IMG/VR virus record: IMGVR_UViG_3300045988_104133 | Span: 1 to 64,000 of that record | Length of the DNA stretch: 64,000 bases | Direction: 5' to 3' (one strand) | DNA from: a virus | Part shown: piece by piece, positions 1 through 64,000 of the stretch | How positions within the stretch are numbered: the first letter of the stretch is position 1 | Layout of the letters: each line of letters begins with the position of its first letter | Notes under the pieces: generated by a model | What the model was told of the DNA's origin: nothing | The model's database searches: none | What the model saw: the letters and a program-made list of their open reading frames with translations, nothing else | Position numbers and translations under genes: made by a program

Positions 1-46
1 GAGCGAGATACGGGAGTCGAACCCGCCTCACAGGCTTGGGAAGCCT
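1..46 (-). other. 3' portion of a tRNA-Gly(CCC)-like gene (anticodon arm to acceptor 3' strand) lacking D arm and 5' acceptor strand; candidate attachment-site core
   Basis: Reverse complement reads GAGGC-TTCCCAA-GCCTG / TGAG / GCGGG-TTCGACT-CCCGT / ATCTCGC-T-C, then the window edge. The next ~80 nt upstream on that strand contain no GCGAGAT partner and no D-arm. Confidence 0.5.
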
Positions 47-132
47 CTCTCGTGTTTTGATAAAACGCTAACGCTCTGATACTTAGGGTTATCGAATAAC
101 ACTGCACTCACATATTACTCACAAATTCTATT

Positions 133-621
133 CTATTTAACTTTCTTGAGAGTGTAATAGCTATTGTAAGTTGTGTGAAACCAAAGTTTTATTGTACCAT
201 CACTTTCAAAGTCTATGTCATGGGTTCTTGGCATGCTTGACTCCGATTTATATGTGTATAATGTAAAACCAGTTGCTTCGTAGTATTGCAAACTCCATTT
301 TATAAACGACAAGTCTTCTTTTACGTCTTTCGTCATAAAAGGTTCTTCTCCGTCATAGTATACATAAGCAGTTGCTTCGCCAGTACACTTCGTTCTCTCG
401 CTACTCATAAGCTCCAGATAGCAATCTCCCTCTATCCTGATTTTTGGATCATAAACTCCACCGCCAGAACCACCACCGATAACTTTCCATTTGCCGATGA
501 GATAGTTTTCTCGATCGTTCTGAATCTTCTGGTCGTTGATAGAAGAGTCATCGCTACTGCTGCATGATGTGAATGATGCTCCTGCAAGAAGTATCATTGC
601 TGCTAATAATACCTTCTTCAT
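133..621 (-). CDS. Secreted lipoprotein (moron-like, next to repressor)
   Basis: N-terminus MKKVLLAAMILLAGASFTSC followed by SSSDDS. This is a signal peptide with a lipobox Cys and an acidic stretch typical of Bacteroidota surface lipoproteins. Confidence 0.75.
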   Translation of the reverse strand: MKKVLLAAMILLAGASFTSCSSSDDSSINDQKIQNDRENYLIGKWKVIGGGSGGGVYDPKIRIEGDCYLELMSSERTKCTGEATAYVYYDGEEPFMTKDVKEDLSFIKWSLQYYEATGFTLYTYKSESSMPRTHDIDFESDGTIKLWFHTTYNSYYTLKKVK

Positions 622-641
622 AATCCTTATATATAATAATG

Positions 642-1151
642 TTATACCTCGATTCCGTTATCTGCAAGAATCTTCCTGAGAAGACGAATCTCGCTGTCCT
701 TAGACTTGATAGTCTCGTTCTGTGCATTGATGATCTGAATGAGCTGGGCATTCTTGTCTTTGAACGACTCCTCTTCACGCTCCTTGGCCCGTTCCGTTCC
801 CGTAGTTAAGTTTTGGCTATTGTCACCAACGTTCCCGGCATTTATCAGCTGCGCCATCGGTATGCCGTGCTTAAACGCCTCGTTGATGGACTCTTCTATC
901 TTCTGATGCGTTTCGCCTAGCTGAATTACCATATTTCCATTCATACTACCGCTTCCATACTTTAGCCAGCTATAGCTAACCCCAAGAGAATTGCATATTT
1001 TACTAATCGTTCCCTCGGATATTGACAGCTTCCCGCTTCTCATCTTGCCGATGTTGTTTGTTCCTGTAGCCTTCATGAAGGCATTCTCGCTCATCTTCTT
1101 AATCTTGATGAGGTAATCTAACCTTTCTTGTACCGAATTTAATGTTCCCAT
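642..1151 (-). CDS. XRE/CI-type helix-turn-helix repressor with C-terminal coiled coil
   Basis: N-terminal HTH_3-like pattern (LDYLIKIKKMSENAFMKATGTNNIGKMRSGKLSISEGTISKICNSLGVSYSWLKYGSG). Divergent from the early operon. Confidence 0.75.
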   Translation of the reverse strand: MGTLNSVQERLDYLIKIKKMSENAFMKATGTNNIGKMRSGKLSISEGTISKICNSLGVSYSWLKYGSGSMNGNMVIQLGETHQKIEESINEAFKHGIPMAQLINAGNVGDNSQNLTTGTERAKEREEESFKDKNAQLIQIINAQNETIKSKDSEIRLLRKILADNGIEV

Positions 1152-1201
1152 AATGCTTCTTAGTTTTATATACGCAACTAAATCGACTCGAAACGTTAAA
1201 A

Positions 1202-1251
1202 TTCGGTAATATACCGAAGTATTTTACCGAAACATTAGGTACTTTACCGAA
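1202..1251. promoter_or_regulatory. Operator-like repeats: inverted TTCGGTA-ATA-TACCGAA plus two direct TACCGAA half-sites
   Basis: TTCGGTA 1202-1208 pairs with TACCGAA 1212-1218. Further TACCGAA copies lie at 1225-1231 and 1245-1251, all between the divergent repressor and early genes. Confidence 0.5.
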
Positions 1252-1258
1252 GTTTTTG

Positions 1259-1266
1259 TACCTTTG
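1259..1266 (+). promoter_or_regulatory. Bacteroidales-type -7 promoter box TAccTTTG (early rightward promoter candidate)
   Basis: Exact TAnnTTTG match immediately after the operator repeats. No clear -33 TTTG was seen. Confidence 0.4.
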
Positions 1267-1410
1267 CACTCGTTGACGGTCGAGTAACCAACAAAGCCGT
1301 TACAAACGGAGGCTTGTGCGACCGAAAGTACGTACTTTACATTGACACTGCAAATATACGACTTTTTTCGCATTCCTCCAAATTTTTAATGAATTATTTA
1401 AGTAACAAAG

Positions 1411-1632
1411 ATGAAAAAAGTTGCAAGAATAACAAAACAGGACATATTGGGCATCAAACCAGGAAAATTTGAAATCTTTCTGCTTGAGTCCGCAAAAGCA
1501 GTTCGGTCGGCAGTAACATACGCCTATCAGCTTGCTCAATACGAAGATTTGCCTAAAGGAGTGCTTAAGTACTCAACCTCGGCAGATTACAAGAACCATA
1601 CGGCGATTATTACCGCTGTTCCGGTTGAGTAG
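1411..1632 (+). CDS. Hypothetical protein (first early gene)
   Basis: ATG-initiated 73-aa ORF on the block's coding strand. No motif recognised. Confidence 0.5.
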   Translation: MKKVARITKQDILGIKPGKFEIFLLESAKAVRSAVTYAYQLAQYEDLPKGVLKYSTSADYKNHTAIITAVPVE

Positions 1633-1652
1633 TAAACTTAAATATGTAAAAT

Positions 1653-2486
1653 ATGAACGATATTCACTTAAAGAAGATTAGTCCGATGTTTGGGACTATT
1701 AGAATCGAGGGGACGGAGAAAGAACCTCTGTTTTGTGCAAGTGATGTGTGTAAGGCACTTGGATTTTCAAATCCCTGGAAAGCTGTAGGTGATCACGTTG
1801 ATGACGATGACCTAACGAAACGTGAGGTCATAGATTCCCAAGGAAGAAAGCAGAATACGAACTTCATAAGCGAGTCTGGTCTTTATGCCTTGATTTTTGG
1901 TAGCAAGTTACCACAAGCAAAGGACTTTAAAAGATGGGTAACGAGTGAAGTTCTTCCTAGTATTCGTCAAGATGGAGGGTATATGACCATGGCTGACGAA
2001 GAGTCCGAGGAAGACTTGATGGCTAGAGCTCTTATTGTCGCTAAAGCCACTCTTAAAAGGAGAGAGGAGCGCATAAAAGCACTAGAAACCGAGAATTATG
2101 CAAAGGATAAGGAAATTGTTGAGCTAAGTAGTACAATTTCTGATATGAAACCAAAAGTCAACTACGTTGATATGATATTGGCAAGTAAGGAAACTGTAAC
2201 AACTACTCAGATAGCTCAGGACTACGGAAAGTCAGCAAAGGCATTCAATATAATGCTCAGAAACTATGGTATTCAGCACAAGGTCGGTGGTCAGTGGATC
2301 TTGTATGCGAAATATCTACCTTGCGGATATGTTCATTCCGAAACAGTTCCTATCGTTCATTCGAATGGGACATCAGGGTCTGTGATGCATACAAAGTGGA
2401 CTCAGAAAGGTAGGCTGTTTCTGTATGATGAGCTGAAGAGTCGAGGTGTTATACCTACTATAGAACAGGAATTGGTTAAAAGATAA
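1653..2486 (+). CDS. Phage antirepressor, Bro-N domain plus KilAC/ANT C-terminal domain
   Basis: Bro-N-like N-terminus (PLFCASDVCKALGFSNPWKAV...SESGLYALIFGSKLPQAKDFKRWVTSEVLPSIR). KilAC-like C-terminus (VNYVDMIL...TTTQIAQDYGKSAKAFN). Confidence 0.85.
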   Translation: MNDIHLKKISPMFGTIRIEGTEKEPLFCASDVCKALGFSNPWKAVGDHVDDDDLTKREVIDSQGRKQNTNFISESGLYALIFGSKLPQAKDFKRWVTSEVLPSIRQDGGYMTMADEESEEDLMARALIVAKATLKRREERIKALETENYAKDKEIVELSSTISDMKPKVNYVDMILASKETVTTTQIAQDYGKSAKAFNIMLRNYGIQHKVGGQWILYAKYLPCGYVHSETVPIVHSNGTSGSVMHTKWTQKGRLFLYDELKSRGVIPTIEQELVKR

Positions 2487-2491
2487 AGCCT

Positions 2492-2695
2492 ATGCCTCGC
2501 AAGAAAGTATCAGTAGAGCCTGTCGAAAAGATTTGGCTCTCTACAAAAGAGTTCGCCGAGTATATCGGCATGAGCACTGGTTATATACACGACCTAAGAA
2601 AGAGCGGTCAGATCCATCATTATATGATAGGCAATACCGCATTCTTTAAAAAGTCCGATATAGATGAGCTCATTGAAGAGCATAAAGTGTGTTGA
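2492..2695 (+). CDS. Small HTH_17 (excisionase/MerR-like) DNA-binding protein
   Basis: WLSTKEFAEYIGMSTGYIHDLRKSGQIHHYMIGNTAFFKKSDIDELIE matches the excisionase-family HTH pattern. Confidence 0.7.
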   Translation: MPRKKVSVEPVEKIWLSTKEFAEYIGMSTGYIHDLRKSGQIHHYMIGNTAFFKKSDIDELIEEHKVC

Positions 2696-2829
2696 AAATT
2701 GGTATGGTTAAAGTTATAGGTTTGTTTCATTTGCTCGTGAGAGCATGTTGTTAGTTATTTTGTTTACGTCTACAACGGTAGACACTTTGGGGCGATGTCT
2801 GTTCGTTTAGCTTCTTTCGCCCCAAATCA

Positions 2830-2904
2830 GACTGAGTAGCTCAGTTGGATAGAGCATCGGTTTCCTAAACCGAGGGTCGAAGGGTCCGAGTCCCTCCTCA
2901 GTCA
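2830..2904 (+). tRNA. tRNA-Arg (anticodon CCU) with atypical T arm
   Basis: Acceptor GACTGAG/CTCAGTC, D arm GCTC-AGTTGGATA-GAGC, anticodon arm TCGGT-TTCCTAA-ACCGA. The T arm is 18 nt with loop TCCGAGT (TCC instead of TTC). Confidence 0.8.
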
Positions 2905-3454
2905 CACTCTTTTTTTTAGTTCCGTTTAGTAGTTGAATTCCTCTCTGACGGCGCAAAGGTAAGTCCTTATACCTTATAAAGTAGGTCGTTCGGGCAGCGA
3001 CAATCTTGCGTCAGATGAGAGTTTCATTGAGCGGACATGGAAGATAGTTCTTTGACATGTTGATGCACAGAAATAGTATGCGTGTAAAAGAAGTAACTGG
3101 ATAGCATCAATGGATGCCGTGACCTGGCGAAAGGACGCACGACATACGAAAATCCAGCTAATCTGCATCAAGTAAGCAGACGGACTACACCGGAACGAAG
3201 AATTGTCGGTGCAAGCACTGCCGAAAACGTTGCAGTCTGGTAAATCCAAATGAAGTGAGAATTGCTCATTCATAAAAAATAATCAAGAGGTTAGTAGTGT
3301 AACTGATGCACGGCGATAACAAAATGATACCGATCTTATCATCGCAAGAGGTTCTTCGTTGAGCCCTAGCCTCCAAAAAGTAATTCATTGTATTTCATAT
3401 TCAAATTAATTCAATTAAAAATGCAGCTCGTCTGTGAAGATAGGCTGCATACAT
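2905..3454 (+). ncRNA. Candidate large structured non-coding RNA inside the tRNA array
   Basis: 550 nt with no credible ORF and GC-normal composition between AT-rich spacers. Several nested complementary pairs were found (2944-2950/3009-3015, 2956-2961/2970-2975, 3076-3084/3138-3147, 3104-3108/3113-3117, 3188-3192/3207-3211, 3422-3427/3444-3449). Confidence 0.35.
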
Positions 3455-3527
3455 CGCAGGTTGGAGCAGTTGGTAGCTCGCTAGGTTCATGACCTAGAGG
3501 TCACAGATTCGAGTTCTGTACCTGCCA
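3455..3527 (+). tRNA. tRNA with CAU anticodon (Met/fMet or Ile2-type)
   Basis: Anticodon arm CTAGG-TTCATGA-CCTAG, T arm ACAGA-TTCGAGT-TCTGT, D arm GAGC-AGTTGGTA-GCTC. Positions 1:72 are a C-C mismatch. Confidence 0.8.
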
Positions 3528-3530
3528 CAA

Positions 3531-3584
3531 ATGTTTATTTTTAAAGCTCTAAAATGTTTATTTTTAAAGCTCTAAATTGTTTAT
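3531..3584. repeat. 23-bp perfect tandem duplication (ATGTTTATTTTTAAAGCTCTAAA x2 plus partial third copy)
   Basis: Copies at 3531-3553 and 3554-3576 are identical. 3577-3584 begins a third, diverged copy. Confidence 0.9.
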
Positions 3585-3671
3585 ATGTGAAAAGATTGTT
3601 TTTTGCGTATCTGGGGTCTGAGAAGATAGGGTACGTCTATCTATTTTAGAATAGATTATTTTTTATTTCTG

Positions 3672-3748
3672 AGGAGAGTAGCTCAGTAGTAGAGCGCCAG
3701 AGGAAGATTCCTTGGAGGTCGATGGTGCGAATCCATCCTCTCTTCCCA
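3672..3748 (+). tRNA. tRNA-like gene with encoded CCA but non-canonical anticodon arm (identity undetermined)
   Basis: Acceptor AGGAGAG/CTCTCTT, D arm GCTC-AGTAGTA-GAGC, T arm GATGG-TGCGAAT-CCATC, then C+CCA. There are 20 nt (GCCAGAGGAAGATTCCTTGG) where 18 are expected, and no 5-bp/7-nt fold. Confidence 0.5.
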
Positions 3749-3793
3749 ATTTTCTTTCATTTTTCAAGAATTTTGATTGGTTAACTTATGCGT

Positions 3794-3867
3794 CGCCCAG
3801 TAGCTCAACTGCATAGAGCCGCGGTTCTCTTTCCGCGAGGTTGGGAGTTGGAGTCTCCCCTGGGCTT
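3794..3867 (+). tRNA. tRNA-like gene with 8-nt all-pyrimidine anticodon loop (identity undetermined)
   Basis: D arm GCTC-AACTGCATA-GAGC. Stem CGCGG/CCGCG closes the loop TTCTCTTT. T arm is GGGAG-TTGGAGT-CTCCC. Acceptor CGCCCAG/CTGGGCT has a 1:72 C-T mismatch. Confidence 0.45.
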
Positions 3868-3989
3868 CCCAAGTAGGTAAATTTCAAAAAAATATTTTTT
3901 CATTAGCTGACAGAGGTCGGCACTTTTTCTTATAAGTCATTTATATTTGAGTATTAATATCCTCTTGCTTGTGAAAGTAGGAGGTACAA

Positions 3990-4061
3990 GCCACATTAGC
4001 TCAGTTGGTCAGAGCAGCCTAACATGGTGGTTGGTCGTAGGTTCGAGTCCTGCATGTGGCT
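3990..4061 (+). tRNA. tRNA-like gene with truncated anticodon arm containing CAT
   Basis: Perfect acceptor GCCACAT/ATGTGGC, D arm GCTC-AGTTGGTCA-GAGC and T arm GTAGG-TTCGAGT-CCTGC. Only about 15 nt (GCCTAACATGGTGGT) stand where a 17-nt arm is expected. Confidence 0.55.
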
Positions 4062-4182
4062 CACTTAATTGTGTGAGTGCCATAAATTTACAGTTTTTGA
4101 TTATCTTTGGGAGTGAGGGAGTCAATTCTCCCTCCTCCCTTTAACGTTGACCTCTTCCACATCACGAATAACCACGTGCAAT

Positions 4183-4221
4183 AACCTCTCCTGCCTTGCG
4201 TGGTGGCTAAACGGAGAGGTT
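4183..4221 (+). terminator. 9-bp hairpin (AACCTCTCC/GGAGAGGTT) with short T tract, at the end of the tRNA array and 8 nt before the next ATG
   Basis: Stem 4183-4191 pairs with 4213-4221, then TTTT. CCACG 4172-4176 can alternatively pair with CGTGG 4199-4203 in the loop. Confidence 0.35.
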
Positions 4222-4229
4222 TTATATAG

Positions 4230-4493
4230 ATGAAAGTTAAAAATACAATAAGAATCAGTAAGGAAAACATTAATGCTCTTCGGAATCTGGAATGCGTTGA
4301 AAGCATAGAACAGAACGGAAAGGACATTACTGTTCGCATTAAACCGAAATATACGGATGGTAGACTTGAAGCCAGAAAGGGTGAATATCTTATTCAGTGG
4401 GGTAATAAAATGTGGCAGAGGTATGGCTCTGATGCTATCAATCTGCTTTTCAAAAATCCCGGAGCGGAGGCCGGCAAGACATGGGACGCGTAG
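4230..4493 (+). CDS. Hypothetical protein
   Basis: 87-aa ATG ORF on the coding strand of the block. It overlaps the next gene by 13 nt. Confidence 0.55.
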   Translation: MKVKNTIRISKENINALRNLECVESIEQNGKDITVRIKPKYTDGRLEARKGEYLIQWGNKMWQRYGSDAINLLFKNPGAEAGKTWDA

Positions 4494-4945
4494 GTTCAAA
4501 GAAGTATTACGCTCCTGACGGGAACGAATACGATTCAAGAGAGGAGTATCTGTACTTGCAGACAATCCTCGATGATCCTAATATAAGCTGTATTCACAGA
4601 CAGGTAACCATCACGGCAATTAAGCCTGTATGGATGCTGAGACCAAAGCAGCTTAAAACTAAGGTCAAGTATGAAAGAAGGTCATTGCTTTACGGCCACA
4701 ACTATACTGCCGACTTCGTTTACCGGGAAGGCGAGAAGATTGTGATATGTGATGTCAAGAGCCTCTATACCTCAAAGCTCAGAGAGTTCTCGATTACAAC
4801 AAAGGCTGTGGTGGCAAGACTTATCGCTCACAATAGGAAACGTCATAACGGCGAGTCTGTTGTGATATTCCGTAAGGCTATCAAGATAAAGAAGAACGAG
4901 TGGAAAATCGTTGATTATCCACCGTCCGATTGCTATATTATATAA
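4481..4945 (+). CDS. DUF1064-family (YqaN-like) putative PD-(D/E)xK nuclease/resolvase
   Basis: SKKYYAPDGNEYDSREEYLYLQ ... YTADFVYREGEKIVICDVKS matches the DUF1064 pattern (SKY.A..DG..FDSK.E ... Y.ADF.Y....vv.DvKg). Confidence 0.65.
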   Translation: MGRVGSKKYYAPDGNEYDSREEYLYLQTILDDPNISCIHRQVTITAIKPVWMLRPKQLKTKVKYERRSLLYGHNYTADFVYREGEKIVICDVKSLYTSKLREFSITTKAVVARLIAHNRKRHNGESVVIFRKAIKIKKNEWKIVDYPPSDCYII

Positions 4946-5088
4946 TAAGGTATAAAACAAGAAGATATGGTTATTATTATCAATAGTCTCATAGCAACAG
5001 TAGCTATGTTCGCTGCATGCGCATTCGTCGCACATCTCCTTGGTTGGGATAAGGAAGACTAGTAGTTTAATTCTAAATATTTTAAATT

Positions 5089-5484
5089 ATGGACAAAGAC
5101 AAAATTATCGTCAGTGTAGTAATTGACAAGCAGGCTCTTGTTGACAGAGCATTCGACATCTCGAAGAATCTTTCTGAGTTCAATGAAATCAAGAAGGTTA
5201 TCGACGGCAAAAACCAGTTTACTCGTGATATCGACGAGATTGATGATGAAGGCAAGAGGGAGAATAATACGAACCTTTTCGCCGGCATCGCATTGGACAT
5301 CATTCTCAGTGATAACCCGGAACTGGCAATCACCAAGCGCCTCAATTCGCTTGAGGACAAGAAGAACTCTTTCCTCGCTAAGATGAAGAAGCTCGACGAA
5401 CTCCAGGAAAAAGTGAAAAACGGAGAGGTGCATGGCGCTGAAGGTTTCCGTGAGTTGTTGAAAATAATGGAGGAGGACGTGTAA
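5089..5484 (+). CDS. Hypothetical acidic protein
   Basis: 131-aa ORF whose stop overlaps the next start (TAATG). Confidence 0.55.
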   Translation: MDKDKIIVSVVIDKQALVDRAFDISKNLSEFNEIKKVIDGKNQFTRDIDEIDDEGKRENNTNLFAGIALDIILSDNPELAITKRLNSLEDKKNSFLAKMKKLDELQEKVKNGEVHGAEGFRELLKIMEEDV

Positions 5485-5693
5485 TGGGCGTAGTATCAAA
5501 GTACGGCAACCTGTATGATGTCAAGAAGAACATCATCTGCCACGCTCCTGTCACTTCTTCTCATTTCGAAAGTATTTTGCAGAAGGGCAATGTGCTTCCT
5601 ATGATGAATGGCGTAACAACACCGGAATTGTTCGGAATTCACGCGGACAAGAAATTTAAGCGTGGACGCTGGCGCCGAGTATTAACACATTAA
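5484..5693 (+). CDS. Hypothetical protein
   Basis: 69-aa ORF, translationally coupled to the upstream gene. Confidence 0.5.
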   Translation: MGVVSKYGNLYDVKKNIICHAPVTSSHFESILQKGNVLPMMNGVTTPELFGIHADKKFKRGRWRRVLTH

Positions 5694-5706
5694 TTCATAT
5701 AACACA

Positions 5707-6156
5707 ATGGCAAAAGAAAAAGCAACTATTTCAGCAACCCTCGGTCATGAGTATGAGGATCTGGAGGAGCGTGAGGATTTCCTCGCCAACAACGCGGACT
5801 CTGTTGAGAAAATGGAGTTCATCAAGCGATTCAACTCTGATGAGCTGATGAAGAAGAAGGACCTGTTCGCTCTTCAGTCTGCACGTGCATCTGATATCGA
5901 GGAGGAAATCAAGGATTTCCGTGAGCAGAAAAAGGCAGAGCTGAAGCCTATCAAGGAAGAGATTTCTTCTCTCCTTAAGGAAATCAAGCAGAAGGGTAGC
6001 ATGGTTAACGAGAAGGTTTACAAGTTTGTTGACCGTGAAGCAAAGATGACTGCCTTCTACGACAAGGAGGGTAATCTTGTTTCTTCCCGTCCGGCAACAC
6101 GTGACGAACTCCCTAGCAATGTATACTCACTTAATCGTGACAAGCAGGCTATGTAG
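5707..6156 (+). CDS. Hypothetical coiled-coil protein
   Basis: 149-aa ORF rich in charged residues. Confidence 0.6.
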   Translation: MAKEKATISATLGHEYEDLEEREDFLANNADSVEKMEFIKRFNSDELMKKKDLFALQSARASDIEEEIKDFREQKKAELKPIKEEISSLLKEIKQKGSMVNEKVYKFVDREAKMTAFYDKEGNLVSSRPATRDELPSNVYSLNRDKQAM

Positions 6157-6198
6157 TCTGCTTTCACATAGTTTCTAAATTCTAAAATATTTTGTAAA

Positions 6199-6945
6199 AT
6201 GAACAATGAAAAATTGCAGATAGACCTCGCTCCTGGACAGGATCATGCGGAGATTGTTCTCCGTGAGGTAGGTAACGAGAACCCTTATAAGCTTCCTGCA
6301 AAGGAGCCTCTTAATCTTCAGGTAGACGGTGTTATTACCTGTATCTATGCCTTCCTTGAGAAGCGTTGGGGTACAGAGCAGATTGACAAAGAGCATACGC
6401 ATATCCTGGTTAATCGAGAGAAGCTCGTTGTTACTCTTGTTACAAACGAGAATGATGAGCGCACTACACAGACTATCGTAGGCTCCATTCAGCTGTCTCG
6501 TCAGTTTTCGGGATTTCATATCAATGACGGTCAGTTGTGGAAACCGGTACAGCTTGGTGACTTCTTCAGACTCAACCGTTCTTTCTTCGAGACGAAGGAG
6601 AAGAACATGGAACTCGTCAATCTCCTCAAGAGCTTCTCGGCGAAGGTTCAGACAACAATCAAGAAGGAATACAGCGACAATGGTTCCGTGACTGACAACT
6701 ATGAGAAGGCTGTAGACTCTAATCTTCCTCCATCGTTCACTATCAATATTCCTATTTTCAAGGGCGCAGAGCCTGAGAAGCTTTCAATCGAGACTATCGC
6801 TCACGTCGAAGGCAACATGGCATTACTGACGCTTATCTCTGCTGATGCAGAATGTATCATCGAAGAATCCCGCGACAAGATCATCAATACGGAGCTTGAT
6901 AAAATTCGTAAGCTCTGTCCTGAGATTCCTATTATGGAAGTGTAA
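6199..6945 (+). CDS. Hypothetical protein
   Basis: 248-aa ORF, coupled to the next gene (TAATG). Confidence 0.6.
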   Translation: MNNEKLQIDLAPGQDHAEIVLREVGNENPYKLPAKEPLNLQVDGVITCIYAFLEKRWGTEQIDKEHTHILVNREKLVVTLVTNENDERTTQTIVGSIQLSRQFSGFHINDGQLWKPVQLGDFFRLNRSFFETKEKNMELVNLLKSFSAKVQTTIKKEYSDNGSVTDNYEKAVDSNLPPSFTINIPIFKGAEPEKLSIETIAHVEGNMALLTLISADAECIIEESRDKIINTELDKIRKLCPEIPIMEV

Positions 6946-7208
6946 TGACAGAAATGGATAACAGAATAGCAAAAATGCCCGCCAAGATGGCCTTTGCTGT
7001 ACTTGACTTGCGTAAGGTGCATGCGTGCATCATGGAACTTCCACGAAGCAAGTCGGTACAGCTGGCCCGAAAGGCGGCATACCTCAACTACATTGAAGGT
7101 GAGGGTAGAAAACTCGGTAAGATTCCACTTCATTATGAACGCCTTAATGAAAAGGGCGAAAGCGTGACGGTGGAAACTTACTTCAGGTATTTAGATAGGG
7201 TACATTAA
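6945..7208 (+). CDS. Hypothetical protein
   Basis: 87-aa ORF in the operon. Confidence 0.5.
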   Translation: MTEMDNRIAKMPAKMAFAVLDLRKVHACIMELPRSKSVQLARKAAYLNYIEGEGRKLGKIPLHYERLNEKGESVTVETYFRYLDRVH

Positions 7209-7225
7209 TTTTTAATTCTATACAA

Positions 7226-8110
7226 ATGGATATAGAGCAGTTAAACAAAACGCCTCATAATCAGATTTGCGATTTGGCAAGAGACAGATTCATCGAGGTG
7301 TACAATCAGAAGTTCGGAGAGGGCGGAGAAGTATTCTTCGAAGAGCAGAAGGCATTCTTCAACGAAGAACTTCTCAATGGCTCGTTCAAGGGCTATCTTG
7401 AAAAGGCTCCATCATTGAATATTCACGATGCCTTCATGAACCTGGCAATTAACGGCTTGTCTCTCGAAAAGGGAACTACGACACTCTGCTACCTCATGGG
7501 CTACAGCAACTACGACAAGAATACCCGGCAAACGAATTATACGGCCAAGATCACCTATACAGGATATGGAGAAATACTCCTTCGCCAGCGAGCCGGTCAG
7601 ATTGTTCGTTGTGACAATCCTGTAGTAGTTTACAATTGTGACGATTTTCGTTTCGGTGAGCGAGACGGTCATAAGTACGTTGATTACGCAAAGACTTATC
7701 CTCGACCTGAAAATTCATACATCGTTGCTTGTTACGTGAAGATTATTCTTCCGAACAATGCCTACGATTACTTCGTTCTTGACCGCGAAGGTATCGACCG
7801 TCTCCGTACGTATTCGGAGAAGTTCGGAGGCAAAGACCACAAAGCCAACGCTCTTTACGGCGGAAACTATGTCGGGAACGATGGTAGAACGTATTTCAGA
7901 GATATCGACACAGGCTTCCTTATCTCGAAGACATGCAAGCATGCGTTCAAGGGCTATCCTAAACTGAAGGTCGGTCTTGGCGCTCTTTTGCAGGCCGACA
8001 TCGATATGCAGACTCAGCAGAAACCGTCTCAGGAAGCCTTTGGCGCCGGAGATACCACACCGGAAGAAAAAGGCGTCAAGGTAAAGGTTGACAGTGATTC
8101 ACCATTTTAA
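7226..8110 (+). CDS. RecT-like single-strand annealing protein (tentative)
   Basis: The size and the central pattern (LCYLMGY...ITYTGYGEILLRQRAGQIVRCDNPVVVYNCDDFRF) resemble the RecT family. The gene sits upstream of a PD-(D/E)xK nuclease. Confidence 0.5.
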   Translation: MDIEQLNKTPHNQICDLARDRFIEVYNQKFGEGGEVFFEEQKAFFNEELLNGSFKGYLEKAPSLNIHDAFMNLAINGLSLEKGTTTLCYLMGYSNYDKNTRQTNYTAKITYTGYGEILLRQRAGQIVRCDNPVVVYNCDDFRFGERDGHKYVDYAKTYPRPENSYIVACYVKIILPNNAYDYFVLDREGIDRLRTYSEKFGGKDHKANALYGGNYVGNDGRTYFRDIDTGFLISKTCKHAFKGYPKLKVGLGALLQADIDMQTQQKPSQEAFGAGDTTPEEKGVKVKVDSDSPF

Positions 8111-8121
8111 AATTGTTATAT

Positions 8122-9591
8122 ATGGCAGAAAATACAGAATTGCAGTTGGTACAACAACAAGCCAACAATATTACAAGACAGATTGCAACGCTAAAATCTG
8201 ATACGGAAAATGCGGTGCAAGCCAACAGGAAATCTTATGAGGCATGCGTGAATGCAGGTGAGTCTCTGTTGTTTGATATTGGCGTATCCGGAATGAACGA
8301 TGCTCTTGACGAGAGAGCCGCTGAGTTTATCAAGAAAGCTAAACTGACAGAGAAAGCAATGACGGAGAAACGAAAGGGTGTTACCCAAGTGTTCGACATT
8401 GTCCGTAAGGGTTTTACTATGATGGAGAACCTTATCTCTATCAAGAACACCGATTCTGTTGTCTATAAGATTCAGGAGAAACGCAACGAGTATGCGGCAT
8501 ACAAGCTTGAACAGCAGCGTAAGGCTGAGCAGGAACGTCTGCGCCAGGAGCGCATCAAGGAGGCCAAGATTAAGTTGAAGACTGATACGATTGATATCTT
8601 GAACAATCTCCTTACAGAGCATTCTTCTGCTGCTATCAACTCACTTAATAATTCGTTCTCTCTTCTCACCCTTGACAACAAGGATGAAGTTAAGAAACGT
8701 ATTACAGAGTGTTCTGATGTTCTTGACCTCGGACATCTGTTCGTTAATAACAAGCCTTCATACTCTTCCGAAATTGAGGAAAATGATGCAAAGGATATTA
8801 TGAACGGCGCATACAAGGAGATTTCCGCATCGTTGCTTGCATCTTATAAGCAGACCGTAAATGCTACACGTGATGAGCTTCTTATGAAGTTTGATTCTAA
8901 GATTGCTGAACTTCTTGAAATCAAGAAGGCAGAAGAGGAGCGTAAGCGCAAAGAGGAGGAAGCTCGCAAGGCTGAAGAGGAGCGTAAGCGCAAAGAGGAG
9001 GAAGCACGTAAGGCTGCTGAGGAAGAGCGCAAGAAGCAGGAGGAGATTCAGTGTATCAAGGACGAGGAGGAGCGCAAGCGCAAGGAGGCAGAGCGGAAAG
9101 CTGCCGAGGCTGAACGCAAGGCAAAGGAAGCCGAGCTGAAGGCTGCTGAGGAAGAGTGCAAACGTAAGGAAGCAGAAGCTGCCGCTGCTGAGGCTGAACG
9201 CAAGGCTAAGGAAGAGGCTATCCGTAAGGCTGATGAGGCTGCTAAGGAAGAGCAGCAGAGAAAGCTTGCGGCTGAGCAGGAGAAGCGTGATGCAGAAAAT
9301 GCAGCCCAGCACGCTACCGCACAGGCTCAGTCGCTCTTTGCCCAGACTTCCGTTGGAGAAACCGGTAAGCAGAAAATCAAGGTAACGAAACGTCTTGTTG
9401 TTACCGACAAGAATGCCTGGCTCGACATCATCCAGCAGTGGTGGACGATTGAAGGCTCCAAGATGGCTCCAGACAAACTTGCTTCTAAGTTGGAATTCAT
9501 GCGCAAGGCTTGCGAGAAACACGCAAACAGCGAAGAAGAGTATATCGTTTCTCCTTATATTAAATATGAGGATGAGGTAACGGCTAAGTAA
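8122..9591 (+). CDS. Coiled-coil protein with E/R/K-rich repeat core
   Basis: Long ORF. ATG at 8122 is preferred to the TTG at 8113. The centre is (A)EEERKRKEEEARK repeats. Confidence 0.65.
   Translation: MAENTELQLVQQQANNITRQIATLKSDTENAVQANRKSYEACVNAGESLLFDIGVSGMNDALDERAAEFIKKAKLTEKAMTEKRKGVTQVFDIVRKGFTMMENLISIKNTDSVVYKIQEKRNEYAAYKLEQQRKAEQERLRQERIKEAKIKLKTDTIDILNNLLTEHSSAAINSLNNSFSLLTLDNKDEVKKRITECSDVLDLGHLFVNNKPSYSSEIEENDAKDIMNGAYKEISASLLASYKQTVNATRDELLMKFDSKIAELLEIKKAEEERKRKEEEARKAEEERKRKEEEARKAAEEERKKQEEIQCIKDEEERKRKEAERKAAEAERKAKEAELKAAEEECKRKEAEAAAAEAERKAKEEAIRKADEAAKEEQQRKLAAEQEKRDAENAAQHATAQAQSLFAQTSVGETGKQKIKVTKRLVVTDKNAWLDIIQQWWTIEGSKMAPDKLASKLEFMRKACEKHANSEEEYIVSPYIKYEDEVTAK
8929..9012. 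repeat. 42-bp in-frame tandem repeat (2 near-identical units, further degenerate units downstream)
   Basis: Units 8929-8970 and 8971-9012 differ at only a few positions. Confidence 0.85.
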
Positions 9592-9592
9592 T

Positions 9593-10273
9593 ATGGCGGA
9601 ACAACCGTTTGACCCTTATTATTCTCGTGGTGAGGTCTCCAATTCGGACCTCACTGCGTTGAAATTTGCCCTGAACCCGCAGCTCAACTTCGTAAAGGAA
9701 GAGGACAAGAGAAAGGCTTTCCATCTCGGAACTCTCGTTGACGCTCTCGTTACCGAACCAGAAAAGTGCAATCATTACGCCATGACGGTCGATGACGAGA
9801 AATATACGGAGAAGGATTGGAAATGGGGGCTAGACCGGCTTGCTGTTCTGAAGAAACAGGCAACGAAGGATAGGTTCCTTGATTTCGTCCTGAAGAATGC
9901 GGTCGGTCAGAAAACATTCATCAATCCGCATATGAAGATGGAATACCAGGGCTTCGAGTTCGAGCTTCCTGTACGCTGCAAGTTTGACTGGTGGCTCGGC
10001 GAGTTCGGCGGTGATTTGAAGACTACCGCAGCTACGTCACAAGAACAATTTGAAGCTCAGATTGATTTCGTGGACTGGGATAGAAGCCGAGCGTGGTACA
10101 TGGATCTTACGCACAGTTTAGACCCAAGATACGGAAACATGGACTTTATCTTTGCGGTCTCCAAGACCAAGAAGAAAGTATTCTACAAGAAGATTGAACG
10201 TGGTGACGAGTTGTATTTGCGTGGTAGGGAGAAGGCTCTTGAGTGGGCTTTCCGCATGTGGTGTTTATTATAA
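9593..10273 (+). CDS. PD-(D/E)xK (Cas4/RecB-like) nuclease, probable recombination exonuclease
   Basis: HLGTLVDALVTEPEK and KFDWW...GGDLKTT fit the G..H / D...(D/E)xK(T) motifs. The gene is adjacent to the RecT-like gene. Confidence 0.55.
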   Translation: MAEQPFDPYYSRGEVSNSDLTALKFALNPQLNFVKEEDKRKAFHLGTLVDALVTEPEKCNHYAMTVDDEKYTEKDWKWGLDRLAVLKKQATKDRFLDFVLKNAVGQKTFINPHMKMEYQGFEFELPVRCKFDWWLGEFGGDLKTTAATSQEQFEAQIDFVDWDRSRAWYMDLTHSLDPRYGNMDFIFAVSKTKKKVFYKKIERGDELYLRGREKALEWAFRMWCLL

Positions 10274-10282
10274 TTTATTATT

Positions 10283-11683
10283 ATGTCAGATAAACCGAAA
10301 TTATACGATTATCAAGAAGAAGGTGTGCGCATGGAGCTTGCTATGAAACGCTGTATCAATGGCGATGACATGGGAACCGGTAAAACGGTTCAGTCTATCG
10401 TCGCCATTGAACGTGCAAAGGCAACTCCTTGCCTTGTTGTTTGCCCTGCTGCACTTAAGGTTAATTGGGAACGAGAGATAAAGAAGTTTACGAACCTCCG
10501 GCCTCTCATTCTTACCGATTCCGTCAATGCGACATACGGATATCATCTTACTAAGATGAACCTGTATGATGTAGTGATATGTAATTATGAATCGCTTGCA
10601 AAATATTTTGTCGTAAGCCTCGGGCCAAAGCCGTTACGACTGAACAACTTCCTGTTCCGTGATGAACTGAAGATTATTAAGTCAGTGATTATCGACGAGT
10701 CTGCAAGAGTCAAGGATCCGTCCACAAGGCAGTCTAAAATCATCATGGGATTGTGCCAGGGTAAGGAGTATATCTATGAGCTTACAGGTACGCCCGTTGT
10801 AAATCACGCAACAGACCTGGCCTGCCAGCTTGCTATCCTCGGTCGCCTGAACGACGAGTTCGGAGGTTTTGGTGAGTTCTGCAACAGGTACGGTGAGAAT
10901 GAGAATCTTGAAGAGCTTAATCGGAAGATACACGAAACATGTTACTTCCGCAGAGAGAAGAAAGATGTCCTCAAGGATTTGCCGGATCTGACCAGGACAA
11001 CCATCAGTGTTGCCCTCGACCCAGATACACAGGAAGAGTACGATACCTGCCAGAAAGACCTGCTCACGTTCCTTCTCGAATACAAGAGCTGCTCCGAGGA
11101 AGAGGCTAGGAAAAAGCTTAGAATGAAGGCTCTTGTCAGGTTTATGAACCTTCGCTCGATATCCGGGCGAGGGAAGATGAAGGCGACGATAGAGTTCCTT
11201 CATGATACCGAAGAACAGATAATCGTGTTCGCCGAGCATCGTGATGTCGTTAGTGCAATCAAGAAAGAGTTTCCTGACGAGGTTTGCACCGTAACCGGCT
11301 CTGATAGTCAGCAGCAGAAACAATGGGCTATCGATTCTTTTCAGGCTAGGAAAAAGAGAATCATCATCTGCTCCATCAAGGCAGCAGGCGTAGGCCTTAC
11401 GCTTACGGCTTCTTCCAATGTGGTGTTCGTCGAGCTCCCATGGACGATGGCGGACTTGTCGCAGTGTGAATGCCGTGCCTATCGTAACGGTCAGAAGAAT
11501 GCGGTTACATCGTGGATTCTCATGGGTGCAAATACCATCGACGGCTATCTTTATAGCTTGATTATGCAGAAAGGCTCAATAGCATCAAAGGTTACGGGCG
11601 AACAGGACTCCGCTATCAAGGATGCAGCCTACTTTGATGAGTTGGCCGATTTGGTTTTACAAAATTCTTTAAATAAAAAATAA
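10283..11683 (+). CDS. SNF2-family DEAD/H helicase
   Basis: DYQEEGV, GDDMGTGKT (Walker A), IIDESARVKD (DExx), and the helicase-C motifs GVGLTLTASSNVVFVELPW...ECRAYRNGQ. Confidence 0.85.
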   Translation: MSDKPKLYDYQEEGVRMELAMKRCINGDDMGTGKTVQSIVAIERAKATPCLVVCPAALKVNWEREIKKFTNLRPLILTDSVNATYGYHLTKMNLYDVVICNYESLAKYFVVSLGPKPLRLNNFLFRDELKIIKSVIIDESARVKDPSTRQSKIIMGLCQGKEYIYELTGTPVVNHATDLACQLAILGRLNDEFGGFGEFCNRYGENENLEELNRKIHETCYFRREKKDVLKDLPDLTRTTISVALDPDTQEEYDTCQKDLLTFLLEYKSCSEEEARKKLRMKALVRFMNLRSISGRGKMKATIEFLHDTEEQIIVFAEHRDVVSAIKKEFPDEVCTVTGSDSQQQKQWAIDSFQARKKRIIICSIKAAGVGLTLTASSNVVFVELPWTMADLSQCECRAYRNGQKNAVTSWILMGANTIDGYLYSLIMQKGSIASKVTGEQDSAIKDAAYFDELADLVLQNSLNKK

Positions 11684-12087
11684 TGGAAATTCAAGGAAAA
11701 GTTATTGCCGTTTTACCTGAAAGAAGCGGCGTCTCTGCAAGAGGTGAGTGGAAGTCTCAGACTTATGTGATAGAAACACAAGAGCAATATCCTAAGAAGA
11801 TGGCCTTTGATGTTTTCGGAGCAGACCGTCTGGCTCAGTTCAACATTCATAGTGGTGAGGAAATTCTAGTTTCTTTCGATATTGATGCTCACGAGTATCA
11901 GGGCCGTTGGTTCAACAGCATCCGTGCATGGAATGTTACTAAGGTGTCACAACAAGCTATGGCAAGTTCTGCTAATGCTGCTGGCGTGGCAAACCCGACG
12001 AATCAGCAAAATCTGTTTCCACCTGAACAGCAGTCAGCACAGCAGCAAGCACAGCAACGAGGGAGCTCTGATGACCTTCCATTCTAA
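11683..12087 (+). CDS. DUF3127 OB-fold protein with SSB-type acidic C-terminal tip (DDLPF)
   Basis: MEIQGKVIAVLPERSGVSARGEWKSQTYVIETQEQYPKKMAFDVFG...VSFDIDAHEYQGRWFNSIRAWNV fits the DUF3127 pattern. The tail is Q/A-rich and ends in SSDDLPF. Confidence 0.75.
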   Translation: MEIQGKVIAVLPERSGVSARGEWKSQTYVIETQEQYPKKMAFDVFGADRLAQFNIHSGEEILVSFDIDAHEYQGRWFNSIRAWNVTKVSQQAMASSANAAGVANPTNQQNLFPPEQQSAQQQAQQRGSSDDLPF

Positions 12088-12108
12088 TCAAACGAGCATT
12101 CAACGCTT

Positions 12109-12549
12109 ATGTGGTTCAACCTGAAAAATGTGTTTGAACTTGAAACGTTTAGGAAAAAAGTAGCCGAGTTGGAGAATAAAGGCGCGATGGTAGAGCTGAA
12201 AGAAAAACGTGGACGTTCTTTGAAGCAGAATGCCTATCTTCATTTGCTTCTATCTGCATTCGGCCTCCAATACGGCTACACTCTAGACGAAGTTAAGACG
12301 CATTTCTATAAGCTGGTAGTGAACAAAGATATATTCCTCAGAGAAGGGATTGATAAATTAACAGGAGAATGCTATAAGTATCTTCGTTCTTCTGCTGACC
12401 TTACGAAAGACGAAATGAGCAAATCAATTTCTGATTTCAAATCGTGGGCAAAAGAGGAAGCTGGATTTGATTTTCCTGATTCTGATGAATATATCGCACT
12501 ACTTCATATTCAACATGATATAGAAAGACAACAAAATTACATACAATAA
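12109..12549 (+). CDS. NinB/Orf-like recombination mediator (tentative)
   Basis: RSLKQNAYLH resembles the lambda NinB RSLDQNRKLW motif. Size is similar at 146 aa. Confidence 0.4.
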   Translation: MWFNLKNVFELETFRKKVAELENKGAMVELKEKRGRSLKQNAYLHLLLSAFGLQYGYTLDEVKTHFYKLVVNKDIFLREGIDKLTGECYKYLRSSADLTKDEMSKSISDFKSWAKEEAGFDFPDSDEYIALLHIQHDIERQQNYIQ

Positions 12550-12553
12550 GCTT

Positions 12554-12961
12554 ATGATGTTACCAATTAATATACGTCAGAAGTCTAGCGAGTTGTTTCC
12601 TCATGACGCAGAGAAACAGAAAATCTTTTGTATGGGTGCAGCGTTCTCGTTAGGCAAAGATTTATCAGACTTTGAGGAAGAAGGGCAGCAGGAGGAGATT
12701 TACCCTTGCCAGGAAGCTCTCGATATGTGGCTTGCTTACAAGAAAGAGAAACGGCAGAAATATCAACCTCGTGGACTCGCGGCTCTTAAAAAGAAGCTTT
12801 TAAAGATGTCGAGCGGAAATCCAGAATACGCAAAGGTTATCGTTGAGCATTCCATGGGAAACAACTATTCCGGGTTGTACGCTCCTAAAAATAATGGTGT
12901 AAACAGTTATGAACAACAGCAACGAACTTTCAACAAAATTAGTTCAATCCTTACCGACTGA
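12554..12961 (+). CDS. Hypothetical protein
   Basis: 135-aa ORF. Confidence 0.5.
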   Translation: MMLPINIRQKSSELFPHDAEKQKIFCMGAAFSLGKDLSDFEEEGQQEEIYPCQEALDMWLAYKKEKRQKYQPRGLAALKKKLLKMSSGNPEYAKVIVEHSMGNNYSGLYAPKNNGVNSYEQQQRTFNKISSILTD

Positions 12962-13574
12962 ATGTAGCCAAGCGGTAGCAAAATACGGCAAACAATATGC
13001 GCTATTCTTAGACAAATATCCTACTCTGCAAAATCGAACGGACAAAATTACTTCTGTATATGATTCTGTCGCTAGAGGCGGTATGTCCTTTGTCGAGATT
13101 GATAAATACTTCAAAGATGGTGCAAGCGAGTTCTGGATTAAGATGATGCTCATCGACTTGTTTATGGTTATTGGAGCTATCGACGTAACTACTCCTTATC
13201 AGTTCAAGGCGATCGCTCAGCGTATCAGGCAAGAATACTATCACCTTACGCCTAGTGAGCTTACTAGATTCTTCTACGAGTTTTCTATGGGCAAGGTTGG
13301 CGAAATCTATGTAGGAAAGACATTGAATCCTCAAAAACTTTTTATTGCTCTCGAAAAATACATGAAGAAACTCTATGAAAAGAGAGCTGAAGTTTATTCT
13401 CAAGAGTTAGCTGAGAAACAAAAGAAAGAAGATGAGGAATCTAGAAGAAAAGCAATATCCTACGAAGAATATTGTCGCTTAAATGGTGTTGATATTGAAA
13501 AATCACCTCTTGAAAAGCTAAAGAGAAAACTTGAAAAAGAATCAAAACGAGGCAAAAATGGCAGACGTAAGTAA
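12909..13574 (+). CDS. Hypothetical protein (start uncertain; 53-nt overlap with upstream gene)
   Basis: 221-aa ORF with a basic C-terminus. Confidence 0.5.
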   Translation: MNNSNELSTKLVQSLPTECSQAVAKYGKQYALFLDKYPTLQNRTDKITSVYDSVARGGMSFVEIDKYFKDGASEFWIKMMLIDLFMVIGAIDVTTPYQFKAIAQRIRQEYYHLTPSELTRFFYEFSMGKVGEIYVGKTLNPQKLFIALEKYMKKLYEKRAEVYSQELAEKQKKEDEESRRKAISYEEYCRLNGVDIEKSPLEKLKRKLEKESKRGKNGRRK

Positions 13575-13575
13575 A

Positions 13576-13680
13576 ATGGCAGAGGAATGGCTTAGCGAGC
13601 ATCCTGATGCGACAAAGAAAGAAATATGGATGGCCGGTTATTGGAAATCTACCGATAACTGGTGCAACCGAACCAAATGA
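13576..13680 (+). CDS. Micro-ORF (34 aa)
   Basis: ATG lies 2 nt after the upstream stop. Its stop overlaps the next ATG (ATGA), which suggests coupling. Confidence 0.3.
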   Translation: MAEEWLSEHPDATKKEIWMAGYWKSTDNWCNRTK

Positions 13681-13973
13681 ATTTTAGAATTATGACACAG
13701 AAAGAACGTATTGAGAACGCAACCACAAAACAGGCGGTAGTATTCATAGGAATCTACTCTTGGGTTATCATAAGAAACCTAGGAAGAGCAATCAACAAGG
13801 CAGTTCACAAGCTGCCTTGGTTGTTCATCGTGATAACGGTAGTAATATCATTCATCGTCAGCTTTGTCTTTATCTCTAAGGCTAGAGCTGAACGAGACAG
13901 CTACAATCAGAAGTTAGTTCACGCAACACAGCAGCTCGATAGCTTCTATGCTGCATACGGAAACATTAAATAA
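13677..13973 (+). CDS. Single-pass membrane protein
   Basis: TM segment LPWLFIVITVVISFIVSFVFI. ATG at 13677 is preferred to the GTG at 13662. Confidence 0.55.
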   Translation: MNFRIMTQKERIENATTKQAVVFIGIYSWVIIRNLGRAINKAVHKLPWLFIVITVVISFIVSFVFISKARAERDSYNQKLVHATQQLDSFYAAYGNIK

Positions 13974-13981
13974 AAGTAAAT

Positions 13982-14140
13982 ATGAAGAGATACAAACATA
14001 CAATAGTGATGATCCTGCTCGTTATTGTAGCTCTCATCGCAGGCTACGGATTCATCTGCTTCATGGTTGAACACATTTTCCTTTCGTTTCTGATGCTATT
14101 CTGTATCAGCTGCGCATTGGCAGTAAAGAAGGAGGTGTAG
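13982..14140 (+). CDS. Small two-TM membrane protein (52 aa)
   Basis: MKRYKHTIVMILLVIVALIAGYGFICFMVEHIFLSFLMLFCISCALAVKKEV. It fills the gap between flanking genes. Confidence 0.4.
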   Translation: MKRYKHTIVMILLVIVALIAGYGFICFMVEHIFLSFLMLFCISCALAVKKEV

Positions 14141-14142
14141 GA

Positions 14143-15030
14143 ATGTCGGCATATAATTTCACACCGAAAGGAGCATTCTTCATCAACTACAAGGAGCCTG
14201 ACAGGGAAACCGTAGACCATATAACATCGCTCTATTACCTCATTATCGGTTCTCTCGCTACAATCACACAGACGGCAATCAAAGACTTACACGACAATCT
14301 CAGTGAGAGGAAGGACCTGTTTAAGCATGAGCTTAAGTATCGCATAAAGGAGGCATTCTCCCGTTCTGAGACTCTTATAGGTATATTCAAGAAGTATACT
14401 ACCGAGATTTCGCAGTATGAACTCTGGCTTGATATTACAGACAGCATGGAGGAAGACCTGAAGATTGATATACAGAGACTCTTCTACACGACCGATAATA
14501 TTCTTCTGAAGAACAACATCAAGGAACACAAGCTTCAGGCGTATGCATGCGTAGCCTACAACCTGTCAATCATGCTGCACGATATGTGTACGAAGTTTGA
14601 TGACGTTATGAGTGAACGCGGCATCAGTTCCGGCAGCATAAGACCTTGCGGAGAATTCATCCAGTCTATGTATGGCATGTATGCCTCGATGAGGGAGGTA
14701 GCCAGGATCCTTATACCTGATAAGGATGCTGAATACTTCAAGGAAGGTGGTCAGATTTACAGGGCTTTGCAGGTGGTTGCAATGAAGGTATGCAATCCGG
14801 AAAGGATAGACAAAGCTGCCGACGAAGGACTGAAGCTTAATGGCGTTGACTATCATGGTGAAGAACATCAGAATAACGCATTCCTTCCTTGGAACGGCAT
14901 CCAGGTTAACTTCCTGTCACGTAACTTTGACAAGATGTCTGATGAAGAGCTCGCGAAGGCTCTAGGAAGATCTGTTGGTGCAGTAAAGGCAAAAATGAGA
15001 CAACTAAAACTAAAACGCAATAACGATTAG
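14143..15030 (+). CDS. Hypothetical protein with C-terminal HTH-like segment (possible transcription regulator)
   Basis: The C-terminus MSDEELAKALGRSVGAVKAKMRQLKLKR resembles sigma-70 region 4/LuxR-type HTH. Confidence 0.5.
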   Translation: MSAYNFTPKGAFFINYKEPDRETVDHITSLYYLIIGSLATITQTAIKDLHDNLSERKDLFKHELKYRIKEAFSRSETLIGIFKKYTTEISQYELWLDITDSMEEDLKIDIQRLFYTTDNILLKNNIKEHKLQAYACVAYNLSIMLHDMCTKFDDVMSERGISSGSIRPCGEFIQSMYGMYASMREVARILIPDKDAEYFKEGGQIYRALQVVAMKVCNPERIDKAADEGLKLNGVDYHGEEHQNNAFLPWNGIQVNFLSRNFDKMSDEELAKALGRSVGAVKAKMRQLKLKRNND

Positions 15031-15041
15031 GAGGTGTAATT

Positions 15042-15227
15042 ATGGAAGATTTATCTATAGGATCAGAAATCGTTTTGAAGGTGGTTGAGAAAAAAGAATT
15101 TGAATGTACTGGTTGCTTCTTTGACGAGATAAGCAGCAATATTTATGAAAATGTCTGCAAAGATTTTTGTTGTGCCGCAATCAATCGAAAAGACAAAAAG
15201 AATATTCAATTTATAAGAGTGAAATAA
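15042..15227 (+). CDS. Cys-rich small protein (CxxC...C...CC)
   Basis: 61-aa ORF containing ECTGCFFDE...VCKDFCC. Confidence 0.45.
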   Translation: MEDLSIGSEIVLKVVEKKEFECTGCFFDEISSNIYENVCKDFCCAAINRKDKKNIQFIRVK

Positions 15228-15229
15228 TC

Positions 15230-15583
15230 ATGGTAGACGATAAGAAAATAAAAGCTGCTGCTAATAAGCATATTGAGACAGAGTATGCTAGATACAATAG
15301 TGGCAAGGTTGAGGATGAAATGATTTGTCTTAGGGGCAAAGATAGCTTCAAAGAAGGTGCTAAGTGGGCTATCAATGAGTTCTTGAAGGACTTGTGGCAT
15401 CAAACAAATAAAGAGCCAGAAGGATATGATGAATGGATATTGCTGCACTATAGTGTAGGTAACTATTATTCATTAGCCCAAGTCAAAGAATTCAAGTCTT
15501 GGAAAGGATTTGTTGAGAAAATGCCTATAGACGGGTGGCTCTATGTTGATGATTTATTCTCAAAGGAAGGAGGTAATCAATGA
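15230..15583 (+). CDS. Hypothetical protein
   Basis: An internal ATG at 15230 lies 2 nt after the upstream stop. The 15167 start would overlap the upstream gene. Confidence 0.5.
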   Translation: MVDDKKIKAAANKHIETEYARYNSGKVEDEMICLRGKDSFKEGAKWAINEFLKDLWHQTNKEPEGYDEWILLHYSVGNYYSLAQVKEFKSWKGFVEKMPIDGWLYVDDLFSKEGGNQ

Positions 15584-15741
15584 AAATATTTATCTTTGAT
15601 GTTATGCTCGACGGAAGATTCATCTGCACGTTAAAGTATAAATATTGTGCGCTCTTCCCGATAGATTTTGAAGATTTAGAGAAGTTCGTCCTCCAAAAGA
15701 GACCTACTTTGAAAGGCAAGGATTTTATAATAGTGTTTTGA
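15580..15741 (+). CDS. Micro-ORF (53 aa)
   Basis: ATGA overlap with the upstream stop. Sequence begins MKIFIFDVMLDGRFICTLKYKYCALFP. Confidence 0.35.
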   Translation: MKIFIFDVMLDGRFICTLKYKYCALFPIDFEDLEKFVLQKRPTLKGKDFIIVF

Positions 15742-15743
15742 TT

Positions 15744-16028
15744 ATGAAACAGAAATTATTAAGTATCAAATATAGGTTAGTTGCTTTGTGGTGGTTCTTA
15801 ACAAGAAAGAACTACTACCTTCTGTCATACAATGGCAGAGTAGGTAAGACATTGGAAAGCACTAATATTGTAATTCCCGAGTTCATTGAATGGGTAAGAA
15901 AGAAGCATGGTGTGCCTACAAATCATGAGATAATCATGGAGTTGAAGAATATTGGTAACATCTGTAGAAGTACAGATATTCTTGCATATAATGAGATTAA
16001 GGTATTGATTGAGAAACTTGAAAAGTAA
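15744..16028 (+). CDS. Hypothetical protein
   Basis: ATG at 15744 is preferred to the TTG at 15738. Confidence 0.5.
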   Translation: MKQKLLSIKYRLVALWWFLTRKNYYLLSYNGRVGKTLESTNIVIPEFIEWVRKKHGVPTNHEIIMELKNIGNICRSTDILAYNEIKVLIEKLEK

Positions 16029-16033
16029 AGCGT

Positions 16034-16576
16034 ATGTTGTACGAAGCAAAACAGGGAAGTAAGGCTTATGGATACATTAAGAGTATTCTCGATGCAGAAT
16101 TTGAAGAGCATCAAGCCTACATGAAAAGAGTAGAAGAAGCCGTAGGTTTCAAATTTGAAAAATATCAGGGCTATCAGCCTAACAGAACTCTCACAAGAGA
16201 GTACGAGATTACCGCTATATGGGTTCTTTCTGAGCGTTACGATACGTTAGATAAGAAGGTGTGGAAGAAGGTAGACGGTGTAAAATTGGAGGACGGTTAC
16301 TATATGGCTATTGCGCCTAACAAGCGTAGTAAGCAAGGCAAGGCAATAGCCTCCGTTCTTCTCTCCTATAAATCAGTTGCTAACCATTTCAAGGTAATGA
16401 AGGAACTGAATATAGAAGTCTCTCAAGCTAGCCGTTTCTCTATTACTCAGTTACTCCGTCACAAAGACCGTATTTTCGTTTACTTCGATGATAGTATTAG
16501 AGCTGAGAAGCAAAATCAAGACTTCGTGGAAATCACGATAGGTGAATATGAGGATTTCGTTAATAAAAAGGACTAA
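16034..16576 (+). CDS. Hypothetical protein
   Basis: 180-aa ORF. Confidence 0.55.
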   Translation: MLYEAKQGSKAYGYIKSILDAEFEEHQAYMKRVEEAVGFKFEKYQGYQPNRTLTREYEITAIWVLSERYDTLDKKVWKKVDGVKLEDGYYMAIAPNKRSKQGKAIASVLLSYKSVANHFKVMKELNIEVSQASRFSITQLLRHKDRIFVYFDDSIRAEKQNQDFVEITIGEYEDFVNKKD

Positions 16577-16579
16577 GCT

Positions 16580-17107
16580 ATGGATAAGTTAGAATACATT
16601 CCAGGTGATTTGGTGAAGACAAACGGAGTACCACTAGGTACAGCTAAAGATGTCGTTTACAGAGTATCATCATCTGACCCATCAAAGACTTTGAAGTTAG
16701 ATGATGGAACAGTTCTGAAAGGTGTTGTCTGCTTAGAGAATATCGAAGGTGCGGAATTTGGAGATAAAGGCTATCTCTTAGGTGACTGCTGTGCTTGGGT
16801 TAAGGATATTGTTCCTATTAATCTTGTGCCCGCAATTTTGGAGAAGAATGGATGGGATAAATCCATAGGCTGGTTTTACGTTGGCGAAGAAGAGCGTGGC
16901 TATCAGTTTTCCAAGGAACTAGATGATAAATGGGATGAGCTTGATAGAATGACTTATGGTGACTTACAAATCTGTCAATGTCATAATCTTAGAGATTGGA
17001 GCTATATAAATGAATGTAATCACGATTTCCGTTTTGAGTTTACCTATGTTCACGAACTCCAACATTTATTATATGCCCTGCATATAGATAGTAACTTAAA
17101 AATATAA
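16580..17107 (+). CDS. Hypothetical protein
   Basis: 175-aa ORF. Confidence 0.55.
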   Translation: MDKLEYIPGDLVKTNGVPLGTAKDVVYRVSSSDPSKTLKLDDGTVLKGVVCLENIEGAEFGDKGYLLGDCCAWVKDIVPINLVPAILEKNGWDKSIGWFYVGEEERGYQFSKELDDKWDELDRMTYGDLQICQCHNLRDWSYINECNHDFRFEFTYVHELQHLLYALHIDSNLKI

Positions 17108-17111
17108 TGAT

Positions 17112-17732
17112 ATGCCAACAGGATTTACAGCACCAATATATGATGGTGAAGATATAACATTTGAGCAATTTGCAAATAGTTGCTTGCGTAACTTCGGTAT
17201 CTACCTAAGATTTGAAGGAAAATATCCTAACCTTAGTAGATACGAAATTCCAGACAAGATATATCCTAGTGATTACTATAAAAAGAAATACGAAGAGGCA
17301 AAAGCTGAGTACGAAAAGCATCTTGCATCCCCTAAGACAAAGGAAGAACTTGAAGCTGAGTATCTTTCTTATGTTAATGATGTAATCAAGGGAAATGAGG
17401 ATAGATTGAAAGAGAATGTAGCTCTCAAAAACAGATACAATGCAATGCTATCCAAAGTTAGAAGATGGACTCCACCATCCAAAGAATACGAGGGTGTTAA
17501 GGACTTTATGGAAAGTCAATTAATTGATAGTTTAGATTTTGATTGCCGCCATGTTTATGTGGAGAATATCATCCCTAAAGATGAGTGGGTTCAAAAACAA
17601 TCTAATCGCACTGATTTAATAAAGTCTATGAAGTATAATTTGGAGCAGTATAATAAATCTGTAGTTGCTGCCGAAAAGGATACTCAGTGGCTCAAAACAT
17701 TTTCAGAAAGCATAAAGAAAGTAACGGAGTAA
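17112..17732 (+). CDS. Hypothetical protein
   Basis: 206-aa ORF. Confidence 0.55.
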   Translation: MPTGFTAPIYDGEDITFEQFANSCLRNFGIYLRFEGKYPNLSRYEIPDKIYPSDYYKKKYEEAKAEYEKHLASPKTKEELEAEYLSYVNDVIKGNEDRLKENVALKNRYNAMLSKVRRWTPPSKEYEGVKDFMESQLIDSLDFDCRHVYVENIIPKDEWVQKQSNRTDLIKSMKYNLEQYNKSVVAAEKDTQWLKTFSESIKKVTE

Positions 17733-17765
17733 TAACCATCCGCAAAGGATATAAATAAATAGATT

Positions 17766-18023
17766 ATGACAGAAGAACAGTACAATGAAGTTATTTCTCT
17801 TGATAAGAGATTAAATGAGTTGAAAGGAGTGTATCATATGTTAGATAACAATGACACTCATCTTTCTTATTATAAGAAAGGTTACTTAGGTAATAGAGAT
17901 AGTCTTTGTAACCTTGAAGATTTGTCTCCTATAAAAGACATCTTGGCAAAGTATGAAAATATCATACGTCTTGAAGTCAAAGGAGAAATGGAGAGTATTA
18001 ATAAACAAATTAGTGAGATTTAA
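17766..18023 (+). CDS. Hypothetical protein
   Basis: 85-aa ORF. Confidence 0.5.
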   Translation: MTEEQYNEVISLDKRLNELKGVYHMLDNNDTHLSYYKKGYLGNRDSLCNLEDLSPIKDILAKYENIIRLEVKGEMESINKQISEI

Positions 18024-18033
18024 ATTATAGAGT

Positions 18034-18333
18034 ATGGAATGGAATAAAGTATCAGAAGTAGAAATTCCTTTTGGAGAAGAGGTAATTGCCTTTAACGAAA
18101 AGTGGATTGATGAGGATTTTAATCCTAATGGAACACGAGTAGGTTTTATGCAAGACGATGGTTTTGTATCTGCAACTTGGAATAATGAGCAGGATTGCTA
18201 TGATACTTGCTATGAAGAAGGAGACGACTACTACAAAGGTGTCTCAGGTATTCCAGGAATGGACGCATACCATAAACAGTTTGCAAAGCCAAACATGCCA
18301 ACGCATTGGATGAAAATGCCTACTCATCCTTAG
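18034..18333 (+). CDS. DUF551-like protein
   Basis: MEWNKVSEVEIPFGEEVIAF ... PTHWMKMPTHP fits the DUF551 pattern (W....P....vl ... thWmplP). Confidence 0.5.
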   Translation: MEWNKVSEVEIPFGEEVIAFNEKWIDEDFNPNGTRVGFMQDDGFVSATWNNEQDCYDTCYEEGDDYYKGVSGIPGMDAYHKQFAKPNMPTHWMKMPTHP

Positions 18334-18371
18334 TAAATAACCATCCTTTATAGAACATAAATATAAGTAAT

Positions 18372-18860
18372 ATGGAACAAATTTCATTAGAAAACAAAGT
18401 TAGTAATACTTTGAAATGGCTCGCAAATCAAATTGCGTGTACCCAAGTATATAAAAAGTGGGACGAAGAATTTAAAAAGGAAAGTCTCAATGATGCTTGG
18501 CAAAAAGTTCAAGAACAGTTTAAGAAAGATATTGATTGGAATGCTCTTACGGAAAGTCAGTGTAAGGCTTTGCATTTTGGAAGTTGGAAATCCGAAGAAG
18601 ATATTGAGGAAGAAATTTCTTGCTTACAATCTGCATTAGACAAGGGACACCTTACAAAGGAGGAATTTGATAAGAAGGTTGCCAACGAGAAAAATACTCT
18701 TGGACTTCGTTTGATTCCGCTATATCTCTACCCTTCATTGCCTATAGGTATTACCCTAACGTCTATTGGAGGAGAAGAGAGAGTTTTTGATGGCTCAAAC
18801 ATTAGTACTGATGTTAGATTTGGATGCCTTGCATGGGGTATTAAGCCGAAAAAAGATTAA
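18372..18860 (+). CDS. Hypothetical protein
   Basis: 162-aa ORF. Confidence 0.55.
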   Translation: MEQISLENKVSNTLKWLANQIACTQVYKKWDEEFKKESLNDAWQKVQEQFKKDIDWNALTESQCKALHFGSWKSEEDIEEEISCLQSALDKGHLTKEEFDKKVANEKNTLGLRLIPLYLYPSLPIGITLTSIGGEERVFDGSNISTDVRFGCLAWGIKPKKD

Positions 18861-18909
18861 TTAACCGCCCTCTCCTGTAAAATGGAGAGGGTAAAAAGAA
18901 AAGTAAGCA

Positions 18910-19032
18910 ATGAGAATATTATATGCAAAAATGTACCTCAATGGTATAATCGAAAATAACAAGGACAACCCAGATATGCAAAATGTTATTAAGCAGATTA
19001 AAAAGGCACTTAAAGAGTTGGAGGATGAGTAA
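18910..19032 (+). CDS. Micro-ORF (40 aa)
   Basis: ATG ORF filling the gap after the 8-bp hairpin CCCTCTCC/GGAGAGGG (18868-18891). Confidence 0.3.
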   Translation: MRILYAKMYLNGIIENNKDNPDMQNVIKQIKKALKELEDE

Positions 19033-19057
19033 GAAATAATATTTAATCAAAGTGATT

Positions 19058-19402
19058 ATGGATAAGAAGAAAGTTAAAGAGTTGATAGAGAAAACTATCC
19101 GTTTTACAAAAGCTACAGATGATGACTACATACAAGGAAATGTAAAAAGCCACATCATAAACACATTGCAGGTAGCTTTGAAGGAACTCTGTAGGTCAGA
19201 CTGGGTATCTGTTGAGGATGGGTTGCCACCTTATGGAGAAGAAGTCTTTGTAACAAGCAAGATGGCTCCTGATAATGTTTTCAAAAACAGAAGAGTGGAA
19301 AGCACTACCGTCCCAAAAGATGATAATGACTTCATTATCTTATGGGAAGGGAGAATGGCTCGTATCACTCATTGGAAACCTATTGATAAGTTGGAGGATT
19401 GA
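19058..19402 (+). CDS. DUF551 protein
   Basis: DWVSVEDGLPPYGEEVFV ... RITHWKPIDKLE. Confidence 0.6.
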   Translation: MDKKKVKELIEKTIRFTKATDDDYIQGNVKSHIINTLQVALKELCRSDWVSVEDGLPPYGEEVFVTSKMAPDNVFKNRRVESTTVPKDDNDFIILWEGRMARITHWKPIDKLED

Positions 19403-19404
19403 TA

Positions 19405-19607
19405 TGACAAAGCAAGAAGCAATGGCTTTCGCTATCAGCGTAGGAAAGCCGATAAGACATAACTCATTTTCAAAAGGTGAGTTTGTTCAATACAAAGGAA
19501 AGGAGTTAGTTGATGAAGAAGGAACTATCCTTCCTCAACAAGAGTTTTGGGCTATCCGTTCAGGTGGCTCTTGGGAGAATGGATGGGAAGAATATAAAAA
19601 TGATTGA
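19405..19607 (+). CDS. Hypothetical protein (weak DUF2829-like pattern)
   Basis: The internal ATG at 19405 follows the upstream stop. Sequence reads QEAMAFAISVGKPIRHNSF...WENGWEEY. Confidence 0.45.
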
Positions 19608-19609
19608 TT

Positions 19610-19774
19610 ATGACAAGAGAAGAATTACAAAATGAATTTGGCGATGCTGTCTGTGTATATTGTAACAAGAACATCATTCCAGAGCATAATCTTGGTATAG
19701 GTTGTCTTTGCGAAGGAAACTGGTGTGAGGAAGCACAAGATGGCTACGCAGCAGAAAATAACATAGAGTTGTAG
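19610..19774 (+). CDS. Cys-rich micro-protein (54 aa)
   Basis: AVCVYCNKN...GCLCEGNWC. The start overlaps the upstream stop region. Confidence 0.35.
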   Translation: MTREELQNEFGDAVCVYCNKNIIPEHNLGIGCLCEGNWCEEAQDGYAAENNIEL

Positions 19775-19782
19775 GATTGAGT

Positions 19783-20004
19783 ATGACAATAGAAAAACTT
19801 ATTCAGAAGGCTTATGAGTTCGAGAAAAAGAACGAAAGAATCACTTGGAAGCCAAATGATTTCCCAGAGGATATGAGCGAGATTAGTACTCTTGATGAGC
19901 TTGTATCAGAAGGAGATAACATGTATGATGCTTTGAAAGAAGCTTTGGAGTTAATTCACGATTTAGCGGTTGAGCTAGAATATAAAGACGCAGTGGAGGG
20001 TTAA
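19783..20004 (+). CDS. Hypothetical acidic protein
   Basis: ATG at 19783 is preferred to the TTG at 19777. Confidence 0.5.
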   Translation: MTIEKLIQKAYEFEKKNERITWKPNDFPEDMSEISTLDELVSEGDNMYDALKEALELIHDLAVELEYKDAVEG

Positions 20005-20006
20005 TT

Positions 20007-20408
20007 ATGGACAGAAATCAAGCTAAAGAATTTTATCCTATCTTGCAAGCTTTTGCTAAAGGAGAGGCAATTGAGTGTAGGACAAAGCCGAGTGCCGTAA
20101 AAGGTACAAGTGTTCCGAATGATTGGAAGGAAATGAAAGAGATTGAGTTTTGGAATAATACAGAGTACCGTGTTAAGCCAGAACCAAAGTACCGTCCATT
20201 CAAGGATGCAGAAGAGTGTTGGCAGGAGATGCTAAAACATCAGCCTTTTGGGTGGATAGTTGATAGAAGGAATGGAGTTATGTATCTTATCCGATGTTTA
20301 GAACATGTATCAGTATATACTTCAATACAGTATTCATTTAAAGATGCTTTTGATAAGTTTGCATTTGCTGACCTCGTTCCTTTTGGCGTAAAAGTGGAGG
20401 AGGAATAA
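20007..20408 (+). CDS. Hypothetical protein
   Basis: 133-aa ORF. Confidence 0.55.
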   Translation: MDRNQAKEFYPILQAFAKGEAIECRTKPSAVKGTSVPNDWKEMKEIEFWNNTEYRVKPEPKYRPFKDAEECWQEMLKHQPFGWIVDRRNGVMYLIRCLEHVSVYTSIQYSFKDAFDKFAFADLVPFGVKVEEE

Positions 20409-20411
20409 GTT

Positions 20412-20603
20412 ATGGCATGGGTAGCAGTAACAAAACAAGGAAGAGAATTTATCTCAATGTGTAAGCCAATAAGAGTGACGGATGAAGATAACTATTATGG
20501 TTGGAAAGATACATTTACTGAGATTTCTCTTTGTAGTGGTAGCATCAAGAAACTCATCGGAAGGGAATTATCTTGGGATGATGAACCGGTAGAATTAAAA
20601 TAA
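20412..20603 (+). CDS. Hypothetical protein
   Basis: 63-aa ORF, the last of this sub-block. Confidence 0.5.
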   Translation: MAWVAVTKQGREFISMCKPIRVTDEDNYYGWKDTFTEISLCSGSIKKLIGRELSWDDEPVELK

Positions 20604-20626
20604 AAAGGGGTAGTTGCCGCTACCCC
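20602..20626 (-). terminator. Hairpin GGGGTAG-TTGCCG-CTACCCC with T5 tract on the minus strand
   Basis: Stem 20607-20613 pairs with 20620-20626. A5 at 20602-20606 gives a U-tract only for minus-strand transcripts. Confidence 0.5.
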
Positions 20627-20639
20627 ACAAATAGGAAAT

Positions 20640-20759
20640 TTAATCGTCAACCCAAAAGGCTAGACAACCTCCGTGCTTAGGACGGATAATCTTACCATCC
20701 CTAACAACGTAAGGACGAAAGATTAGACGTTTCCCGTTTGTTTTTGAATCATTTGTCAT
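20640..20759 (-). CDS. Antisense-oriented micro-ORF (39 aa)
   Basis: Hand translation gives MTNDSKTNGKRLIFRPYVVRDGKIIRPKHGGCLAFWVDD. It lies between two minus-strand terminators. Confidence 0.35.
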   Translation of the reverse strand: MTNDSKTNGKRLIFRPYVVRDGKIIRPKHGGCLAFWVDD

Positions 20760-20830
20760 AATCAAACAATGTTAAGTTCACTACCATTCGATAGCTGGAA
20801 TACCGCAAAACCTCTAAACTGCGGTACACG

Positions 20831-20860
20831 AAAAAGCCCCTAAGCGGCAACTAAGGGGCT
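20831..20860 (-). terminator. Intrinsic terminator on minus strand (AGCCCCT.../...AGGGGCT plus T tract)
   Basis: 7-bp GC-rich stem 20835-20841 pairs with 20854-20860. The plus-strand A run at 20831-20835 gives a minus-strand U tract. Confidence 0.5.
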
Positions 20861-20953
20861 TTGTAAATCTCATTGCTGTTCCATTGTTTTATTTGTTAAT
20901 GTTTGGCTAGAGGTTTACCTTAACAGAGTTTGATACTCTAAATGATTCGAGTG

Positions 20954-20961
20954 CAAAGGTA
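20954..20961 (-). promoter_or_regulatory. Minus-strand -7 box TAccTTTG inside a plus-strand gene block
   Basis: Plus strand reads CAAAGGTA, an exact TAnnTTTG on the minus strand. Confidence 0.4.
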
Positions 20962-21039
20962 GTGATTATTTTAATAACAATAACAAAGTTAATAAAGTAA
21001 AAACAACAGTCTATTTAGACTTTATATAAACATATAAAT

Positions 21040-21429
21040 ATGAAAATAGAAAATATCAAGTTCAAGGCTAAACGTCTTGACGGAAAAGGATGGGTTTGCG
21101 GATATTTCTACGAAGAGAATGGTAATACATACATCATTGAGAATCGTCAGAAAGAAAGCAAGTTAAACAGAAATCCCACTTATCAGGTTGACCCTTCTAC
21201 CGTCTGCCAGTTCACAGGGTTGAAAGATAGTGAGGGAAAGGAGATTTGGGAAGGTGATATAGTGCATGACAGTTATGACCTTTTGTGTATAGACAATCTC
21301 TATAAGGTAGTTTATATTGAAGAAGAAGGAGCGTTTGCCTTCAAGAGTTTAGATAAAGTTGACAATTACGAGCCATTTGTTAATTTATTAGAAGCTTATG
21401 TTGTTGGCAATAAATTCGATAAGGAGTAG
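21040..21429 (+). CDS. YopX-family protein
   Basis: IKFKAKRLDGKGWVCGYFY...STVCQFTGLKDSEGKEIWEGDIV is the typical YopX pattern. Confidence 0.8.
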   Translation: MKIENIKFKAKRLDGKGWVCGYFYEENGNTYIIENRQKESKLNRNPTYQVDPSTVCQFTGLKDSEGKEIWEGDIVHDSYDLLCIDNLYKVVYIEEEGAFAFKSLDKVDNYEPFVNLLEAYVVGNKFDKE

Positions 21430-21432
21430 CGC

Positions 21433-21663
21433 ATGAAGAATAAGATTTTAGACTTAGCTAAGTCAGCCGGTTGGCTCGTTTTGATTTTCATAATAGGGGT
21501 AATTGGTTTTAGGATTTCTTTTAGCTTAGGAACTCCACACGAAAAAGAAGAGTTTAATATAAAAATATTCACCAAGAAAGGGCATGACTATCTGATAGTA
21601 GACACGAAACATGGTGTTTGCGTTGTTCACGCAGAGAGCTGCCCTTGTCATAAAAAGAAGTAG
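21433..21663 (+). CDS. Small membrane protein
   Basis: TM segment GWLVLIFIIGVIGFRISF. Confidence 0.5.
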   Translation: MKNKILDLAKSAGWLVLIFIIGVIGFRISFSLGTPHEKEEFNIKIFTKKGHDYLIVDTKHGVCVVHAESCPCHKKK

Positions 21664-21666
21664 CGT

Positions 21667-21963
21667 ATGGAAAATAATATGTTTGAAGATATTGTCGCTG
21701 AAGGCAATATAGTTGTGATAGATAATGATTGGATTGTGTTATGTAAGCATTGGAAACCAGAGTGTCACAATCTGTTCTGCTATCTTTATCTCCATAAGGA
21801 AGATAAGAATTTGATGGTAGGTTCTCATTTTACAATGACCGAGGATAAAAAGAAATCTACTCGGTTGGCTACCAACGAGGAGCGTCTTATGCTTTTTGAA
21901 GAAATGTTCAAGTATGGAATTGCTTTCGATAAGCACGACCATCATTTGATTGGAAAGTTATGA
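21667..21963 (+). CDS. Hypothetical protein
   Basis: 98-aa ORF. Confidence 0.5.
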   Translation: MENNMFEDIVAEGNIVVIDNDWIVLCKHWKPECHNLFCYLYLHKEDKNLMVGSHFTMTEDKKKSTRLATNEERLMLFEEMFKYGIAFDKHDHHLIGKL

Positions 21964-21985
21964 TAATTGTAAGATAAAATAGTGT

Positions 21986-23224
21986 ATGGAGAAACGAATA
22001 ATTTTAGACGAACAAGATATGAATGAGTTTACAAAGATTTTCGCAAAGACAATAGAAGATGAAGCTATCAAACAGATAGAAACCCTATCTAATAGCGAGG
22101 CTTACAATAGTTGTAAAATAAGAATAATGCCAGATTGCCATGCAGGTAAAGGATGCACTATTGGCACGGTAATAGAGCTTGATAACAGAGTAGTTCCTAA
22201 CACTGTTGGAGTAGATATAGGCTGCGGCATGAAAGTCGTAAGACTTGGTAAAGTTGATATTGACTTGCAGAAATTTGATGAAGAAGTCAATAAGTTGATT
22301 CCGTCTGGTTTTAATGTCAACGAGGGAGAAGTATCAGCCTACATAAACGGATTGGTTGATGGTTGTATGTTTGGCAAATTCCGTGCTTGGGATTGTCTTA
22401 CCAGCATGGAAATAGTATATCGTTCTGTTGGAAGTCTTGGCGGTGGCAATCACTTTATTGAGTTAGATGCAAATGAAGAAGGAGAGAAGTTTCTTGTGAT
22501 ACATACAGGAAGTAGAAACCTTGGTGTTAGGGTATGCAACTATTACCAAAAACTTGCCTACGAGTATTGTCGTAAGAAAATAGCTGATAAGTCTGAGGTT
22601 ATTGCCAAGTTGAAAAGCGAAGGAAGAGAAAAGGAAATACAGAGTGCTATCAAGTTGTTAGGTACTAGAAATATTAGCAAGGAACTTTCTTACTTGGAGG
22701 GCGATTTGCTTGATGATTACTTAAATGATATGCGTATAGTTCAGAAGTATGCCGAGCATAATAGAAGAATTATAGCTAACAGACTCGTCAATGCTCTAGG
22801 TGTGGATATTGACCCAAATTCAGACAAGCATTCTTTTACAACCATTCACAACTATATAGATACAGACAAGGGTATATTGCGAAAGGGAGCTATCAGTGCA
22901 AAAAAGGATGAGGTAGTCATTATCCCAATGAATATGCGTGATGGTTCTCTTATCTGCAAGGGAAAAGGTAACAAAGATTGGCTATGCTCTGCCCCTCATG
23001 GCGCAGGTAGATTAATGTCTCGTACACAGGCAAAGAAAGAGTTATCTATGGATTCTTACAAGAATGAAATGAATGGTATTTATTCCACATCAGTTTGTGA
23101 AGAAACCATTGACGAAGCACCTATGGCATATAAATCAACAGAAGAGATTGTTGAGCTAATAAAACCTACGGTTAATGTGATAGATGTTATTAAACCAATT
23201 TACAACTTTAAAGCAAAATTATAA
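21986..23224 (+). CDS. rtcB: RtcB-family 3'-phosphate RNA ligase
   Basis: MPDCHAGKGCTIGTV, GVDIGCGM, GGGNHFIEL, HTGSRNLG and SAPHGAGR are metal-binding and catalytic-His motifs of RtcB. Confidence 0.9.
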   Translation: MEKRIILDEQDMNEFTKIFAKTIEDEAIKQIETLSNSEAYNSCKIRIMPDCHAGKGCTIGTVIELDNRVVPNTVGVDIGCGMKVVRLGKVDIDLQKFDEEVNKLIPSGFNVNEGEVSAYINGLVDGCMFGKFRAWDCLTSMEIVYRSVGSLGGGNHFIELDANEEGEKFLVIHTGSRNLGVRVCNYYQKLAYEYCRKKIADKSEVIAKLKSEGREKEIQSAIKLLGTRNISKELSYLEGDLLDDYLNDMRIVQKYAEHNRRIIANRLVNALGVDIDPNSDKHSFTTIHNYIDTDKGILRKGAISAKKDEVVIIPMNMRDGSLICKGKGNKDWLCSAPHGAGRLMSRTQAKKELSMDSYKNEMNGIYSTSVCEETIDEAPMAYKSTEEIVELIKPTVNVIDVIKPIYNFKAKL

Positions 23225-23430
23225 TGAGCAAGGAAACATTTGACTTCTCGGAGGCTCTCAGAAGAATGAAGGAAGGAAAGAAAGTGAGAAGGGTAATTTG
23301 GAAAGAATGTGGAGCTTATATCCATATTGTCTCTGTGACTATTGTGGCTGTATGCGATGGCAAATTCTTTCCTTGTGTTTTCAAAGATTCTGAGGATATT
23401 CTAGCAAATGACTGGGAGGAGGTGGAATGA
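23224..23430 (+). CDS. DUF2829-family small protein (family that includes the Thoeris inhibitor Tad2)
   Basis: FDFSEALRRMKEGKKVRRVIWKECGAYIHI ... ILANDWEEVE fits the DUF2829 pattern (f.eAl.alk.GkkvrR..W ... DWe). Confidence 0.6.
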   Translation: MSKETFDFSEALRRMKEGKKVRRVIWKECGAYIHIVSVTIVAVCDGKFFPCVFKDSEDILANDWEEVE

Positions 23431-23684
23431 TGAAGATTAGGTTGGCAAAGAAGATAATGAGGCGCAATACGCCTTATTGGATATTTCGTTATCTCTGCCA
23501 TAATCGCATATTGTTACCAGGAGCTGGATATAAAAGACACCGCATCACAAAGGCGATGAGTTTAGTTGAACATTGGAATGCTCGTAGGTACAGAAACGAA
23601 GCGGCAAAGTTTAATAAAAAGAATCCGCTCAGTCCGAGAGACCTTCGTCGTAGTGTAGAAAGATTAAAACAGTACAGCGTATGA
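23427..23684 (+). CDS. Basic small protein
   Basis: 85-aa Arg/Lys-rich ORF with ATGA coupling. Confidence 0.45.
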   Translation: MMKIRLAKKIMRRNTPYWIFRYLCHNRILLPGAGYKRHRITKAMSLVEHWNARRYRNEAAKFNKKNPLSPRDLRRSVERLKQYSV

Positions 23685-23809
23685 AAGAAGAAAAATGTTG
23701 TGGTAACTGCCTTTGGATGGGACGCGAAGACATCTTAGGCAATGGATGGTGCTACAAAAAAGATTGCGAAACATCTTGTGATAAGGTTTGCAAGAAACAT
23801 GAATTTTAA
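23681..23809 (+). CDS. Cys-rich micro-protein (42 aa)
   Basis: Hand translation gives MKEEKCCGNCLWMGREDILGNGWCYKKDCETSCDKVCKKHEF. ATGA overlap with the upstream stop. Confidence 0.35.
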   Translation: MKEEKCCGNCLWMGREDILGNGWCYKKDCETSCDKVCKKHEF

Positions 23810-23824
23810 ACTTTAAATATTAAA

Positions 23825-24472
23825 ATGGAAAAGATCTACAGACATTTTAAAGGAGGTTATTACAGATTTATTACTGAGGTCACTAATAGTGAAACTCAGG
23901 AGAAGGAAGTTGTTTATCAGGCTCTCTATGGAGAGTGCAAGGTTTGGACTCGCCCTGCCGATATGTTCTACGGAAAGGTGAACGTTGATGGTGTGGAGAT
24001 TGATAGATTCACCGAGGTTGTTGGTGTGCCTGTTTTATTCAAAAAGACCAACGAGAACGCTATTATGCCAACTAAGGCGCACGATGATGATTTCTGCTAC
24101 GACTGCTATGCCGTATCAGAAGAAGAGGTTGCGCCTAACGTATGGAAATACGGTCTCGGATTTGCGCTACAGATTGAAAACCGAAACAAGCCTGCTGACA
24201 TTTCAAGATGCTTTACGTTCCGTCCTCGTTCTTCCGTATGGAAGACTGGTATGAGTCTCAGTAACTGTGAAGGCACTGTCGATGACCCATATACTGGAGA
24301 GATTTCTGCCGTATTCTATCACTTGTTTCCAAATATGCCAAGATATAAGGTTGGTGACAAAATCGTGCAATTCCACCTCGAAAAAAGTGACAACATCATG
24401 CTTATCGAGACGGACAAATTAAACAAAACAGAGCGCGGCGATAACGGCTACGGCTCTTCTGATAAAAAGTAA
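23825..24472 (+). CDS. dut: DUF1653 - dUTPase fusion protein
   Basis: The N-terminus YRHFKGGYYRF...VVYQALYGECKVWTRPADMF fits DUF1653. The C-terminus carries dUTPase motifs PRSSVWKTG, GTVDDPYTGE, GDKIVQ and RGDNGYGSS. Confidence 0.85.
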   Translation: MEKIYRHFKGGYYRFITEVTNSETQEKEVVYQALYGECKVWTRPADMFYGKVNVDGVEIDRFTEVVGVPVLFKKTNENAIMPTKAHDDDFCYDCYAVSEEEVAPNVWKYGLGFALQIENRNKPADISRCFTFRPRSSVWKTGMSLSNCEGTVDDPYTGEISAVFYHLFPNMPRYKVGDKIVQFHLEKSDNIMLIETDKLNKTERGDNGYGSSDKK

Positions 24473-24475
24473 TAC

Positions 24476-25105
24476 ATGAATATAACAGATGAACAGAAAA
24501 CGTATATAAAGGAACACCCTTACGAATCTCCTTACGCAATGGCCAAGAGCTTCGGTTGCGCAGTACAGACTGTTTACTGGTGGCTACATAGGCTGCATGG
24601 GGATTCGTTCAAGGACGAAAGAAAAGAGCAAAGAGAGAAGATCAGGGAATCTGTCCGTAAGCTGTATCCGGATTACTCTTCTTCTGAAATTTCCAAAGAG
24701 CTTGGAATAACAAAGTCATGTGTAACAAGCATAGCAAAGGCACTTGGCGTTACTCATACCCAGGAAACGGAAGAAAGACTTCGGTTGAAATGTGCTCAGG
24801 CAATAATAAGACCGGAGATAATAGCTAAACGTTCTGAATCTCTAAAAAAGACGCTGAGGCTTGACAGGTACAGAGCAACGAATGGAATAAAACAGAAGAC
24901 ACGACGCAAGTTCAAGACCATTCCGAGCAGATGTCTCTGTGCAAGGAACTATCTCTGCAATAAATACAACTACTTCTACGACAAAGATTACGGAGAGCTG
25001 CTTACCGTGTTCTACGACAGCGAAACCAAAATGTTGACAGAAGAGCAGCAGAAACACTACGAGACGAAGTATGGTATCAAGTTCCTCCAGGGAGCTGAAG
25101 AATAA
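24476..25105 (+). CDS. Putative DNA-binding protein with two HTH-like segments
   Basis: AMAKSFGCAVQTVYWWLHRL and SSEISKELGITKSCVTSIAKALGV. Last gene of the plus block. Its role (regulator or small terminase) is unresolved. Confidence 0.45.
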   Translation: MNITDEQKTYIKEHPYESPYAMAKSFGCAVQTVYWWLHRLHGDSFKDERKEQREKIRESVRKLYPDYSSSEISKELGITKSCVTSIAKALGVTHTQETEERLRLKCAQAIIRPEIIAKRSESLKKTLRLDRYRATNGIKQKTRRKFKTIPSRCLCARNYLCNKYNYFYDKDYGELLTVFYDSETKMLTEEQQKHYETKYGIKFLQGAEE

Positions 25106-25130
25106 TTTCTGTGCATTATCTATATGTTTA

Positions 25131-25166
25131 GGGGTGGCTACACATCGCGTGCGGTCACCCCTTTTT
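25131..25166 (+). terminator. Intrinsic terminator at the convergence of plus and minus blocks
   Basis: GGGGTGGC...GCGGTCACCCC hairpin followed by T5. Confidence 0.7.
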
Positions 25167-25205
25167 GTTTATAAATCAATAACCAAATAAAAACATTAGA
25201 AAAAA

Positions 25206-25802
25206 CTAAGAACGTTTATGTAGCTTTAGTCTCCAGTATATCCAACCTAAAAATGCGAGAATGCCTATGAAAAGGCAAACTGAAGTTATCTTACCTATAT
25301 TTAAAAATGCCATGTCAGTCCTTGATAGCTGTTTCTCGACATATACTTTATCTTTCGATATTTTATTTATCACTGAGATTAAGGAGTCGCATCTCTTGTG
25401 ATATAGAGACGTGCTGTCCTTATATTCCTTGAGGCACGAAATGCTGTCCCTGAGTATCTGTACGTCCTCCTGCGATATTTCGTGATATTCGTAGTGGAAT
25501 CTGTCTTCTCCAACTTTGTTACCATTGGCATCGTATTTGGAAGCCGTGCTATCCCTTATATGAGTCTTCTCTTTGGTGGTAGACTTTAAAGACTCTTTAT
25601 GCGATGCTCTGTATGATTCCATTTCCTTAATAAGCCTTGCGTTAAAGAGAGAATCCCACTTAGCCTCGTTACGCTTATCGGTGATGTATGTCTGTTTCTC
25701 TATCACACGTTCTTTCGCCTTACATCTACAGAACATTGATAGAATCAGCATTGCTACTGCAATGGCAATTACAACCCTTGTTATTTTATCAATCAGTTTC
25801 AT
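25206..25802 (-). CDS. Lysis-cassette membrane protein with N- and C-terminal TM segments and central coiled coil (spanin-like, tentative)
   Basis: TM segments VVIAIAVAMLILSMF and VCLFIGILAFLGWIYW. Immediately downstream of the endolysin. ATG at 25802. Confidence 0.45.
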   Translation of the reverse strand: MKLIDKITRVVIAIAVAMLILSMFCRCKAKERVIEKQTYITDKRNEAKWDSLFNARLIKEMESYRASHKESLKSTTKEKTHIRDSTASKYDANGNKVGEDRFHYEYHEISQEDVQILRDSISCLKEYKDSTSLYHKRCDSLISVINKISKDKVYVEKQLSRTDMAFLNIGKITSVCLFIGILAFLGWIYWRLKLHKRS

Positions 25803-26298
25803 AATCAAGTGAATTAATTCTGTTCAGCCAACCATTCTTGAACTTTTTGTTCTGTGGTCTTGTCTGACAGATACGTTCAATAAAATCCTTCCGTTCCTGC
25901 TTGATGGTATCAAACAGATCCCGGCCATCTCTTGCGTTGACAGCTGCGATAGTCTTCGGCCCGACAATACCATCCACATCAACGCCAAGAACTCTCTGAG
26001 GAATCTTGATACCGTAGGCTCCGCTAGCCCATACCCAGTCGACGAGGATATTGGCTACGTTCTGGTCTTTAATATCATCAGCATTCCACTTATCCCAGTA
26101 GTACTTCTTGAAGATTACACCCCATTGCACACGGGTCATACGCTTTAAATCGTTAACCGTCTTCTTGCTGCCGAATACTGAGCGGTACGTAGCAAGAGTC
26201 ACACCCATATTAGTAGCTCCTCCCAAATCATCCTTGTCGTTAACGAAGCCACCTTCCCACTTTAGGATGAACGGCTCTAAAATCTTACTGTTTGCCAT
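25789..26298 (-). CDS. Endolysin: GH108 muramidase with PG_binding_3-type C-terminus
   Basis: ILEPFILKWEGGFVNDKDDLGGATNMGVT is the GH108 signature. The start MANSK at 26298 is preferred; the ORF extends to 26382. Confidence 0.85.
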   Translation of the reverse strand: MANSKILEPFILKWEGGFVNDKDDLGGATNMGVTLATYRSVFGSKKTVNDLKRMTRVQWGVIFKKYYWDKWNADDIKDQNVANILVDWVWASGAYGIKIPQRVLGVDVDGIVGPKTIAAVNARDGRDLFDTIKQERKDFIERICQTRPQNKKFKNGWLNRINSLDYETD

Positions 26299-26797
26299 TT
26301 TTGTTTTCCTCCTCTTTTTTATCAAACTCATTATTGAGTCTGTCAATAATCGGTTTCCAATAACTAGGCAATGCCTTTGCAAACTCGAATCTCAAAATGT
26401 AGTAAATAACTCTGAATGCTACATTCTTAGGGTATGCCTTGATGAGGTTTTTGAATGCGTTGCATAGATACACATAGCAGAAAATGTATGTAAGCATCTT
26501 TATTACAAACAAAGCCTCATTTCCGTCATTACAGCCTATCATGATACCATATATCACATAGTCAATGGTAAGATAGAGCAACATTTCAAGAATGGCGTTT
26601 ACAAACTTTGATGCCGAAAAGTTTTTGCATCGTACAACACTAACGCCATCAGCTCGCATACCACAAAAGATATTGAAGCCGAAAGCAATTACTAGCGCCA
26701 GAACGAAACCTTCAGTTGGCGTTGCAAAGGCAAGTATAGCAGAGGAAATTGTAACCACTATCTGCCTAATCTGTGAAGAATCTAATAAATTTGTCAT
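26285..26797 (-). CDS. Multi-pass membrane protein, putative holin
   Basis: About 4 hydrophobic segments. Directly upstream of the endolysin and overlapping it. Confidence 0.5.
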   Translation of the reverse strand: MTNLLDSSQIRQIVVTISSAILAFATPTEGFVLALVIAFGFNIFCGMRADGVSVVRCKNFSASKFVNAILEMLLYLTIDYVIYGIMIGCNDGNEALFVIKMLTYIFCYVYLCNAFKNLIKAYPKNVAFRVIYYILRFEFAKALPSYWKPIIDRLNNEFDKKEEENKNGKQ

Positions 26798-26847
26798 AAT
26801 CTGTTATCCTGAATAATTAATAAAAATAAAGTTTCGGTCTCTTTCTG

Positions 26848-26855
26848 CAAAGATA
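26848..26855 (-). promoter_or_regulatory. Minus-strand -7 box TAtcTTTG upstream of the lysis cassette
   Basis: Plus strand reads CAAAGATA, about 50 nt upstream of the start at 26797. It lies in the loop of the hairpin GTTTCGGT/ACCGAAAC (26831-26872). Confidence 0.4.
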
Positions 26856-26895
26856 GCAAAAAAAACCGAAACTTCATTCAGAATAACGAAAAACT

Positions 26896-27324
26896 TTAGA
26901 CATTCAAGTCGTAATATGGAAGTCTGCCACTTTCCAGGAAGGAAATACATTCATCGAAAATCTTTTGCTCGTAGTTGTACGTGTTGATCTTCGGGAACCA
27001 TTTCTTTATTTTTGCGTCGTTACGCTTTACCATTTCTCCCCAGAGAACGCACCAGTCTTCGAGATTGATGTTGTCGTTCTTGACCTCATGCCAATAGTCC
27101 TTGGCCACATCTTTAGTATGAAGCTGACCGATGAGGCAAAGATGCATATCTGCCATCTCTTCGTTATAATGACACGATCCAATCTCTCCCTGGACCTGCT
27201 TCATCACATCAAGCATTACGCTGTCATTCATTCCGACTTCACAACAATCTGCCATGATCGTAACACAGTTCTTGATAGCCTGCATATCATTGCTAGCTAT
27301 AATGTCTTCGAATACCTTTTTCAT
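26896..27324 (-). CDS. Hypothetical protein
   Basis: 142-aa ORF. Confidence 0.55.
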   Translation of the reverse strand: MKKVFEDIIASNDMQAIKNCVTIMADCCEVGMNDSVMLDVMKQVQGEIGSCHYNEEMADMHLCLIGQLHTKDVAKDYWHEVKNDNINLEDWCVLWGEMVKRNDAKIKKWFPKINTYNYEQKIFDECISFLESGRLPYYDLNV

Positions 27325-27342
27325 AACCGTATATTTTTGATG

Positions 27343-27849
27343 TTACTTCAGAAAATACTCTCTGATGTTGTATACACCATCCTTGTCTTTCAACAAATCG
27401 AGTGCAAGGCTGTGGGCATACTTAACCAGATGTTCTGTATCAATGTCCTTAACATCTTCCTTGCCGAGTATCTTAGCAATTGTGCATCCGTGGTCGCTTA
27501 CAACCTGATTCATCGCAACGTACAAAGCGTAATCGTTGTAATAAGGTTTCTCCTCTGTTGCAAGTCCGAGACCGGTCATAGCATTGATCCATGTCTGCAT
27601 ATCCCAGGTTACTGGTGGATTCATACCGTTTACAATCTCAGAAGCTTCCTTCTTCGTAAGATAGTTCTTCCACTTGATAGCGCAAAGCTTATCAAGATAC
27701 TCTTGTGCCAACTCTGGGTGCTTGGATGCCATATCCTTCATCATGCGACGCATCGTATTACCGAATACGTGCATATACTTTACGTTGGTTGACGAAGCCA
27801 TAATCCCATAAAGCTCATCAAACTTACTCATAATGTCTTTTGTTTCCAT
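27343..27849 (-). CDS. Hypothetical protein
   Basis: 168-aa ORF. Confidence 0.55.
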   Translation of the reverse strand: METKDIMSKFDELYGIMASSTNVKYMHVFGNTMRRMMKDMASKHPELAQEYLDKLCAIKWKNYLTKKEASEIVNGMNPPVTWDMQTWINAMTGLGLATEEKPYYNDYALYVAMNQVVSDHGCTIAKILGKEDVKDIDTEHLVKYAHSLALDLLKDKDGVYNIREYFLK

Positions 27850-27863
27850 ATCTTGTATATTTT

Positions 27864-28295
27864 TTAACCTATTATCAAATCTTTCAACTCTACAAAGTCC
27901 TCCTCTGTGAAGTTGATGCTTCGCTTGCTTCCAAAGAGGATAGCAGTAGCAATTCCATCTGGCAGGTCAATAGACACAACTCCTTTGTCGATATGTCCGT
28001 GTATAAAACCTACATCGAATTTGTAATCTTCCACGGATTTTAGCATCTGCATCATATCTTCAAATATCGTGTTGGCATCTATGTTGCCGTCTTCATCGGC
28101 GATGAATAGGGTAGCGTTGTCAATGCTCTTGCCCCAACTATCCTTGTGCTTGGCGATGATGTTGTGCGCCGCACGTTTCATGTACACTGATGGTATGGCG
28201 AGCATCTGGTTAGCCTTAACCATATCGTCTATTCTAGCATCTGCCCACAAATCAAGCGATGTAAGCAGTTTCTCTTTCAATTCTGTTACGTTCAT
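27864..28295 (-). CDS. Hypothetical protein
   Basis: 143-aa ORF. Confidence 0.55.
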   Translation of the reverse strand: MNVTELKEKLLTSLDLWADARIDDMVKANQMLAIPSVYMKRAAHNIIAKHKDSWGKSIDNATLFIADEDGNIDANTIFEDMMQMLKSVEDYKFDVGFIHGHIDKGVVSIDLPDGIATAILFGSKRSINFTEEDFVELKDLIIG

Positions 28296-28783
28296 TTCTT
28301 AGTTCCTCCCTTCTTTGTCCCTTGAACCATAGCGAGATACTCTTGCCACGTTTTATCACTATGATTTGTCATATAGTCGTTAAGCATAGCGGTTTTCTGC
28401 TCTTCCGCCTGTGCTACTTCTTTTCTCAGTCGTTGCATCAAAGACAAATGTTTCTTTAATGCCTCCTGTCCTTGCTGAGTGCTTTCGATACGAGGGCGTA
28501 TGATGCGCAATTCCTCGTCTTGCACTAGCTTAGATACATATTGCAAGCTATTGACGTATTCCTGATTCTGCATCAAATACTGCCTTTGCGCCCCTGTAAG
28601 ATTGTCCTCAATTTTGTCAATTTCATCCCAGAGTGGGGTTTGAGACTGCTGTGCTTGCATGTTGATGGATGCTCGCTTCTGTTGTATTGCCTCATACATC
28701 TTCTGTAGCTCAGCATCCATCATTTGCGGCTGTTGCTGACTTGTGCCCATATCAAGCAAAGGGCTGTTTCCGAAATTCATCAT
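28292..28783 (-). CDS. Hypothetical Q-rich coiled-coil protein
   Basis: ATG at 28783 is preferred to the TTG at 28789. Confidence 0.55.
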   Translation of the reverse strand: MMNFGNSPLLDMGTSQQQPQMMDAELQKMYEAIQQKRASINMQAQQSQTPLWDEIDKIEDNLTGAQRQYLMQNQEYVNSLQYVSKLVQDEELRIIRPRIESTQQGQEALKKHLSLMQRLRKEVAQAEEQKTAMLNDYMTNHSDKTWQEYLAMVQGTKKGGTKK

Positions 28784-28906
28784 AATCAATATCTTTAAGT
28801 TGGTGATATATTATAGAGAGGTGAGAGGGCATCCACCAACGAGGGCAAACACCCCTCACCAACTCATTTTTTCTTAGTCCGTCTAACCGACTTCCTTACT
28901 GCTCTG

Positions 28907-29632
28907 TTACGCTCCTGTAGTGGGAGTAGAAGGAGCAGTGCAGTTACAGCCATAGCTGCCGTAACCAGTAACTACTGGTGTAGATGGGAGCACAAGCTGA
29001 CCATCAATCTTGCGGCAGCACTTCTCGTTAACGTAAGCCATCATAAGTTTCTCCTTGTAAGGAGTGAGGGCTTCCATTACGGCTACCTTCTTGTCGAGGT
29101 CACTATACTTTGCTTGCAACGCATCGTACTGGTCTCTCTGATTCTTGTACAAGCCGAAATCAGCATCAACCTGAGACTTGTAAAGACCGAACTCAGCCTG
29201 CATTGCACGGCGGTTCTCGGCGTTGATAGCATCGTTAGCACCCTTATACATAGAGAACTTCTCAGCGATGTCTGTCTCTCGCATAGCGTAGAACTTGTTA
29301 GCGGTGTCGAGCTTCATACCGAACATGTAGGTAAGCAACTTTACCTCATCATCGCATTCCTTCTCCATTACCTGCAAGGCAGTTGGCTGATTTGAACTTG
29401 CGTTAGCCCCATAGGCGTTGATGTTCACGTTCTCAGGCATATTGCTGCCACCGAGTGAACCAAACACACTGCGGTTGTTACCGCCAAGCAACCAAGCACC
29501 AGCACCGAGTGCTGTGCCGATGATACCAAGGGTAAGACCAGCATTGCCTGTTGCCTTAGAAGCATAATCATCGTGCTTCTTTCCCTCTTCGTAGATTTTC
29601 TTCTCTACGACCTTTGCATCTGTCATTTCCAT
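28907..29632 (-). CDS. Membrane protein with Gly-rich TM segment and C-terminal Cys-rich tail
   Basis: GNAGLTLGIIGTALGAGAWLLGG, repeated FGLYK(S/N)Q motifs, and CCRK...GCNC at the end. Confidence 0.55.
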   Translation of the reverse strand: MEMTDAKVVEKKIYEEGKKHDDYASKATGNAGLTLGIIGTALGAGAWLLGGNNRSVFGSLGGSNMPENVNINAYGANASSNQPTALQVMEKECDDEVKLLTYMFGMKLDTANKFYAMRETDIAEKFSMYKGANDAINAENRRAMQAEFGLYKSQVDADFGLYKNQRDQYDALQAKYSDLDKKVAVMEALTPYKEKLMMAYVNEKCCRKIDGQLVLPSTPVVTGYGSYGCNCTAPSTPTTGA

Positions 29633-29692
29633 GATACAATCTTTTTAAGTTATCCTTAATATTAACTAACACTATGTAATCGATTACGGATG

Positions 29693-29700
29693 CAAAGGTA
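29693..29700 (-). promoter_or_regulatory. Minus-strand -7 box TAccTTTG
   Basis: Plus strand reads CAAAGGTA, about 60 nt upstream of the start at 29632. Confidence 0.45.
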
Positions 29701-29796
29701 CAAAGAATAGGGTAGAGCAAATATAACTCTATCACACTTTCTTTTATTGCTTGATTATCAGTGATTTAAGGTGATAGGAGGTAATATCATAAATAA

Positions 29797-29829
29797 CAAA
29801 AAAAAAGAGAGGCAATCACTTACCTCTCT
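29797..29829 (-). terminator. Intrinsic terminator (GAGAGG/CCTCTC hairpin plus T9 on minus strand)
   Basis: Stem 29807-29812 pairs with 29823-29828. The plus-strand A9 run at 29798-29806 gives the U-tract. Overlaps the stop of 29816..30160. Confidence 0.6.
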
Positions 29830-30160
29830 TGCTCTTAATGAAGTGCAGTATATCCCACTTCTTCCAATATCGGGTGTGCCCTCGCTTCTTGCACTCACCG
29901 TTCGGAATGTCGCCCCTTGCAACCATCCTGTTAAGGGTAGCATCAGAAACGTGAAGCTTCTCCTTGACTTCCTCGGTAGATAGCATCGGATTGAGAGCAT
30001 ACGGCAGATAGTTCTCACAAAGGTCTTCTATCTCATCGCTACTCATTCCGCAAGCAGTTACCTTCTCCCCTCTCTTCTCTTGCTCGTCTGCTCGAAAACA
30101 AGAATCCGATAACGATTTTAATAACACTCCCAAGGTGTGATAACCAAATAACTTTCCCAT
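29816..30160 (-). CDS. HTH_17 (excisionase-like) DNA-binding protein
   Basis: KLHVSDATLNRMVARGDIPNGECKKRGHTRYWKKWDILHFIKS. Confidence 0.6.
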   Translation of the reverse strand: MGKLFGYHTLGVLLKSLSDSCFRADEQEKRGEKVTACGMSSDEIEDLCENYLPYALNPMLSTEEVKEKLHVSDATLNRMVARGDIPNGECKKRGHTRYWKKWDILHFIKSKRGK

Positions 30161-30164
30161 ATCA

Positions 30165-30716
30165 TTATAATCTAGAGATTAAACTTTGACAGCCCTTGCC
30201 TGAGAAATACTTATCAGCAAAACCATATACATAAAATATAATGGTCATTACAAGTATTACAACATTAGCTTCCACCATTTCTTTGGTGGTAAAAACATTC
30301 CAGTATACGATATGAATAGCATTTATCCCAAATAGGTAGATGATCATCGGAATACGCCATCTGTAGCAGAGCCAAAAGAATCTGCTCGCAATTATAAGTA
30401 TAAGCGGATGGATGTAAACGGAAAAATAGATAAATGCTGCCGATACCCAATTCTCCTTAAACCATACGCACATTTCTTTTTCGTGAGACGCAAATGTTAC
30501 CATGCATGCAATATGAAAAAGCATGATAAACAGAGGCATCACTTCACAATAATACTTAAACCAAGTGAGTAGCTTTATGCTGTAGCCTCTACCTGCAAGG
30601 ATAATGACGTTTATCATTTCGCTAACGTCCATGTCCTTAAACATTACTCTTGACAACTGTACAACACCGACTGATTGAACTAACCGATGGACTTCATCTT
30701 CTTCCTCTTTAGTCAT
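30165..30716 (-). CDS. Polytopic membrane protein
   Basis: At least 5 hydrophobic segments. No family recognised. Confidence 0.6.
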   Translation of the reverse strand: MTKEEEDEVHRLVQSVGVVQLSRVMFKDMDVSEMINVIILAGRGYSIKLLTWFKYYCEVMPLFIMLFHIACMVTFASHEKEMCVWFKENWVSAAFIYFSVYIHPLILIIASRFFWLCYRWRIPMIIYLFGINAIHIVYWNVFTTKEMVEANVVILVMTIIFYVYGFADKYFSGKGCQSLISRL

Positions 30717-30755
30717 AAGCTGTTATATTTTAGTTGATTTAAAAGATTGATGCCG

Positions 30756-30763
30756 CAAAGGTA
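30756..30763 (-). promoter_or_regulatory. Minus-strand -7 box TAccTTTG
   Basis: Plus strand reads CAAAGGTA, 40 nt upstream of the start at 30716. Confidence 0.45.
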
Positions 30764-30849
30764 CGCATCTTCTAATAAAAGTAATTGGTTTTTGATTGAT
30801 TTTTGTGTTAAACTTTATAAAATGTAACAATCTGAAAGTAGATGGCTAC

Positions 30850-30893
30850 AAAAATAGCGTTAGAACGGCTTTCTTGCCAAATTCTAACGCTAT
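30850..30893 (-). terminator. Intrinsic terminator: perfect 12-bp hairpin ATAGCGTTAGAA/TTCTAACGCTAT plus T5 on minus strand
   Basis: Stem 30854-30865 pairs with 30882-30893. The plus-strand A5 run at 30850-30854 gives the U-tract. Confidence 0.6.
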
Positions 30894-30912
30894 TATTATA
30901 TCTACACTGGTA

Positions 30913-31377
30913 TTATCCTATCACAACATCAAGGGTCTCCATATCAGCGAACTTCAAGCCGCAATCCTTAGCAGCTTTGAACAGCTCCTTCTCGTCAACT
31001 TCCTCAATGGCTACCTCTACCTCCTTGTCGGCAAGTTCCTTGAAATACTTTTCGGTCTTCTGCTTCTGATTGAAGAAGTACTCATTGACCTCAGCGAACT
31101 TGGCTGAATCGTCCTTGGTGTATTCGTAGCCTTCATCGGCGTGCTTCTGCTCCAACTGCTGGCACTCCTGAAGCTTGCACTGCATCTCCTCGAACTTATC
31201 GTCCTTCAGGCTCTCCTGCGCTTCCTTCACATCCTTGTCGTAAGTATCGGCTACTTGGCGCAGTGCCTTCATATTCTTCCAAACTCGCATAGCGGCATCA
31301 TCACTCATTGATGATGTCTTCAATGCCTTCAATGTTCTGTAGGCATCAACTGCCTCAATTGTCTTAATCTTTTTCAT
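30913..31377 (-). CDS. Hypothetical acidic helical protein
   Basis: 154-aa ORF bracketed by its own -7 box and terminator. Confidence 0.55.
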   Translation of the reverse strand: MKKIKTIEAVDAYRTLKALKTSSMSDDAAMRVWKNMKALRQVADTYDKDVKEAQESLKDDKFEEMQCKLQECQQLEQKHADEGYEYTKDDSAKFAEVNEYFFNQKQKTEKYFKELADKEVEVAIEEVDEKELFKAAKDCGLKFADMETLDVVIG

Positions 31378-31454
31378 AATTGTTTCTTTATTTTTATGTT
31401 ATACAATATTCTTCGCCAGATTGCCATAGCAGAATACCTTTCCTATTAACAGTG

Positions 31455-31462
31455 CAAAGTTA
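31455..31462 (-). promoter_or_regulatory. Minus-strand -7 box TAacTTTG
   Basis: Plus strand reads CAAAGTTA, about 80 nt upstream of the start at 31377. Confidence 0.4.
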
Positions 31463-31629
31463 AGAAAATAATTCCGAATAACAATGCAGGAGGAGCAAAA
31501 TTTACGAATTTTAAAAACAGCTTCCCCACGTTGGATAATCACTAGGACGTAATGTGTCTGCTTTCTCGGTGAGAACGTAAACCACAAATACATTTCTAGC
31601 ATATTTGTTATATTAAGAACATCTGCTTT

Positions 31630-32916
31630 TTAATGCATAATATAACTACCACCTGGAGGAACTTGTTTCCATCCACCATCTATATTAATTTCAAAAGATA
31701 ATTGACACATTTGTCCATAATAACCTCCTTCATAAACATTATCAAATCTTATATATATATCAACATAATCTGTTCTATCACCTTCAGGAATAGTTACAGA
31801 ACCTGTAATTTGACCAGAGCTATTAGATACATAACCTCTTCCGTATGTTGTCTTATTGTTACCATAAGCACAAACACTTCTAAATATACCATCAGTAATT
31901 GTAATTGTAGCATCAGGAAGTTTATATATTCTTGCTTTACAAATACAACTAGCACCAACTAATTCTCTCAACGATGAGAAATCAACAAAACCACTAGAAC
32001 CACTTTTAATACTTTCCATATTAATTTGTCTAGGATAATATTTAAAAGTAATAGCACCCGGAAGAGATATAAAAATTATTTTTGTATTATCATATAAAGT
32101 TGCATTACGAGTATATGCTAAAAAAGGCACAATATCAATATATTTATCTCCACTACCTATATCAAAAGTTATTTCTCTACCAGCATATATATAATCTGTT
32201 GGTTTTTTGCAATTGCCAACATAATAATTTTTATAAATCTTATCAGTAGTATTATATGGTGAATTATAACGAATTTGAATCCAAAAAGACCAACCTAAAG
32301 ATAAATCAGGTATTATATCATCCATAGTAACATTTGTATTATAATCCGCATTTGTTTTCTTATATAGAATACAATTAAATTTAGGAGTTGAAGAATAATA
32401 AATTTCAACGGTATGAAATTGAGGAATAGAAGTCAGAAATACATTACTTATTGCTTTACTACTATAGTTTCTAAAATCACTTAATCTATAAGGAGAATTA
32501 GCACCACCTTTTGGAAAATGTTTTCCTGATACCATTGTACTTGTGTTATCACTAATATAACCATTATTACCATATACATTATCTTTATAAAGGTTGTTAC
32601 AAGCTTTAATTGCAAAACCTTCTCCTCCATAATTATTACGTAAGTTCTTATAAGTGTCCATAGGTATATTCATACCACAACGAACAACACAAGTATATTT
32701 ACTATATGAAGATGTTACTATTTCCTCAGAGTCTTCTCTAATAGGATATTCTTTAAATTCACCTTTACAACTAATAGGTTTATACTTACTCCATATATTT
32801 ATATTTTCACTCTTACAAAGAGTAGCAAGGTCATTGCTACTCTCTCCAAGAGCTCGTTTAACATCATCAATGCTAACAGGAGCACTAATAATTCCAGTTT
32901 CACTATTGTAAGACAT
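31630..32916 (-). CDS. AT-rich gene downstream of the tail fibre; putative receptor-binding or fibre accessory protein
   Basis: 428-aa ORF rich in N/Y/S/T/G. Composition is much more AT-rich than the flanks. Confidence 0.5.
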   Translation of the reverse strand: MSYNSETGIISAPVSIDDVKRALGESSNDLATLCKSENINIWSKYKPISCKGEFKEYPIREDSEEIVTSSYSKYTCVVRCGMNIPMDTYKNLRNNYGGEGFAIKACNNLYKDNVYGNNGYISDNTSTMVSGKHFPKGGANSPYRLSDFRNYSSKAISNVFLTSIPQFHTVEIYYSSTPKFNCILYKKTNADYNTNVTMDDIIPDLSLGWSFWIQIRYNSPYNTTDKIYKNYYVGNCKKPTDYIYAGREITFDIGSGDKYIDIVPFLAYTRNATLYDNTKIIFISLPGAITFKYYPRQINMESIKSGSSGFVDFSSLRELVGASCICKARIYKLPDATITITDGIFRSVCAYGNNKTTYGRGYVSNSSGQITGSVTIPEGDRTDYVDIYIRFDNVYEGGYYGQMCQLSFEINIDGGWKQVPPGGSYIMH

Positions 32917-33075
32917 AATCTTTATTTTTTTTAATATTCAACTTTAGTAACAACTCGCTCTACTGTTACATTGAACACTTTCGCAAGTCATAACATAAAT
33001 CGTTCCATACGCTTAATCTTTAGAACTTAAAACACTAGGCAAGGCAGCTCTATAAGAGCCACCCTGCGTTAATAC

Positions 33076-33381
33076 TTACTCTGATGCCTCGCTTGCCATA
33101 TTAGCGGCGATAGCGGAATTGACCTCCTTAATCAATGCTGATACCTCACTGAGCTTGCTCTGCGGAACACCGCTGATGTTGTAGGTCAGCTCGCTGCCGT
33201 TGAAGCTTGCGTTGGCATTGCCGAGATAATTACCATTTGCGTCACCATAGATACTCATATTGATGCTCTCGATGTTGCCACCCGTCTTGTCAACATTGTA
33301 GGTAATTTCTACTCGATAGCCGCCCTTGGTATAAGTGGCGGTTGTCTGTTCACTCTTCTTGTTAATCTTTAAATTCTCCAT
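33076..33381 (-). CDS. Hypothetical small protein following the tail fibre
   Basis: 101-aa ORF starting 9 nt after the fibre stop. Confidence 0.5.
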   Translation of the reverse strand: MENLKINKKSEQTTATYTKGGYRVEITYNVDKTGGNIESINMSIYGDANGNYLGNANASFNGSELTYNISGVPQSKLSEVSALIKEVNSAIAANMASEASE

Positions 33382-33389
33382 TTTCTAAT

Positions 33390-36300
33390 CTAATTTAATG
33401 AATTAATATTCTTGTTATCTAATCTTTTCTTGTTGCAGTCTTCCTTATCTCCACTCAATCGCAGAACCTCTGATTCAAGGAAGACCACCCGAGCCTTCAA
33501 CCTGCTGACCTCATCGCCCACCTGCTCGATAGCACCGAATGCCGTTGCAATCAGCTTCGGAGACCAGTAGTTAATCTTGTAGTAGCCCTTCTCGTCAGTC
33601 TCCACGATGTCCTTTAAGTGAGGGTTGCACAAGACGTGTTGGGCAATCCAACCGATAGACCTTGTGTTGTCCTTCTTCCAAGCAAAGCTGAACGTGCCAC
33701 CCATCGCCTTGATGATACCCAAGTAGTCCAGCTTCCGCAAATCCTGCTTCAAGCGGATGTCAGAACTAGCATAAGCTGTAACTCCACCTTTAGCAAGAAT
33801 GCTATTAGGGAAGTAAGTATTCATATAAGCATCATAATCATATATATGACCAGTAGTACTAATTGTATATCTGTCACCATTATAGTTATATTTAGTTAAA
33901 GCTAAAGCTCTAATTTTAGCAACAATACCATTACGTAAAGCAGTATTATTACTAGGATGACTAAATACTAATCTCACATAACGATAATTATCATTACCAA
34001 CATTTACATTTAGAGGACCAACACAAATATCACATTTGTGTGACCATCCTTTCATTATTTTAGAAACATATTCTTTATAACCACCAGTACTACTTCCAAA
34101 ATATACTTGGCATTTTATATCAACTCCATTATTTACATCAACACTTATCCAACTAAGTTCTTGATATATTTCATCAGGAATCTTAACAGTAACCCTAAGT
34201 TGATTTTTCTTTATTTGAGCAAGTTTATCAGCCTCAGTATCACCAAGCAAATTATTAGACCCTAAATAATAATTAAATCCTCTAGCATTATCGTTTATAA
34301 GATTAAATCTATTTTCTGGATTACCAAAATATGTATTCCAAGTAGCACCATTATCCATTGAATATTCTACTTGTATATTATCTTGAGGAATACCATTAAA
34401 CATATTAGTAACATTAGCTGCAATACTACCATCCCAATTATTTACATTAGTACCAAAAGCATTTACATCAGCCGTGGTAGGCATTATACCTTTAGCTGTT
34501 AATAAATTATTAATATGAGTAGAACCATTAATAGTAGCAGTATTAATAATAGTTATATCTTTAAAAAGAGCATAACCACCTTGCATTATTTTCCAATTAT
34601 TACTATCTGCTTGACTACACATGTCTTGAACTTTCACCCAATTAGTATTATTACCATTACCTAAATATAAATCACCACCACTACCTCCAATTCTAGCTCC
34701 ACTATCAGGAGTTATAGTTGTAATACCTGGAAATTTAAGTGTACCATTACTTCTTTTATTAGAATAATAATTAAATACAGTTCCATCGGCTATACCTAAA
34801 TATATAGCATTAGCGACAGTATCATATTTGAGACCAGCCCAATCACTATACTCCCAGTTGGTTGCTCCAAAACGAATAGCAGCACCAGTATTAAATACTA
34901 CTTGGTCTTTTATAGCTGATATACGAGCATTAGCATTTACATTATTATTTAATATTATAGCTCCGTTTTCAGAATCACTATTATTTATGTATATTGTTCC
35001 GTTAACATTTCCAGTACCATCAAAACTTTGACCCCAAATACTTCTAGCAGTTCTGAGTTTAGTTGCAGAAGCTACATTGTCATGTAGAAAAGCAAGATAA
35101 CCAACTTGAGTTGCTGTAGTAGTATTTATACCATGCATTATTCTAATTCTTCCACTAGTTCCTATATCAAATCTAGTTCTCCAAGTAGAATAACCTTGTA
35201 TATTAATTATATCACCATAGCTTTCATGAAAATTATTATGTCCCTCATTAGTATGAGCCCAACCATAAACTCCAACTCCATCCTTAGTTACAGATGCATC
35301 TCCATACTCACCTCTATATCTAAGAAATGAACTTTCATGATAACCATCTACAGTATCTGCATTACCAGCACTACTAGCATAACCATTATGCAAAGCATTA
35401 TATAAACTATTTGCACCTTTTTGACTAAGACTTGTACCAGTAGAAGTTCCACTATAACTATCAGTAATTCCTCTCCAAGTATTTTGCCAAGTAGTAGAAA
35501 CACCATTGATAGTAATAGTTTGACCACTTACAGAACCAGTAACAAAGTTCTTGTCATTAGTAAGTTGACTAAGTTTAGTAAGATTACCTTTATGATAAAC
35601 TTCATATTCAGCATCATATTTACTAGTAGTTCTAACTACATTATTGCTAAAATATAATACTCCATTTACTGCACGAATACCATCATAGTTACCGTTACTT
35701 CTAAAAAATAGAATAGCTTCAGTAGGGGTCTCAGATACATCATTAGTATAAATGCTATTAACTCCAATAATATCGGAATTTCTCATATTTATACCCCATT
35801 GACCAGAACTATAATATCTATCATTAGCCATAGTAAGAACACTAACATCTTGATGACTAGTAAGATAACCTTGACTTTTAACCCAAGATTGCGTAGCATA
35901 CCCATTAAGAGATTGATGACTAGTAAGATAAGTTCCTAAATCTACAGCAGCACCACCAGTAGCTGCAATAGTTTTAGTAACACCGTTAATCTTTACACTA
36001 TGTGTATGACTAGTTGCCGACTTACCACTAAGAAGTGAATCTACACTACTTTTGGTATAATAGTTAGCAAGACTTTGGTGAGAAGTTAAAAATGTAGCAC
36101 CTTTAGTAAATGTAATGCCCTTTCCGCTTTTAGATACAGACGTGATAGCATTTCCACTTCCACTTACAGATATTGCATTAACGTAACCATCAAGTGACTG
36201 ATGATTAGTTAAGAACGTACTACCTTTAACTACGCTGATAGTAGTACCATCCTTGGTGACAGACGTAACCGCATTACCGCTGCCGCTGACAGAGATAGCA

Positions 36301-39300
36301 GTAGCACTACCACCTTCCAAGCTGGAAATACGAGAATCAAGAGCCTTGATGGAGTAGGCAGAGGCAATCTCACTCAGCGATTCTGATGTAAGCTTCAAGG
36401 CATTTGAATAACTCTTCACACTGCCGTTCAAGCCGCCACCACTGGATGAGGATGTCCCAACACCATAGGCAGAAACACCACCACTAGTATAGAGGTTTGC
36501 CACCTCGTTAGTCGTAGTGTTCGTAATCTTCAACGCCTTATTGGTTGCATCATACTCCATCTTTATGTTGCCGATGGAGATGTACTTTCCGTTAGGCACG
36601 ATGATACTTCCGTTAATATCGGCAGTACCGTTAAACGAGTTACCCCAAAGCTTGCGAGTATTCGTGAGCTGGAGAGCCTTTTTCGCTGAACCGTTTGTGA
36701 AGTAGCCTTGCAAGGTGGCGATACTCCCTTTGTTTGCGGATATGCCCGAAGCATTTACCCCTTCTGCCTTTTTCGCTCTTGTCACCTCATCAGAAATTGA
36801 CTTATTGATTCCGTCAACAATACCGCTCAAAGTATTCGTCTGCGCAATATTTGCGAGGAAGCTAACCACCTCGTTCCACTTATTGATAACGCCGTCCGCA
36901 GTCTCCTCGTCAGTAGTTATAAGGGCGTACCAGTCATAGGCACTATCCCAACAAGTTACCTTCGTTGATGTAATGCCGTCCAGTACAGACTTATTGCTAT
37001 GAGTATGCTTTGCTGATACCGCACCATCCCAAGCCGTCTGCTTTGCAGTAGTAGGAATAGAGTAACCCGAGGCAAGACTAATGGCAAACGTACCGCTTGT
37101 TGTGATAGTCTTAGTTGCGCACGTCAAACCAGTAGGAAGGGTAAGAGCTACAGATGTAACAGTACCCTTATTGGTAGTATAGCCCTTTGCATCAATCTCC
37201 GCTTTGGTATAATAGCTTGCGAGAGACTGATGAGCAGTCAGATACCCTTTATCATTGGTAAGCTGGCTTACCTTCGTGATGCGGTCAGTGATTTCTGTCC
37301 ACTTATGGGTATGCGCACTAGGTGTGAATGTTGATGGCTTACCCGTGATGTTATTCCAAGAAAGGCTCAGACCGCCAAGCTCTGATGCTATATTGTCAAT
37401 TCGGCTGCTGAGAGCCTTTATAGCATAGGCATTCGGAATGCTAGTCAAGTCCGCATCCGTATAGTTTCCCTCTATGATTCTCGCATAGCTGATTACGCTT
37501 GCAATCAAGCCGCCACCACCCGTGGTAGATGCTCCTGCTCCGTATGCCGTGATACCACCTGTGGTATAGAGATTGCCATCAATTTTGATAGCCTTGTTTT
37601 TGGAATCATACGTGAGCTTAATGCCATGGAAGGAGATTGCGCCTTCGAATGTAGCATCGCCCGATACGCCAAGTTTAGAGAATGGAGCGTTTGGCTTCAA
37701 AGACACAAGGTCGGCAACGCTCGTTCCTGCACTTCCTTCCTTCCAAGTCGGCTCGAAGAAGGTGAGGTATGCGCCAAGATTCTTCTCACTGATGATAAAC
37801 GATGTCGGGTCTGCGTGAACCTTTCCGCTCACATCCCACCAGATAGCACCATTGGCAAGATAACCCGAGCCATCGAAGCGGATGAGGGAGGTTGCAGGGG
37901 TAAGATTTCCGCTATTATAGTCCTTATCCACCATCTGACCGCCCCACCATGTTGCGATACTCTTCTTTCCTCTATTCGTGTCTATTGCTCCGTTGATACC
38001 GCTCTGAACGTTTCCGTCTCCGTCTCTCAGCGCAAGGAGCGTTGTCATTACAAGACCACCGTCAATATGTGTAGTCTGACCGAGCGCATCCTTGAGATAC
38101 TTGTAACCTGCGAGGTCTGTGATATTCTGCTTCAAGTCACCATATATCTTGCTAGTGATATAGGCGTTTGCCAAGCCAAGTTTGTCATAGAATGCGCTGT
38201 ATGCGGACTGGAAGTTGGTAAACTTCGTTCCCACGGCTGAGACGATAGCAGCCTTGCCGTTGGTATCAGCCTTATTGTAATTTGTAGATATATCTGAGAG
38301 ATACGTAACGAGTTCCGTCTTAGCAGTAGAGAGAGTAGTGAAAGCAGTATTAAGGTCGGTGAGTTCTTTTGTACTCTTTAACACCTCTGCTCCCTTCACT
38401 TCATTGTACGACTTCTCGGCAGCTGCGAAAGCATCTTCAAGTCGCTTGGAATCCTGCGCCATAGCCGCAATCTCAGAAGGCTCTAGATAGCCATCTGTAA
38501 CGTAGCTGTCGAAAGCCTTCTTGTTGGTGGTGACGGTAGTTCCTAATTTGCTGATGTCACCCTGCGCCTTTTCTGCCGCCTTCTGCGCTTTCTCCGCCGC
38601 TGCCTGGGCTGCGTTAGCAACGGTATCATCGGTGTATTTAGATGCTTTTATCCAATCACCGATTGCGAACTGAGAACCAGCACCCTTTGCAGTCTGGCAG
38701 CGCAATACCTCATTCTTATAGGTACTGCCGTCTGCTGGATAAGTCGCATTAACCCAAATGTCACCAACTTGGTATGGTGGGTTCGGCTGAGTGCTAAATA
38801 CCTTCATTTTGCCATCTGCCGTTTCCTGTGCCTTGCTTGCATCTGAAAGGGCTTTAGCGATGTCGGTATCTGTAATGATAGTCCACTTATAGGTGTTGCC
38901 ATCCTTGGCAAAGCGATATGCCTTGCCCGTCTTGTTGTCATAATAGAGGTCGCCCAAATGGGTATCTTTTTCCTTGTCTGTCGCCCAACTGCTGGCTGGA
39001 GCATTCTTCAAAGTAGGCACACCCTCATAGAACCACGTCTCGATAGCACCATCCACCTGATTCTGCAAGTCAGTAATAACCTGCGAGTTCTTGATGAGAT
39101 TGTTCACCTGCTCCTCTGTCAAGCCCTTTGCTGAGTTCTCCTTGATGTACTGAGACAATTCCTTGCCATCTACTGTGGATTTGGCTGAGATTTTGCCTTT
39201 AACAGATACCTGCTTGGCTGCGCTGTCATACTTGATGTAGCTACTACCCTCATAGCCATTCTCCTTAGTAGGTCGGTCTCCGAAGTACATATCACCATAG

Positions 39301-42284
39301 ACGTTGAAGAATGCCTTGTTATTCTTCTTATTTACACCATATTCCACGTACTCCCTATTGGCAAAGGAATAGCTGTTGATGCCGTGATAGAGGCTTATGG
39401 ATGGCGAATAGGTATCTACCGCCGAGAAGATAAGGCAGTTCTGACGTTCCACATCGGTTCTATTACCGCACTGGTTGAGCACATCACCTTTAGCAGGAAC
39501 ATCGCTTGCCGTAGCGCAATCGGTATCAGAGAGGTCGATGTAATGATATTTCTTTCCTTCCAACTCTACAGGGTCTTCATCACGACCGATTACCAATCGC
39601 CAATAGAAGTGATTGCCAGCCTTGTGATAAGTGCCCTTGCGAACATTGAATGATTCCGAGCGCACTTGGTCGCCAACAGCGAAATCATTATCCACGGCAT
39701 CGCCTTCCTGCTCTGCTAAGAAATAGCAACGATAAGCCTTCTGTGACACATTGTTATATGTCACAGTAACCTCTTCTACCTTATGAGCCACCACGCCACC
39801 AGCAGGAGAGATTATCTCCTTACCACCGATGGTGGATGTTTTATTGATGACCAGCTCCTCGAAGATAGCCTTCATTCTTACCTCCAAGTAATCTGTGATT
39901 AGGTGCGAACGACCTTCTGCGTCTGGAGTCCACGAGCCTCCACCGACAAGCAATCCCTGCAAGAACTTCTGCACCTTTTCCCAAGTGATAGTTCCTTTTG
40001 CGGTGTCATCGTTTATCTTTGAGATGAAGTGCTTACTTCCCTCTGTCGCAACCTGACTCTTGACCTGGGTAGTTGTCAAGCCTGCACCAGTTCCTCCATT
40101 TCCGCTTTGGAGCGACGAAATCTGCTGCTGAATCTTCTGGATAGTACCAACCTCTTTATCCTCACGAAGAGTTATGTCGTATGTCGGTATCTTGCCATCT
40201 TCTTCCTTGATTGTGAGCTGATCTATGGATATTACACCGCCAATTCTGAGGTCAGTATCCTCAAACTCCATCAAGTCTCCGGCTTTGAGCGTATCATGAA
40301 GACTCTTGATAACTCCTGTAGTATCCTTTTCAGCAAGATCATGCTGTCTTGCCATGAAAATCTCATCAACCTTAGGCTGATAGACGTACCTTGTGTAGTC
40401 GTTCTTGTCAATGAATGCTATGGCGTATTTAAGGAGTTTCAGAGACGCAGCATTGACATACGAATCAGGAAGTGTGATGTCGGTAAGAACGAAATGGTCG
40501 CCTTTCTTGATAGGGTAGTCCTTGTATGGAAACCAAAGCTCAAGAGCGTCGTCCTTTACTCTTTCAATAGTAAGCCTCCATCTTCCATCAATCTTGGTTG
40601 AGGATGCTACCTTGAATGTTCGTCCGCCACACATACCATCCTTCATCGAGATGGAGAAGTCGTCATCCTTTAAGTCGTTGATATCAAAGTCGATAGCCTT
40701 TTTAAGATAGATATCAACATTCTTTACGGTTTCATTATCGCCAAATCTTCCGTCATCATCAGGAGCCACACCCTCATCAATCTCATCAACACGTACGCCA
40801 CCGATTTCCATCTCTTCGATAGTAGGGTAGATTTCAATAACTCCATTTGTCTTATCATCTGTTTCAAAGAACTGCGATGCAGAACGAAGGCCAATCTGCT
40901 CGATGTTGATAGAATCGATGTATGGCCTGTGCGGATCTGTGGAGAATTTATGCTGTCTCCCGGTAGGATTCACGTACTTCTTCTCTTCATCCGTGAGTGT
41001 GTTATAGAAATCACTCAGCGATACATGAGGGAATCCAGGCAACATAAGTCTGTTGATGGACATGTTGTTCGGAAGATTCTTTGCGTACTCCTTCATGGAT
41101 GAAGGAACTGCCTTCTTGTTGAGACCGGACGTGATATACATCTTTGTATTTCCGGCCTTGACCTGCGCAATAAACGCATCAAGCTTCTCCTTTGATTCCT
41201 CATCTCCGGTGTCAGTCTGTGTTCCCTTCAGCTCAGAATAGAATCTACATTTTTTAGAGTCGTATGCCTGTGTTACATAACCGGTAATCTCAGTTTTGAA
41301 ATCAAATGTAACCTTAAGTACCCAACCGAGAGACTGCTCGCCAGTTTCCCCAGGAACAATATACTTTCTCGGATTCTTGAAATATGTTTCTATATAATCG
41401 AGGTCCAGTTCAAGTGTAACATTCGTGCTGGCCCCGACGACTTTCGTGATGTTCGCCACATACTTGACACCGAGGTCCGCATAGTAGTGAGAAGGAAGAT
41501 TCTTCTCGGAACCATATGCTCTTAGTCTTGTAACGACACTCTGATCGGAATCAGCGTTCTGAACAATCTCATAGAGTCCATTGCCGAGTCCGTACTTGAA
41601 GATATGATTAGCCTGTATTCCGGTAGTACCGACATAGATGTTTCTCCCTCTGACGATGAAGTTTATGTCCCACTTCTCGTTCACAAGCGCAAGGGCTTGC
41701 CAACAGGTCTGCGAATCCACTGTAATAGACATCGATTCGATGACGTTATCGTCGGTTTTCTCACCATAAACCGACAACCACTCACTTTCGAGGGCTCCAC
41801 GCTGCACGGAACGCTCCTTGTTTCGGGAGTAAATCTTCCAAAGACCTGCACCAATCTGCTCGTTTAAGCATGCCTGGATTCTGTCGAGCAAATCATCCAA
41901 AGTCTGTACATAGAATGGAAATTTCGGTAGGGAAGTGTAGTGAAGCTCGTTATCGTTCAATACCACATCGAGGAACTCTGCCCTGGCAAGCTCATCCTGC
42001 AATGCATTGAACTTTACGCTGTCATATACGAAGCCCTCTCCATATGTGTCGGGTCTGGCCTGCTTATCCTTGCCCGGCTCGTAGTTGAGCTCAAACCGCT
42101 CGCCACGATAGACAATATAGTCGCCTATCTGAAAGTTGATAGGCACTTCATGCTTGAAATTGATAGTCACGAAGCACTCACCCATCCAAGAATCGGAGTA
42201 TTCCAATCCATGAACGGTTATCTGCTCTCCGTTAACGTCTGTCAGCTTCGAGCCATCCTTATGATAAATATTCCAAGTACTCAT
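33390..42284 (-). CDS. Giant tail fibre / tail-associated host-specificity protein with C-terminal S74 intramolecular-chaperone domain
   Basis: 2964 aa. The N-terminus resembles siphovirus Tal/minor structural proteins. It carries repeated (Y/F)LT(A/S/N)HQSL and SGSGNA(V/I)TSV modules. The C-terminus SSDIRLKQDL...IGWIAQHV...YWSPKLIATAFGAIEQ...LESEV is the S74 signature. Confidence 0.85.
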   Translation of the reverse strand: MSTWNIYHKDGSKLTDVNGEQITVHGLEYSDSWMGECFVTINFKHEVPINFQIGDYIVYRGERFELNYEPGKDKQARPDTYGEGFVYDSVKFNALQDELARAEFLDVVLNDNELHYTSLPKFPFYVQTLDDLLDRIQACLNEQIGAGLWKIYSRNKERSVQRGALESEWLSVYGEKTDDNVIESMSITVDSQTCWQALALVNEKWDINFIVRGRNIYVGTTGIQANHIFKYGLGNGLYEIVQNADSDQSVVTRLRAYGSEKNLPSHYYADLGVKYVANITKVVGASTNVTLELDLDYIETYFKNPRKYIVPGETGEQSLGWVLKVTFDFKTEITGYVTQAYDSKKCRFYSELKGTQTDTGDEESKEKLDAFIAQVKAGNTKMYITSGLNKKAVPSSMKEYAKNLPNNMSINRLMLPGFPHVSLSDFYNTLTDEEKKYVNPTGRQHKFSTDPHRPYIDSINIEQIGLRSASQFFETDDKTNGVIEIYPTIEEMEIGGVRVDEIDEGVAPDDDGRFGDNETVKNVDIYLKKAIDFDINDLKDDDFSISMKDGMCGGRTFKVASSTKIDGRWRLTIERVKDDALELWFPYKDYPIKKGDHFVLTDITLPDSYVNAASLKLLKYAIAFIDKNDYTRYVYQPKVDEIFMARQHDLAEKDTTGVIKSLHDTLKAGDLMEFEDTDLRIGGVISIDQLTIKEEDGKIPTYDITLREDKEVGTIQKIQQQISSLQSGNGGTGAGLTTTQVKSQVATEGSKHFISKINDDTAKGTITWEKVQKFLQGLLVGGGSWTPDAEGRSHLITDYLEVRMKAIFEELVINKTSTIGGKEIISPAGGVVAHKVEEVTVTYNNVSQKAYRCYFLAEQEGDAVDNDFAVGDQVRSESFNVRKGTYHKAGNHFYWRLVIGRDEDPVELEGKKYHYIDLSDTDCATASDVPAKGDVLNQCGNRTDVERQNCLIFSAVDTYSPSISLYHGINSYSFANREYVEYGVNKKNNKAFFNVYGDMYFGDRPTKENGYEGSSYIKYDSAAKQVSVKGKISAKSTVDGKELSQYIKENSAKGLTEEQVNNLIKNSQVITDLQNQVDGAIETWFYEGVPTLKNAPASSWATDKEKDTHLGDLYYDNKTGKAYRFAKDGNTYKWTIITDTDIAKALSDASKAQETADGKMKVFSTQPNPPYQVGDIWVNATYPADGSTYKNEVLRCQTAKGAGSQFAIGDWIKASKYTDDTVANAAQAAAEKAQKAAEKAQGDISKLGTTVTTNKKAFDSYVTDGYLEPSEIAAMAQDSKRLEDAFAAAEKSYNEVKGAEVLKSTKELTDLNTAFTTLSTAKTELVTYLSDISTNYNKADTNGKAAIVSAVGTKFTNFQSAYSAFYDKLGLANAYITSKIYGDLKQNITDLAGYKYLKDALGQTTHIDGGLVMTTLLALRDGDGNVQSGINGAIDTNRGKKSIATWWGGQMVDKDYNSGNLTPATSLIRFDGSGYLANGAIWWDVSGKVHADPTSFIISEKNLGAYLTFFEPTWKEGSAGTSVADLVSLKPNAPFSKLGVSGDATFEGAISFHGIKLTYDSKNKAIKIDGNLYTTGGITAYGAGASTTGGGGLIASVISYARIIEGNYTDADLTSIPNAYAIKALSSRIDNIASELGGLSLSWNNITGKPSTFTPSAHTHKWTEITDRITKVSQLTNDKGYLTAHQSLASYYTKAEIDAKGYTTNKGTVTSVALTLPTGLTCATKTITTSGTFAISLASGYSIPTTAKQTAWDGAVSAKHTHSNKSVLDGITSTKVTCWDSAYDWYALITTDEETADGVINKWNEVVSFLANIAQTNTLSGIVDGINKSISDEVTRAKKAEGVNASGISANKGSIATLQGYFTNGSAKKALQLTNTRKLWGNSFNGTADINGSIIVPNGKYISIGNIKMEYDATNKALKITNTTTNEVANLYTSGGVSAYGVGTSSSSGGGLNGSVKSYSNALKLTSESLSEIASAYSIKALDSRISSLEGGSATAISVSGSGNAVTSVTKDGTTISVVKGSTFLTNHQSLDGYVNAISVSGSGNAITSVSKSGKGITFTKGATFLTSHQSLANYYTKSSVDSLLSGKSATSHTHSVKINGVTKTIAATGGAAVDLGTYLTSHQSLNGYATQSWVKSQGYLTSHQDVSVLTMANDRYYSSGQWGINMRNSDIIGVNSIYTNDVSETPTEAILFFRSNGNYDGIRAVNGVLYFSNNVVRTTSKYDAEYEVYHKGNLTKLSQLTNDKNFVTGSVSGQTITINGVSTTWQNTWRGITDSYSGTSTGTSLSQKGANSLYNALHNGYASSAGNADTVDGYHESSFLRYRGEYGDASVTKDGVGVYGWAHTNEGHNNFHESYGDIINIQGYSTWRTRFDIGTSGRIRIMHGINTTTATQVGYLAFLHDNVASATKLRTARSIWGQSFDGTGNVNGTIYINNSDSENGAIILNNNVNANARISAIKDQVVFNTGAAIRFGATNWEYSDWAGLKYDTVANAIYLGIADGTVFNYYSNKRSNGTLKFPGITTITPDSGARIGGSGGDLYLGNGNNTNWVKVQDMCSQADSNNWKIMQGGYALFKDITIINTATINGSTHINNLLTAKGIMPTTADVNAFGTNVNNWDGSIAANVTNMFNGIPQDNIQVEYSMDNGATWNTYFGNPENRFNLINDNARGFNYYLGSNNLLGDTEADKLAQIKKNQLRVTVKIPDEIYQELSWISVDVNNGVDIKCQVYFGSSTGGYKEYVSKIMKGWSHKCDICVGPLNVNVGNDNYRYVRLVFSHPSNNTALRNGIVAKIRALALTKYNYNGDRYTISTTGHIYDYDAYMNTYFPNSILAKGGVTAYASSDIRLKQDLRKLDYLGIIKAMGGTFSFAWKKDNTRSIGWIAQHVLCNPHLKDIVETDEKGYYKINYWSPKLIATAFGAIEQVGDEVSRLKARVVFLESEVLRLSGDKEDCNKKRLDNKNINSLN

Positions 42285-42290
42285 GTGTCT

Positions 42291-42779
42291 TTATCCTAAA
42301 TTTGAAATACTGCCCTGTGCGTCCATGATTGGCTTTATGTTAGTAACAGGGTCGTTAAACTTGAAAGTGATAGAGAGAACTAGCAAGTCCTCGTTATCCG
42401 GATCTCTATATAGGTTTGGATCAATATCCTTAAGTCTTACATGCTGTCTTCCGATTCTATTGAAGCCGCAATACATCTTCATCATGCCTGACTTGCGGAT
42501 GTAATCAATAAAAGCCTTACATTTCTCGTTAGCGCCGAAAGCCTCGCCGTGGAACATAAACTTAACCTTATTCTCGTAGGCCGCCATATAGAGACCATCC
42601 TTTCCGATATATTCGTCATCACCATGCTCATCGTGCCAATCCCTTTTCGCTGGTTCCTTGACAGAATCACAAGGCTTGAACGGGTTCTCGCTAACGTACA
42701 TACCGAAGTCGGCGATGGAGTCCTTCACCTCGTTCCCATCGCCTTCCTTCTGCATGTATATCCTGAAATAATCTTTCAT
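42291..42779 (-). CDS. Distal tail protein (Dit)-like (start possibly 42755)
   Basis: DFGMYVSENPFKP...KRDWHDEHGDDEY...YENKVKFMFHG fits the Sipho_tail pattern. Immediately upstream of the Tal/fibre gene. Confidence 0.5.
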   Translation of the reverse strand: MKDYFRIYMQKEGDGNEVKDSIADFGMYVSENPFKPCDSVKEPAKRDWHDEHGDDEYIGKDGLYMAAYENKVKFMFHGEAFGANEKCKAFIDYIRKSGMMKMYCGFNRIGRQHVRLKDIDPNLYRDPDNEDLLVLSITFKFNDPVTNIKPIMDAQGSISNLG

Positions 42780-42803
42780 ACCTAAATCAACTATTTATAA
42801 ATG

Positions 42804-42811
42804 CAAATATA
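42804..42811 (-). promoter_or_regulatory. Minus-strand -7 box TAtaTTTG inside the tail module
   Basis: Plus strand reads CAAATATA, about 25 nt upstream of the start at 42779. Confidence 0.4.
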
Positions 42812-42856
42812 CAAAATATTGCATAAATTTGCAAGTAATACACGTATAAATATGCG

Positions 42857-43372
42857 TTAATTGAACTTAAAATCGTGTCTATCCCTGATATTGACTGTTC
42901 CGGTAGCTTTCACGACTGTTCCTCCGTATTGGTAGACGAAGCACTTTGCGGTATCTTCGCATTCAACATGAAGCTCTGCACCATCTAACAGATTGACAAA
43001 CACCCTGGAGAATCCCTTAACCTTCAGGTAAAGTGAAGAGTTGTGCCTTACGTATATCTCTCCACTGTCCATCCAGTCATAGTTGATATTTGCTACACAC
43101 TCTCCATTGAGGATGACAACCTTCGGATTTTGCAGGTCAACGTTCTCGTCAACATAAACACCATGATCGTGAATGACATCACCAAAGTACTTCTTCATAT
43201 CTTTGGTCGAAGGCCAGTTCTTCCCGATACAGAAGTCGATACCCTTAACAAACTTCTCGACCATCTCATGCTTGGATGAGTTGTCGTGCCACTCGGCGGT
43301 CCACTGAGCGCAAAGACCCAGTGAAACTGCCTCGTTTTTCATTCTGTCTGATAAATTTCTTTTTTCAAACAT
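42857..43372 (-). CDS. Hypothetical protein inserted between tape measure and Dit
   Basis: 171-aa ORF. No structural-protein motif recognised. Confidence 0.5.
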   Translation of the reverse strand: MFEKRNLSDRMKNEAVSLGLCAQWTAEWHDNSSKHEMVEKFVKGIDFCIGKNWPSTKDMKKYFGDVIHDHGVYVDENVDLQNPKVVILNGECVANINYDWMDSGEIYVRHNSSLYLKVKGFSRVFVNLLDGAELHVECEDTAKCFVYQYGGTVVKATGTVNIRDRHDFKFN

Positions 43373-43374
43373 AA

Positions 43375-46300
43375 TTATTTCATTTTTAAAGATTTCGTAC
43401 CATTGATAACTCTGTTGAAGTTATCGTTATACTCAATGAAAATTTTCTCGATTCTCTCTGCTGCATCTGCATTGCGCAAGGTATTCCGAGCAATAAGGTT
43501 GAGCTGCGTGAGCTGAGATTTTGAAATCTCGCTCATCTCAGGAAGGAACTTGCCCTGCATTTCCCTAATTACAGAGACATCAAGTCTAATCGCGTTAAGA
43601 TAGGATGCAAAAAGATCACCTGTCTCCTCGGTAATGCCTTTTATCGAGTTGGTCAAAGAGGAACTTCCGTTTTCTCTCAAATCAAGTCCCTTTTCCTTTA
43701 GAGCATCGAAGATACCGGTTAACTGAGGAACTACATTTTCGCCTACTTGGTAGAGCTTGTCCGCAAAATCGTCCATGTCGGTCTCATCAAGTTTACCCTT
43801 TTCATCAAGGATACCTGTAAGCCATTCGAGAGGTTTTTCAAGTGCCTTCTCCATGATTTTCTGAGATACAATATTCTTCGTAACTTCGCGAACCATTTCC
43901 TTGACCTTATTCTTGTAAGCCTCAACCGCATCTTCCCCCTTAGTCCATGCGCTCACAACAGTATCAGTCAGTTGATTTCCCCAGCTCTTCATATCGATAG
44001 AGTAAACGTCTTTAAGGAAGTCCTGTGCGAACGTCTTAATCTGCAACTGCATCTCCTTGATTTGCTGGTCGTAGTCAGCAATCTTATCCTTGTCCGTCTT
44101 TTTCTTATCCTCCTCAGCTTGTCTCTGCTTTCTCAACTCGTCTTCCTGAGCGTGAAGTAGGGCGAGCTGATCTGCGTATGCGGAAGGATTCGTCTCTGTC
44201 TTCATTACAGCGTCATAAGTCTCCTTGCTGTAGTGACTGAAGTTGTGACCTCCAAAGAAATTCTTTCCAATATCGGTCTTAGAAAAAGCATCCCAAGCCT
44301 TATAGTCATTCTTGACATCGTTGAGCTTTTTATTCGCATCGGAAGACCTATTGTAAGAATAGATTCCACCGAGTGTCTTTTCAATAACGGAACTGATATT
44401 GCTAGATAGGTTCTTCAATTCATTCAGCTGTCTCTCTGCAAGCTTTATCTGTCTGTCGAGCTTGGCATCGTGAGCCTTAGCAAAGGCTTTGATAGGAGAG
44501 GTAAATATGCCCGTGACACCTGCAAGGATTCCACCAACGTTGCCGGACTCTGCGCTTGTTACCACCTTTGACAGCGAACTTGACATGCCGGAGAATGTCT
44601 CGAAGAACGCAGAAGCGTCCTGCCATCCATCAGACTCTGTGTCAGCTCCGAGAAGGGAAGCAGTCTCTTTGATGTCATTGAATGCTTCACTCAGTCCCTG
44701 GACATTCTGGTCGATAATACTTACTACGTTAGCAAACTTATCAAGAGACTCCTTTGCTTTTGTTCCATCCTTAAACAGAATCTCAGCAGCTTTCATCATA
44801 GCCTTTCCGCTGGCAATCATGCTGTCACCACGCTTGATGAAGTTTTCGTCTCCCATTTTGAGACCAAGTTCACGAACCTTCTTTCCTTCAGCAATTTTAC
44901 TTGCTGCGATGGTCATCTGCTCGCTGGCATCAGAAATCTTCTGCTCAGCCATTCCCTTCAGGCCACCATTGAGGAAAGTCTTCTTTGGACTCGTCAGCTT
45001 CGATAACTGCTCATCAAGCTGCTTGATTTCCTTGGCGTACTCTCTAGCATCAATGGCTCCGCTTTGTAGAGCCTCATTGATATTCTGCCTGATTCTTGCT
45101 CCGATAGTCTGAGCCTTATCCATACCGAGAGACACGATGGCTCCGTAGAAGTTGAGATAATCAGAAGAGTTCTTGAACTTGTCAAGTTTAACCTGACCAA
45201 TCTCCTTGTCTCTCTGAATCTCATATCTCGCCTTGATGCCAGGATCATTCGTCTTGCTGATAAGCTCGTTGTATCTCTCCCTTATCTTCAAGATTTTATC
45301 CTCATAATCTTCTGTCTTCTCAATGATGTCGGCGGCATCTTGCAAAGACTTTACATAATTACCACGGAGGAGTTCTGTAATTTTTTTCCACTCTTCGTAC
45401 TGATTTGGTAGCTTAAGCTTTTCCTTAGCTTCTCCGTCAGTCATGCTGAGAGAATCCTGAAGATTGAATATCTCATGGTAGTGAGCGTAATACTCGTCCA
45501 TAAGAGATTGAGTCTTGTCATCCATCTGGAAAGCGTCAATCCATGCGGACTCAGCAAAGAACTTGCTGCCTGTCTTTTCGAGAAGGCTCTTGTACAAATC
45601 CCAACGTTCTGACAGCTTGTTCATGGACTCATTGAAGTCAGCTGCCTTTCTCTCGTACTCCTTCTTGTCCTTCTCGTCGAAGAGCCACTCTGCAACCTCA
45701 CGATAGATTGAAGTCTGGAACTTCTTTCTCTCGGTGGTGTTTATACTGAATCCTCCAAGGAGAGAATGGACAGCCTTCTGATAGTCGTCAAGATTAAGAC
45801 CGGTAACCTCTGGGAAGAGATTGTAAGTCTTCTTCTTTGCCTCTTCATCAGACATTATGCTCTTGTACTTCTGGTACATCTGCCTTGCAGACTTAAGACT
45901 GCTTAGACGCTCCTGTAAACGCTTGAGCTCTATATCTTCTTTGCGACCTGAATTCCCGTTTCTTCCTTTCGGAACCTTATTGGACTTTTTGTCTTGCGGA
46001 TAGAATTTATAGCCGAGACCTTCCCATGCCGCCTGATTCAAGCTATTGTAGCTTTCCCAAGCCTCATCTCGAAGTGCCTTAGATATCTTGCCGCGTTTAA
46101 ACTTGTTCTCGCGGTTCTTATACTCGTTGTACCTGTTCTGCAACTCTGTTTGCAGGTTATTATCCGTATTGTAGTCGGAAGTTTCGTCAAGATAAGAATC
46201 GAGCATAGTCGCCTGTGTTTCTACCCTCGCTTTACTCTTTCCTGTCTTGGATAAATTTCTGCGGACTCTTTGCTGCATAGGCGTCTTTGGTTTCTCGACC

Positions 46301-49300
46301 TTGCCGCCACCTGCTTTCTTTGGCTGTTTTGCACCAGCCTCCTGATAGAAGATAGACTTCAAGTACTCACGAATCTGAGGAACATTCACCTTGCACGCAT
46401 CGAGCATTCTTTCTATCATGCTCGCAAAGCGTGAAGAATTCCTGTTGCACCACTTCGAGAAATCTACACCGAACAGGTTGAATGACTTCTTAAGGAAGTT
46501 AATGATTCTAGGAATATTCTTCTTAGCGATATCATTTATCTGATCACTAACCTTGTTTGCCCTTATTCCTATTTTGTAAATGCTATTTGCAATATCATTG
46601 CTTCCGTTACTTGACTTCAAAACGAAAGAATCCCAATTTGCGCCTCCTCTTTCTGCAAGAATACGAATCTTCTCATCGAGAGACATGGCTCTTTCCTCTG
46701 GCTTCAGGAACTGATTAGCAACGCTATCCATTCTCGACTTTGTATCTTCGTCAAGTCCAGATAAAAGCGTCTGGTACTTGATAACCGCCTCGTTGAGGTC
46801 TTCGACAGCATCCTCCATCGTGTCTGCAAAAGGATTACCGGAACCCCAACCACCTGAAGCTCCAAGTGCTCCAGCAACAACATCCGAGTCGTTTGCTTCC
46901 TGCTGTGAGTTGTCACGAGCGGCAACTATTCCCTTATTGAGAATATCATACTGCTCGTTAAGATTCTTCGCCCTTGTAATCTGATCTTCTATTGTCTGTG
47001 TGTAATCTCCGCTGTTTCGAAGAAGCTCTTTCATTGAGTTTACTCGCTGTTGTAAGTCCGCGCTGTTTGCCGGCTTCTCATTTGCGAGCTCATCCTCGTA
47101 GTTTTTCTTCTTGTTGTATGCAGAATCCCTGAAACCCTTTGCATTCTCAGAAATTCTATCCATATCACTGCTGTAGCTGGAGAATGTCTGAACAGCTAGA
47201 CCGATTGCAAGTCCCCACCAGCCGCCAAGCATCGTAAAGAGAGACTTAATTCCTCCACCTATCTTAGAGATACCCATATTCATTACGGCGGCAAATCGTG
47301 TTCCTCCGAGTATAATCTGCTCCTGTCTTGCTGTAATCTGCCCCATCACGGCAAGCTGTCTGATAAGTTCTTTTGTAACAAGACCTTCCTTGACAGCTTT
47401 CTGCATCTGAAGAACAGACATCTTCCCTTCAAGTGCAAGACGAGACATAGCATTCGCCCTTGAAGCGGTATCAGACAGCAAGTATGCCCTTGCCTGTACA
47501 TTCTGCAACGCCTTCTGTTGAGTAATCTTACCTTCTGTGACAAGTTGCTGCTGTTCGATAGCGTAAGTCCTCAGCTGAGCATTCATCTGCTGAGTGTAGT
47601 TCTTGTTTATTGAGCCCAATCCGAGCTTACCGGAAGCCATCAGTCCAAGTTTCCTTGCAGCAAATATAGCTCCGAAAGAAAGCATAGCAGGGGATAGTTT
47701 ATCAAGAGCTAATACTAAGTCTGTTACTCGGTTGATAATAAACGAGAACGTACCGCCTATGACATTCTTTCCTTCTGCAAATTTACCGAGCATAATATCC
47801 CACGCGTCGATAAGCTTATTCCAGCGGCCAAGCAGTGTTTCGGACAACACGAGCTGCATATTGTAGAACTGGCCACCCTCGTCTGTCATCTTCCACAGTA
47901 CCTTCTGAACATCCTCGAAGCTTACCTGTCTTCCGGAAATCATCTTCTTGACATCTGCCTGGGTATAATTCTTGCGACCGTTCTTTCCTTCAGAATTATA
48001 TAATTCCGTTATCTTCTGCAAGAGTGGGAGTCCTGCGTAAGCAAACTGGCGTAACTCCTTACCATCGAGCCAAGATCGAGCCTTAACCTGACCGAACGCA
48101 AGACCCAATCGGCCGAAGTCCACGCCAAGACCAGATGCTATATCCGCAAGTCGCTTAGTTGTATCGTACAAGTCGTTTGCCTCTACTCCGAATGCAGCCA
48201 ACTGCTTGACATCTCTGTTCAGTTCTCCAAACTTGAATGGAGACTGCAACGCAAGCTGCTGTGTCTGAGCGAACAGCTCGTCAGCCTTCTGTACATCACC
48301 AAGGATGGAGCGTAACGCAACATGCTGCTGAACAATCTCACCACCGGTCTGTACGATTGAATTAAAGAATTGCTGCGCGCCAAAGACAATACCTCCCTGC
48401 AAGAAGAGAGATTTGATGTCTCCGACTATGGATTGCATCTTCTTCGCTTCAGCGTTTGCTCCGGCGAATGCTGCTGCGAGATCGTTTCGTGCCTTTGCGG
48501 CAGACTGAGCAATCTCCTGCTGACGTTTCTGTTCTAGTTCAATACCGCGCTGCGCCTCTCGATTAGCTTCTCTTTGAGCATCAGCAACTCTATTTGCAAG
48601 CTGAACCTCCCGTTGGTCGCCAACGTTTGTAATTAATCCAAGTGCTGTAGAATCTCTGCTTCCAAGCCTTTGTAATATTGACTTTAGATAATTGAATTGA
48701 TTTTCAATATCTTTTATTTTAGTCTCAATCTGAGTTGTATCTACCTGTAACTTAACGGAATTTCCATACTCCTTGCGAAGCCTTACCAACACGTCATCGA
48801 GCCTTTCCATTCTTCGAGTAGAAATTTCTATCTCTCTTTGGCGTTGTCTTTCTGCCGCAGCGTCGTCACGCTTTGCTTTGGCGGCATCTCTTGTAGCCTG
48901 AGCTTCTGCTTTCCTGTTAGCTTTATCTTGTGCAGAGTTTAAATCCCTTTGTGCCTGGGTAGCATTTGCAAGGCTTGATGAAAGTCTGTTCACTTCCTCC
49001 GCATACGACGAATAGGAAGGCCTACCACCCTTACCCATAAGGGCAATATTGGCATCCTCTATTCTTCTTTTGAGCTCGGTTGCTTCCGAAAGAGCTTTTT
49101 CTAAAGCACTTGTATTTACTCCAAGCTCTAGGCCTCTCATGCCGGCGCGTTCGCCTCTACCGATTACAAGCGACATCTTAGCATAGAGCCTAGACATTCT
49201 TTCAGTATCGGCTTCTATGCGTCTGGCTTCGGCGGCAGATTGTCTCTTCCTTTCATCAGAGGCTTGCTTTTCTGCCTTTCTCTTGGCCTCCTGCAATGCC

Positions 49301-50268
49301 ATGTAGCGCTTTGCATAATCAGACAAAGCTTTAAGTTCCGCATCATTATCCTTGGCGCTCAACTTTGAAGCTGCCGCAAACTCTCTCTCCTGCGCAATGA
49401 CTTTTCCCTTCTCTCGTCCGTATGCCTGTGTTGCGGCGGCGGCTTTCGTCATTTCTACAGCAACATCGGAAAGAAGGTTCTTCATCTGCGCGGCATCGGT
49501 GAGGATAGATTTGTTTCCAGATGCCGCCTGCAATCTGGCAAGTATCTTGTCAAGCTCGGTAATACTTCCACCAAGCATGTTAGTATTGAAACCCTTCAAG
49601 GCTCCCTCTGCCATAAGGTCTCGCATCCTAGCGAGCTTTTCGGTTACTCTTGCAATGTCAGCTTCAACCTTTGCTGCTCCACCGGAAAAGGCAGAAAGAG
49701 GGTTCTCCTTTTTAAACTGATCAGTAATCTGCTTTACATCACGGAATGTCATTTGAAGAACCTTGGCATAATCCTGCAAAACCTTTGCGCTATCTACGCC
49801 GCCACCTCCGCCGCCTTGTGCTTTATTCTGCAATCTGAAAAGCTGATTATTGATATTCTCAAGCATCAGCTCGGCTTCCCTAAGTTTCGAGGTATCAACA
49901 TTAGGATTCAGTGAGCGTAGCTCTGAAATCTTGCTGCGCTCTATATTGATTCTTTGAAGCATATCGAGATAGGAGAGAGCGTTTTTTACCGCCAACTGCA
50001 AATCTTTAGCTTCATCACCTTTGTCGTTTTTCTTGAGTTTGGAAATCCTTCTGTTTATCTCATTGAGAACATCTGCAAACTCTTTGGCTTTTTCTGCCTG
50101 CTCCTTAAATCCAGACTTTTTTGTCCCGAATCCCTGGAGGGCACGAAGAAGCGCGTTCGCAGCATCATCACCAGTCTTAAGCTTGTCAATGATTTTCTGC
50201 AACTCCTTGGAGGTATTATCCTTGACACCAAGTTGGAACCACAAGTCACCTAAATTTCCACCTGCCAT
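43375..50268 (-). CDS. Tail tape measure protein
   Basis: 2297 aa, helical and coiled-coil with central hydrophobic segments (GGWWGLAIGLAVQTF). Lies between the chaperone pair and Dit. Confidence 0.85.
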   Translation of the reverse strand: MAGGNLGDLWFQLGVKDNTSKELQKIIDKLKTGDDAANALLRALQGFGTKKSGFKEQAEKAKEFADVLNEINRRISKLKKNDKGDEAKDLQLAVKNALSYLDMLQRINIERSKISELRSLNPNVDTSKLREAELMLENINNQLFRLQNKAQGGGGGGVDSAKVLQDYAKVLQMTFRDVKQITDQFKKENPLSAFSGGAAKVEADIARVTEKLARMRDLMAEGALKGFNTNMLGGSITELDKILARLQAASGNKSILTDAAQMKNLLSDVAVEMTKAAAATQAYGREKGKVIAQEREFAAASKLSAKDNDAELKALSDYAKRYMALQEAKRKAEKQASDERKRQSAAEARRIEADTERMSRLYAKMSLVIGRGERAGMRGLELGVNTSALEKALSEATELKRRIEDANIALMGKGGRPSYSSYAEEVNRLSSSLANATQAQRDLNSAQDKANRKAEAQATRDAAKAKRDDAAAERQRQREIEISTRRMERLDDVLVRLRKEYGNSVKLQVDTTQIETKIKDIENQFNYLKSILQRLGSRDSTALGLITNVGDQREVQLANRVADAQREANREAQRGIELEQKRQQEIAQSAAKARNDLAAAFAGANAEAKKMQSIVGDIKSLFLQGGIVFGAQQFFNSIVQTGGEIVQQHVALRSILGDVQKADELFAQTQQLALQSPFKFGELNRDVKQLAAFGVEANDLYDTTKRLADIASGLGVDFGRLGLAFGQVKARSWLDGKELRQFAYAGLPLLQKITELYNSEGKNGRKNYTQADVKKMISGRQVSFEDVQKVLWKMTDEGGQFYNMQLVLSETLLGRWNKLIDAWDIMLGKFAEGKNVIGGTFSFIINRVTDLVLALDKLSPAMLSFGAIFAARKLGLMASGKLGLGSINKNYTQQMNAQLRTYAIEQQQLVTEGKITQQKALQNVQARAYLLSDTASRANAMSRLALEGKMSVLQMQKAVKEGLVTKELIRQLAVMGQITARQEQIILGGTRFAAVMNMGISKIGGGIKSLFTMLGGWWGLAIGLAVQTFSSYSSDMDRISENAKGFRDSAYNKKKNYEDELANEKPANSADLQQRVNSMKELLRNSGDYTQTIEDQITRAKNLNEQYDILNKGIVAARDNSQQEANDSDVVAGALGASGGWGSGNPFADTMEDAVEDLNEAVIKYQTLLSGLDEDTKSRMDSVANQFLKPEERAMSLDEKIRILAERGGANWDSFVLKSSNGSNDIANSIYKIGIRANKVSDQINDIAKKNIPRIINFLKKSFNLFGVDFSKWCNRNSSRFASMIERMLDACKVNVPQIREYLKSIFYQEAGAKQPKKAGGGKVEKPKTPMQQRVRRNLSKTGKSKARVETQATMLDSYLDETSDYNTDNNLQTELQNRYNEYKNRENKFKRGKISKALRDEAWESYNSLNQAAWEGLGYKFYPQDKKSNKVPKGRNGNSGRKEDIELKRLQERLSSLKSARQMYQKYKSIMSDEEAKKKTYNLFPEVTGLNLDDYQKAVHSLLGGFSINTTERKKFQTSIYREVAEWLFDEKDKKEYERKAADFNESMNKLSERWDLYKSLLEKTGSKFFAESAWIDAFQMDDKTQSLMDEYYAHYHEIFNLQDSLSMTDGEAKEKLKLPNQYEEWKKITELLRGNYVKSLQDAADIIEKTEDYEDKILKIRERYNELISKTNDPGIKARYEIQRDKEIGQVKLDKFKNSSDYLNFYGAIVSLGMDKAQTIGARIRQNINEALQSGAIDAREYAKEIKQLDEQLSKLTSPKKTFLNGGLKGMAEQKISDASEQMTIAASKIAEGKKVRELGLKMGDENFIKRGDSMIASGKAMMKAAEILFKDGTKAKESLDKFANVVSIIDQNVQGLSEAFNDIKETASLLGADTESDGWQDASAFFETFSGMSSSLSKVVTSAESGNVGGILAGVTGIFTSPIKAFAKAHDAKLDRQIKLAERQLNELKNLSSNISSVIEKTLGGIYSYNRSSDANKKLNDVKNDYKAWDAFSKTDIGKNFFGGHNFSHYSKETYDAVMKTETNPSAYADQLALLHAQEDELRKQRQAEEDKKKTDKDKIADYDQQIKEMQLQIKTFAQDFLKDVYSIDMKSWGNQLTDTVVSAWTKGEDAVEAYKNKVKEMVREVTKNIVSQKIMEKALEKPLEWLTGILDEKGKLDETDMDDFADKLYQVGENVVPQLTGIFDALKEKGLDLRENGSSSLTNSIKGITEETGDLFASYLNAIRLDVSVIREMQGKFLPEMSEISKSQLTQLNLIARNTLRNADAAERIEKIFIEYNDNFNRVINGTKSLKMK

Positions 50269-50286
50269 ATCCTGAATATTTTTAAA

Positions 50287-51014
50287 TTAGAGTTTATTGT
50301 TTAAGTAATCTGCAAGACTTATCTTCTTGCCAACGATGCTTCCCTCATTCTTCTTTTTCTCCATCCACCTGTCGTAGAGGTCATCCATCTCCTTCTTGGT
50401 ATGCTTCTTCGGACCGCCTTCCTTCTTGGTCTTTGGATAGACGACAAGAGGCTGGTCTGCAACCATTAGGTCAATCTGTGCTGATGAATAGCCCCACCAG
50501 TAGTCGTAGGCTGCAATGAAGTACTTGCGCTGAAAGAGGAAACCGAACTTCTCCGCTAGTGAGAAGGCTGCTCCCCAGCTGGTTCTGCTTGGATAGCTTT
50601 TGCTTCGCTCCTCGTCATCGTCATCATCACGTCCGTCATCCCGGTCGCTAATATGGTAGCCAGTGAGAATGCGTTCGATGGAATTTTTTTTTTAGAAACA
50701 TCGAGGACTCTCAGCACCTCGGCCACGTCCACATCCTTGATGTAGTAGAGCCAACGCCAGTAGATCCAATACAGGAATCGAATCTTCCAGATGTTGTTGA
50801 GGAGAATGCAGACACAAATCTTGACGTTGCGCTTCCATTCGTTCTTCTCCTTTGCCCTGATATGGGAACACCTGCTCATGGTTCCCTTGCGAAGCCAACC
50901 GAGCTTGTGCTTCTTGCCACGGAACACGAACTCGGTAGGCTCGTCGTGCAGCACGCTGTCAAGCAACTCCTGCAAATCCACCGAAGGCTGCTCTATTTTC
51001 TTTTCTTCTGCCAT
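50287..51014 (-). CDS. Tail assembly chaperone GT-like product via -1 frameshift at the A10 run
   Basis: The hand-translated -1 frame after the A run stays open (NSIERILTGYH...ADYLNNKL) until TAA at 50287-50289, 18 nt before the tape measure start. Confidence 0.5.
50556..51014 (-). CDS. Tail assembly chaperone (G-like, zero-frame product)
   Basis: Lies between the major tail protein and the tape measure, and contains the A10 run. Confidence 0.6.
   Translation of the reverse strand: MAEEKKIEQPSVDLQELLDSVLHDEPTEFVFRGKKHKLGWLRKGTMSRCSHIRAKEKNEWKRNVKICVCILLNNIWKIRFLYWIYWRWLYYIKDVDVAEVLRVLDVSKKKIPSNAFSLATILATGMTDVMMTMTRSEAKAIQAEPAGEQPSH
50684..50693 (-). promoter_or_regulatory. Slippery homopolymer (A10 on the coding strand; codons AAA AAA AAA A)
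   Basis: T10 on the plus strand at 50684-50693, in phase with the ORF 50556..51014. Confidence 0.5.
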
Positions 51015-51118
51015 GATTGTATGCTATTAAATGAAGAAGGGCGGCACGGCTGTTGATTAGCCTGCCGCCCAACGGTTTGTTATCCTGAATCTAATTACCT
51101 AAAGAAGCCTTTACTTGA

Positions 51119-51730
51119 TTAACCGCCAATGCCTGGTCCACTTGCAGCTGGAGCCTTAGTAAGCCAAGCGATGCTACGCTTACCTGCACCCTCGATGGAG
51201 CCGGAGAACTTGAATGCAACTGGCTCAGTACCGGAGTTGTCCCACTGCAATGTAGCGTAGAGAGCGATGTTGGTAATAACCATGAGGTTCTCCTTCTCGT
51301 CGTCAACGATAACGATAGTGCCCTTGATCTTGAACTTCTTAGGCTCAACAGCGATACCTGTAAAGCCGGTAGTAGCGTCGAGGGTAGCGTCACCTGTACC
51401 CTTCAGAGTAACTTTGGTCAGCTCAGTGATAGCATCCTCGCCGAACATAATTGTCAGCAAGTCCTTTGCCTTTGAAGGAACAACGAACTCTACGTTGAAG
51501 TCGCCGAGCTCTGCGGTAGTTGCCCAGTCGCCTGCAAGACCGATAACCTTGTAGTGGTTGATGGTTGGGTCATCCATAGTCGCCTTCAGCGAGTCAACGG
51601 TAACCGGAAGCTCAACCTCTGGGGTGATGTCAACTGTAGCCTTGCTCAAATCGGTAATAGCTTTTGAGTAGAGCAGAGTTTTAGGACCATTGAAAATGTC
51701 CTTCATCTTGTCAATAGTTGTCATAGCCAT
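51119..51730 (-). CDS. Major tail (tube) protein
   Basis: 203 aa, T/V/G-rich beta-type sequence. Upstream of the chaperone pair and followed by a GC-rich hairpin (51040-51070). Confidence 0.6.
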   Translation of the reverse strand: MAMTTIDKMKDIFNGPKTLLYSKAITDLSKATVDITPEVELPVTVDSLKATMDDPTINHYKVIGLAGDWATTAELGDFNVEFVVPSKAKDLLTIMFGEDAITELTKVTLKGTGDATLDATTGFTGIAVEPKKFKIKGTIVIVDDEKENLMVITNIALYATLQWDNSGTEPVAFKFSGSIEGAGKRSIAWLTKAPAASGPGIGG

Positions 51731-51765
51731 AATCTAAAATATTTTAAATTGTTATACCTGAATAC

Positions 51766-52173
51766 TTATTTCGTACGTAACCTTCCCTGTATGATCGTCA
51801 CGGAAAAACCTGCGCCGTCGTCTGTCTGTAGCGTTATACGAGGATTGGAAACAATGAGATTTTTTGTGGAGATTGGAAATCTGTCCATAATCTCCTGGAC
51901 TTTCTCGTCAACGCTAGAAACATCAAATGTGTTTGGATTTCTTGCTGAAGCTTTATCGCGTACATACAATTCGATTTGAGCTGTAGTGGTGAAATCATTG
52001 TAAACTCCACTTGAGTTCATCTCGTTATTGTAGATACTAGATGGAAAGTATACCACGATGTAGCTGTTGATTTTCGTATCAACTGCTTTTGGTCGGCTCC
52101 GGGAGTAGAGCTTGTCGCAAATCCCCTTCATTGCATTGCCGACATCGAAATATAGAGTCTTAATACTAACCAT
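51766..52173 (-). CDS. Tail terminator / tail completion protein (by position)
   Basis: 135-aa ORF between the gp10-like and major tail genes. Confidence 0.4.
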   Translation of the reverse strand: MVSIKTLYFDVGNAMKGICDKLYSRSRPKAVDTKINSYIVVYFPSSIYNNEMNSSGVYNDFTTTAQIELYVRDKASARNPNTFDVSSVDEKVQEIMDRFPISTKNLIVSNPRITLQTDDGAGFSVTIIQGRLRTK

Positions 52174-52176
52174 ATC

Positions 52177-52710
52177 TTACATCGTTCTAAAGTATCTAAC
52201 CAAATATTCTCTAAGAGAGGTAATCACGTCGTGGCCTCTCTTAACCTCGACAAACTTAGCGTAATCCACACCGGCAACAAGGAGCATCTGCCATGTAGCA
52301 TCGTACTTTCCTTTGTTGTGCTCCCTGGAAACAAGTTCATCCCACGCCGCATTTGGACCATATTCACCACCTTCTCCGTATTCACCCTTGTAAGGTCTCC
52401 TTCCGCTGTCTTTGAAGGAGAATGAGCTGCGATAATACTTATCGAGGTTGTATCTCTCTCCGGCAGCAAGGGTTACTCGGGTTGGCTCTGGGCCTGGAGC
52501 ATAATGAATCGACTGCAATGAGCCGTTGTAATATGTACCGATGGCTGTTGACTTGTACAAGTTACCGGTTACGTCATCATAGTTTCGAGACTTGTCAGCA
52601 GCCTTCATTGTCATTTCAGCCGCATGGTCCATCTTCTGCTGCATCTTTGCTACAGCCATCTGACGGATTTTCTTCTCGACCTGTAAAAACTGACCTGATA
52701 AACTTGTCAT
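52177..52710 (-). CDS. HK97 gp10-like neck/tail-completion protein
   Basis: VTGNLYKS and VDYAKFVEVKRGHD resemble gp10-family motifs (tGnLr.S ... Ya.fvEfG). Confidence 0.5.
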   Translation of the reverse strand: MTSLSGQFLQVEKKIRQMAVAKMQQKMDHAAEMTMKAADKSRNYDDVTGNLYKSTAIGTYYNGSLQSIHYAPGPEPTRVTLAAGERYNLDKYYRSSFSFKDSGRRPYKGEYGEGGEYGPNAAWDELVSREHNKGKYDATWQMLLVAGVDYAKFVEVKRGHDVITSLREYLVRYFRTM

Positions 52711-52713
52711 AAT

Positions 52714-53091
52714 CTAAACCCTTGTCAAATTCCAATACACAACAGTCCTGTTATTATCCGGTTCGCAGTCCTTAACCATACCTACCTCGGTGTTGTTGCC
52801 GACAGTGGAGTAGATGGTGTCGCCGTCAAGAGGACATCTGTCAGCATCCCATTCGTCATATCTGACCGGAATCGATGCCTTCCTCTTGTTCTGGTCGACG
52901 TTCTTGTCTCCCTCTGTAGTGGTATCGGTGTAGCTGCGGCCTTCGCCATAATAGAGAATGATTTCCTTGTCCTCACCAACTGGAGCATCATCATCGGCAA
53001 ACGGGTCATCAGGGTCGGCTTTTCCGACGACCTTCCTCACGATCTTGATGATGTGAGGGTATCTTGGGTTTCTGATGTTTTCCTTTTCCAT
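52714..53091 (-). CDS. Head closure / head-tail adaptor (by position)
   Basis: The start MEKENIRN at 53091 avoids overlap. The ORF is open to 53130. Confidence 0.4.
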   Translation of the reverse strand: MEKENIRNPRYPHIIKIVRKVVGKADPDDPFADDDAPVGEDKEIILYYGEGRSYTDTTTEGDKNVDQNKRKASIPVRYDEWDADRCPLDGDTIYSTVGNNTEVGMVKDCEPDNNRTVVYWNLTRV

Positions 53092-53096
53092 ACGCC

Positions 53097-53531
53097 TTAT
53101 TTGATGATGTGAGGGAGAGGTTCTCCCCAAGGAGAATAATTCGCCCTCTTTACTCCGTGGGAGGTCACCCGGAAGGTGGATTTCTTCTTGAGCATCGAAT
53201 CAGGCTCCAGCTCTGCATAGATAGCGTTAGCCTCTGCCTTCATCTCGCTCCTGTCGTTGTCCGACATATCATATCCACCTCCCGAATGAGTCCATCCGTT
53301 ATCGGAATCGGAGGTGTTGTTCACCTTGCTCGGACCAAGAACAAACCATTTCAGCATGTCGGCATAGGCAAGCCTTACCTTGTCCTTGTCGCAGGCTTCG
53401 AGGTCGATGCCGTTTTCAAGTTCCCTGTCGTGCATGATGCCAAGCAGAGCCTTCATCGGCATCTCGAACTTCACCTTATTAATAAGGTAGTCGTTCACAG
53501 TGTAAATGTTCATCTCCGAATCCATAGTCAT
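53097..53531 (-). CDS. Head-tail connector protein (by position)
   Basis: 144-aa ORF directly downstream of the capsid gene. Confidence 0.4.
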   Translation of the reverse strand: MTMDSEMNIYTVNDYLINKVKFEMPMKALLGIMHDRELENGIDLEACDKDKVRLAYADMLKWFVLGPSKVNNTSDSDNGWTHSGGGYDMSDNDRSEMKAEANAIYAELEPDSMLKKKSTFRVTSHGVKRANYSPWGEPLPHIIK

Positions 53532-53553
53532 ACAATCTAGTTACGTTAAGAAA

Positions 53554-54735
53554 TTAACCCTTCTTGGTAATGTCGATAATCCAACGGTAAGGAGAATCGA
53601 GCATAGCAGGAACAGAAGCGAGGAACAAGTCTGTTTTGAACTCCTGGTAGAGACCGTTCGCGGTAATCATGTTACGCAGCAAGCCAAGCTTGTTGTTGGT
53701 CTGCGCCCAAGCCACATCAATGAGCTTGTTGCCAAGGGTGTCAAAGATACGCTTGTCAAGGATCTCCTTACGCATGAAACGCAAAGGCTTGCCAGCAGGA
53801 CGAAGAACAACTGTTCCGTCTGCCCAACCACGAATCTCTGTAACTGTGCCATCGAAGCGCTTGTTGTGCTCAACCTCATCGACAATCTCGATAGGAGAAA
53901 GACCGTTGAGGTCAACAACAGACTTCAAGAACATTGCGTTGTTTGGACCGTAGTTCTGCAAAACTGCCACAAAGTTAGCGTTCGCCCAGCTCTTGTACAA
54001 CTCAGCAATCTGCTTGTTCTTCAAGAATACGTTATTGTAGTCGTTCTTGGTCATCTGCCATACGAGAGGTACACTGCGGTACTCGATGTTCTCCTTGCGC
54101 CAATCCTCCTCAAACTTGCGCATCTGCTCAAGTAAGTCGCAGTTTGGATCGTTCCAGGCAAGCGTACCCGCCTTTTTGAAGTTCTCCTTTGGAACCTTTG
54201 CGTCATACAGAGGCTCCTGGATACCACGACCAATCTTGTCGTAGTCGATGAAACCTGTCGAACTCAACTGAGCTGACATGTAGGTCATAGTCATGTCGAG
54301 TGAGTCGTACAATACCTGTACCTTGTCGAGGTAAGCATCAACCAGGTCAGCGTCGTTGCCGAACTCATCCTGGAGAAGCTTCATCTTGTGGTAACGCTCT
54401 GTCGCAGTCTCACGGAAGCCGTCAGCAGCGAAGTCTGGAATTGAAGCGGTGTACCACTCAATACCCTCATGGTCGTTCTGATAGCCCTCGCCGAGAGGAG
54501 CACGGAGGTTCATCAAGGTTGCAGGGTTCAATTTACGTGTGCGAACCTTGAAGGTTGCATCACCATTGTTAGATGTAGGGGTGAGATCTGGATCAATGTC
54601 ACCCTGTGTCAGATACCAGCCGTTGTTACAGCGAAGTACGCCGTCACGATTGACGAACTTCTGAAGGTAAGTGTTGTTACCCTTACCAGTGAAGAACTTC
54701 GCAAGCTGCTCGACACCAATATCAATTTTTGCCAT
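53554..54735 (-). CDS. Major capsid protein (lambda gpE-like)
   Basis: 393 aa. The C-terminal pattern DGTVVLRPAGKPLRF ... LASVPAMLDSPYRWIIDI parallels lambda E (DNTMVLGN...RTYG ... QSAPLMLLADPDEFVSVQL). Position after the scaffold fits. Confidence 0.7.
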   Translation of the reverse strand: MAKIDIGVEQLAKFFTGKGNNTYLQKFVNRDGVLRCNNGWYLTQGDIDPDLTPTSNNGDATFKVRTRKLNPATLMNLRAPLGEGYQNDHEGIEWYTASIPDFAADGFRETATERYHKMKLLQDEFGNDADLVDAYLDKVQVLYDSLDMTMTYMSAQLSSTGFIDYDKIGRGIQEPLYDAKVPKENFKKAGTLAWNDPNCDLLEQMRKFEEDWRKENIEYRSVPLVWQMTKNDYNNVFLKNKQIAELYKSWANANFVAVLQNYGPNNAMFLKSVVDLNGLSPIEIVDEVEHNKRFDGTVTEIRGWADGTVVLRPAGKPLRFMRKEILDKRIFDTLGNKLIDVAWAQTNNKLGLLRNMITANGLYQEFKTDLFLASVPAMLDSPYRWIIDITKKG

Positions 54736-54770
54736 AATCCTGAATCAATCTTTTTACGTTATACAATAGG

Positions 54771-55544
54771 TTAAATGTGCCAGAACTCTGGGTAGAGTGA
54801 CTTGTTCATCGCCTTAACAGCAGGAGGAACAGGACCCATGCGGTCAAGCCACATAACGCAGTCTGGATTCAACATACAGAAGTTGACGTTTGTACGAGGC
54901 TTGTGATACTTGTCGCCGCCGGCATCGAAATAAGGGAAATCGTTGTCGCTCGGAGCAAAGCAGTTAGGGTTGGTTACCATTGGCAGCACGCTCGCGCCTG
55001 CCTTCTCTGCCTCCACCAGCACGTCGCCAGCGATCAATGCGCCAAGCGCCTCCGAGAGGGTCAGCTTCCATACGTCGCCTACCGATGTGTCGGTGGTTGC
55101 CTCCACGGCGGTCACGGTCACACCCTTTGCCTTTGTCTTGAAGTCCTTCTGACCGACCATGATGGTATCGCCAGGGAACGGGATGTGAACGAATCCGTTA
55201 CGAACGATGTAGATGTCTGTGTCTGTAGCCGCAGTAGTAGCCTTTGCCACGCCGTAAGCCTTCAGAATCTTGATTGTAGCACCAGGACCTTCGTTGCCTG
55301 CTGTAAAGCCAAGATCGTGCTCAATCAAGTCGCCGGCATAAATCTTAGCCTGACCCTTGAATGGGTTGACGAGCTTACCACCAATAGGTGGGTGAACGAA
55401 GGCATTCTTGACAAGTGCCTCAAGACCGGCAAACACGTATCGGGTTCCGCCGACCTTACCTTCTGTCTGAACGATGGTTGCGCCGTGGCTAAGCATACCA
55501 CGAGTACCCATCTGTTCCATGTAGGAAATAGAAGTGTTGTCCAT
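54771..55544 (-). CDS. Capsid-associated protein in the position of a decoration protein (function uncertain)
   Basis: 257-aa ORF between the scaffold and the major capsid gene. Confidence 0.3.
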   Translation of the reverse strand: MDNTSISYMEQMGTRGMLSHGATIVQTEGKVGGTRYVFAGLEALVKNAFVHPPIGGKLVNPFKGQAKIYAGDLIEHDLGFTAGNEGPGATIKILKAYGVAKATTAATDTDIYIVRNGFVHIPFPGDTIMVGQKDFKTKAKGVTVTAVEATTDTSVGDVWKLTLSEALGALIAGDVLVEAEKAGASVLPMVTNPNCFAPSDNDFPYFDAGGDKYHKPRTNVNFCMLNPDCVMWLDRMGPVPPAVKAMNKSLYPEFWHI

Positions 55545-55579
55545 AATCTTTTTACCTTTTTAAAATTGTTATCCTGAAA

Positions 55580-56275
55580 TTACTTCTTGTCTCCACCGCC
55601 GAATCTCTTCTTTCGACGCTCGGCCACTTCTTCCATAAACTTGTCATCATCTGTGGACGTGCCTCCGCTAGACGTGCGACTGCCTTTTGCTGGAATACCG
55701 TTTTCACCGGTAGCCTCCTTGTACTCTGCGGTGTAGATTTTCTCAGCCTTAGAAACCAGGTCGTCGATGTCGACATCTTCGTCCGGAATCTCCAGCTTTG
55801 CGATTGCAGCATTGAGGAAGTAGTTCTTCATTTCAAGGTTTGCCTTGTCGAACTTATCCTTCAAACCTGCCTTTACTGACTCGATGGTTGCCTTCCTTGC
55901 AGCCTTCTTGTCTCTTTCTGCGTTAGCTTCCTTGAGGGCTTTGATTTCTTTGAGAAGCTCGTTGTATTTGTCGTCAGAATCGTCATTCTTGGCGGCCTCC
56001 TTACGCTTGCGCTCCTCTTCCTCTTCCTTCTTCTTGCGTTCAGCCTCCTCCTTGCTCTTCTTTACCTCGTCAGAGATATTCTTGTGCAAGTTGCCGTTGA
56101 TACGCTTCAGACGGTTTGCTAACTTGGTAACCAACTTGGAATTTGCTTCCTCGTCATCACCGAAATCTTCCAAAACATCATCAAGTTCCTCATCGATGGT
56201 CTTTTGGCTAAGTTCTTTGAACTTGGTGGTATCAACCTCCTTGTTCACTAATGCTAAGAGTTCCTCTCTTGTCAT
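55580..56275 (-). CDS. Scaffolding protein
   Basis: 231 aa, highly charged and helical (EEAERKKKEEEEERKRKEAAK). Upstream of the capsid genes. Confidence 0.55.
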   Translation of the reverse strand: MTREELLALVNKEVDTTKFKELSQKTIDEELDDVLEDFGDDEEANSKLVTKLANRLKRINGNLHKNISDEVKKSKEEAERKKKEEEEERKRKEAAKNDDSDDKYNELLKEIKALKEANAERDKKAARKATIESVKAGLKDKFDKANLEMKNYFLNAAIAKLEIPDEDVDIDDLVSKAEKIYTAEYKEATGENGIPAKGSRTSSGGTSTDDDKFMEEVAERRKKRFGGGDKK

Positions 56276-56352
56276 GTTGTTTTTTGATTAAAAATGTTAT
56301 CCCGAAAGTGGTCCCTCCACCTCGAAAACGTATAAATATACCTTTTATTTTG

Positions 56353-56360
56353 CAAATATA
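56353..56360 (-). promoter_or_regulatory. Minus-strand -7 box TAtaTTTG (leftward late promoter candidate)
   Basis: Plus strand reads CAAATATA in the 146-bp divergent intergenic region. Confidence 0.35.
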
Positions 56361-56394
56361 TGAATAAATATGCAATTATCAAAGAAAAATTGTA

Positions 56395-56402
56395 TATTTT
56401 TG
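56395..56402 (+). promoter_or_regulatory. Plus-strand -7 box TAttTTTG (rightward packaging-operon promoter candidate)
   Basis: 20 nt upstream of the TerL ATG. Confidence 0.4.
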
Positions 56403-56421
56403 CAGTATTAAATGTATATTT

Positions 56422-58065
56422 ATGCAGAAAGATGTATTTTCAGGATTAAAATTGGATAACGGAGAGCCTATTTACACTCAAGAGTATATCCAATCATTAA
56501 GAGACGCCGACAAGAAGCATCCCGACAAGCTGAAGATTATAGCTCAGCGTGGCGGTCAGGAACGCATGCTGTCTATAGACGCTGATATTAAGATAGTTGG
56601 CGGTTCGCGAGGCGGCTCAAAATCGTTCTCTTCCCTAATGGAAGTTCTGAAGGATATTAAAAATCCAGATTTTCATGCAACAATTCTTCGTAACGAAAAA
56701 GACGACTTACAGTCCTTAGTGACAGACTCTTATAAATTGTTCTCCCAATTTGGAACTTACAATAAGTCACAAAATGATATGACCTGGAACTTCGATAACG
56801 GAGGATGGCTCAAATTCTCGTACTATGCTGGAGCCTATCAGGACTTCAAGACACGATTCCAGGGTCGCCAGTATGCCTACGTCTGCATCGATGAGGGTAC
56901 TCAGTGCCCATACAAGAAGTTCAAGTACCTCTTGACCAACAACCGAAATGCAGCGCATATCCGAAACCGCTTCTGGATTACCTGTAACCCAGACCCGGAA
57001 TCTTGGGTGAGAAAGTTCATTGACTGGTGGGTTGACGAGAACGGCTACATCATACCGGAACGGGACGGAGTTATACGATACTGTTTCATGGACGGAGATA
57101 CGCCTGACTCAATCTACTGGGGTAACACGAGAGAAGAGGTGTACGAGCAGTGCAAGGGCATTATTGATAGCCTTTGGAAGGACAGCTATGAGGAACTTGG
57201 TTATACAAAGCTCGAAATGTTCATCAAGTCGGCAACATTCGTTCGCGCTGACGTATCAGAGAACATTAAGCTTATCTCTACCGATGCCTCATATCTCGCC
57301 AACCTTGCCCAACAGGACGAGGAACAGCGTATGCGAGACCTTGAAGCCAACTGGAACTGGAAGGCCGCCGGTGATGACATGATCAAGATGGAAGACCTTG
57401 ATGAAATCTACGACAATGCAGAACAGATAGGAGATGGAAAACGCAGAGCTTCTGCCGATATTGCTTTCACCGGCGGAGATAACTTCGTAATGTGGCTTTG
57501 GGAAGGATGGCATTGTAAAGACTTGGTTGTGCTGAGGCTGGACCCTAAGACGCTCGTTTCTGTAGTTGAGGCCAAGCTGAGAGAGTGGGGGGTCGAGGAA
57601 TGTAACTTCACTTACGATATGCAGGGAATCGGTCAGTACTTCAAGGGATTCTTCAAGGATGCCGTCCCATTCAACAACCAGGCAGCACCTATCGCTAGGA
57701 ATCATCAGGAAGAAGAAGGAATCAAATATCTCTATAAAGATTTGAAGTCTCAGTGTGCTTGGTTATTCTATAAGATGATAAAGGAGAAGCAGATTTCCAT
57801 CGACTCGGCCCTGCTTGAAAGAAAGTATTCAGGAAACGGATTTGACAAGGTTCCTCTCAGACAGATTCTTCAGAAGGAGCGTAAGATGCTCAGACGTGAC
57901 GAGAATAGCGATGATAGGGGATTCAAGCTATTACCTAAGAAGATTGCCAAGAAATATGTCGGGCACTCGCCTGACTTCTTTGAATCTTGGTTCTACGTAA
58001 TGATATTCAGTTTAACAAAAAAGAAAAATAAAAAGGTAAAAGGATTATGGATGCTATCAAGGTAA
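56422..58065 (+). CDS. terL: Terminase large subunit
   Basis: Walker A-like GGSRGGSKS, Walker B YVCIDEGTQ, and a nuclease-type C-terminal half. Confidence 0.9.
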   Translation: MQKDVFSGLKLDNGEPIYTQEYIQSLRDADKKHPDKLKIIAQRGGQERMLSIDADIKIVGGSRGGSKSFSSLMEVLKDIKNPDFHATILRNEKDDLQSLVTDSYKLFSQFGTYNKSQNDMTWNFDNGGWLKFSYYAGAYQDFKTRFQGRQYAYVCIDEGTQCPYKKFKYLLTNNRNAAHIRNRFWITCNPDPESWVRKFIDWWVDENGYIIPERDGVIRYCFMDGDTPDSIYWGNTREEVYEQCKGIIDSLWKDSYEELGYTKLEMFIKSATFVRADVSENIKLISTDASYLANLAQQDEEQRMRDLEANWNWKAAGDDMIKMEDLDEIYDNAEQIGDGKRRASADIAFTGGDNFVMWLWEGWHCKDLVVLRLDPKTLVSVVEAKLREWGVEECNFTYDMQGIGQYFKGFFKDAVPFNNQAAPIARNHQEEEGIKYLYKDLKSQCAWLFYKMIKEKQISIDSALLERKYSGNGFDKVPLRQILQKERKMLRRDENSDDRGFKLLPKKIAKKYVGHSPDFFESWFYVMIFSLTKKKNKKVKGLWMLSR

Positions 58066-59753
58066 CAAATTTCAGAAAGATTCTCGTAAAGAAGCCTTTC
58101 TTTGAACTCACGCCAAAGGGGTACATGAACCACGATGGCTATTGCAGGAACGAGGTGTCCGATAATGAAGACCCTCAGATGCCGCAAGATACATTGTACA
58201 GAGTGATTAAGACTCAGAAGGACTTCCTTCGTGAGTTCTATCCTACGTCCCACAAAATCTTCGACAAGGATCTCTACCCTGACATCTGGAGAAAGAACCC
58301 GGAAGACGGGAAATGGTATGTCCAGGAGATTCAAAGAACGGCATTTGCTTTCCAGCAAGTTATTCATACGAAGCATGTTCTCCACATGACAGGTAACGAT
58401 ATTCAGTTTGAGCTTGCCGGTGATCCTGAGATGAAGAAACAGGAAGAGTATATTAATCTCCTTGCCAAGTTCAAGAAGGGATGGTATATGCACGATATGG
58501 AGATTCGTCACTATGAGGCTGTAAGTTCGTACATGAAGGTTGCTGAGGCTGCTGTAGTCGGATTCTTCGATAAAAACAAGAAATTCGGTACTCGCACATT
58601 GGCTTTCGATAGAGGAGACACATTGTATCCTCAGTTCGACCCTCTTACTGGCGAACTCGTTGTGTTTGCTCGCAAGTATTACGACTTCGATGAGGAAGGC
58701 AATGAAAAGATTGAATGGGTAGAGGTGTGGGATGACAAGACGTTCTACCGCTTCAAGAAGCAAGTTAACGAAGGTAAGGTCAAGGAGACTATCAAGAGAA
58801 TTGCCAAGATATTCGGAATCGACGACTATACTTGCGTTGAAGAGAAAGCTCACGGCTTCCCATTTATCCCTGTTGCATACGTAAGAAACGATGACGGTCC
58901 ATGCTGGTCTGTTGTACAGAAGAACATCGAGGACTACGAGGAAGCTTTCTCTTATCTCTGCGAGAACAACAAGGCTTACGCCTTCCCTATAATGAAGCTG
59001 AAGGGCGATGGTGACGACATTACCGTTGTTGGAGATACAGACGGATCGGCTAAGATGATTCAGATTACCGATACGAATGGTGATGCAGACTTCATTAACG
59101 GAACAGACGCTTCCGATGCATTTGCGACACAGCTCAACAAGTCGTATGACCTCATCTATGAGCTTTCGTTCACTGTAAAGCCACCGGAGCTGAAGTCGGG
59201 TGACCTTCCGGGCGTTGCTATCAAGCTGCTCTATTCTCCTGCCATCGAGGTTGCAGAGAACGATGCTAAGAAGATGCATCCGTTCCTGGATCAACTTGTT
59301 CGTATCTCAAAGTATGGTATCGGAGTTGAAGAAAACTGCATGGCCACTATGACCGGTCTTCCTATTCACGCTTGGGTGGAAATCTATGTGCATCAGAACA
59401 AATCTGAGATTATCACAAACTTGGCAACGGCTGTTCAAAACGGCTTCCTCTCAAAGCAGACTGCATCTGAGCGTTGCCCAGACTTCCCAGTTAACGATGA
59501 ATACGACCGTATCATGCGCGAGAAGAAGGAAGAGGATCAGCAGGACCTCCTCATGGATATTCAGCGTGCGGATAACGAAACTCAAAATGCAATCGAGGAG
59601 CAGAAAGCTACTGCGAATATTCAGAATGGAGGTAGTGGAAACGTACGTACGGGTCGCGGAGCTGGACGCCCAAATAAGTCAGGAACCAAATGGGACGAGA
59701 ATCGGAACGCCCCGAATGAGAACAACTGGCAGCACTACAACCAAACCCATTAA
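58047..59753 (+). CDS. Portal protein (SPP1 gp6-like)
   Basis: 568 aa, immediately after TerL and overlapping it. Confidence 0.75.
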   Translation: MDAIKVTNFRKILVKKPFFELTPKGYMNHDGYCRNEVSDNEDPQMPQDTLYRVIKTQKDFLREFYPTSHKIFDKDLYPDIWRKNPEDGKWYVQEIQRTAFAFQQVIHTKHVLHMTGNDIQFELAGDPEMKKQEEYINLLAKFKKGWYMHDMEIRHYEAVSSYMKVAEAAVVGFFDKNKKFGTRTLAFDRGDTLYPQFDPLTGELVVFARKYYDFDEEGNEKIEWVEVWDDKTFYRFKKQVNEGKVKETIKRIAKIFGIDDYTCVEEKAHGFPFIPVAYVRNDDGPCWSVVQKNIEDYEEAFSYLCENNKAYAFPIMKLKGDGDDITVVGDTDGSAKMIQITDTNGDADFINGTDASDAFATQLNKSYDLIYELSFTVKPPELKSGDLPGVAIKLLYSPAIEVAENDAKKMHPFLDQLVRISKYGIGVEENCMATMTGLPIHAWVEIYVHQNKSEIITNLATAVQNGFLSKQTASERCPDFPVNDEYDRIMREKKEEDQQDLLMDIQRADNETQNAIEEQKATANIQNGGSGNVRTGRGAGRPNKSGTKWDENRNAPNENNWQHYNQTH

Positions 59754-59759
59754 TAGCCT

Positions 59760-60536
59760 ATGGATGAATTAAAACGTTCTGTCGATTACAGCAGGAAGCG
59801 CTTGCAGGCAATCCGAAACTGCGAGGACCATGTTGCAGATATTCTCTGGAAATCGACACAGAAAATAATTGCCGCAAGTAAGCGATACAGAGGTGCGGGC
59901 AGGCTCACAAACGAGTCAGCCCTGCTCTCTTACGCCAAGAATGTTACTGCTGATGCAGAGGAGAGTATCAACAGTTACATCTCTGCTTACTCCAAGGTTT
60001 CATGCAAGATTCTCGGGATTGACAACGAGAACATAGAATCGTTTCTCGTCAGCGACATCTACGGAAAGACGACATCCGAAAGAAACGCCGTCTATCTCGG
60101 AAACTTTGCTGAAGATATTGTAAGGATGATCAAGGCAGGAACCTTGATGGGATATTCAGACCAGCAGCTCCTGTCTTCCATCCGCACAGGCTATAAAGAC
60201 CCATATCACACATCAGTCATCACCAAGGCGAAGAGAAAGGACATAAATATCGATGTTCCTTCTTACGGAAAGGGATACTACAAGAACGCCTATCAGAACA
60301 TTGTAAGAAACGCCTCTCAGGTGATTGCTTTGGCGTGGGGACAGGCAGAGCAGGAGTATGGGCAGGAGAACAAGGCTATCGGGTTCTACGTCAAGAGAGG
60401 AAGTAGTTATCCATGCGAAATCTGCCAAAATGAAGCCGATGCTGGCATCCATTCTTTCAAAGATCCATATCCTCCATTTCACGTTTCGTGTTGTTGCTAC
60501 ACAGTATTTGCATTCAAGGATAATAAAAAGAAATAA
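59760..60536 (+). CDS. Head morphogenesis protein (SPP1 gp7 / Mu F-like)
   Basis: Lies after the portal. The C-terminal Cys/His cluster CEICQNEADAGIHSFKDPYPPFHVSCCC is typical of the family. Confidence 0.65.
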   Translation: MDELKRSVDYSRKRLQAIRNCEDHVADILWKSTQKIIAASKRYRGAGRLTNESALLSYAKNVTADAEESINSYISAYSKVSCKILGIDNENIESFLVSDIYGKTTSERNAVYLGNFAEDIVRMIKAGTLMGYSDQQLLSSIRTGYKDPYHTSVITKAKRKDINIDVPSYGKGYYKNAYQNIVRNASQVIALAWGQAEQEYGQENKAIGFYVKRGSSYPCEICQNEADAGIHSFKDPYPPFHVSCCCYTVFAFKDNKKK

Positions 60537-60540
60537 GATT

Positions 60541-61089
60541 ATGATTGAAGAAACAAAAGGATACACGTTATCCGTCGATACATACAAGAAAGCGAAGGCT
60601 CTCAAGATGAAAGACCCTCGCTATTACATCTACGCCAGTCTCCGTGGTTCAGGTATGTCTGTTCGTGACAGCTGGGCCATCGCATTCCAAGGAGAAGGAA
60701 TAGGTGTGTGGGAGAAATCATTCCTCGAAAACGAGATGAACAAGCTAGAAGCCCAAGAGTCCGTCCAGAAGAGAATAGCAGAGGTTCAGGGCAAGAAAAC
60801 GAAGAACGAGAACGCCGATGAACTCACCCAGGAGGAACTTATTAAGGCTACCTCGAAGGAAGAGATTCTGAGAAACCTCGTTATCGCTCAGCGCAAGCAG
60901 AAGTTTGGCTCTCCAGAGTGGCAAAAGACAACTGCCATGATAGCCGACTACTCTAAGATTAAGCAGGACGAAATTGATACAGAAAATAATGTGGTCCACT
61001 ACTACATTCCTCTATCAATGCCTCGATGCTGCGAGGACTGCATTATCTTCAAAAATGGCCAGGCGACCTTTCAAAAGAAGAAGAAATAG
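60541..61089 (+). CDS. Hypothetical protein (weak small-terminase-like features)
   Basis: The internal ATG at 60541 follows the upstream stop. There is an HTH-like segment ASLRGSGMSVRDSWAIAF and a charged helical middle. Confidence 0.4.
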   Translation: MIEETKGYTLSVDTYKKAKALKMKDPRYYIYASLRGSGMSVRDSWAIAFQGEGIGVWEKSFLENEMNKLEAQESVQKRIAEVQGKKTKNENADELTQEELIKATSKEEILRNLVIAQRKQKFGSPEWQKTTAMIADYSKIKQDEIDTENNVVHYYIPLSMPRCCEDCIIFKNGQATFQKKKK

Positions 61090-61141
61090 TTAAATTCGTG
61101 TTAAAGTAACTTTGTTTTACTAGAATTTCAGCAAAACCAAG

Positions 61142-61149
61142 TACCTTTG
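61142..61149 (+). promoter_or_regulatory. Plus-strand -7 box TAccTTTG in a convergent intergenic region
   Basis: Exact TAnnTTTG, with no protein-coding ORF downstream before the terminator. Confidence 0.3.
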
Positions 61150-61212
61150 CAAACAATTAATGTTCACAGATTCTTTCTGCTGAGCATAATTCAAATTATT
61201 TTGGTTAACTAA

Positions 61213-61251
61213 GAGGGGCAGTGTCTTCACAGATGCTGCCCCTCGCTTTTT
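61213..61251 (+). terminator. Intrinsic terminator (9-bp GAGGGGCAG/CTGCCCCTC hairpin plus T5)
   Basis: Stem 61213-61221 pairs with 61236-61244, then GCTTTTT. Confidence 0.7.
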
Positions 61252-61289
61252 AAAACAAATATATAAGTAGAAGAAAACTTTGAAGTCAA

Positions 61290-61478
61290 TTAAGGATACT
61301 TCTCTCCGGTAACCAACTCAAGTATACCCTTAAGCCTATCATTAAGAAGGTCGTCGTTGAATACTGGAAGAATACCGTATGGAGGAAGTTTCTTCGTCTC
61401 TGCGGCCTCCAAAATAAACTGGAGCGCCTGTACCAGGGAAGTATGGTCTTGAACGACCTCAAGCAACTTATCGCTCAT
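61290..61478 (-). CDS. Small hypothetical protein (62 aa)
   Basis: The start MSDKLLEVV at 61478 overlaps the upstream stop by 11 nt. The longer 61655 start would overlap out of frame. Confidence 0.4.
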   Translation of the reverse strand: MSDKLLEVVQDHTSLVQALQFILEAAETKKLPPYGILPVFNDDLLNDRLKGILELVTGEKYP

Positions 61479-62022
61479 CCTTGCCTCCTTTCTTCTTAAT
61501 CTGCTCTGCCATTTCAAGAATAGTCTCGGCGTGCTTATCTCGGTCGATGACCTCCTGAACTGCCTCATCGCTTTCTTTGCGAAGCTGCTCTTCAGTCTTA
61601 CCCTCGTCGGCAGCAGCGTTTCTTCTTGCAGCCTCACGAGCAAGGTATTCGTCACGAAGCTTCAACTTACCTGCCGTGTATTCTGCATCGCCAGGCAACG
61701 ATGTATCAGCATACATAAGCTGGGCAAATGCCTCGATGATGTTTCCATTATCCTTGGAGAACTCATAATGGTCTCCTACAGCCACAGGAACACATTCATC
61801 GAGCGCAGCGTACATTGATGTACCGATAGAGTATTCAATACCCCATGTACCGGCAATGTCAGCAATCTTGATGAAAGGCAGAGAGCCTCTCTGTAAATGC
61901 TTCTTGATATCAGCAGGAATATCCTCTCTGAGTGAAGCAACTTCTTTCTTAGACAAGCTCTTGCTGAACTTCAGCACGGTGAAGTGTCTTGTCTTAATAG
62001 TCTTTCCAAATGGTAATGCCAT
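61468..62022 (-). CDS. Hypothetical protein
   Basis: 184-aa ORF. Confidence 0.55.
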   Translation of the reverse strand: MALPFGKTIKTRHFTVLKFSKSLSKKEVASLREDIPADIKKHLQRGSLPFIKIADIAGTWGIEYSIGTSMYAALDECVPVAVGDHYEFSKDNGNIIEAFAQLMYADTSLPGDAEYTAGKLKLRDEYLAREAARRNAAADEGKTEEQLRKESDEAVQEVIDRDKHAETILEMAEQIKKKGGKDER

Positions 62023-62034
62023 GATAACAATATT

Positions 62035-62178
62035 TTAGAGTTCAACTTTTATTTCCTTATACTCGAAATCTGCGCAAGATGGATTCTCCTCAGAAGTAAA
62101 CCTAATCTCATTAGGGTGGTTACAAGCTCCATTCTTGAAGAAGAAGCAATCCTTGCAAGTGTAATCAGTCTGTTCCAT
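62035..62178 (-). CDS. Cys-rich micro-protein (47 aa)
   Basis: Hand translation gives MEQTDYTCKDCFFFKNGACNHPNEIRFTSEENPSCADFEYKEIKVEL. Confidence 0.35.
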   Translation of the reverse strand: MEQTDYTCKDCFFFKNGACNHPNEIRFTSEENPSCADFEYKEIKVEL

Positions 62179-62791
62179 GTTCCTTACGTTTTTGATATTC
62201 CATCAATGTCAAGATACAATAGTTAGCGCAGTCAAGAAGAGCATCTTCCAATGGTTCATTAGCAACTTGCGCCTCATTGTCCTTCAGCGTCTTGATGCGA
62301 TTTACCTTCTCTCGTATCTTTCCGTAGCCGTAGTTGATACCAAGCTCATCATACATTTCGGAAAAAGCATTCCCATAATCGTGATTCTTGCGCTTGTAGG
62401 TATCGCTCATCTTGTCGGTGATATCCTTGAAGCGGTCAGCATCGGTTCTTTCGTTTTGTTTCCCCTTAAGCGGCAACTTGCTCCAATCAAGATTATCGCC
62501 GATGATACAATCCTTCCATTCATCCATCAGCTTTTCTGCATATTCGGGATATAAACCATTCTTCTGCAAAATATCTAAATCTACGCGTACATTAGTAATG
62601 TCGCGAACGCCACAATAAACACAGTCATTTTTAACAGACTTTACACAAAAAACATCTGTAGGTTCAATCAGTGACATGCAGCATCCTTTCCTTGTATTGA
62701 CATAATAGAAAAATCCTCCTCTGGTGCGTTCTATACTCTCGCACGGAAGTAAAAACTCCAGCCCTACCTTAATATCTTCTTTCTTAATCAT
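62165..62791 (-). CDS. Protein with C-terminal DUF1599 (MazG-like, nucleotide-modification-associated) domain
   Basis: YKRKNHDYGNAFSEMYDELG...GKIREKVNRIKTL...LEDALLDCANYCILTL fits the DUF1599 pattern. Confidence 0.55.
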   Translation of the reverse strand: MIKKEDIKVGLEFLLPCESIERTRGGFFYYVNTRKGCCMSLIEPTDVFCVKSVKNDCVYCGVRDITNVRVDLDILQKNGLYPEYAEKLMDEWKDCIIGDNLDWSKLPLKGKQNERTDADRFKDITDKMSDTYKRKNHDYGNAFSEMYDELGINYGYGKIREKVNRIKTLKDNEAQVANEPLEDALLDCANYCILTLMEYQKRKEHGTD

Positions 62792-62811
62792 AAGCTATTC
62801 CTCCTTATCTT

Positions 62812-63189
62812 TTAGTTCAACGAAATCACCAATGCCCAAACGAGCATTGTTGATGCAAGACGCAATCCAACCCCCATCAGGTAGGCAGAAGGCTCGCCGC
62901 CGTGTTCCAAGTCAGTATATTCCTCGATGGCATCGCAGACGTGAGAAGCTTCATGGCAGCAATAGTTCATCGACATAACCTTCCGACACGGAAACGATAC
63001 AAGAACGCCGCGCCTTCTGTCGCTCTTTCTGACAGCATCGGAATACGTAACGCCGCCGTAATCAATATCGGGAGCCTTACATTTGTCAAAGCAGGAATCT
63101 ATCAGCTCTTTCAGGTCTTTACCGATGTGTACCCAAAGTTTCAAAGGGTAGATTCCGTTTCCATATTCGTAATATCCTTTCTTCTTCAT
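62812..63189 (-). CDS. Small putative zinc metallopeptidase (HExxH)
   Basis: Contains the motif CCHEASHV (H-E-x-x-H). 125 aa. Confidence 0.4.
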   Translation of the reverse strand: MKKKGYYEYGNGIYPLKLWVHIGKDLKELIDSCFDKCKAPDIDYGGVTYSDAVRKSDRRRGVLVSFPCRKVMSMNYCCHEASHVCDAIEEYTDLEHGGEPSAYLMGVGLRLASTMLVWALVISLN

Positions 63190-63470
63190 ACCTCATCGTT
63201 TTTATGTTTCTCCCACCCTGCTTTTGAAAAGGCATACCAAGTATCACAAATGTCTAGAGCAAGAACGTCTCCTTGATTAATACATAAATCGCTTTTAATA
63301 CCTTCAACATGAACATACATCACTGCTAAAGCATCATAAGGATTACTACGACCTTCTATAAACGGATTTTTAAAGAACTTGGTCTTGTATACACTAGTAA
63401 CAATAGGCACTTGAAGAACATCTGAAATATTCTCTGTGCTAATCTCTATCGACTTCTTAAACTTCTTCAT
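63186..63470 (-). CDS. Hypothetical protein
   Basis: 94-aa ORF with a 4-nt overlap with the downstream gene. Confidence 0.5.
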   Translation of the reverse strand: MKKFKKSIEISTENISDVLQVPIVTSVYKTKFFKNPFIEGRSNPYDALAVMYVHVEGIKSDLCINQGDVLALDICDTWYAFSKAGWEKHKNDEV

Positions 63471-63568
63471 ATTCTCAAATATTTATTTTGGATACAATCT
63501 CGATGGCAGACAATAATGTCTTCTCGCTGATACCTTTTCCACTACCAACACCATCTTTCTCTATCTTT

Positions 63569-63955
63569 TCAATGGAACTCTTTATAGAGCATACTGCTTA
63601 TAGAGCATACTGCATCATTTATGCTATCTGCACTACTCATCGTATTTTCGATAGCTGATTGCAGCTCATCGAAACGCTTGTCTATATAATCCTTCAATCT
63701 TTCTTCGTGCTCTATAACGTTTATAGAGTTTGCGATTTTTGCATGCGTCCAGTTTTCTTCTACACATGCATAATAATCGCCTTTTGTATCATCATGAATC
63801 TTGGAAGACACAACTCTTAGACACACGAAATCGTCTCCATCCATTACAGCATACACACCCTCTCCTGATGGGTATAGTTCGGCTTTCGCCTTATTATCCC
63901 TACTTTCTCCTTGTATGTATGCGACCTTTCCTAAAACGTTAACTCTAATTTCCAT
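63569..63955 (-). CDS. Hypothetical protein
   Basis: 128-aa ORF. Confidence 0.5.
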   Translation of the reverse strand: MEIRVNVLGKVAYIQGESRDNKAKAELYPSGEGVYAVMDGDDFVCLRVVSSKIHDDTKGDYYACVEENWTHAKIANSINVIEHEERLKDYIDKRFDELQSAIENTMSSADSINDAVCSISSMLYKEFH

Positions 63956-64000
63956 ATCTCAACTATTTATTATGTAACCTACCAATATGCCACTTTGAGC

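What the first reader, a model, noticed from the sequence alone, without database searches (positions are those of the whole stretch)
2830..4061. Phage tRNA array in which four of five members break near-invariant tRNA geometry
Folding each gene by hand gives clean acceptor and D arms for all five, so these are tRNA-derived.
- 2830-2904 (Arg-CCU) has an 18-nt T arm with loop TCCGAGT.
- 3672-3748 has 20 nt (near-palindrome CCAGAGGAAGATTCCTTGG) instead of an 18-nt anticodon region, a T loop TGCGAAT and an encoded CCA.
- 3794-3867 closes an all-pyrimidine 8-nt loop TTCTCTTT with CGCGG/CCGCG. It also has T loop TTGGAGT and a 1:72 mismatch.
- 3990-4061 has only a ~3-bp stem and a 9-nt loop containing CAT.
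- Only 3455-3527 (CAU) is near-canonical.
The defects cluster in the anticodon loop and T loop, while acceptor stems stay paired. That is not what random decay would give. It would fit tRNAs or tRNA mimics shaped to escape or titrate host anticodon nucleases, or 8-9-nt-loop frameshift-type decoders. The same genome encodes RtcB.
Basis: partly seen in the sequence, partly recalled or inferred. Interest (0 to 1): 0.7.

Follow-up and report, generated by a model that had tools for sequence, protein, structure and literature searches.

The report
Phage tRNA look-alikes with variable anticodon arms
A common human-gut (Segatella copri) prophage carries two real tRNA genes plus four tRNA look-alikes that keep the tRNA shape but let the codon-reading arm vary, so they probably act as non-decoding tRNA mimics, possibly decoys in the phage–host fight over tRNAs.

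Summary

- **The array.** In more than 150 near-identical phage contigs and a Segatella copri prophage, it holds two real decoders: Arg-CCU and an initiator-like Met-CAU.
- **Four tRNA mimics.** These are 3672, 3794, 3990 and a sixth, overlooked cloverleaf at 3287-3373.
- **Real tRNAs.** Their anticodon loop is invariant while the stems drift.
- **Mimics at 3672, 3794 and 3990.** The pattern is the reverse. Bodies are nearly frozen (pi 0.001-0.03, against 0.05-0.10 in spacers). Stems change in compensating pairs. The D-loop/T-loop elbow pair 19:56 switches G-C, C-G and A-U without ever breaking. The anticodon arms are the most variable DNA in the region. The loop of 3794 runs from 3 to 8 nt, and 3990 has two deep alleles.

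The mimics are therefore neither decaying pseudogenes nor frameshift decoders. They are non-decoding L-shaped RNAs.

My best guess, not shown, is that they are decoy ligands for host tRNA-directed defence enzymes, working beside the phage's RtcB ligase. Processing elements or non-ribosomal roles remain possible. Expression and aminoacylation are untested.

The parts
2830..2905 (+). tA: real decoder tRNA-Arg(CCU) with a non-standard T arm (extra base, T loop UCCGAGU with C55)
   Evidence: ARAGORN; Rfam 56.8 bits. Across 17 alleles in relatives the 7-nt loop YUCCUAA never changes while stems, T arm and elbow vary, including G19-C56 to A19-U56.
2936..3250 (+). Conserved non-coding block of about 310 nt between tA and S; candidate new structured RNA (strand assumed to match the array)
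   Evidence: The minus-strand ORF 2974-3273 is not coding: variable sites fall 21/25/25 over the three codon positions, with 15 indel columns. There are 48 distinct homologues at 77-99% identity. RNAalifold gives 63 pairs with compensatory changes at 6:90, 17:79 and 266:285. No Rfam match at E<=10.
3287..3373 (+). S: sixth, overlooked tRNA-like cloverleaf with an 8-bp acceptor, D arm, long bulged 'anticodon' arm and T arm; probably of Gln-tRNA origin
   Evidence: Cloverleaf MFE -25.9 kcal/mol, z -2.46. Acceptor, outer arm stem and T stem covary among relatives. Relatives keep AACUAGA plus the hairpin GAUA-CCGUUCU-UAUC. Its D arm aligns with the phage tRNA-Gln(UUG). It was found only in this phage family, in 72 contigs.
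3433..3444 (+). Copy 1 of the upstream motif TGTGAAGATAGG, in a conserved hairpin 10 nt before tB
   Evidence: the block is conserved in relatives
3455..3528 (+). tB: real decoder, initiator-like tRNA-Met(CAU) (C1-C72 mismatch, C1-A72 in relatives; A11:U24)
   Evidence: ARAGORN; Rfam 58.5 bits. The arm is always 17 nt; its few alleles are single substitutions.
3619..3630 (+). Copy 2 of the upstream motif (TGAGAAGATAGG), 41 nt before tC
3672..3748 (+). tC: tRNA mimic. Normal acceptor/D/T body, 6-7-bp arm, variable loop that always starts GAA, encoded CCA
   Evidence: Rfam 46.4 bits in permissive mode only. There are 23 arm alleles of 17-19 nt. Acceptor pairs 3-7 are paired (one exception), and 3:70, 4:69 and 6:67 show compensatory changes. 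Pairs 1:72 and 2:71 are mismatched in 11 and 8 of 43 sequences. CCA is encoded in 31 of 43. Body pi 0.030.
3794..3867 (+). tD: tRNA mimic on a tRNA-Arg-type body. Arm stem shifted by one (no free nt 26), loop 3-8 nt in relatives, elbow pair C19-G56, 1:72 usually open
   Evidence: ARAGORN '???'; no Rfam hit. There are more than 20 arm alleles. The cloverleaf is 96% paired. Pair 19:56 is CG 19, AU 3, GC 3 of 25 sequences and never unpaired. Body pi 0.001 against arm 0.145. Canonical Arg(UCU/ACG/UCG) tRNAs share its D arm and T stem.
3906..3928 (+). Terminator-like hairpin plus T run after tD, followed by a Bacteroidetes-type -7 motif TATATTTG at 3942-3949
   Evidence: consensus matches only
3970..3981 (+). 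Copy 3 of the upstream motif (TGTGAAAGTAGG), in a hairpin 8 nt before tE
3990..4062 (+). tE: tRNA mimic on an elongator Met/Ile/Thr-type body. 15-nt arm here (3-4 bp plus AACAUGG); discrete arm alleles in relatives
   Evidence: ARAGORN; Rfam 48.9 bits. Arm classes are CAU-, GAU-, GGU-, canonical UGU-, UUUCAUUA- and long-hairpin types of 15-24 nt. Arm pi 0.280 against body 0.034; Tajima D +2.58. The acceptor covaries: GCCACAU/AUGUGGC, GCUGCAU/AUGCAGC, GCCGCAU/AUGCGGC.
21986..23224 (+). RtcB RNA ligase (possible partner: repair of cleaved tRNA)
   Evidence: Pfam PF01139, 5.1e-64. It is shared by both clades of this phage family and by another gut phage group that has an 8-nt-loop tRNA.
23224..23430 (+). 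Tad2-like (Thoeris anti-defence 2-like) small protein directly after RtcB; marks the neighbourhood as counter-defence
   Evidence: Pfam PF11195, 2.3e-10, 41.3 bits against a cut-off of 25

Best explanation
The array is a mixed set. Two genes are working decoders: Arg-CCU and an initiator-type Met-CAU. Four are non-decoding tRNA mimics, each derived from a different tRNA.

- S derives from a Gln type.
- tC possibly derives from a Phe type, because its loop always starts with GAA.
- tD derives from an Arg type.
- tE derives from an elongator Met/Ile/Thr type.

Selection keeps their acceptor, D and T arms and the D-loop/T-loop elbow, so the RNAs fold into the tRNA L-shape. They would presumably be cut out by RNase P and RNase Z and carry CCA. 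Their anticodon arms have the wrong length for the ribosome: one pair too short, one or two too long, shifted, or about nine pairs with a bulge. Most loops lack U33.

In tC, tD and tE the arm is free to change, or is pushed to change. It exists as interchangeable short alleles that recombine freely between phages.

The mechanism I think most likely is a decoy. The mimics are made early from the region just after the lysogeny switch. They bind host enzymes that recognise tRNA bodies and attack the anticodon arm or elbow, such as anticodon nucleases and other tRNA-directed defence or toxin enzymes. They soak these up without being usable or harmful in translation. RtcB re-seals tRNAs that do get cut, and the two real tRNAs top up the supply. 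Different arm alleles would then suit different host strains.

**Shown:** tRNA ancestry, RNA-level selection on the body, loss of decoding geometry, extreme arm variability, and host identity.

**Inferred:** expression, processing, and the decoy role.
For: 1. **Inverse conservation.** Real decoders in the same arrays keep the 7-nt anticodon loop invariant while stems and T arms vary (Arg CCU 17 alleles, Asn GUU 9, Gln UUG 10, Met CAU). tC, tD and tE do the opposite.
2. **Diversity in 31 independent contigs.** Body pi is 0.030, 0.001 and 0.034. Spacers are 0.045-0.099. Arms are 0.074, 0.145 and 0.280. Among pairs of loci with at most 2 differences in 240 flanking nt, arms differ in 8/35 (tC), 49/104 (tD) and 11/86 (tE). 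The figure is 0/38 and 0/24 for the two real tRNAs.
3. **RNA-level selection.**
   - The tD cloverleaf is 96% paired.
   - Its tertiary 19:56 pair takes three Watson-Crick states (CG 19, AU 3, GC 3) and is never broken. Independent metagenome contigs show no exception.
   - Acceptor stems of tE, tC and S, and the arm stems of tE and S, change in compensating pairs.
4. **The non-decoding state is old.** All three elbow lineages of tD, both acceptor lineages of tC and both phage clades for S already have non-canonical arms. The bodies were therefore maintained after decoding geometry was lost.
5. **tE has two deep alleles.** They sit at intermediate frequency in otherwise near-identical DNA (Tajima D +2.58, against about -1.1 in the two larger spacers). 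All tC x tD x tE allele combinations occur. This looks like maintained polymorphism rather than a neutral smear.
6. **Counter-defence context.** RtcB is directly followed by a Tad2-like anti-defence protein.
7. **Published precedent.** Phage tRNAs are already known to counter tRNA-cleaving defences (PMC10264068, PMC11464382, PMC11555353).
Against: - Nothing here shows that the RNAs are transcribed, processed, stable, or bound by any host enzyme. No tRNA-directed nuclease of S. copri was identified.
- Arm diversity is only about 1.5-6 times that of neighbouring spacers. For tC and tD it is compatible with simple absence of constraint plus slippage in short pyrimidine runs. A decoy would be expected to copy the real substrate loop, yet loops of 3-6 nt resemble no anticodon loop.
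- S does not fit the variable-arm picture, because its odd arm is conserved.
- RtcB is found equally in the sister clade whose other tRNAs look canonical (that clade does carry S). Its presence therefore does not track the tC, tD and tE mimics.
- The sample consists of metagenome contigs with unknown relatedness and sampling. The population statistics are rough.
Confidence: 0.4

Rival explanations
1. Structural or processing elements. The tRNA-shaped units are kept only as entry sites for RNase P and RNase Z, or as stabilising ends. They would ensure that the small-RNA transcripts of this region are cut and matured correctly, covering the two real tRNAs, the 310-nt RNA and the leader hairpins. 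The anticodon arm is irrelevant to those enzymes and so drifts.
For: - The conserved parts are the acceptor stem, T arm, elbow and often an encoded CCA. From general knowledge, these are what RNase P and RNase Z recognise.
- Arm diversity for tC and tD is compatible with no constraint.
- Conserved leader hairpins with a shared motif precede tB, tC and tE.
Against: - The units do not lie between ORFs. A terminator-like site and a promoter-like motif separate tD from tE, so at least tE looks like its own unit.
- The D stem and the arm stems are also conserved or compensated, and these enzymes do not need them.
- The top acceptor pair, which matters at the RNase P cleavage site, is the least conserved.
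- The two deep tE alleles (D = +2.58) are not expected under plain drift.
Confidence: 0.2
2. Aminoacylated but non-ribosomal tRNAs, or synthetase-binding regulators. The mimics would still be charged, or at least bound, by aminoacyl-tRNA synthetases through retained identity bases. They would serve as amino-acid donors for a non-ribosomal transferase or would modulate synthetases. The distorted arm keeps them off the ribosome.
For: - Anticodon-like bases that are synthetase identity elements persist in distorted loops. These are GAA in every tC allele, a central C plus A20 in most tD alleles, CUA/CUG in S, and NAU/NGU followed by A in most tE alleles.
- CCA is encoded in most tC alleles.
- Non-proteinogenic tRNAs with altered T and D loops are known in bacteria (from memory: S. 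aureus tRNA-Gly used for cell-wall synthesis).
Against: - The tE triplet switches between Met-, Ile- and Thr-type, and tD loops shrink to 3 nt. No fixed amino-acid identity is being kept.
- The first acceptor pair and the discriminator vary.
- No Fem-type, L/F-transferase or cyclodipeptide-synthase-like gene turned up among the roughly 60 ORFs scanned.
Confidence: 0.12
3. Recently disabled tRNA genes (young pseudogenes). Their bodies look conserved only because little time has passed, or because recombination with intact copies keeps restoring them.
For: - Each mimic has canonical relatives. tE occurs with a near-normal Thr(UGU) arm in some phages.
- tD loops resemble shortened Arg loops.
- Recombination in the array is frequent.
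Against: - Bodies are 2-50 times less diverse than adjacent spacers in the same genomes.
- Compensatory double changes accumulated after the arms had become non-canonical. These include three states of the 19:56 pair in tD, five covarying acceptor pairs in tC, and acceptor and arm stems in S and tE.
- No intact donor copy is present in these genomes.
Confidence: 0.1
4. Working decoders of an unusual kind: quadruplet or frameshift readers, suppressors, or anticodon-switching tRNAs that supply whichever tRNA the host destroys.
For: - ARAGORN reads a 4-base anticodon in tD.
- S carries CUA.
- tE alleles carry sensible triplets (CAU, GAU, GGU, UGU).
- TAG-recoded phages of S. copri exist (bioRxiv 10.64898/2026.08.21.746148, abstract only).
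Against: - Loop length is not conserved (3-8 nt in tD).
- Arms are 15-24 nt instead of 17, and U33 is replaced by A in S, tC and most tE alleles.
- No connector shortening compensates the long or short stems.
- The window's genes read through as long ORFs in the standard code, so no recoding is needed.
Confidence: 0.04
5. DNA-level elements. The conserved tRNA-like DNA would serve as recombination or integration sites, with the anticodon-loop region as a variable crossover core.
For: - From memory, tyrosine integrases often use the symmetric anticodon stem-loop of tRNA genes.
- The variable segment is flanked by short inverted repeats.
- Allele shuffling is frequent.
Against: - Covariation between D-loop position 19 and T-loop position 56, and between the two acceptor strands about 60 nt apart, makes sense only for a folded RNA.
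- Spacer lengths of 3-8 bp are incompatible with one recombinase core.
Confidence: 0.03

Closest known systems
Phage tRNAs that resist or replace tRNAs cut by host defences (mycobacteriophage tRNAs with anticodon-loop substitutions, PMC10264068; T5 tRNA-Lys against PARIS, PMC11464382; T5 tRNA-Tyr against a retron effector, PMC11555353)
   Same: - Phage-encoded and clustered in arrays.
- The changes concentrate in the anticodon stem-loop.
- They sit in a counter-defence context; here the phage also has RtcB.
   Different: Those are working decoders with a normal 5-bp stem, 7-nt loop and conserved anticodon. Here the arm has the wrong length, most loops lack U33, and the loop is the least conserved part. 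tA and tB could belong to that kind. tC, tD, tE and S cannot.
Non-decoding tRNA-like RNAs: mascRNA/menRNA (PMC11693755), murine gammaherpesvirus-68 vtRNAs (from memory), Bacillus cereus pseudo-tRNA 'tRNA-Other' (PMC3399842)
   Same: An L-shaped tRNA body is retained, with a non-canonical anticodon arm and no role in decoding. They are presumably handled by the tRNA-processing enzymes.
   Different: - Those are single genes in eukaryotic cells, a eukaryotic virus, or a bacterial chromosome.
- None is reported as a phage array of four different mimics.
- None is reported with polymorphic arm alleles or with a switching 19:56 elbow pair.
Bacterial Y RNAs (YrlA) with a tRNA-like module, encoded with Ro60/Rsr and often RtcB (PMC4201824)
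   Same: A tRNA-like domain whose anticodon arm is replaced by another helix, genetically linked with RtcB, and also found in some phages.
   Different: - In Y RNAs the 5' and 3' ends lie in the Ro-binding stem, not at the acceptor end. The elements here have ordinary tRNA topology.
- No Rfam match to any Y-RNA family was found.
- No TROVE/Ro60 domain was found among the ORFs scanned.
+1 frameshift-suppressor tRNAs with 8-nt anticodon loops
   Same: The window's copy of tD has an 8-nt loop and ARAGORN reads a 4-base anticodon.
   Different: The 8-nt loop is one of more than 20 alleles of 3-8 nt, so loop size is not selected.
T4-type tRNA repair against anticodon nucleases PrrC/RloC (PMC2610378)
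   Same: The phage carries an RNA ligase able to re-seal cut tRNAs, next to its own tRNA genes.
   Different: The ligase here is RtcB rather than Pnk plus Rnl1. No mimic RNAs are part of the T4 system as described.

Membership tests
Canonical decoding tRNA (Rfam RF00005) | Cloverleaf with acceptor, D and T arms and the T-loop/D-loop elbow | tested here: met
   All six elements fold as cloverleaves. tD is 96% paired with a covarying 19:56 pair.
Canonical decoding tRNA (Rfam RF00005) | 5-bp anticodon stem after nt 26, and a 7-nt loop with U33 and a purine at 37 | tested here: not met
   Met by tA and tB only. tC has 6-7 bp and a loop starting GAA. tD has a shifted stem and an 8-nt loop. tE has 3-4 bp with AACAUGG. 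S has about 9 bp with an 8-nt bulge.
Canonical decoding tRNA (Rfam RF00005) | Anticodon loop conserved among orthologues | tested here: not met
   Invariant in tA, tB and the Asn and Gln tRNAs. It is the most variable segment in tC, tD and tE.
Canonical decoding tRNA (Rfam RF00005) | Score above the family's gathering threshold with standard filters | tested here: inconclusive
   tA, tB and tE pass. tC reaches 46.4 bits only in permissive mode. tD and S are not found in the window.
Nuclease-evading phage tRNAs (still decoding) | Normal decoding geometry and a conserved anticodon, with substitutions at nuclease contact positions | tested here: not met
   Geometry and anticodon are not conserved in tC, tD and tE. 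It remains possible for tA and tB.
Nuclease-evading phage tRNAs (still decoding) | Resistance to a defined host tRNA nuclease | not testable with these tools
   Needs cleavage assays; no S. copri tRNA nuclease was identified here.
+1 frameshift-suppressor tRNA | 8-nt (or 9-nt) anticodon loop maintained by selection | tested here: not met
   tD loop lengths of 3, 4, 5, 6 and 8 nt occur among close relatives.
tRNA pseudogene | No purifying selection on the fold; diversity similar to neutral flanks; stems decay | tested here: not met
   Body pi is 0.001-0.034 against spacers at 0.045-0.099. Compensatory changes occur in acceptor stems, arm stems and the elbow.
Non-decoding tRNA-like RNA (tRNA mimic) | tRNA L-shape conserved while the anticodon arm is non-canonical and not selected for decoding | tested here: met
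Non-decoding tRNA-like RNA (tRNA mimic) | Expressed, processed by RNase P and RNase Z, CCA-tailed, and absent from translating ribosomes | not testable with these tools
   No expression data are available. CCA is encoded in 31 of 43 tC sequences.
Bacterial Y RNA (YrlA-type) | Ends closed in a Ro60-binding stem, with a neighbouring Ro60/Rsr (TROVE) gene | tested here: not met
   The ends are at the acceptor stem. No Y-RNA family was hit. No TROVE domain was found in the scanned ORFs. The roughly 23 kb of the phage outside the window was not scanned.
tRNA-Sec / allo-tRNA (considered for S only) | 8-bp acceptor with a 5-bp T stem, plus a long variable arm and a UCA (or other functional) anticodon in a 7-nt loop | tested here: not met
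   The 8/5 arrangement is present and covaries. The variable region is only 4-5 nt, and the extra hairpin sits inside the arm after AACUAGA.

The most novel reading that the evidence does not exclude
The invariant tRNA bodies are scaffolds, and the short anticodon-arm alleles are exchangeable specificity cassettes. They would be kept polymorphic by frequency-dependent selection from strain-specific tRNA-directed immune nucleases of Segatella copri. That would make this an RNA-only, modular anti-defence system, with tRNA decoys working alongside RtcB repair. The switching 19:56 elbow pair would be a second front of the same conflict, and the adjacent 310-nt structured RNA might be a further component.
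Probability: 0.2. Interest if true: 0.85.

Novelty: new variant of a known kind. Interest (0 to 1): 0.68.

Why it matters
Host defences that cut or modify tRNAs are now seen as a major branch of bacterial immunity. The phage counter-measures known so far are replacement tRNAs and repair enzymes. This locus offers something different: four tRNA-shaped RNAs that cannot decode, in a very common prophage of a major human gut bacterium. Their bodies are frozen by selection, and their arms are the most polymorphic DNA nearby.

If they are decoys, they would be the first RNA mimics aimed at tRNA-directed immunity. Their natural allele series would give a ready-made map of what the host enzymes recognise.

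Two results already stand without knowing the function.

- **Annotation.** ARAGORN labels the same gene Thr, Pro, Leu, Ser, Ile, Val, Tyr, Phe or SeC in sister genomes. Codon-usage or recoding inferences drawn from such calls in gut phages would be wrong.
- **The tRNA elbow.** The nearly universal G19-C56 pair can be replaced by C-G or A-U in phage tRNAs and mimics. This is of interest for RNase P, ribosome and T-loop recognition.

Tried and rejected
- **Close relatives in GenBank phages.** None were found; only generic tRNA-level matches covering at most 5% of the query.
- **Other Rfam families.** Nothing meaningful in 2600-4300 at E<=10. In particular there was no Y RNA, ROOL/GOLLD, tmRNA or tRNA-Sec.
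- **Minus-strand ORF 2974-3273 as a gene.** Rejected: no codon-position bias and many indels.
- **RtcB tracking the mimics.** Rejected: the same RtcB is in both phage clades and in a further phage group.
- **Other tRNA-related or defence proteins.** I scanned about 60 ORFs against Pfam, PHROGs and PADLOC for TROVE, archease, Pnk, CCA-adding enzyme, HEPN/PIN toxins and aminoacyl-transferases. Only RtcB, a Tad2-like protein and a DUF1599 nucleotide-modification-associated domain turned up.
- **Arms as guides for a target in the phage.** No complementary or similar site beyond chance was found for either major tE arm allele.
- **Archaeal-type mini-intron in S, which would explain RtcB.** The arm has an 8-nt bulge on one strand only and no bulge-helix-bulge motif. 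Rejected on inspection.
- **The 310-nt RNA as a small RNase P RNA.** A P4-like pairing seen by eye is not supported by the substitutions in relatives. Dropped.
- **Hypermutation of the diversity-generating-retroelement kind.** The changes are not adenine-specific, and no reverse transcriptase was found among the ORFs scanned.


Full report
**1. What is in the window**

The window is most of a tailed, temperate phage of about 85-90 kb. Its recognisable genes are listed below.

| Feature | Coordinates | Evidence |
|---|---|---|
| Repressor-like gene | 642-1151 (-) | |
| Ant anti-repressor | 1653-2486 | |
| HTH/excisionase-like gene | 2492-2695 | |
| SNF2 helicase | 10283-11683 | |
| RtcB | 21986-23224 | Pfam 5.1e-64, |
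| Large terminase | 56422-58065 | |
| Portal | 58047-59753 | |
| Major head protein | 53554-54735 (-) | |

- The RNA region starts just after the HTH/excisionase-like gene.
- No close relative is in the GenBank phage collection.
- IMG/VR holds more than 100 near-identical contigs. A neighbouring 492-aa protein is 91-99% identical across them.
- The same array sits in the complete chromosome of Segatella copri HDD04 and in an S. copri MAG. The host is therefore S. copri and the phage can be a prophage.

**2. Check of the observation**

- ARAGORN finds four of the five genes and labels 3794 as '???' with a 4-base anticodon.
- The Rfam tRNA model finds 2830, 3455 and 3990 with standard filters.
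- It finds 3672 only in permissive mode, at 46.4 bits, and never finds 3794.
  - the extra base and T loop UCCGAGU in 2830;
  - the 19-nt near-palindromic arm, T loop UGCGAAU and encoded CCA in 3672;
  - the CGCGG/CCGCG stem closing UUCUCUUU, T loop UUGGAGU and the C-U pair at 1:72 in 3794;
  - the 15-nt arm of 3990.
- The covariance models therefore do not rescue canonical folds.

I add three points.

- 3455 is initiator-like. It has a C1-C72 mismatch (C1-A72 in relatives) and A11:U24.
- A sixth cloverleaf, S, lies at 3287-3373. It has an 8-bp acceptor, a long bulged arm and a 6-nt T loop. Both tRNA finders miss it in the window.
- 2936-3250 is a conserved non-coding block (section 8).

**3.

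I extracted the segment between the D stem and the variable loop from every related locus. The table shows what I found.

| Element | Arm alleles | Arm length | Notes |
|---|---|---|---|
| tA (Arg) | 2 | always 17 nt | the two differ by one compensated stem pair |
| tB (Met) | 3 | always 17 nt | alleles differ by single substitutions |
| tC (3672) | 14 at first, 23 in the full set | 17-19 nt | |
| tD (3794) | more than 20 | 13-18 nt | loop of 3, 4, 5, 6 or 8 nt |
| tE (3990) | about 12 | 15-24 nt | |

- ARAGORN names the same slot Thr, Pro, Leu or Ser for tC. For tE it gives Met, Ile, Val, Leu, Thr, Tyr, Phe or '????' in sister genomes.
- The real decoders in these arrays behave the opposite way. 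Across 17 Arg(CCU), 9 Asn(GUU) and 10 Gln(UUG) alleles, the 7-nt anticodon loop never changes while stems, T arms and D loops do. The initiator-type Met(CAU) tRNAs keep U33 and CAU.

**4. How variable, how conserved**

I used 31 independent contigs of the window's own sub-clade. Per-site diversity was as follows.

| Region | tC | tD | tE |
|---|---|---|---|
| Body | 0.030 | 0.001 | 0.034 |
| Arm | 0.074 | 0.145 | 0.280 |

- The four spacers range from 0.045 to 0.099.
- In 45 distinct haplotypes, the tD body has 1 variable column in 56, and its loop has 7 in 8.
- Compared with 8-nt spacer windows, the three loops fall in the top 10%, 5% and 0.3%.
- Pairs of loci with at most 2 differences in 240 flanking nt carry different arms in 8/35 (tC), 49/104 (tD) and 11/86 (tE) comparisons. 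For tA and tB the figures are 0/38 and 0/24.
- Tajima's D is about -1.1 in the two larger spacers and +2.58 in the tE arm. That arm has two deep alleles, GCCUAACAUGGUGGU and GUCCAAGAUACCGAC, in almost identical surroundings.
- All combinations of tC, tD and tE alleles occur, so recombination is frequent.
- An independent set of 76 ENA/JGI metagenome contigs reproduces the same allele classes.

These statistics are rough. The sampling is unknown, gaps are counted as states and the alignments are from MAFFT. For tC and tD they do not separate absence of constraint from diversifying selection.

**5. The bodies are selected as folded RNA**

- In 25 distinct tD sequences, 96% of cloverleaf cells pair.
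- The tertiary pair between D-loop position 19 and T-loop position 56 takes three Watson-Crick states (C-G 19, A-U 3, G-C 3) with no exception. The 'defective' T loop UUGGAGU is therefore half of a compensated elbow pair.
- tA also switches G19-C56 to A19-U56. Canonical Arg(ACG) tRNAs with A19-U56 exist in unrelated viral contigs.
- The tE acceptor covaries: GCCACAU/AUGUGGC, GCUGCAU/AUGCAGC and GCCGCAU/AUGCGGC. Its short arm stem also covaries, between GCC/GGU and GUC/GAC.
- tC has two acceptor lineages that differ at five of the seven pairs, three of them by full compensatory changes. Its top two pairs are often open.
- The acceptor, outer arm stem and T stem of S all covary.
- All three elbow lineages of tD, both lineages of tC and both phage clades for S already have non-canonical arms. 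These compensations therefore accumulated after decoding geometry was lost. That excludes simple pseudogenes and purely DNA-level explanations.

**6. Where each mimic came from**

- **tD.** It shares its D arm (with A20), variable loop and T stem with canonical Arg(UCU/ACG/UCG) tRNAs.
- **tE.** Its body matches elongator Met tRNAs with a CUCAUAA loop in environmental contigs. Some phages carry it with a near-normal Thr(UGU) arm.
- **S.** Its D arm aligns with the phage tRNA-Gln(UUG). Its conserved AACUAGA varies only to CUG- or UUG-containing forms, which are Gln-type triplets.
- **tC.** It belongs to a phage tRNA class with D loop AGUAGNA and T loop UGCGAAU. That class includes normal-looking Met, Gly and Thr tRNAs. 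Every tC allele keeps GAA at the start of the loop, which hints at a Phe origin. This is inference only.
- **Recurrent trait.** A replaces U33 in S, tC and most tE alleles.
- **S differs from the others.** Its odd arm is conserved, not variable.

**7. What it is and how it may work**

Four points are shown.

- The elements have tRNA ancestry.
- The L-shape is under RNA-level selection.
- The arms cannot fit ribosomal decoding. They are one pair short (tE), one or two long (tC), shifted without nt 26 (tD), or about nine pairs with a bulge (S). Nothing elsewhere in the molecule compensates.
- Arm variability is extreme.

Hence these are non-decoding tRNA mimics. I hold this with about 0.8 confidence. 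What they do is inference.

I favour decoys for host enzymes that bind tRNA bodies and attack the anticodon arm or elbow. My reasons are these.

- The variable part is exactly where such enzymes act.
- tE looks like a maintained polymorphism.
- The elbow pair also keeps switching.
- The phage has RtcB, directly followed by a Tad2-like anti-defence gene.
- Phage tRNAs are already known to counter tRNA-cleaving immunity (PMC10264068, PMC11464382, PMC11555353).

Four points count against this.

- Loops of 3-6 nt mimic nothing.
- tC and tD variability may be neutral.
- RtcB does not track the tC, tD and tE mimics.
- No host nuclease is identified.

The rivals are processing or stability elements, charged non-ribosomal tRNAs or synthetase ligands, young pseudogenes, exotic decoders, and DNA sites. 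They are weighed in the rival-explanations section.

**8. Surroundings**

- 2936-3250 is conserved in at least 48 distinct relatives at 77-99% identity. It is not coding on the minus strand and shows compensatory pairs. It matches no Rfam family. It is a candidate new structured RNA.
- A 12-nt motif, TG[T/A]GAA[G/A][A/G]TAGG, sits in conserved hairpins upstream of tB, tC and tE.
- Bacteroidetes-type -7 motifs (consensus from memory) lie at 2717, 3942 and 4102. A terminator-like hairpin lies at 3906-3921. This suggests at least two transcription units that contain no ORF.

**9. Comparison with known systems, and novelty**

- The mimics fail the membership tests for decoding tRNA, nuclease-evading decoder, frameshift suppressor, pseudogene, Y RNA and tRNA-Sec/allo-tRNA.
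- They fit the loose class of non-decoding tRNA-like RNAs.
- I found no description of a phage array of several such mimics. I also found none of polymorphic anticodon-arm alleles on frozen bodies, or of a switching 19:56 pair (literature searches). One large survey mentions unclassified tRNA-like candidates in IMG/VR without detail (PMC10690425).
- I rate this a new variant of a known kind, with function unproven.

Noticed in passing
window 2936-3250: A conserved non-coding block of about 310 nt lies between tRNA-Arg and the S element. The overlapping minus-strand ORF shows no codon-position bias. Several helices show compensatory changes. No Rfam family matches. It is a candidate new structured RNA sitting in a phage tRNA array.
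   Followed up: partly
window 3433-3444, 3619-3630, 3970-3981: Three exact copies of the motif TG[T/A]GAA[G/A][A/G]TAGG lie inside conserved hairpins 8-41 nt upstream of tB, tC and tE. They could be leader, processing or promoter elements. The function is unknown.
   Followed up: partly
window 3529-3574: A perfect tandem duplication of a 23-nt unit (AAATGTTTATTTTTAAAGCTCTA) lies directly after tB.
   Followed up: no
window 23224-23430: A 68-aa Tad2-like protein (Thoeris anti-defence 2-like domain, 2.3e-10) starts at the stop codon of RtcB, which suggests a small counter-defence cluster.
   Followed up: partly
L186 and about 40 other IMG/VR contigs (e.g. L187, L195, L211, L212, L223-L227): A different gut phage group carries a tRNA of the same D-loop/T-loop class with a conserved 8-nt anticodon loop CUUGGUAA (variants CAUGGUAA and UUUGGUAA). 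Several of these contigs also carry the same RtcB. Unlike tD, its 8-nt loop is conserved, so it is a better candidate for a real quadruplet or frameshift reader.
   Followed up: partly
L156, L157, L165 (unrelated viral contigs); tA in L001/L016-type relatives: tRNA-Arg genes that otherwise look canonical carry an A19-U56 elbow pair instead of the nearly universal G19-C56. Elbow-pair replacement is therefore not limited to the mimics.
   Followed up: partly
window 33390-42284 and 43375-50268 (minus strand): Two giant ORFs of 2964 and 2297 aa lie in the structural region. They were not analysed.
   Followed up: no
L001-L080: ARAGORN gives the same orthologous slot up to nine different amino-acid labels in sister genomes. 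Automatic tRNA annotation of these gut phages is therefore unreliable for codon-usage or recoding inferences.
   Followed up: yes
window 62165-62791 (minus strand): A 208-aa protein carries a DUF1599 'nucleotide modification associated domain 1' (1.5e-10), possibly linked to DNA or nucleotide modification.
   Followed up: no
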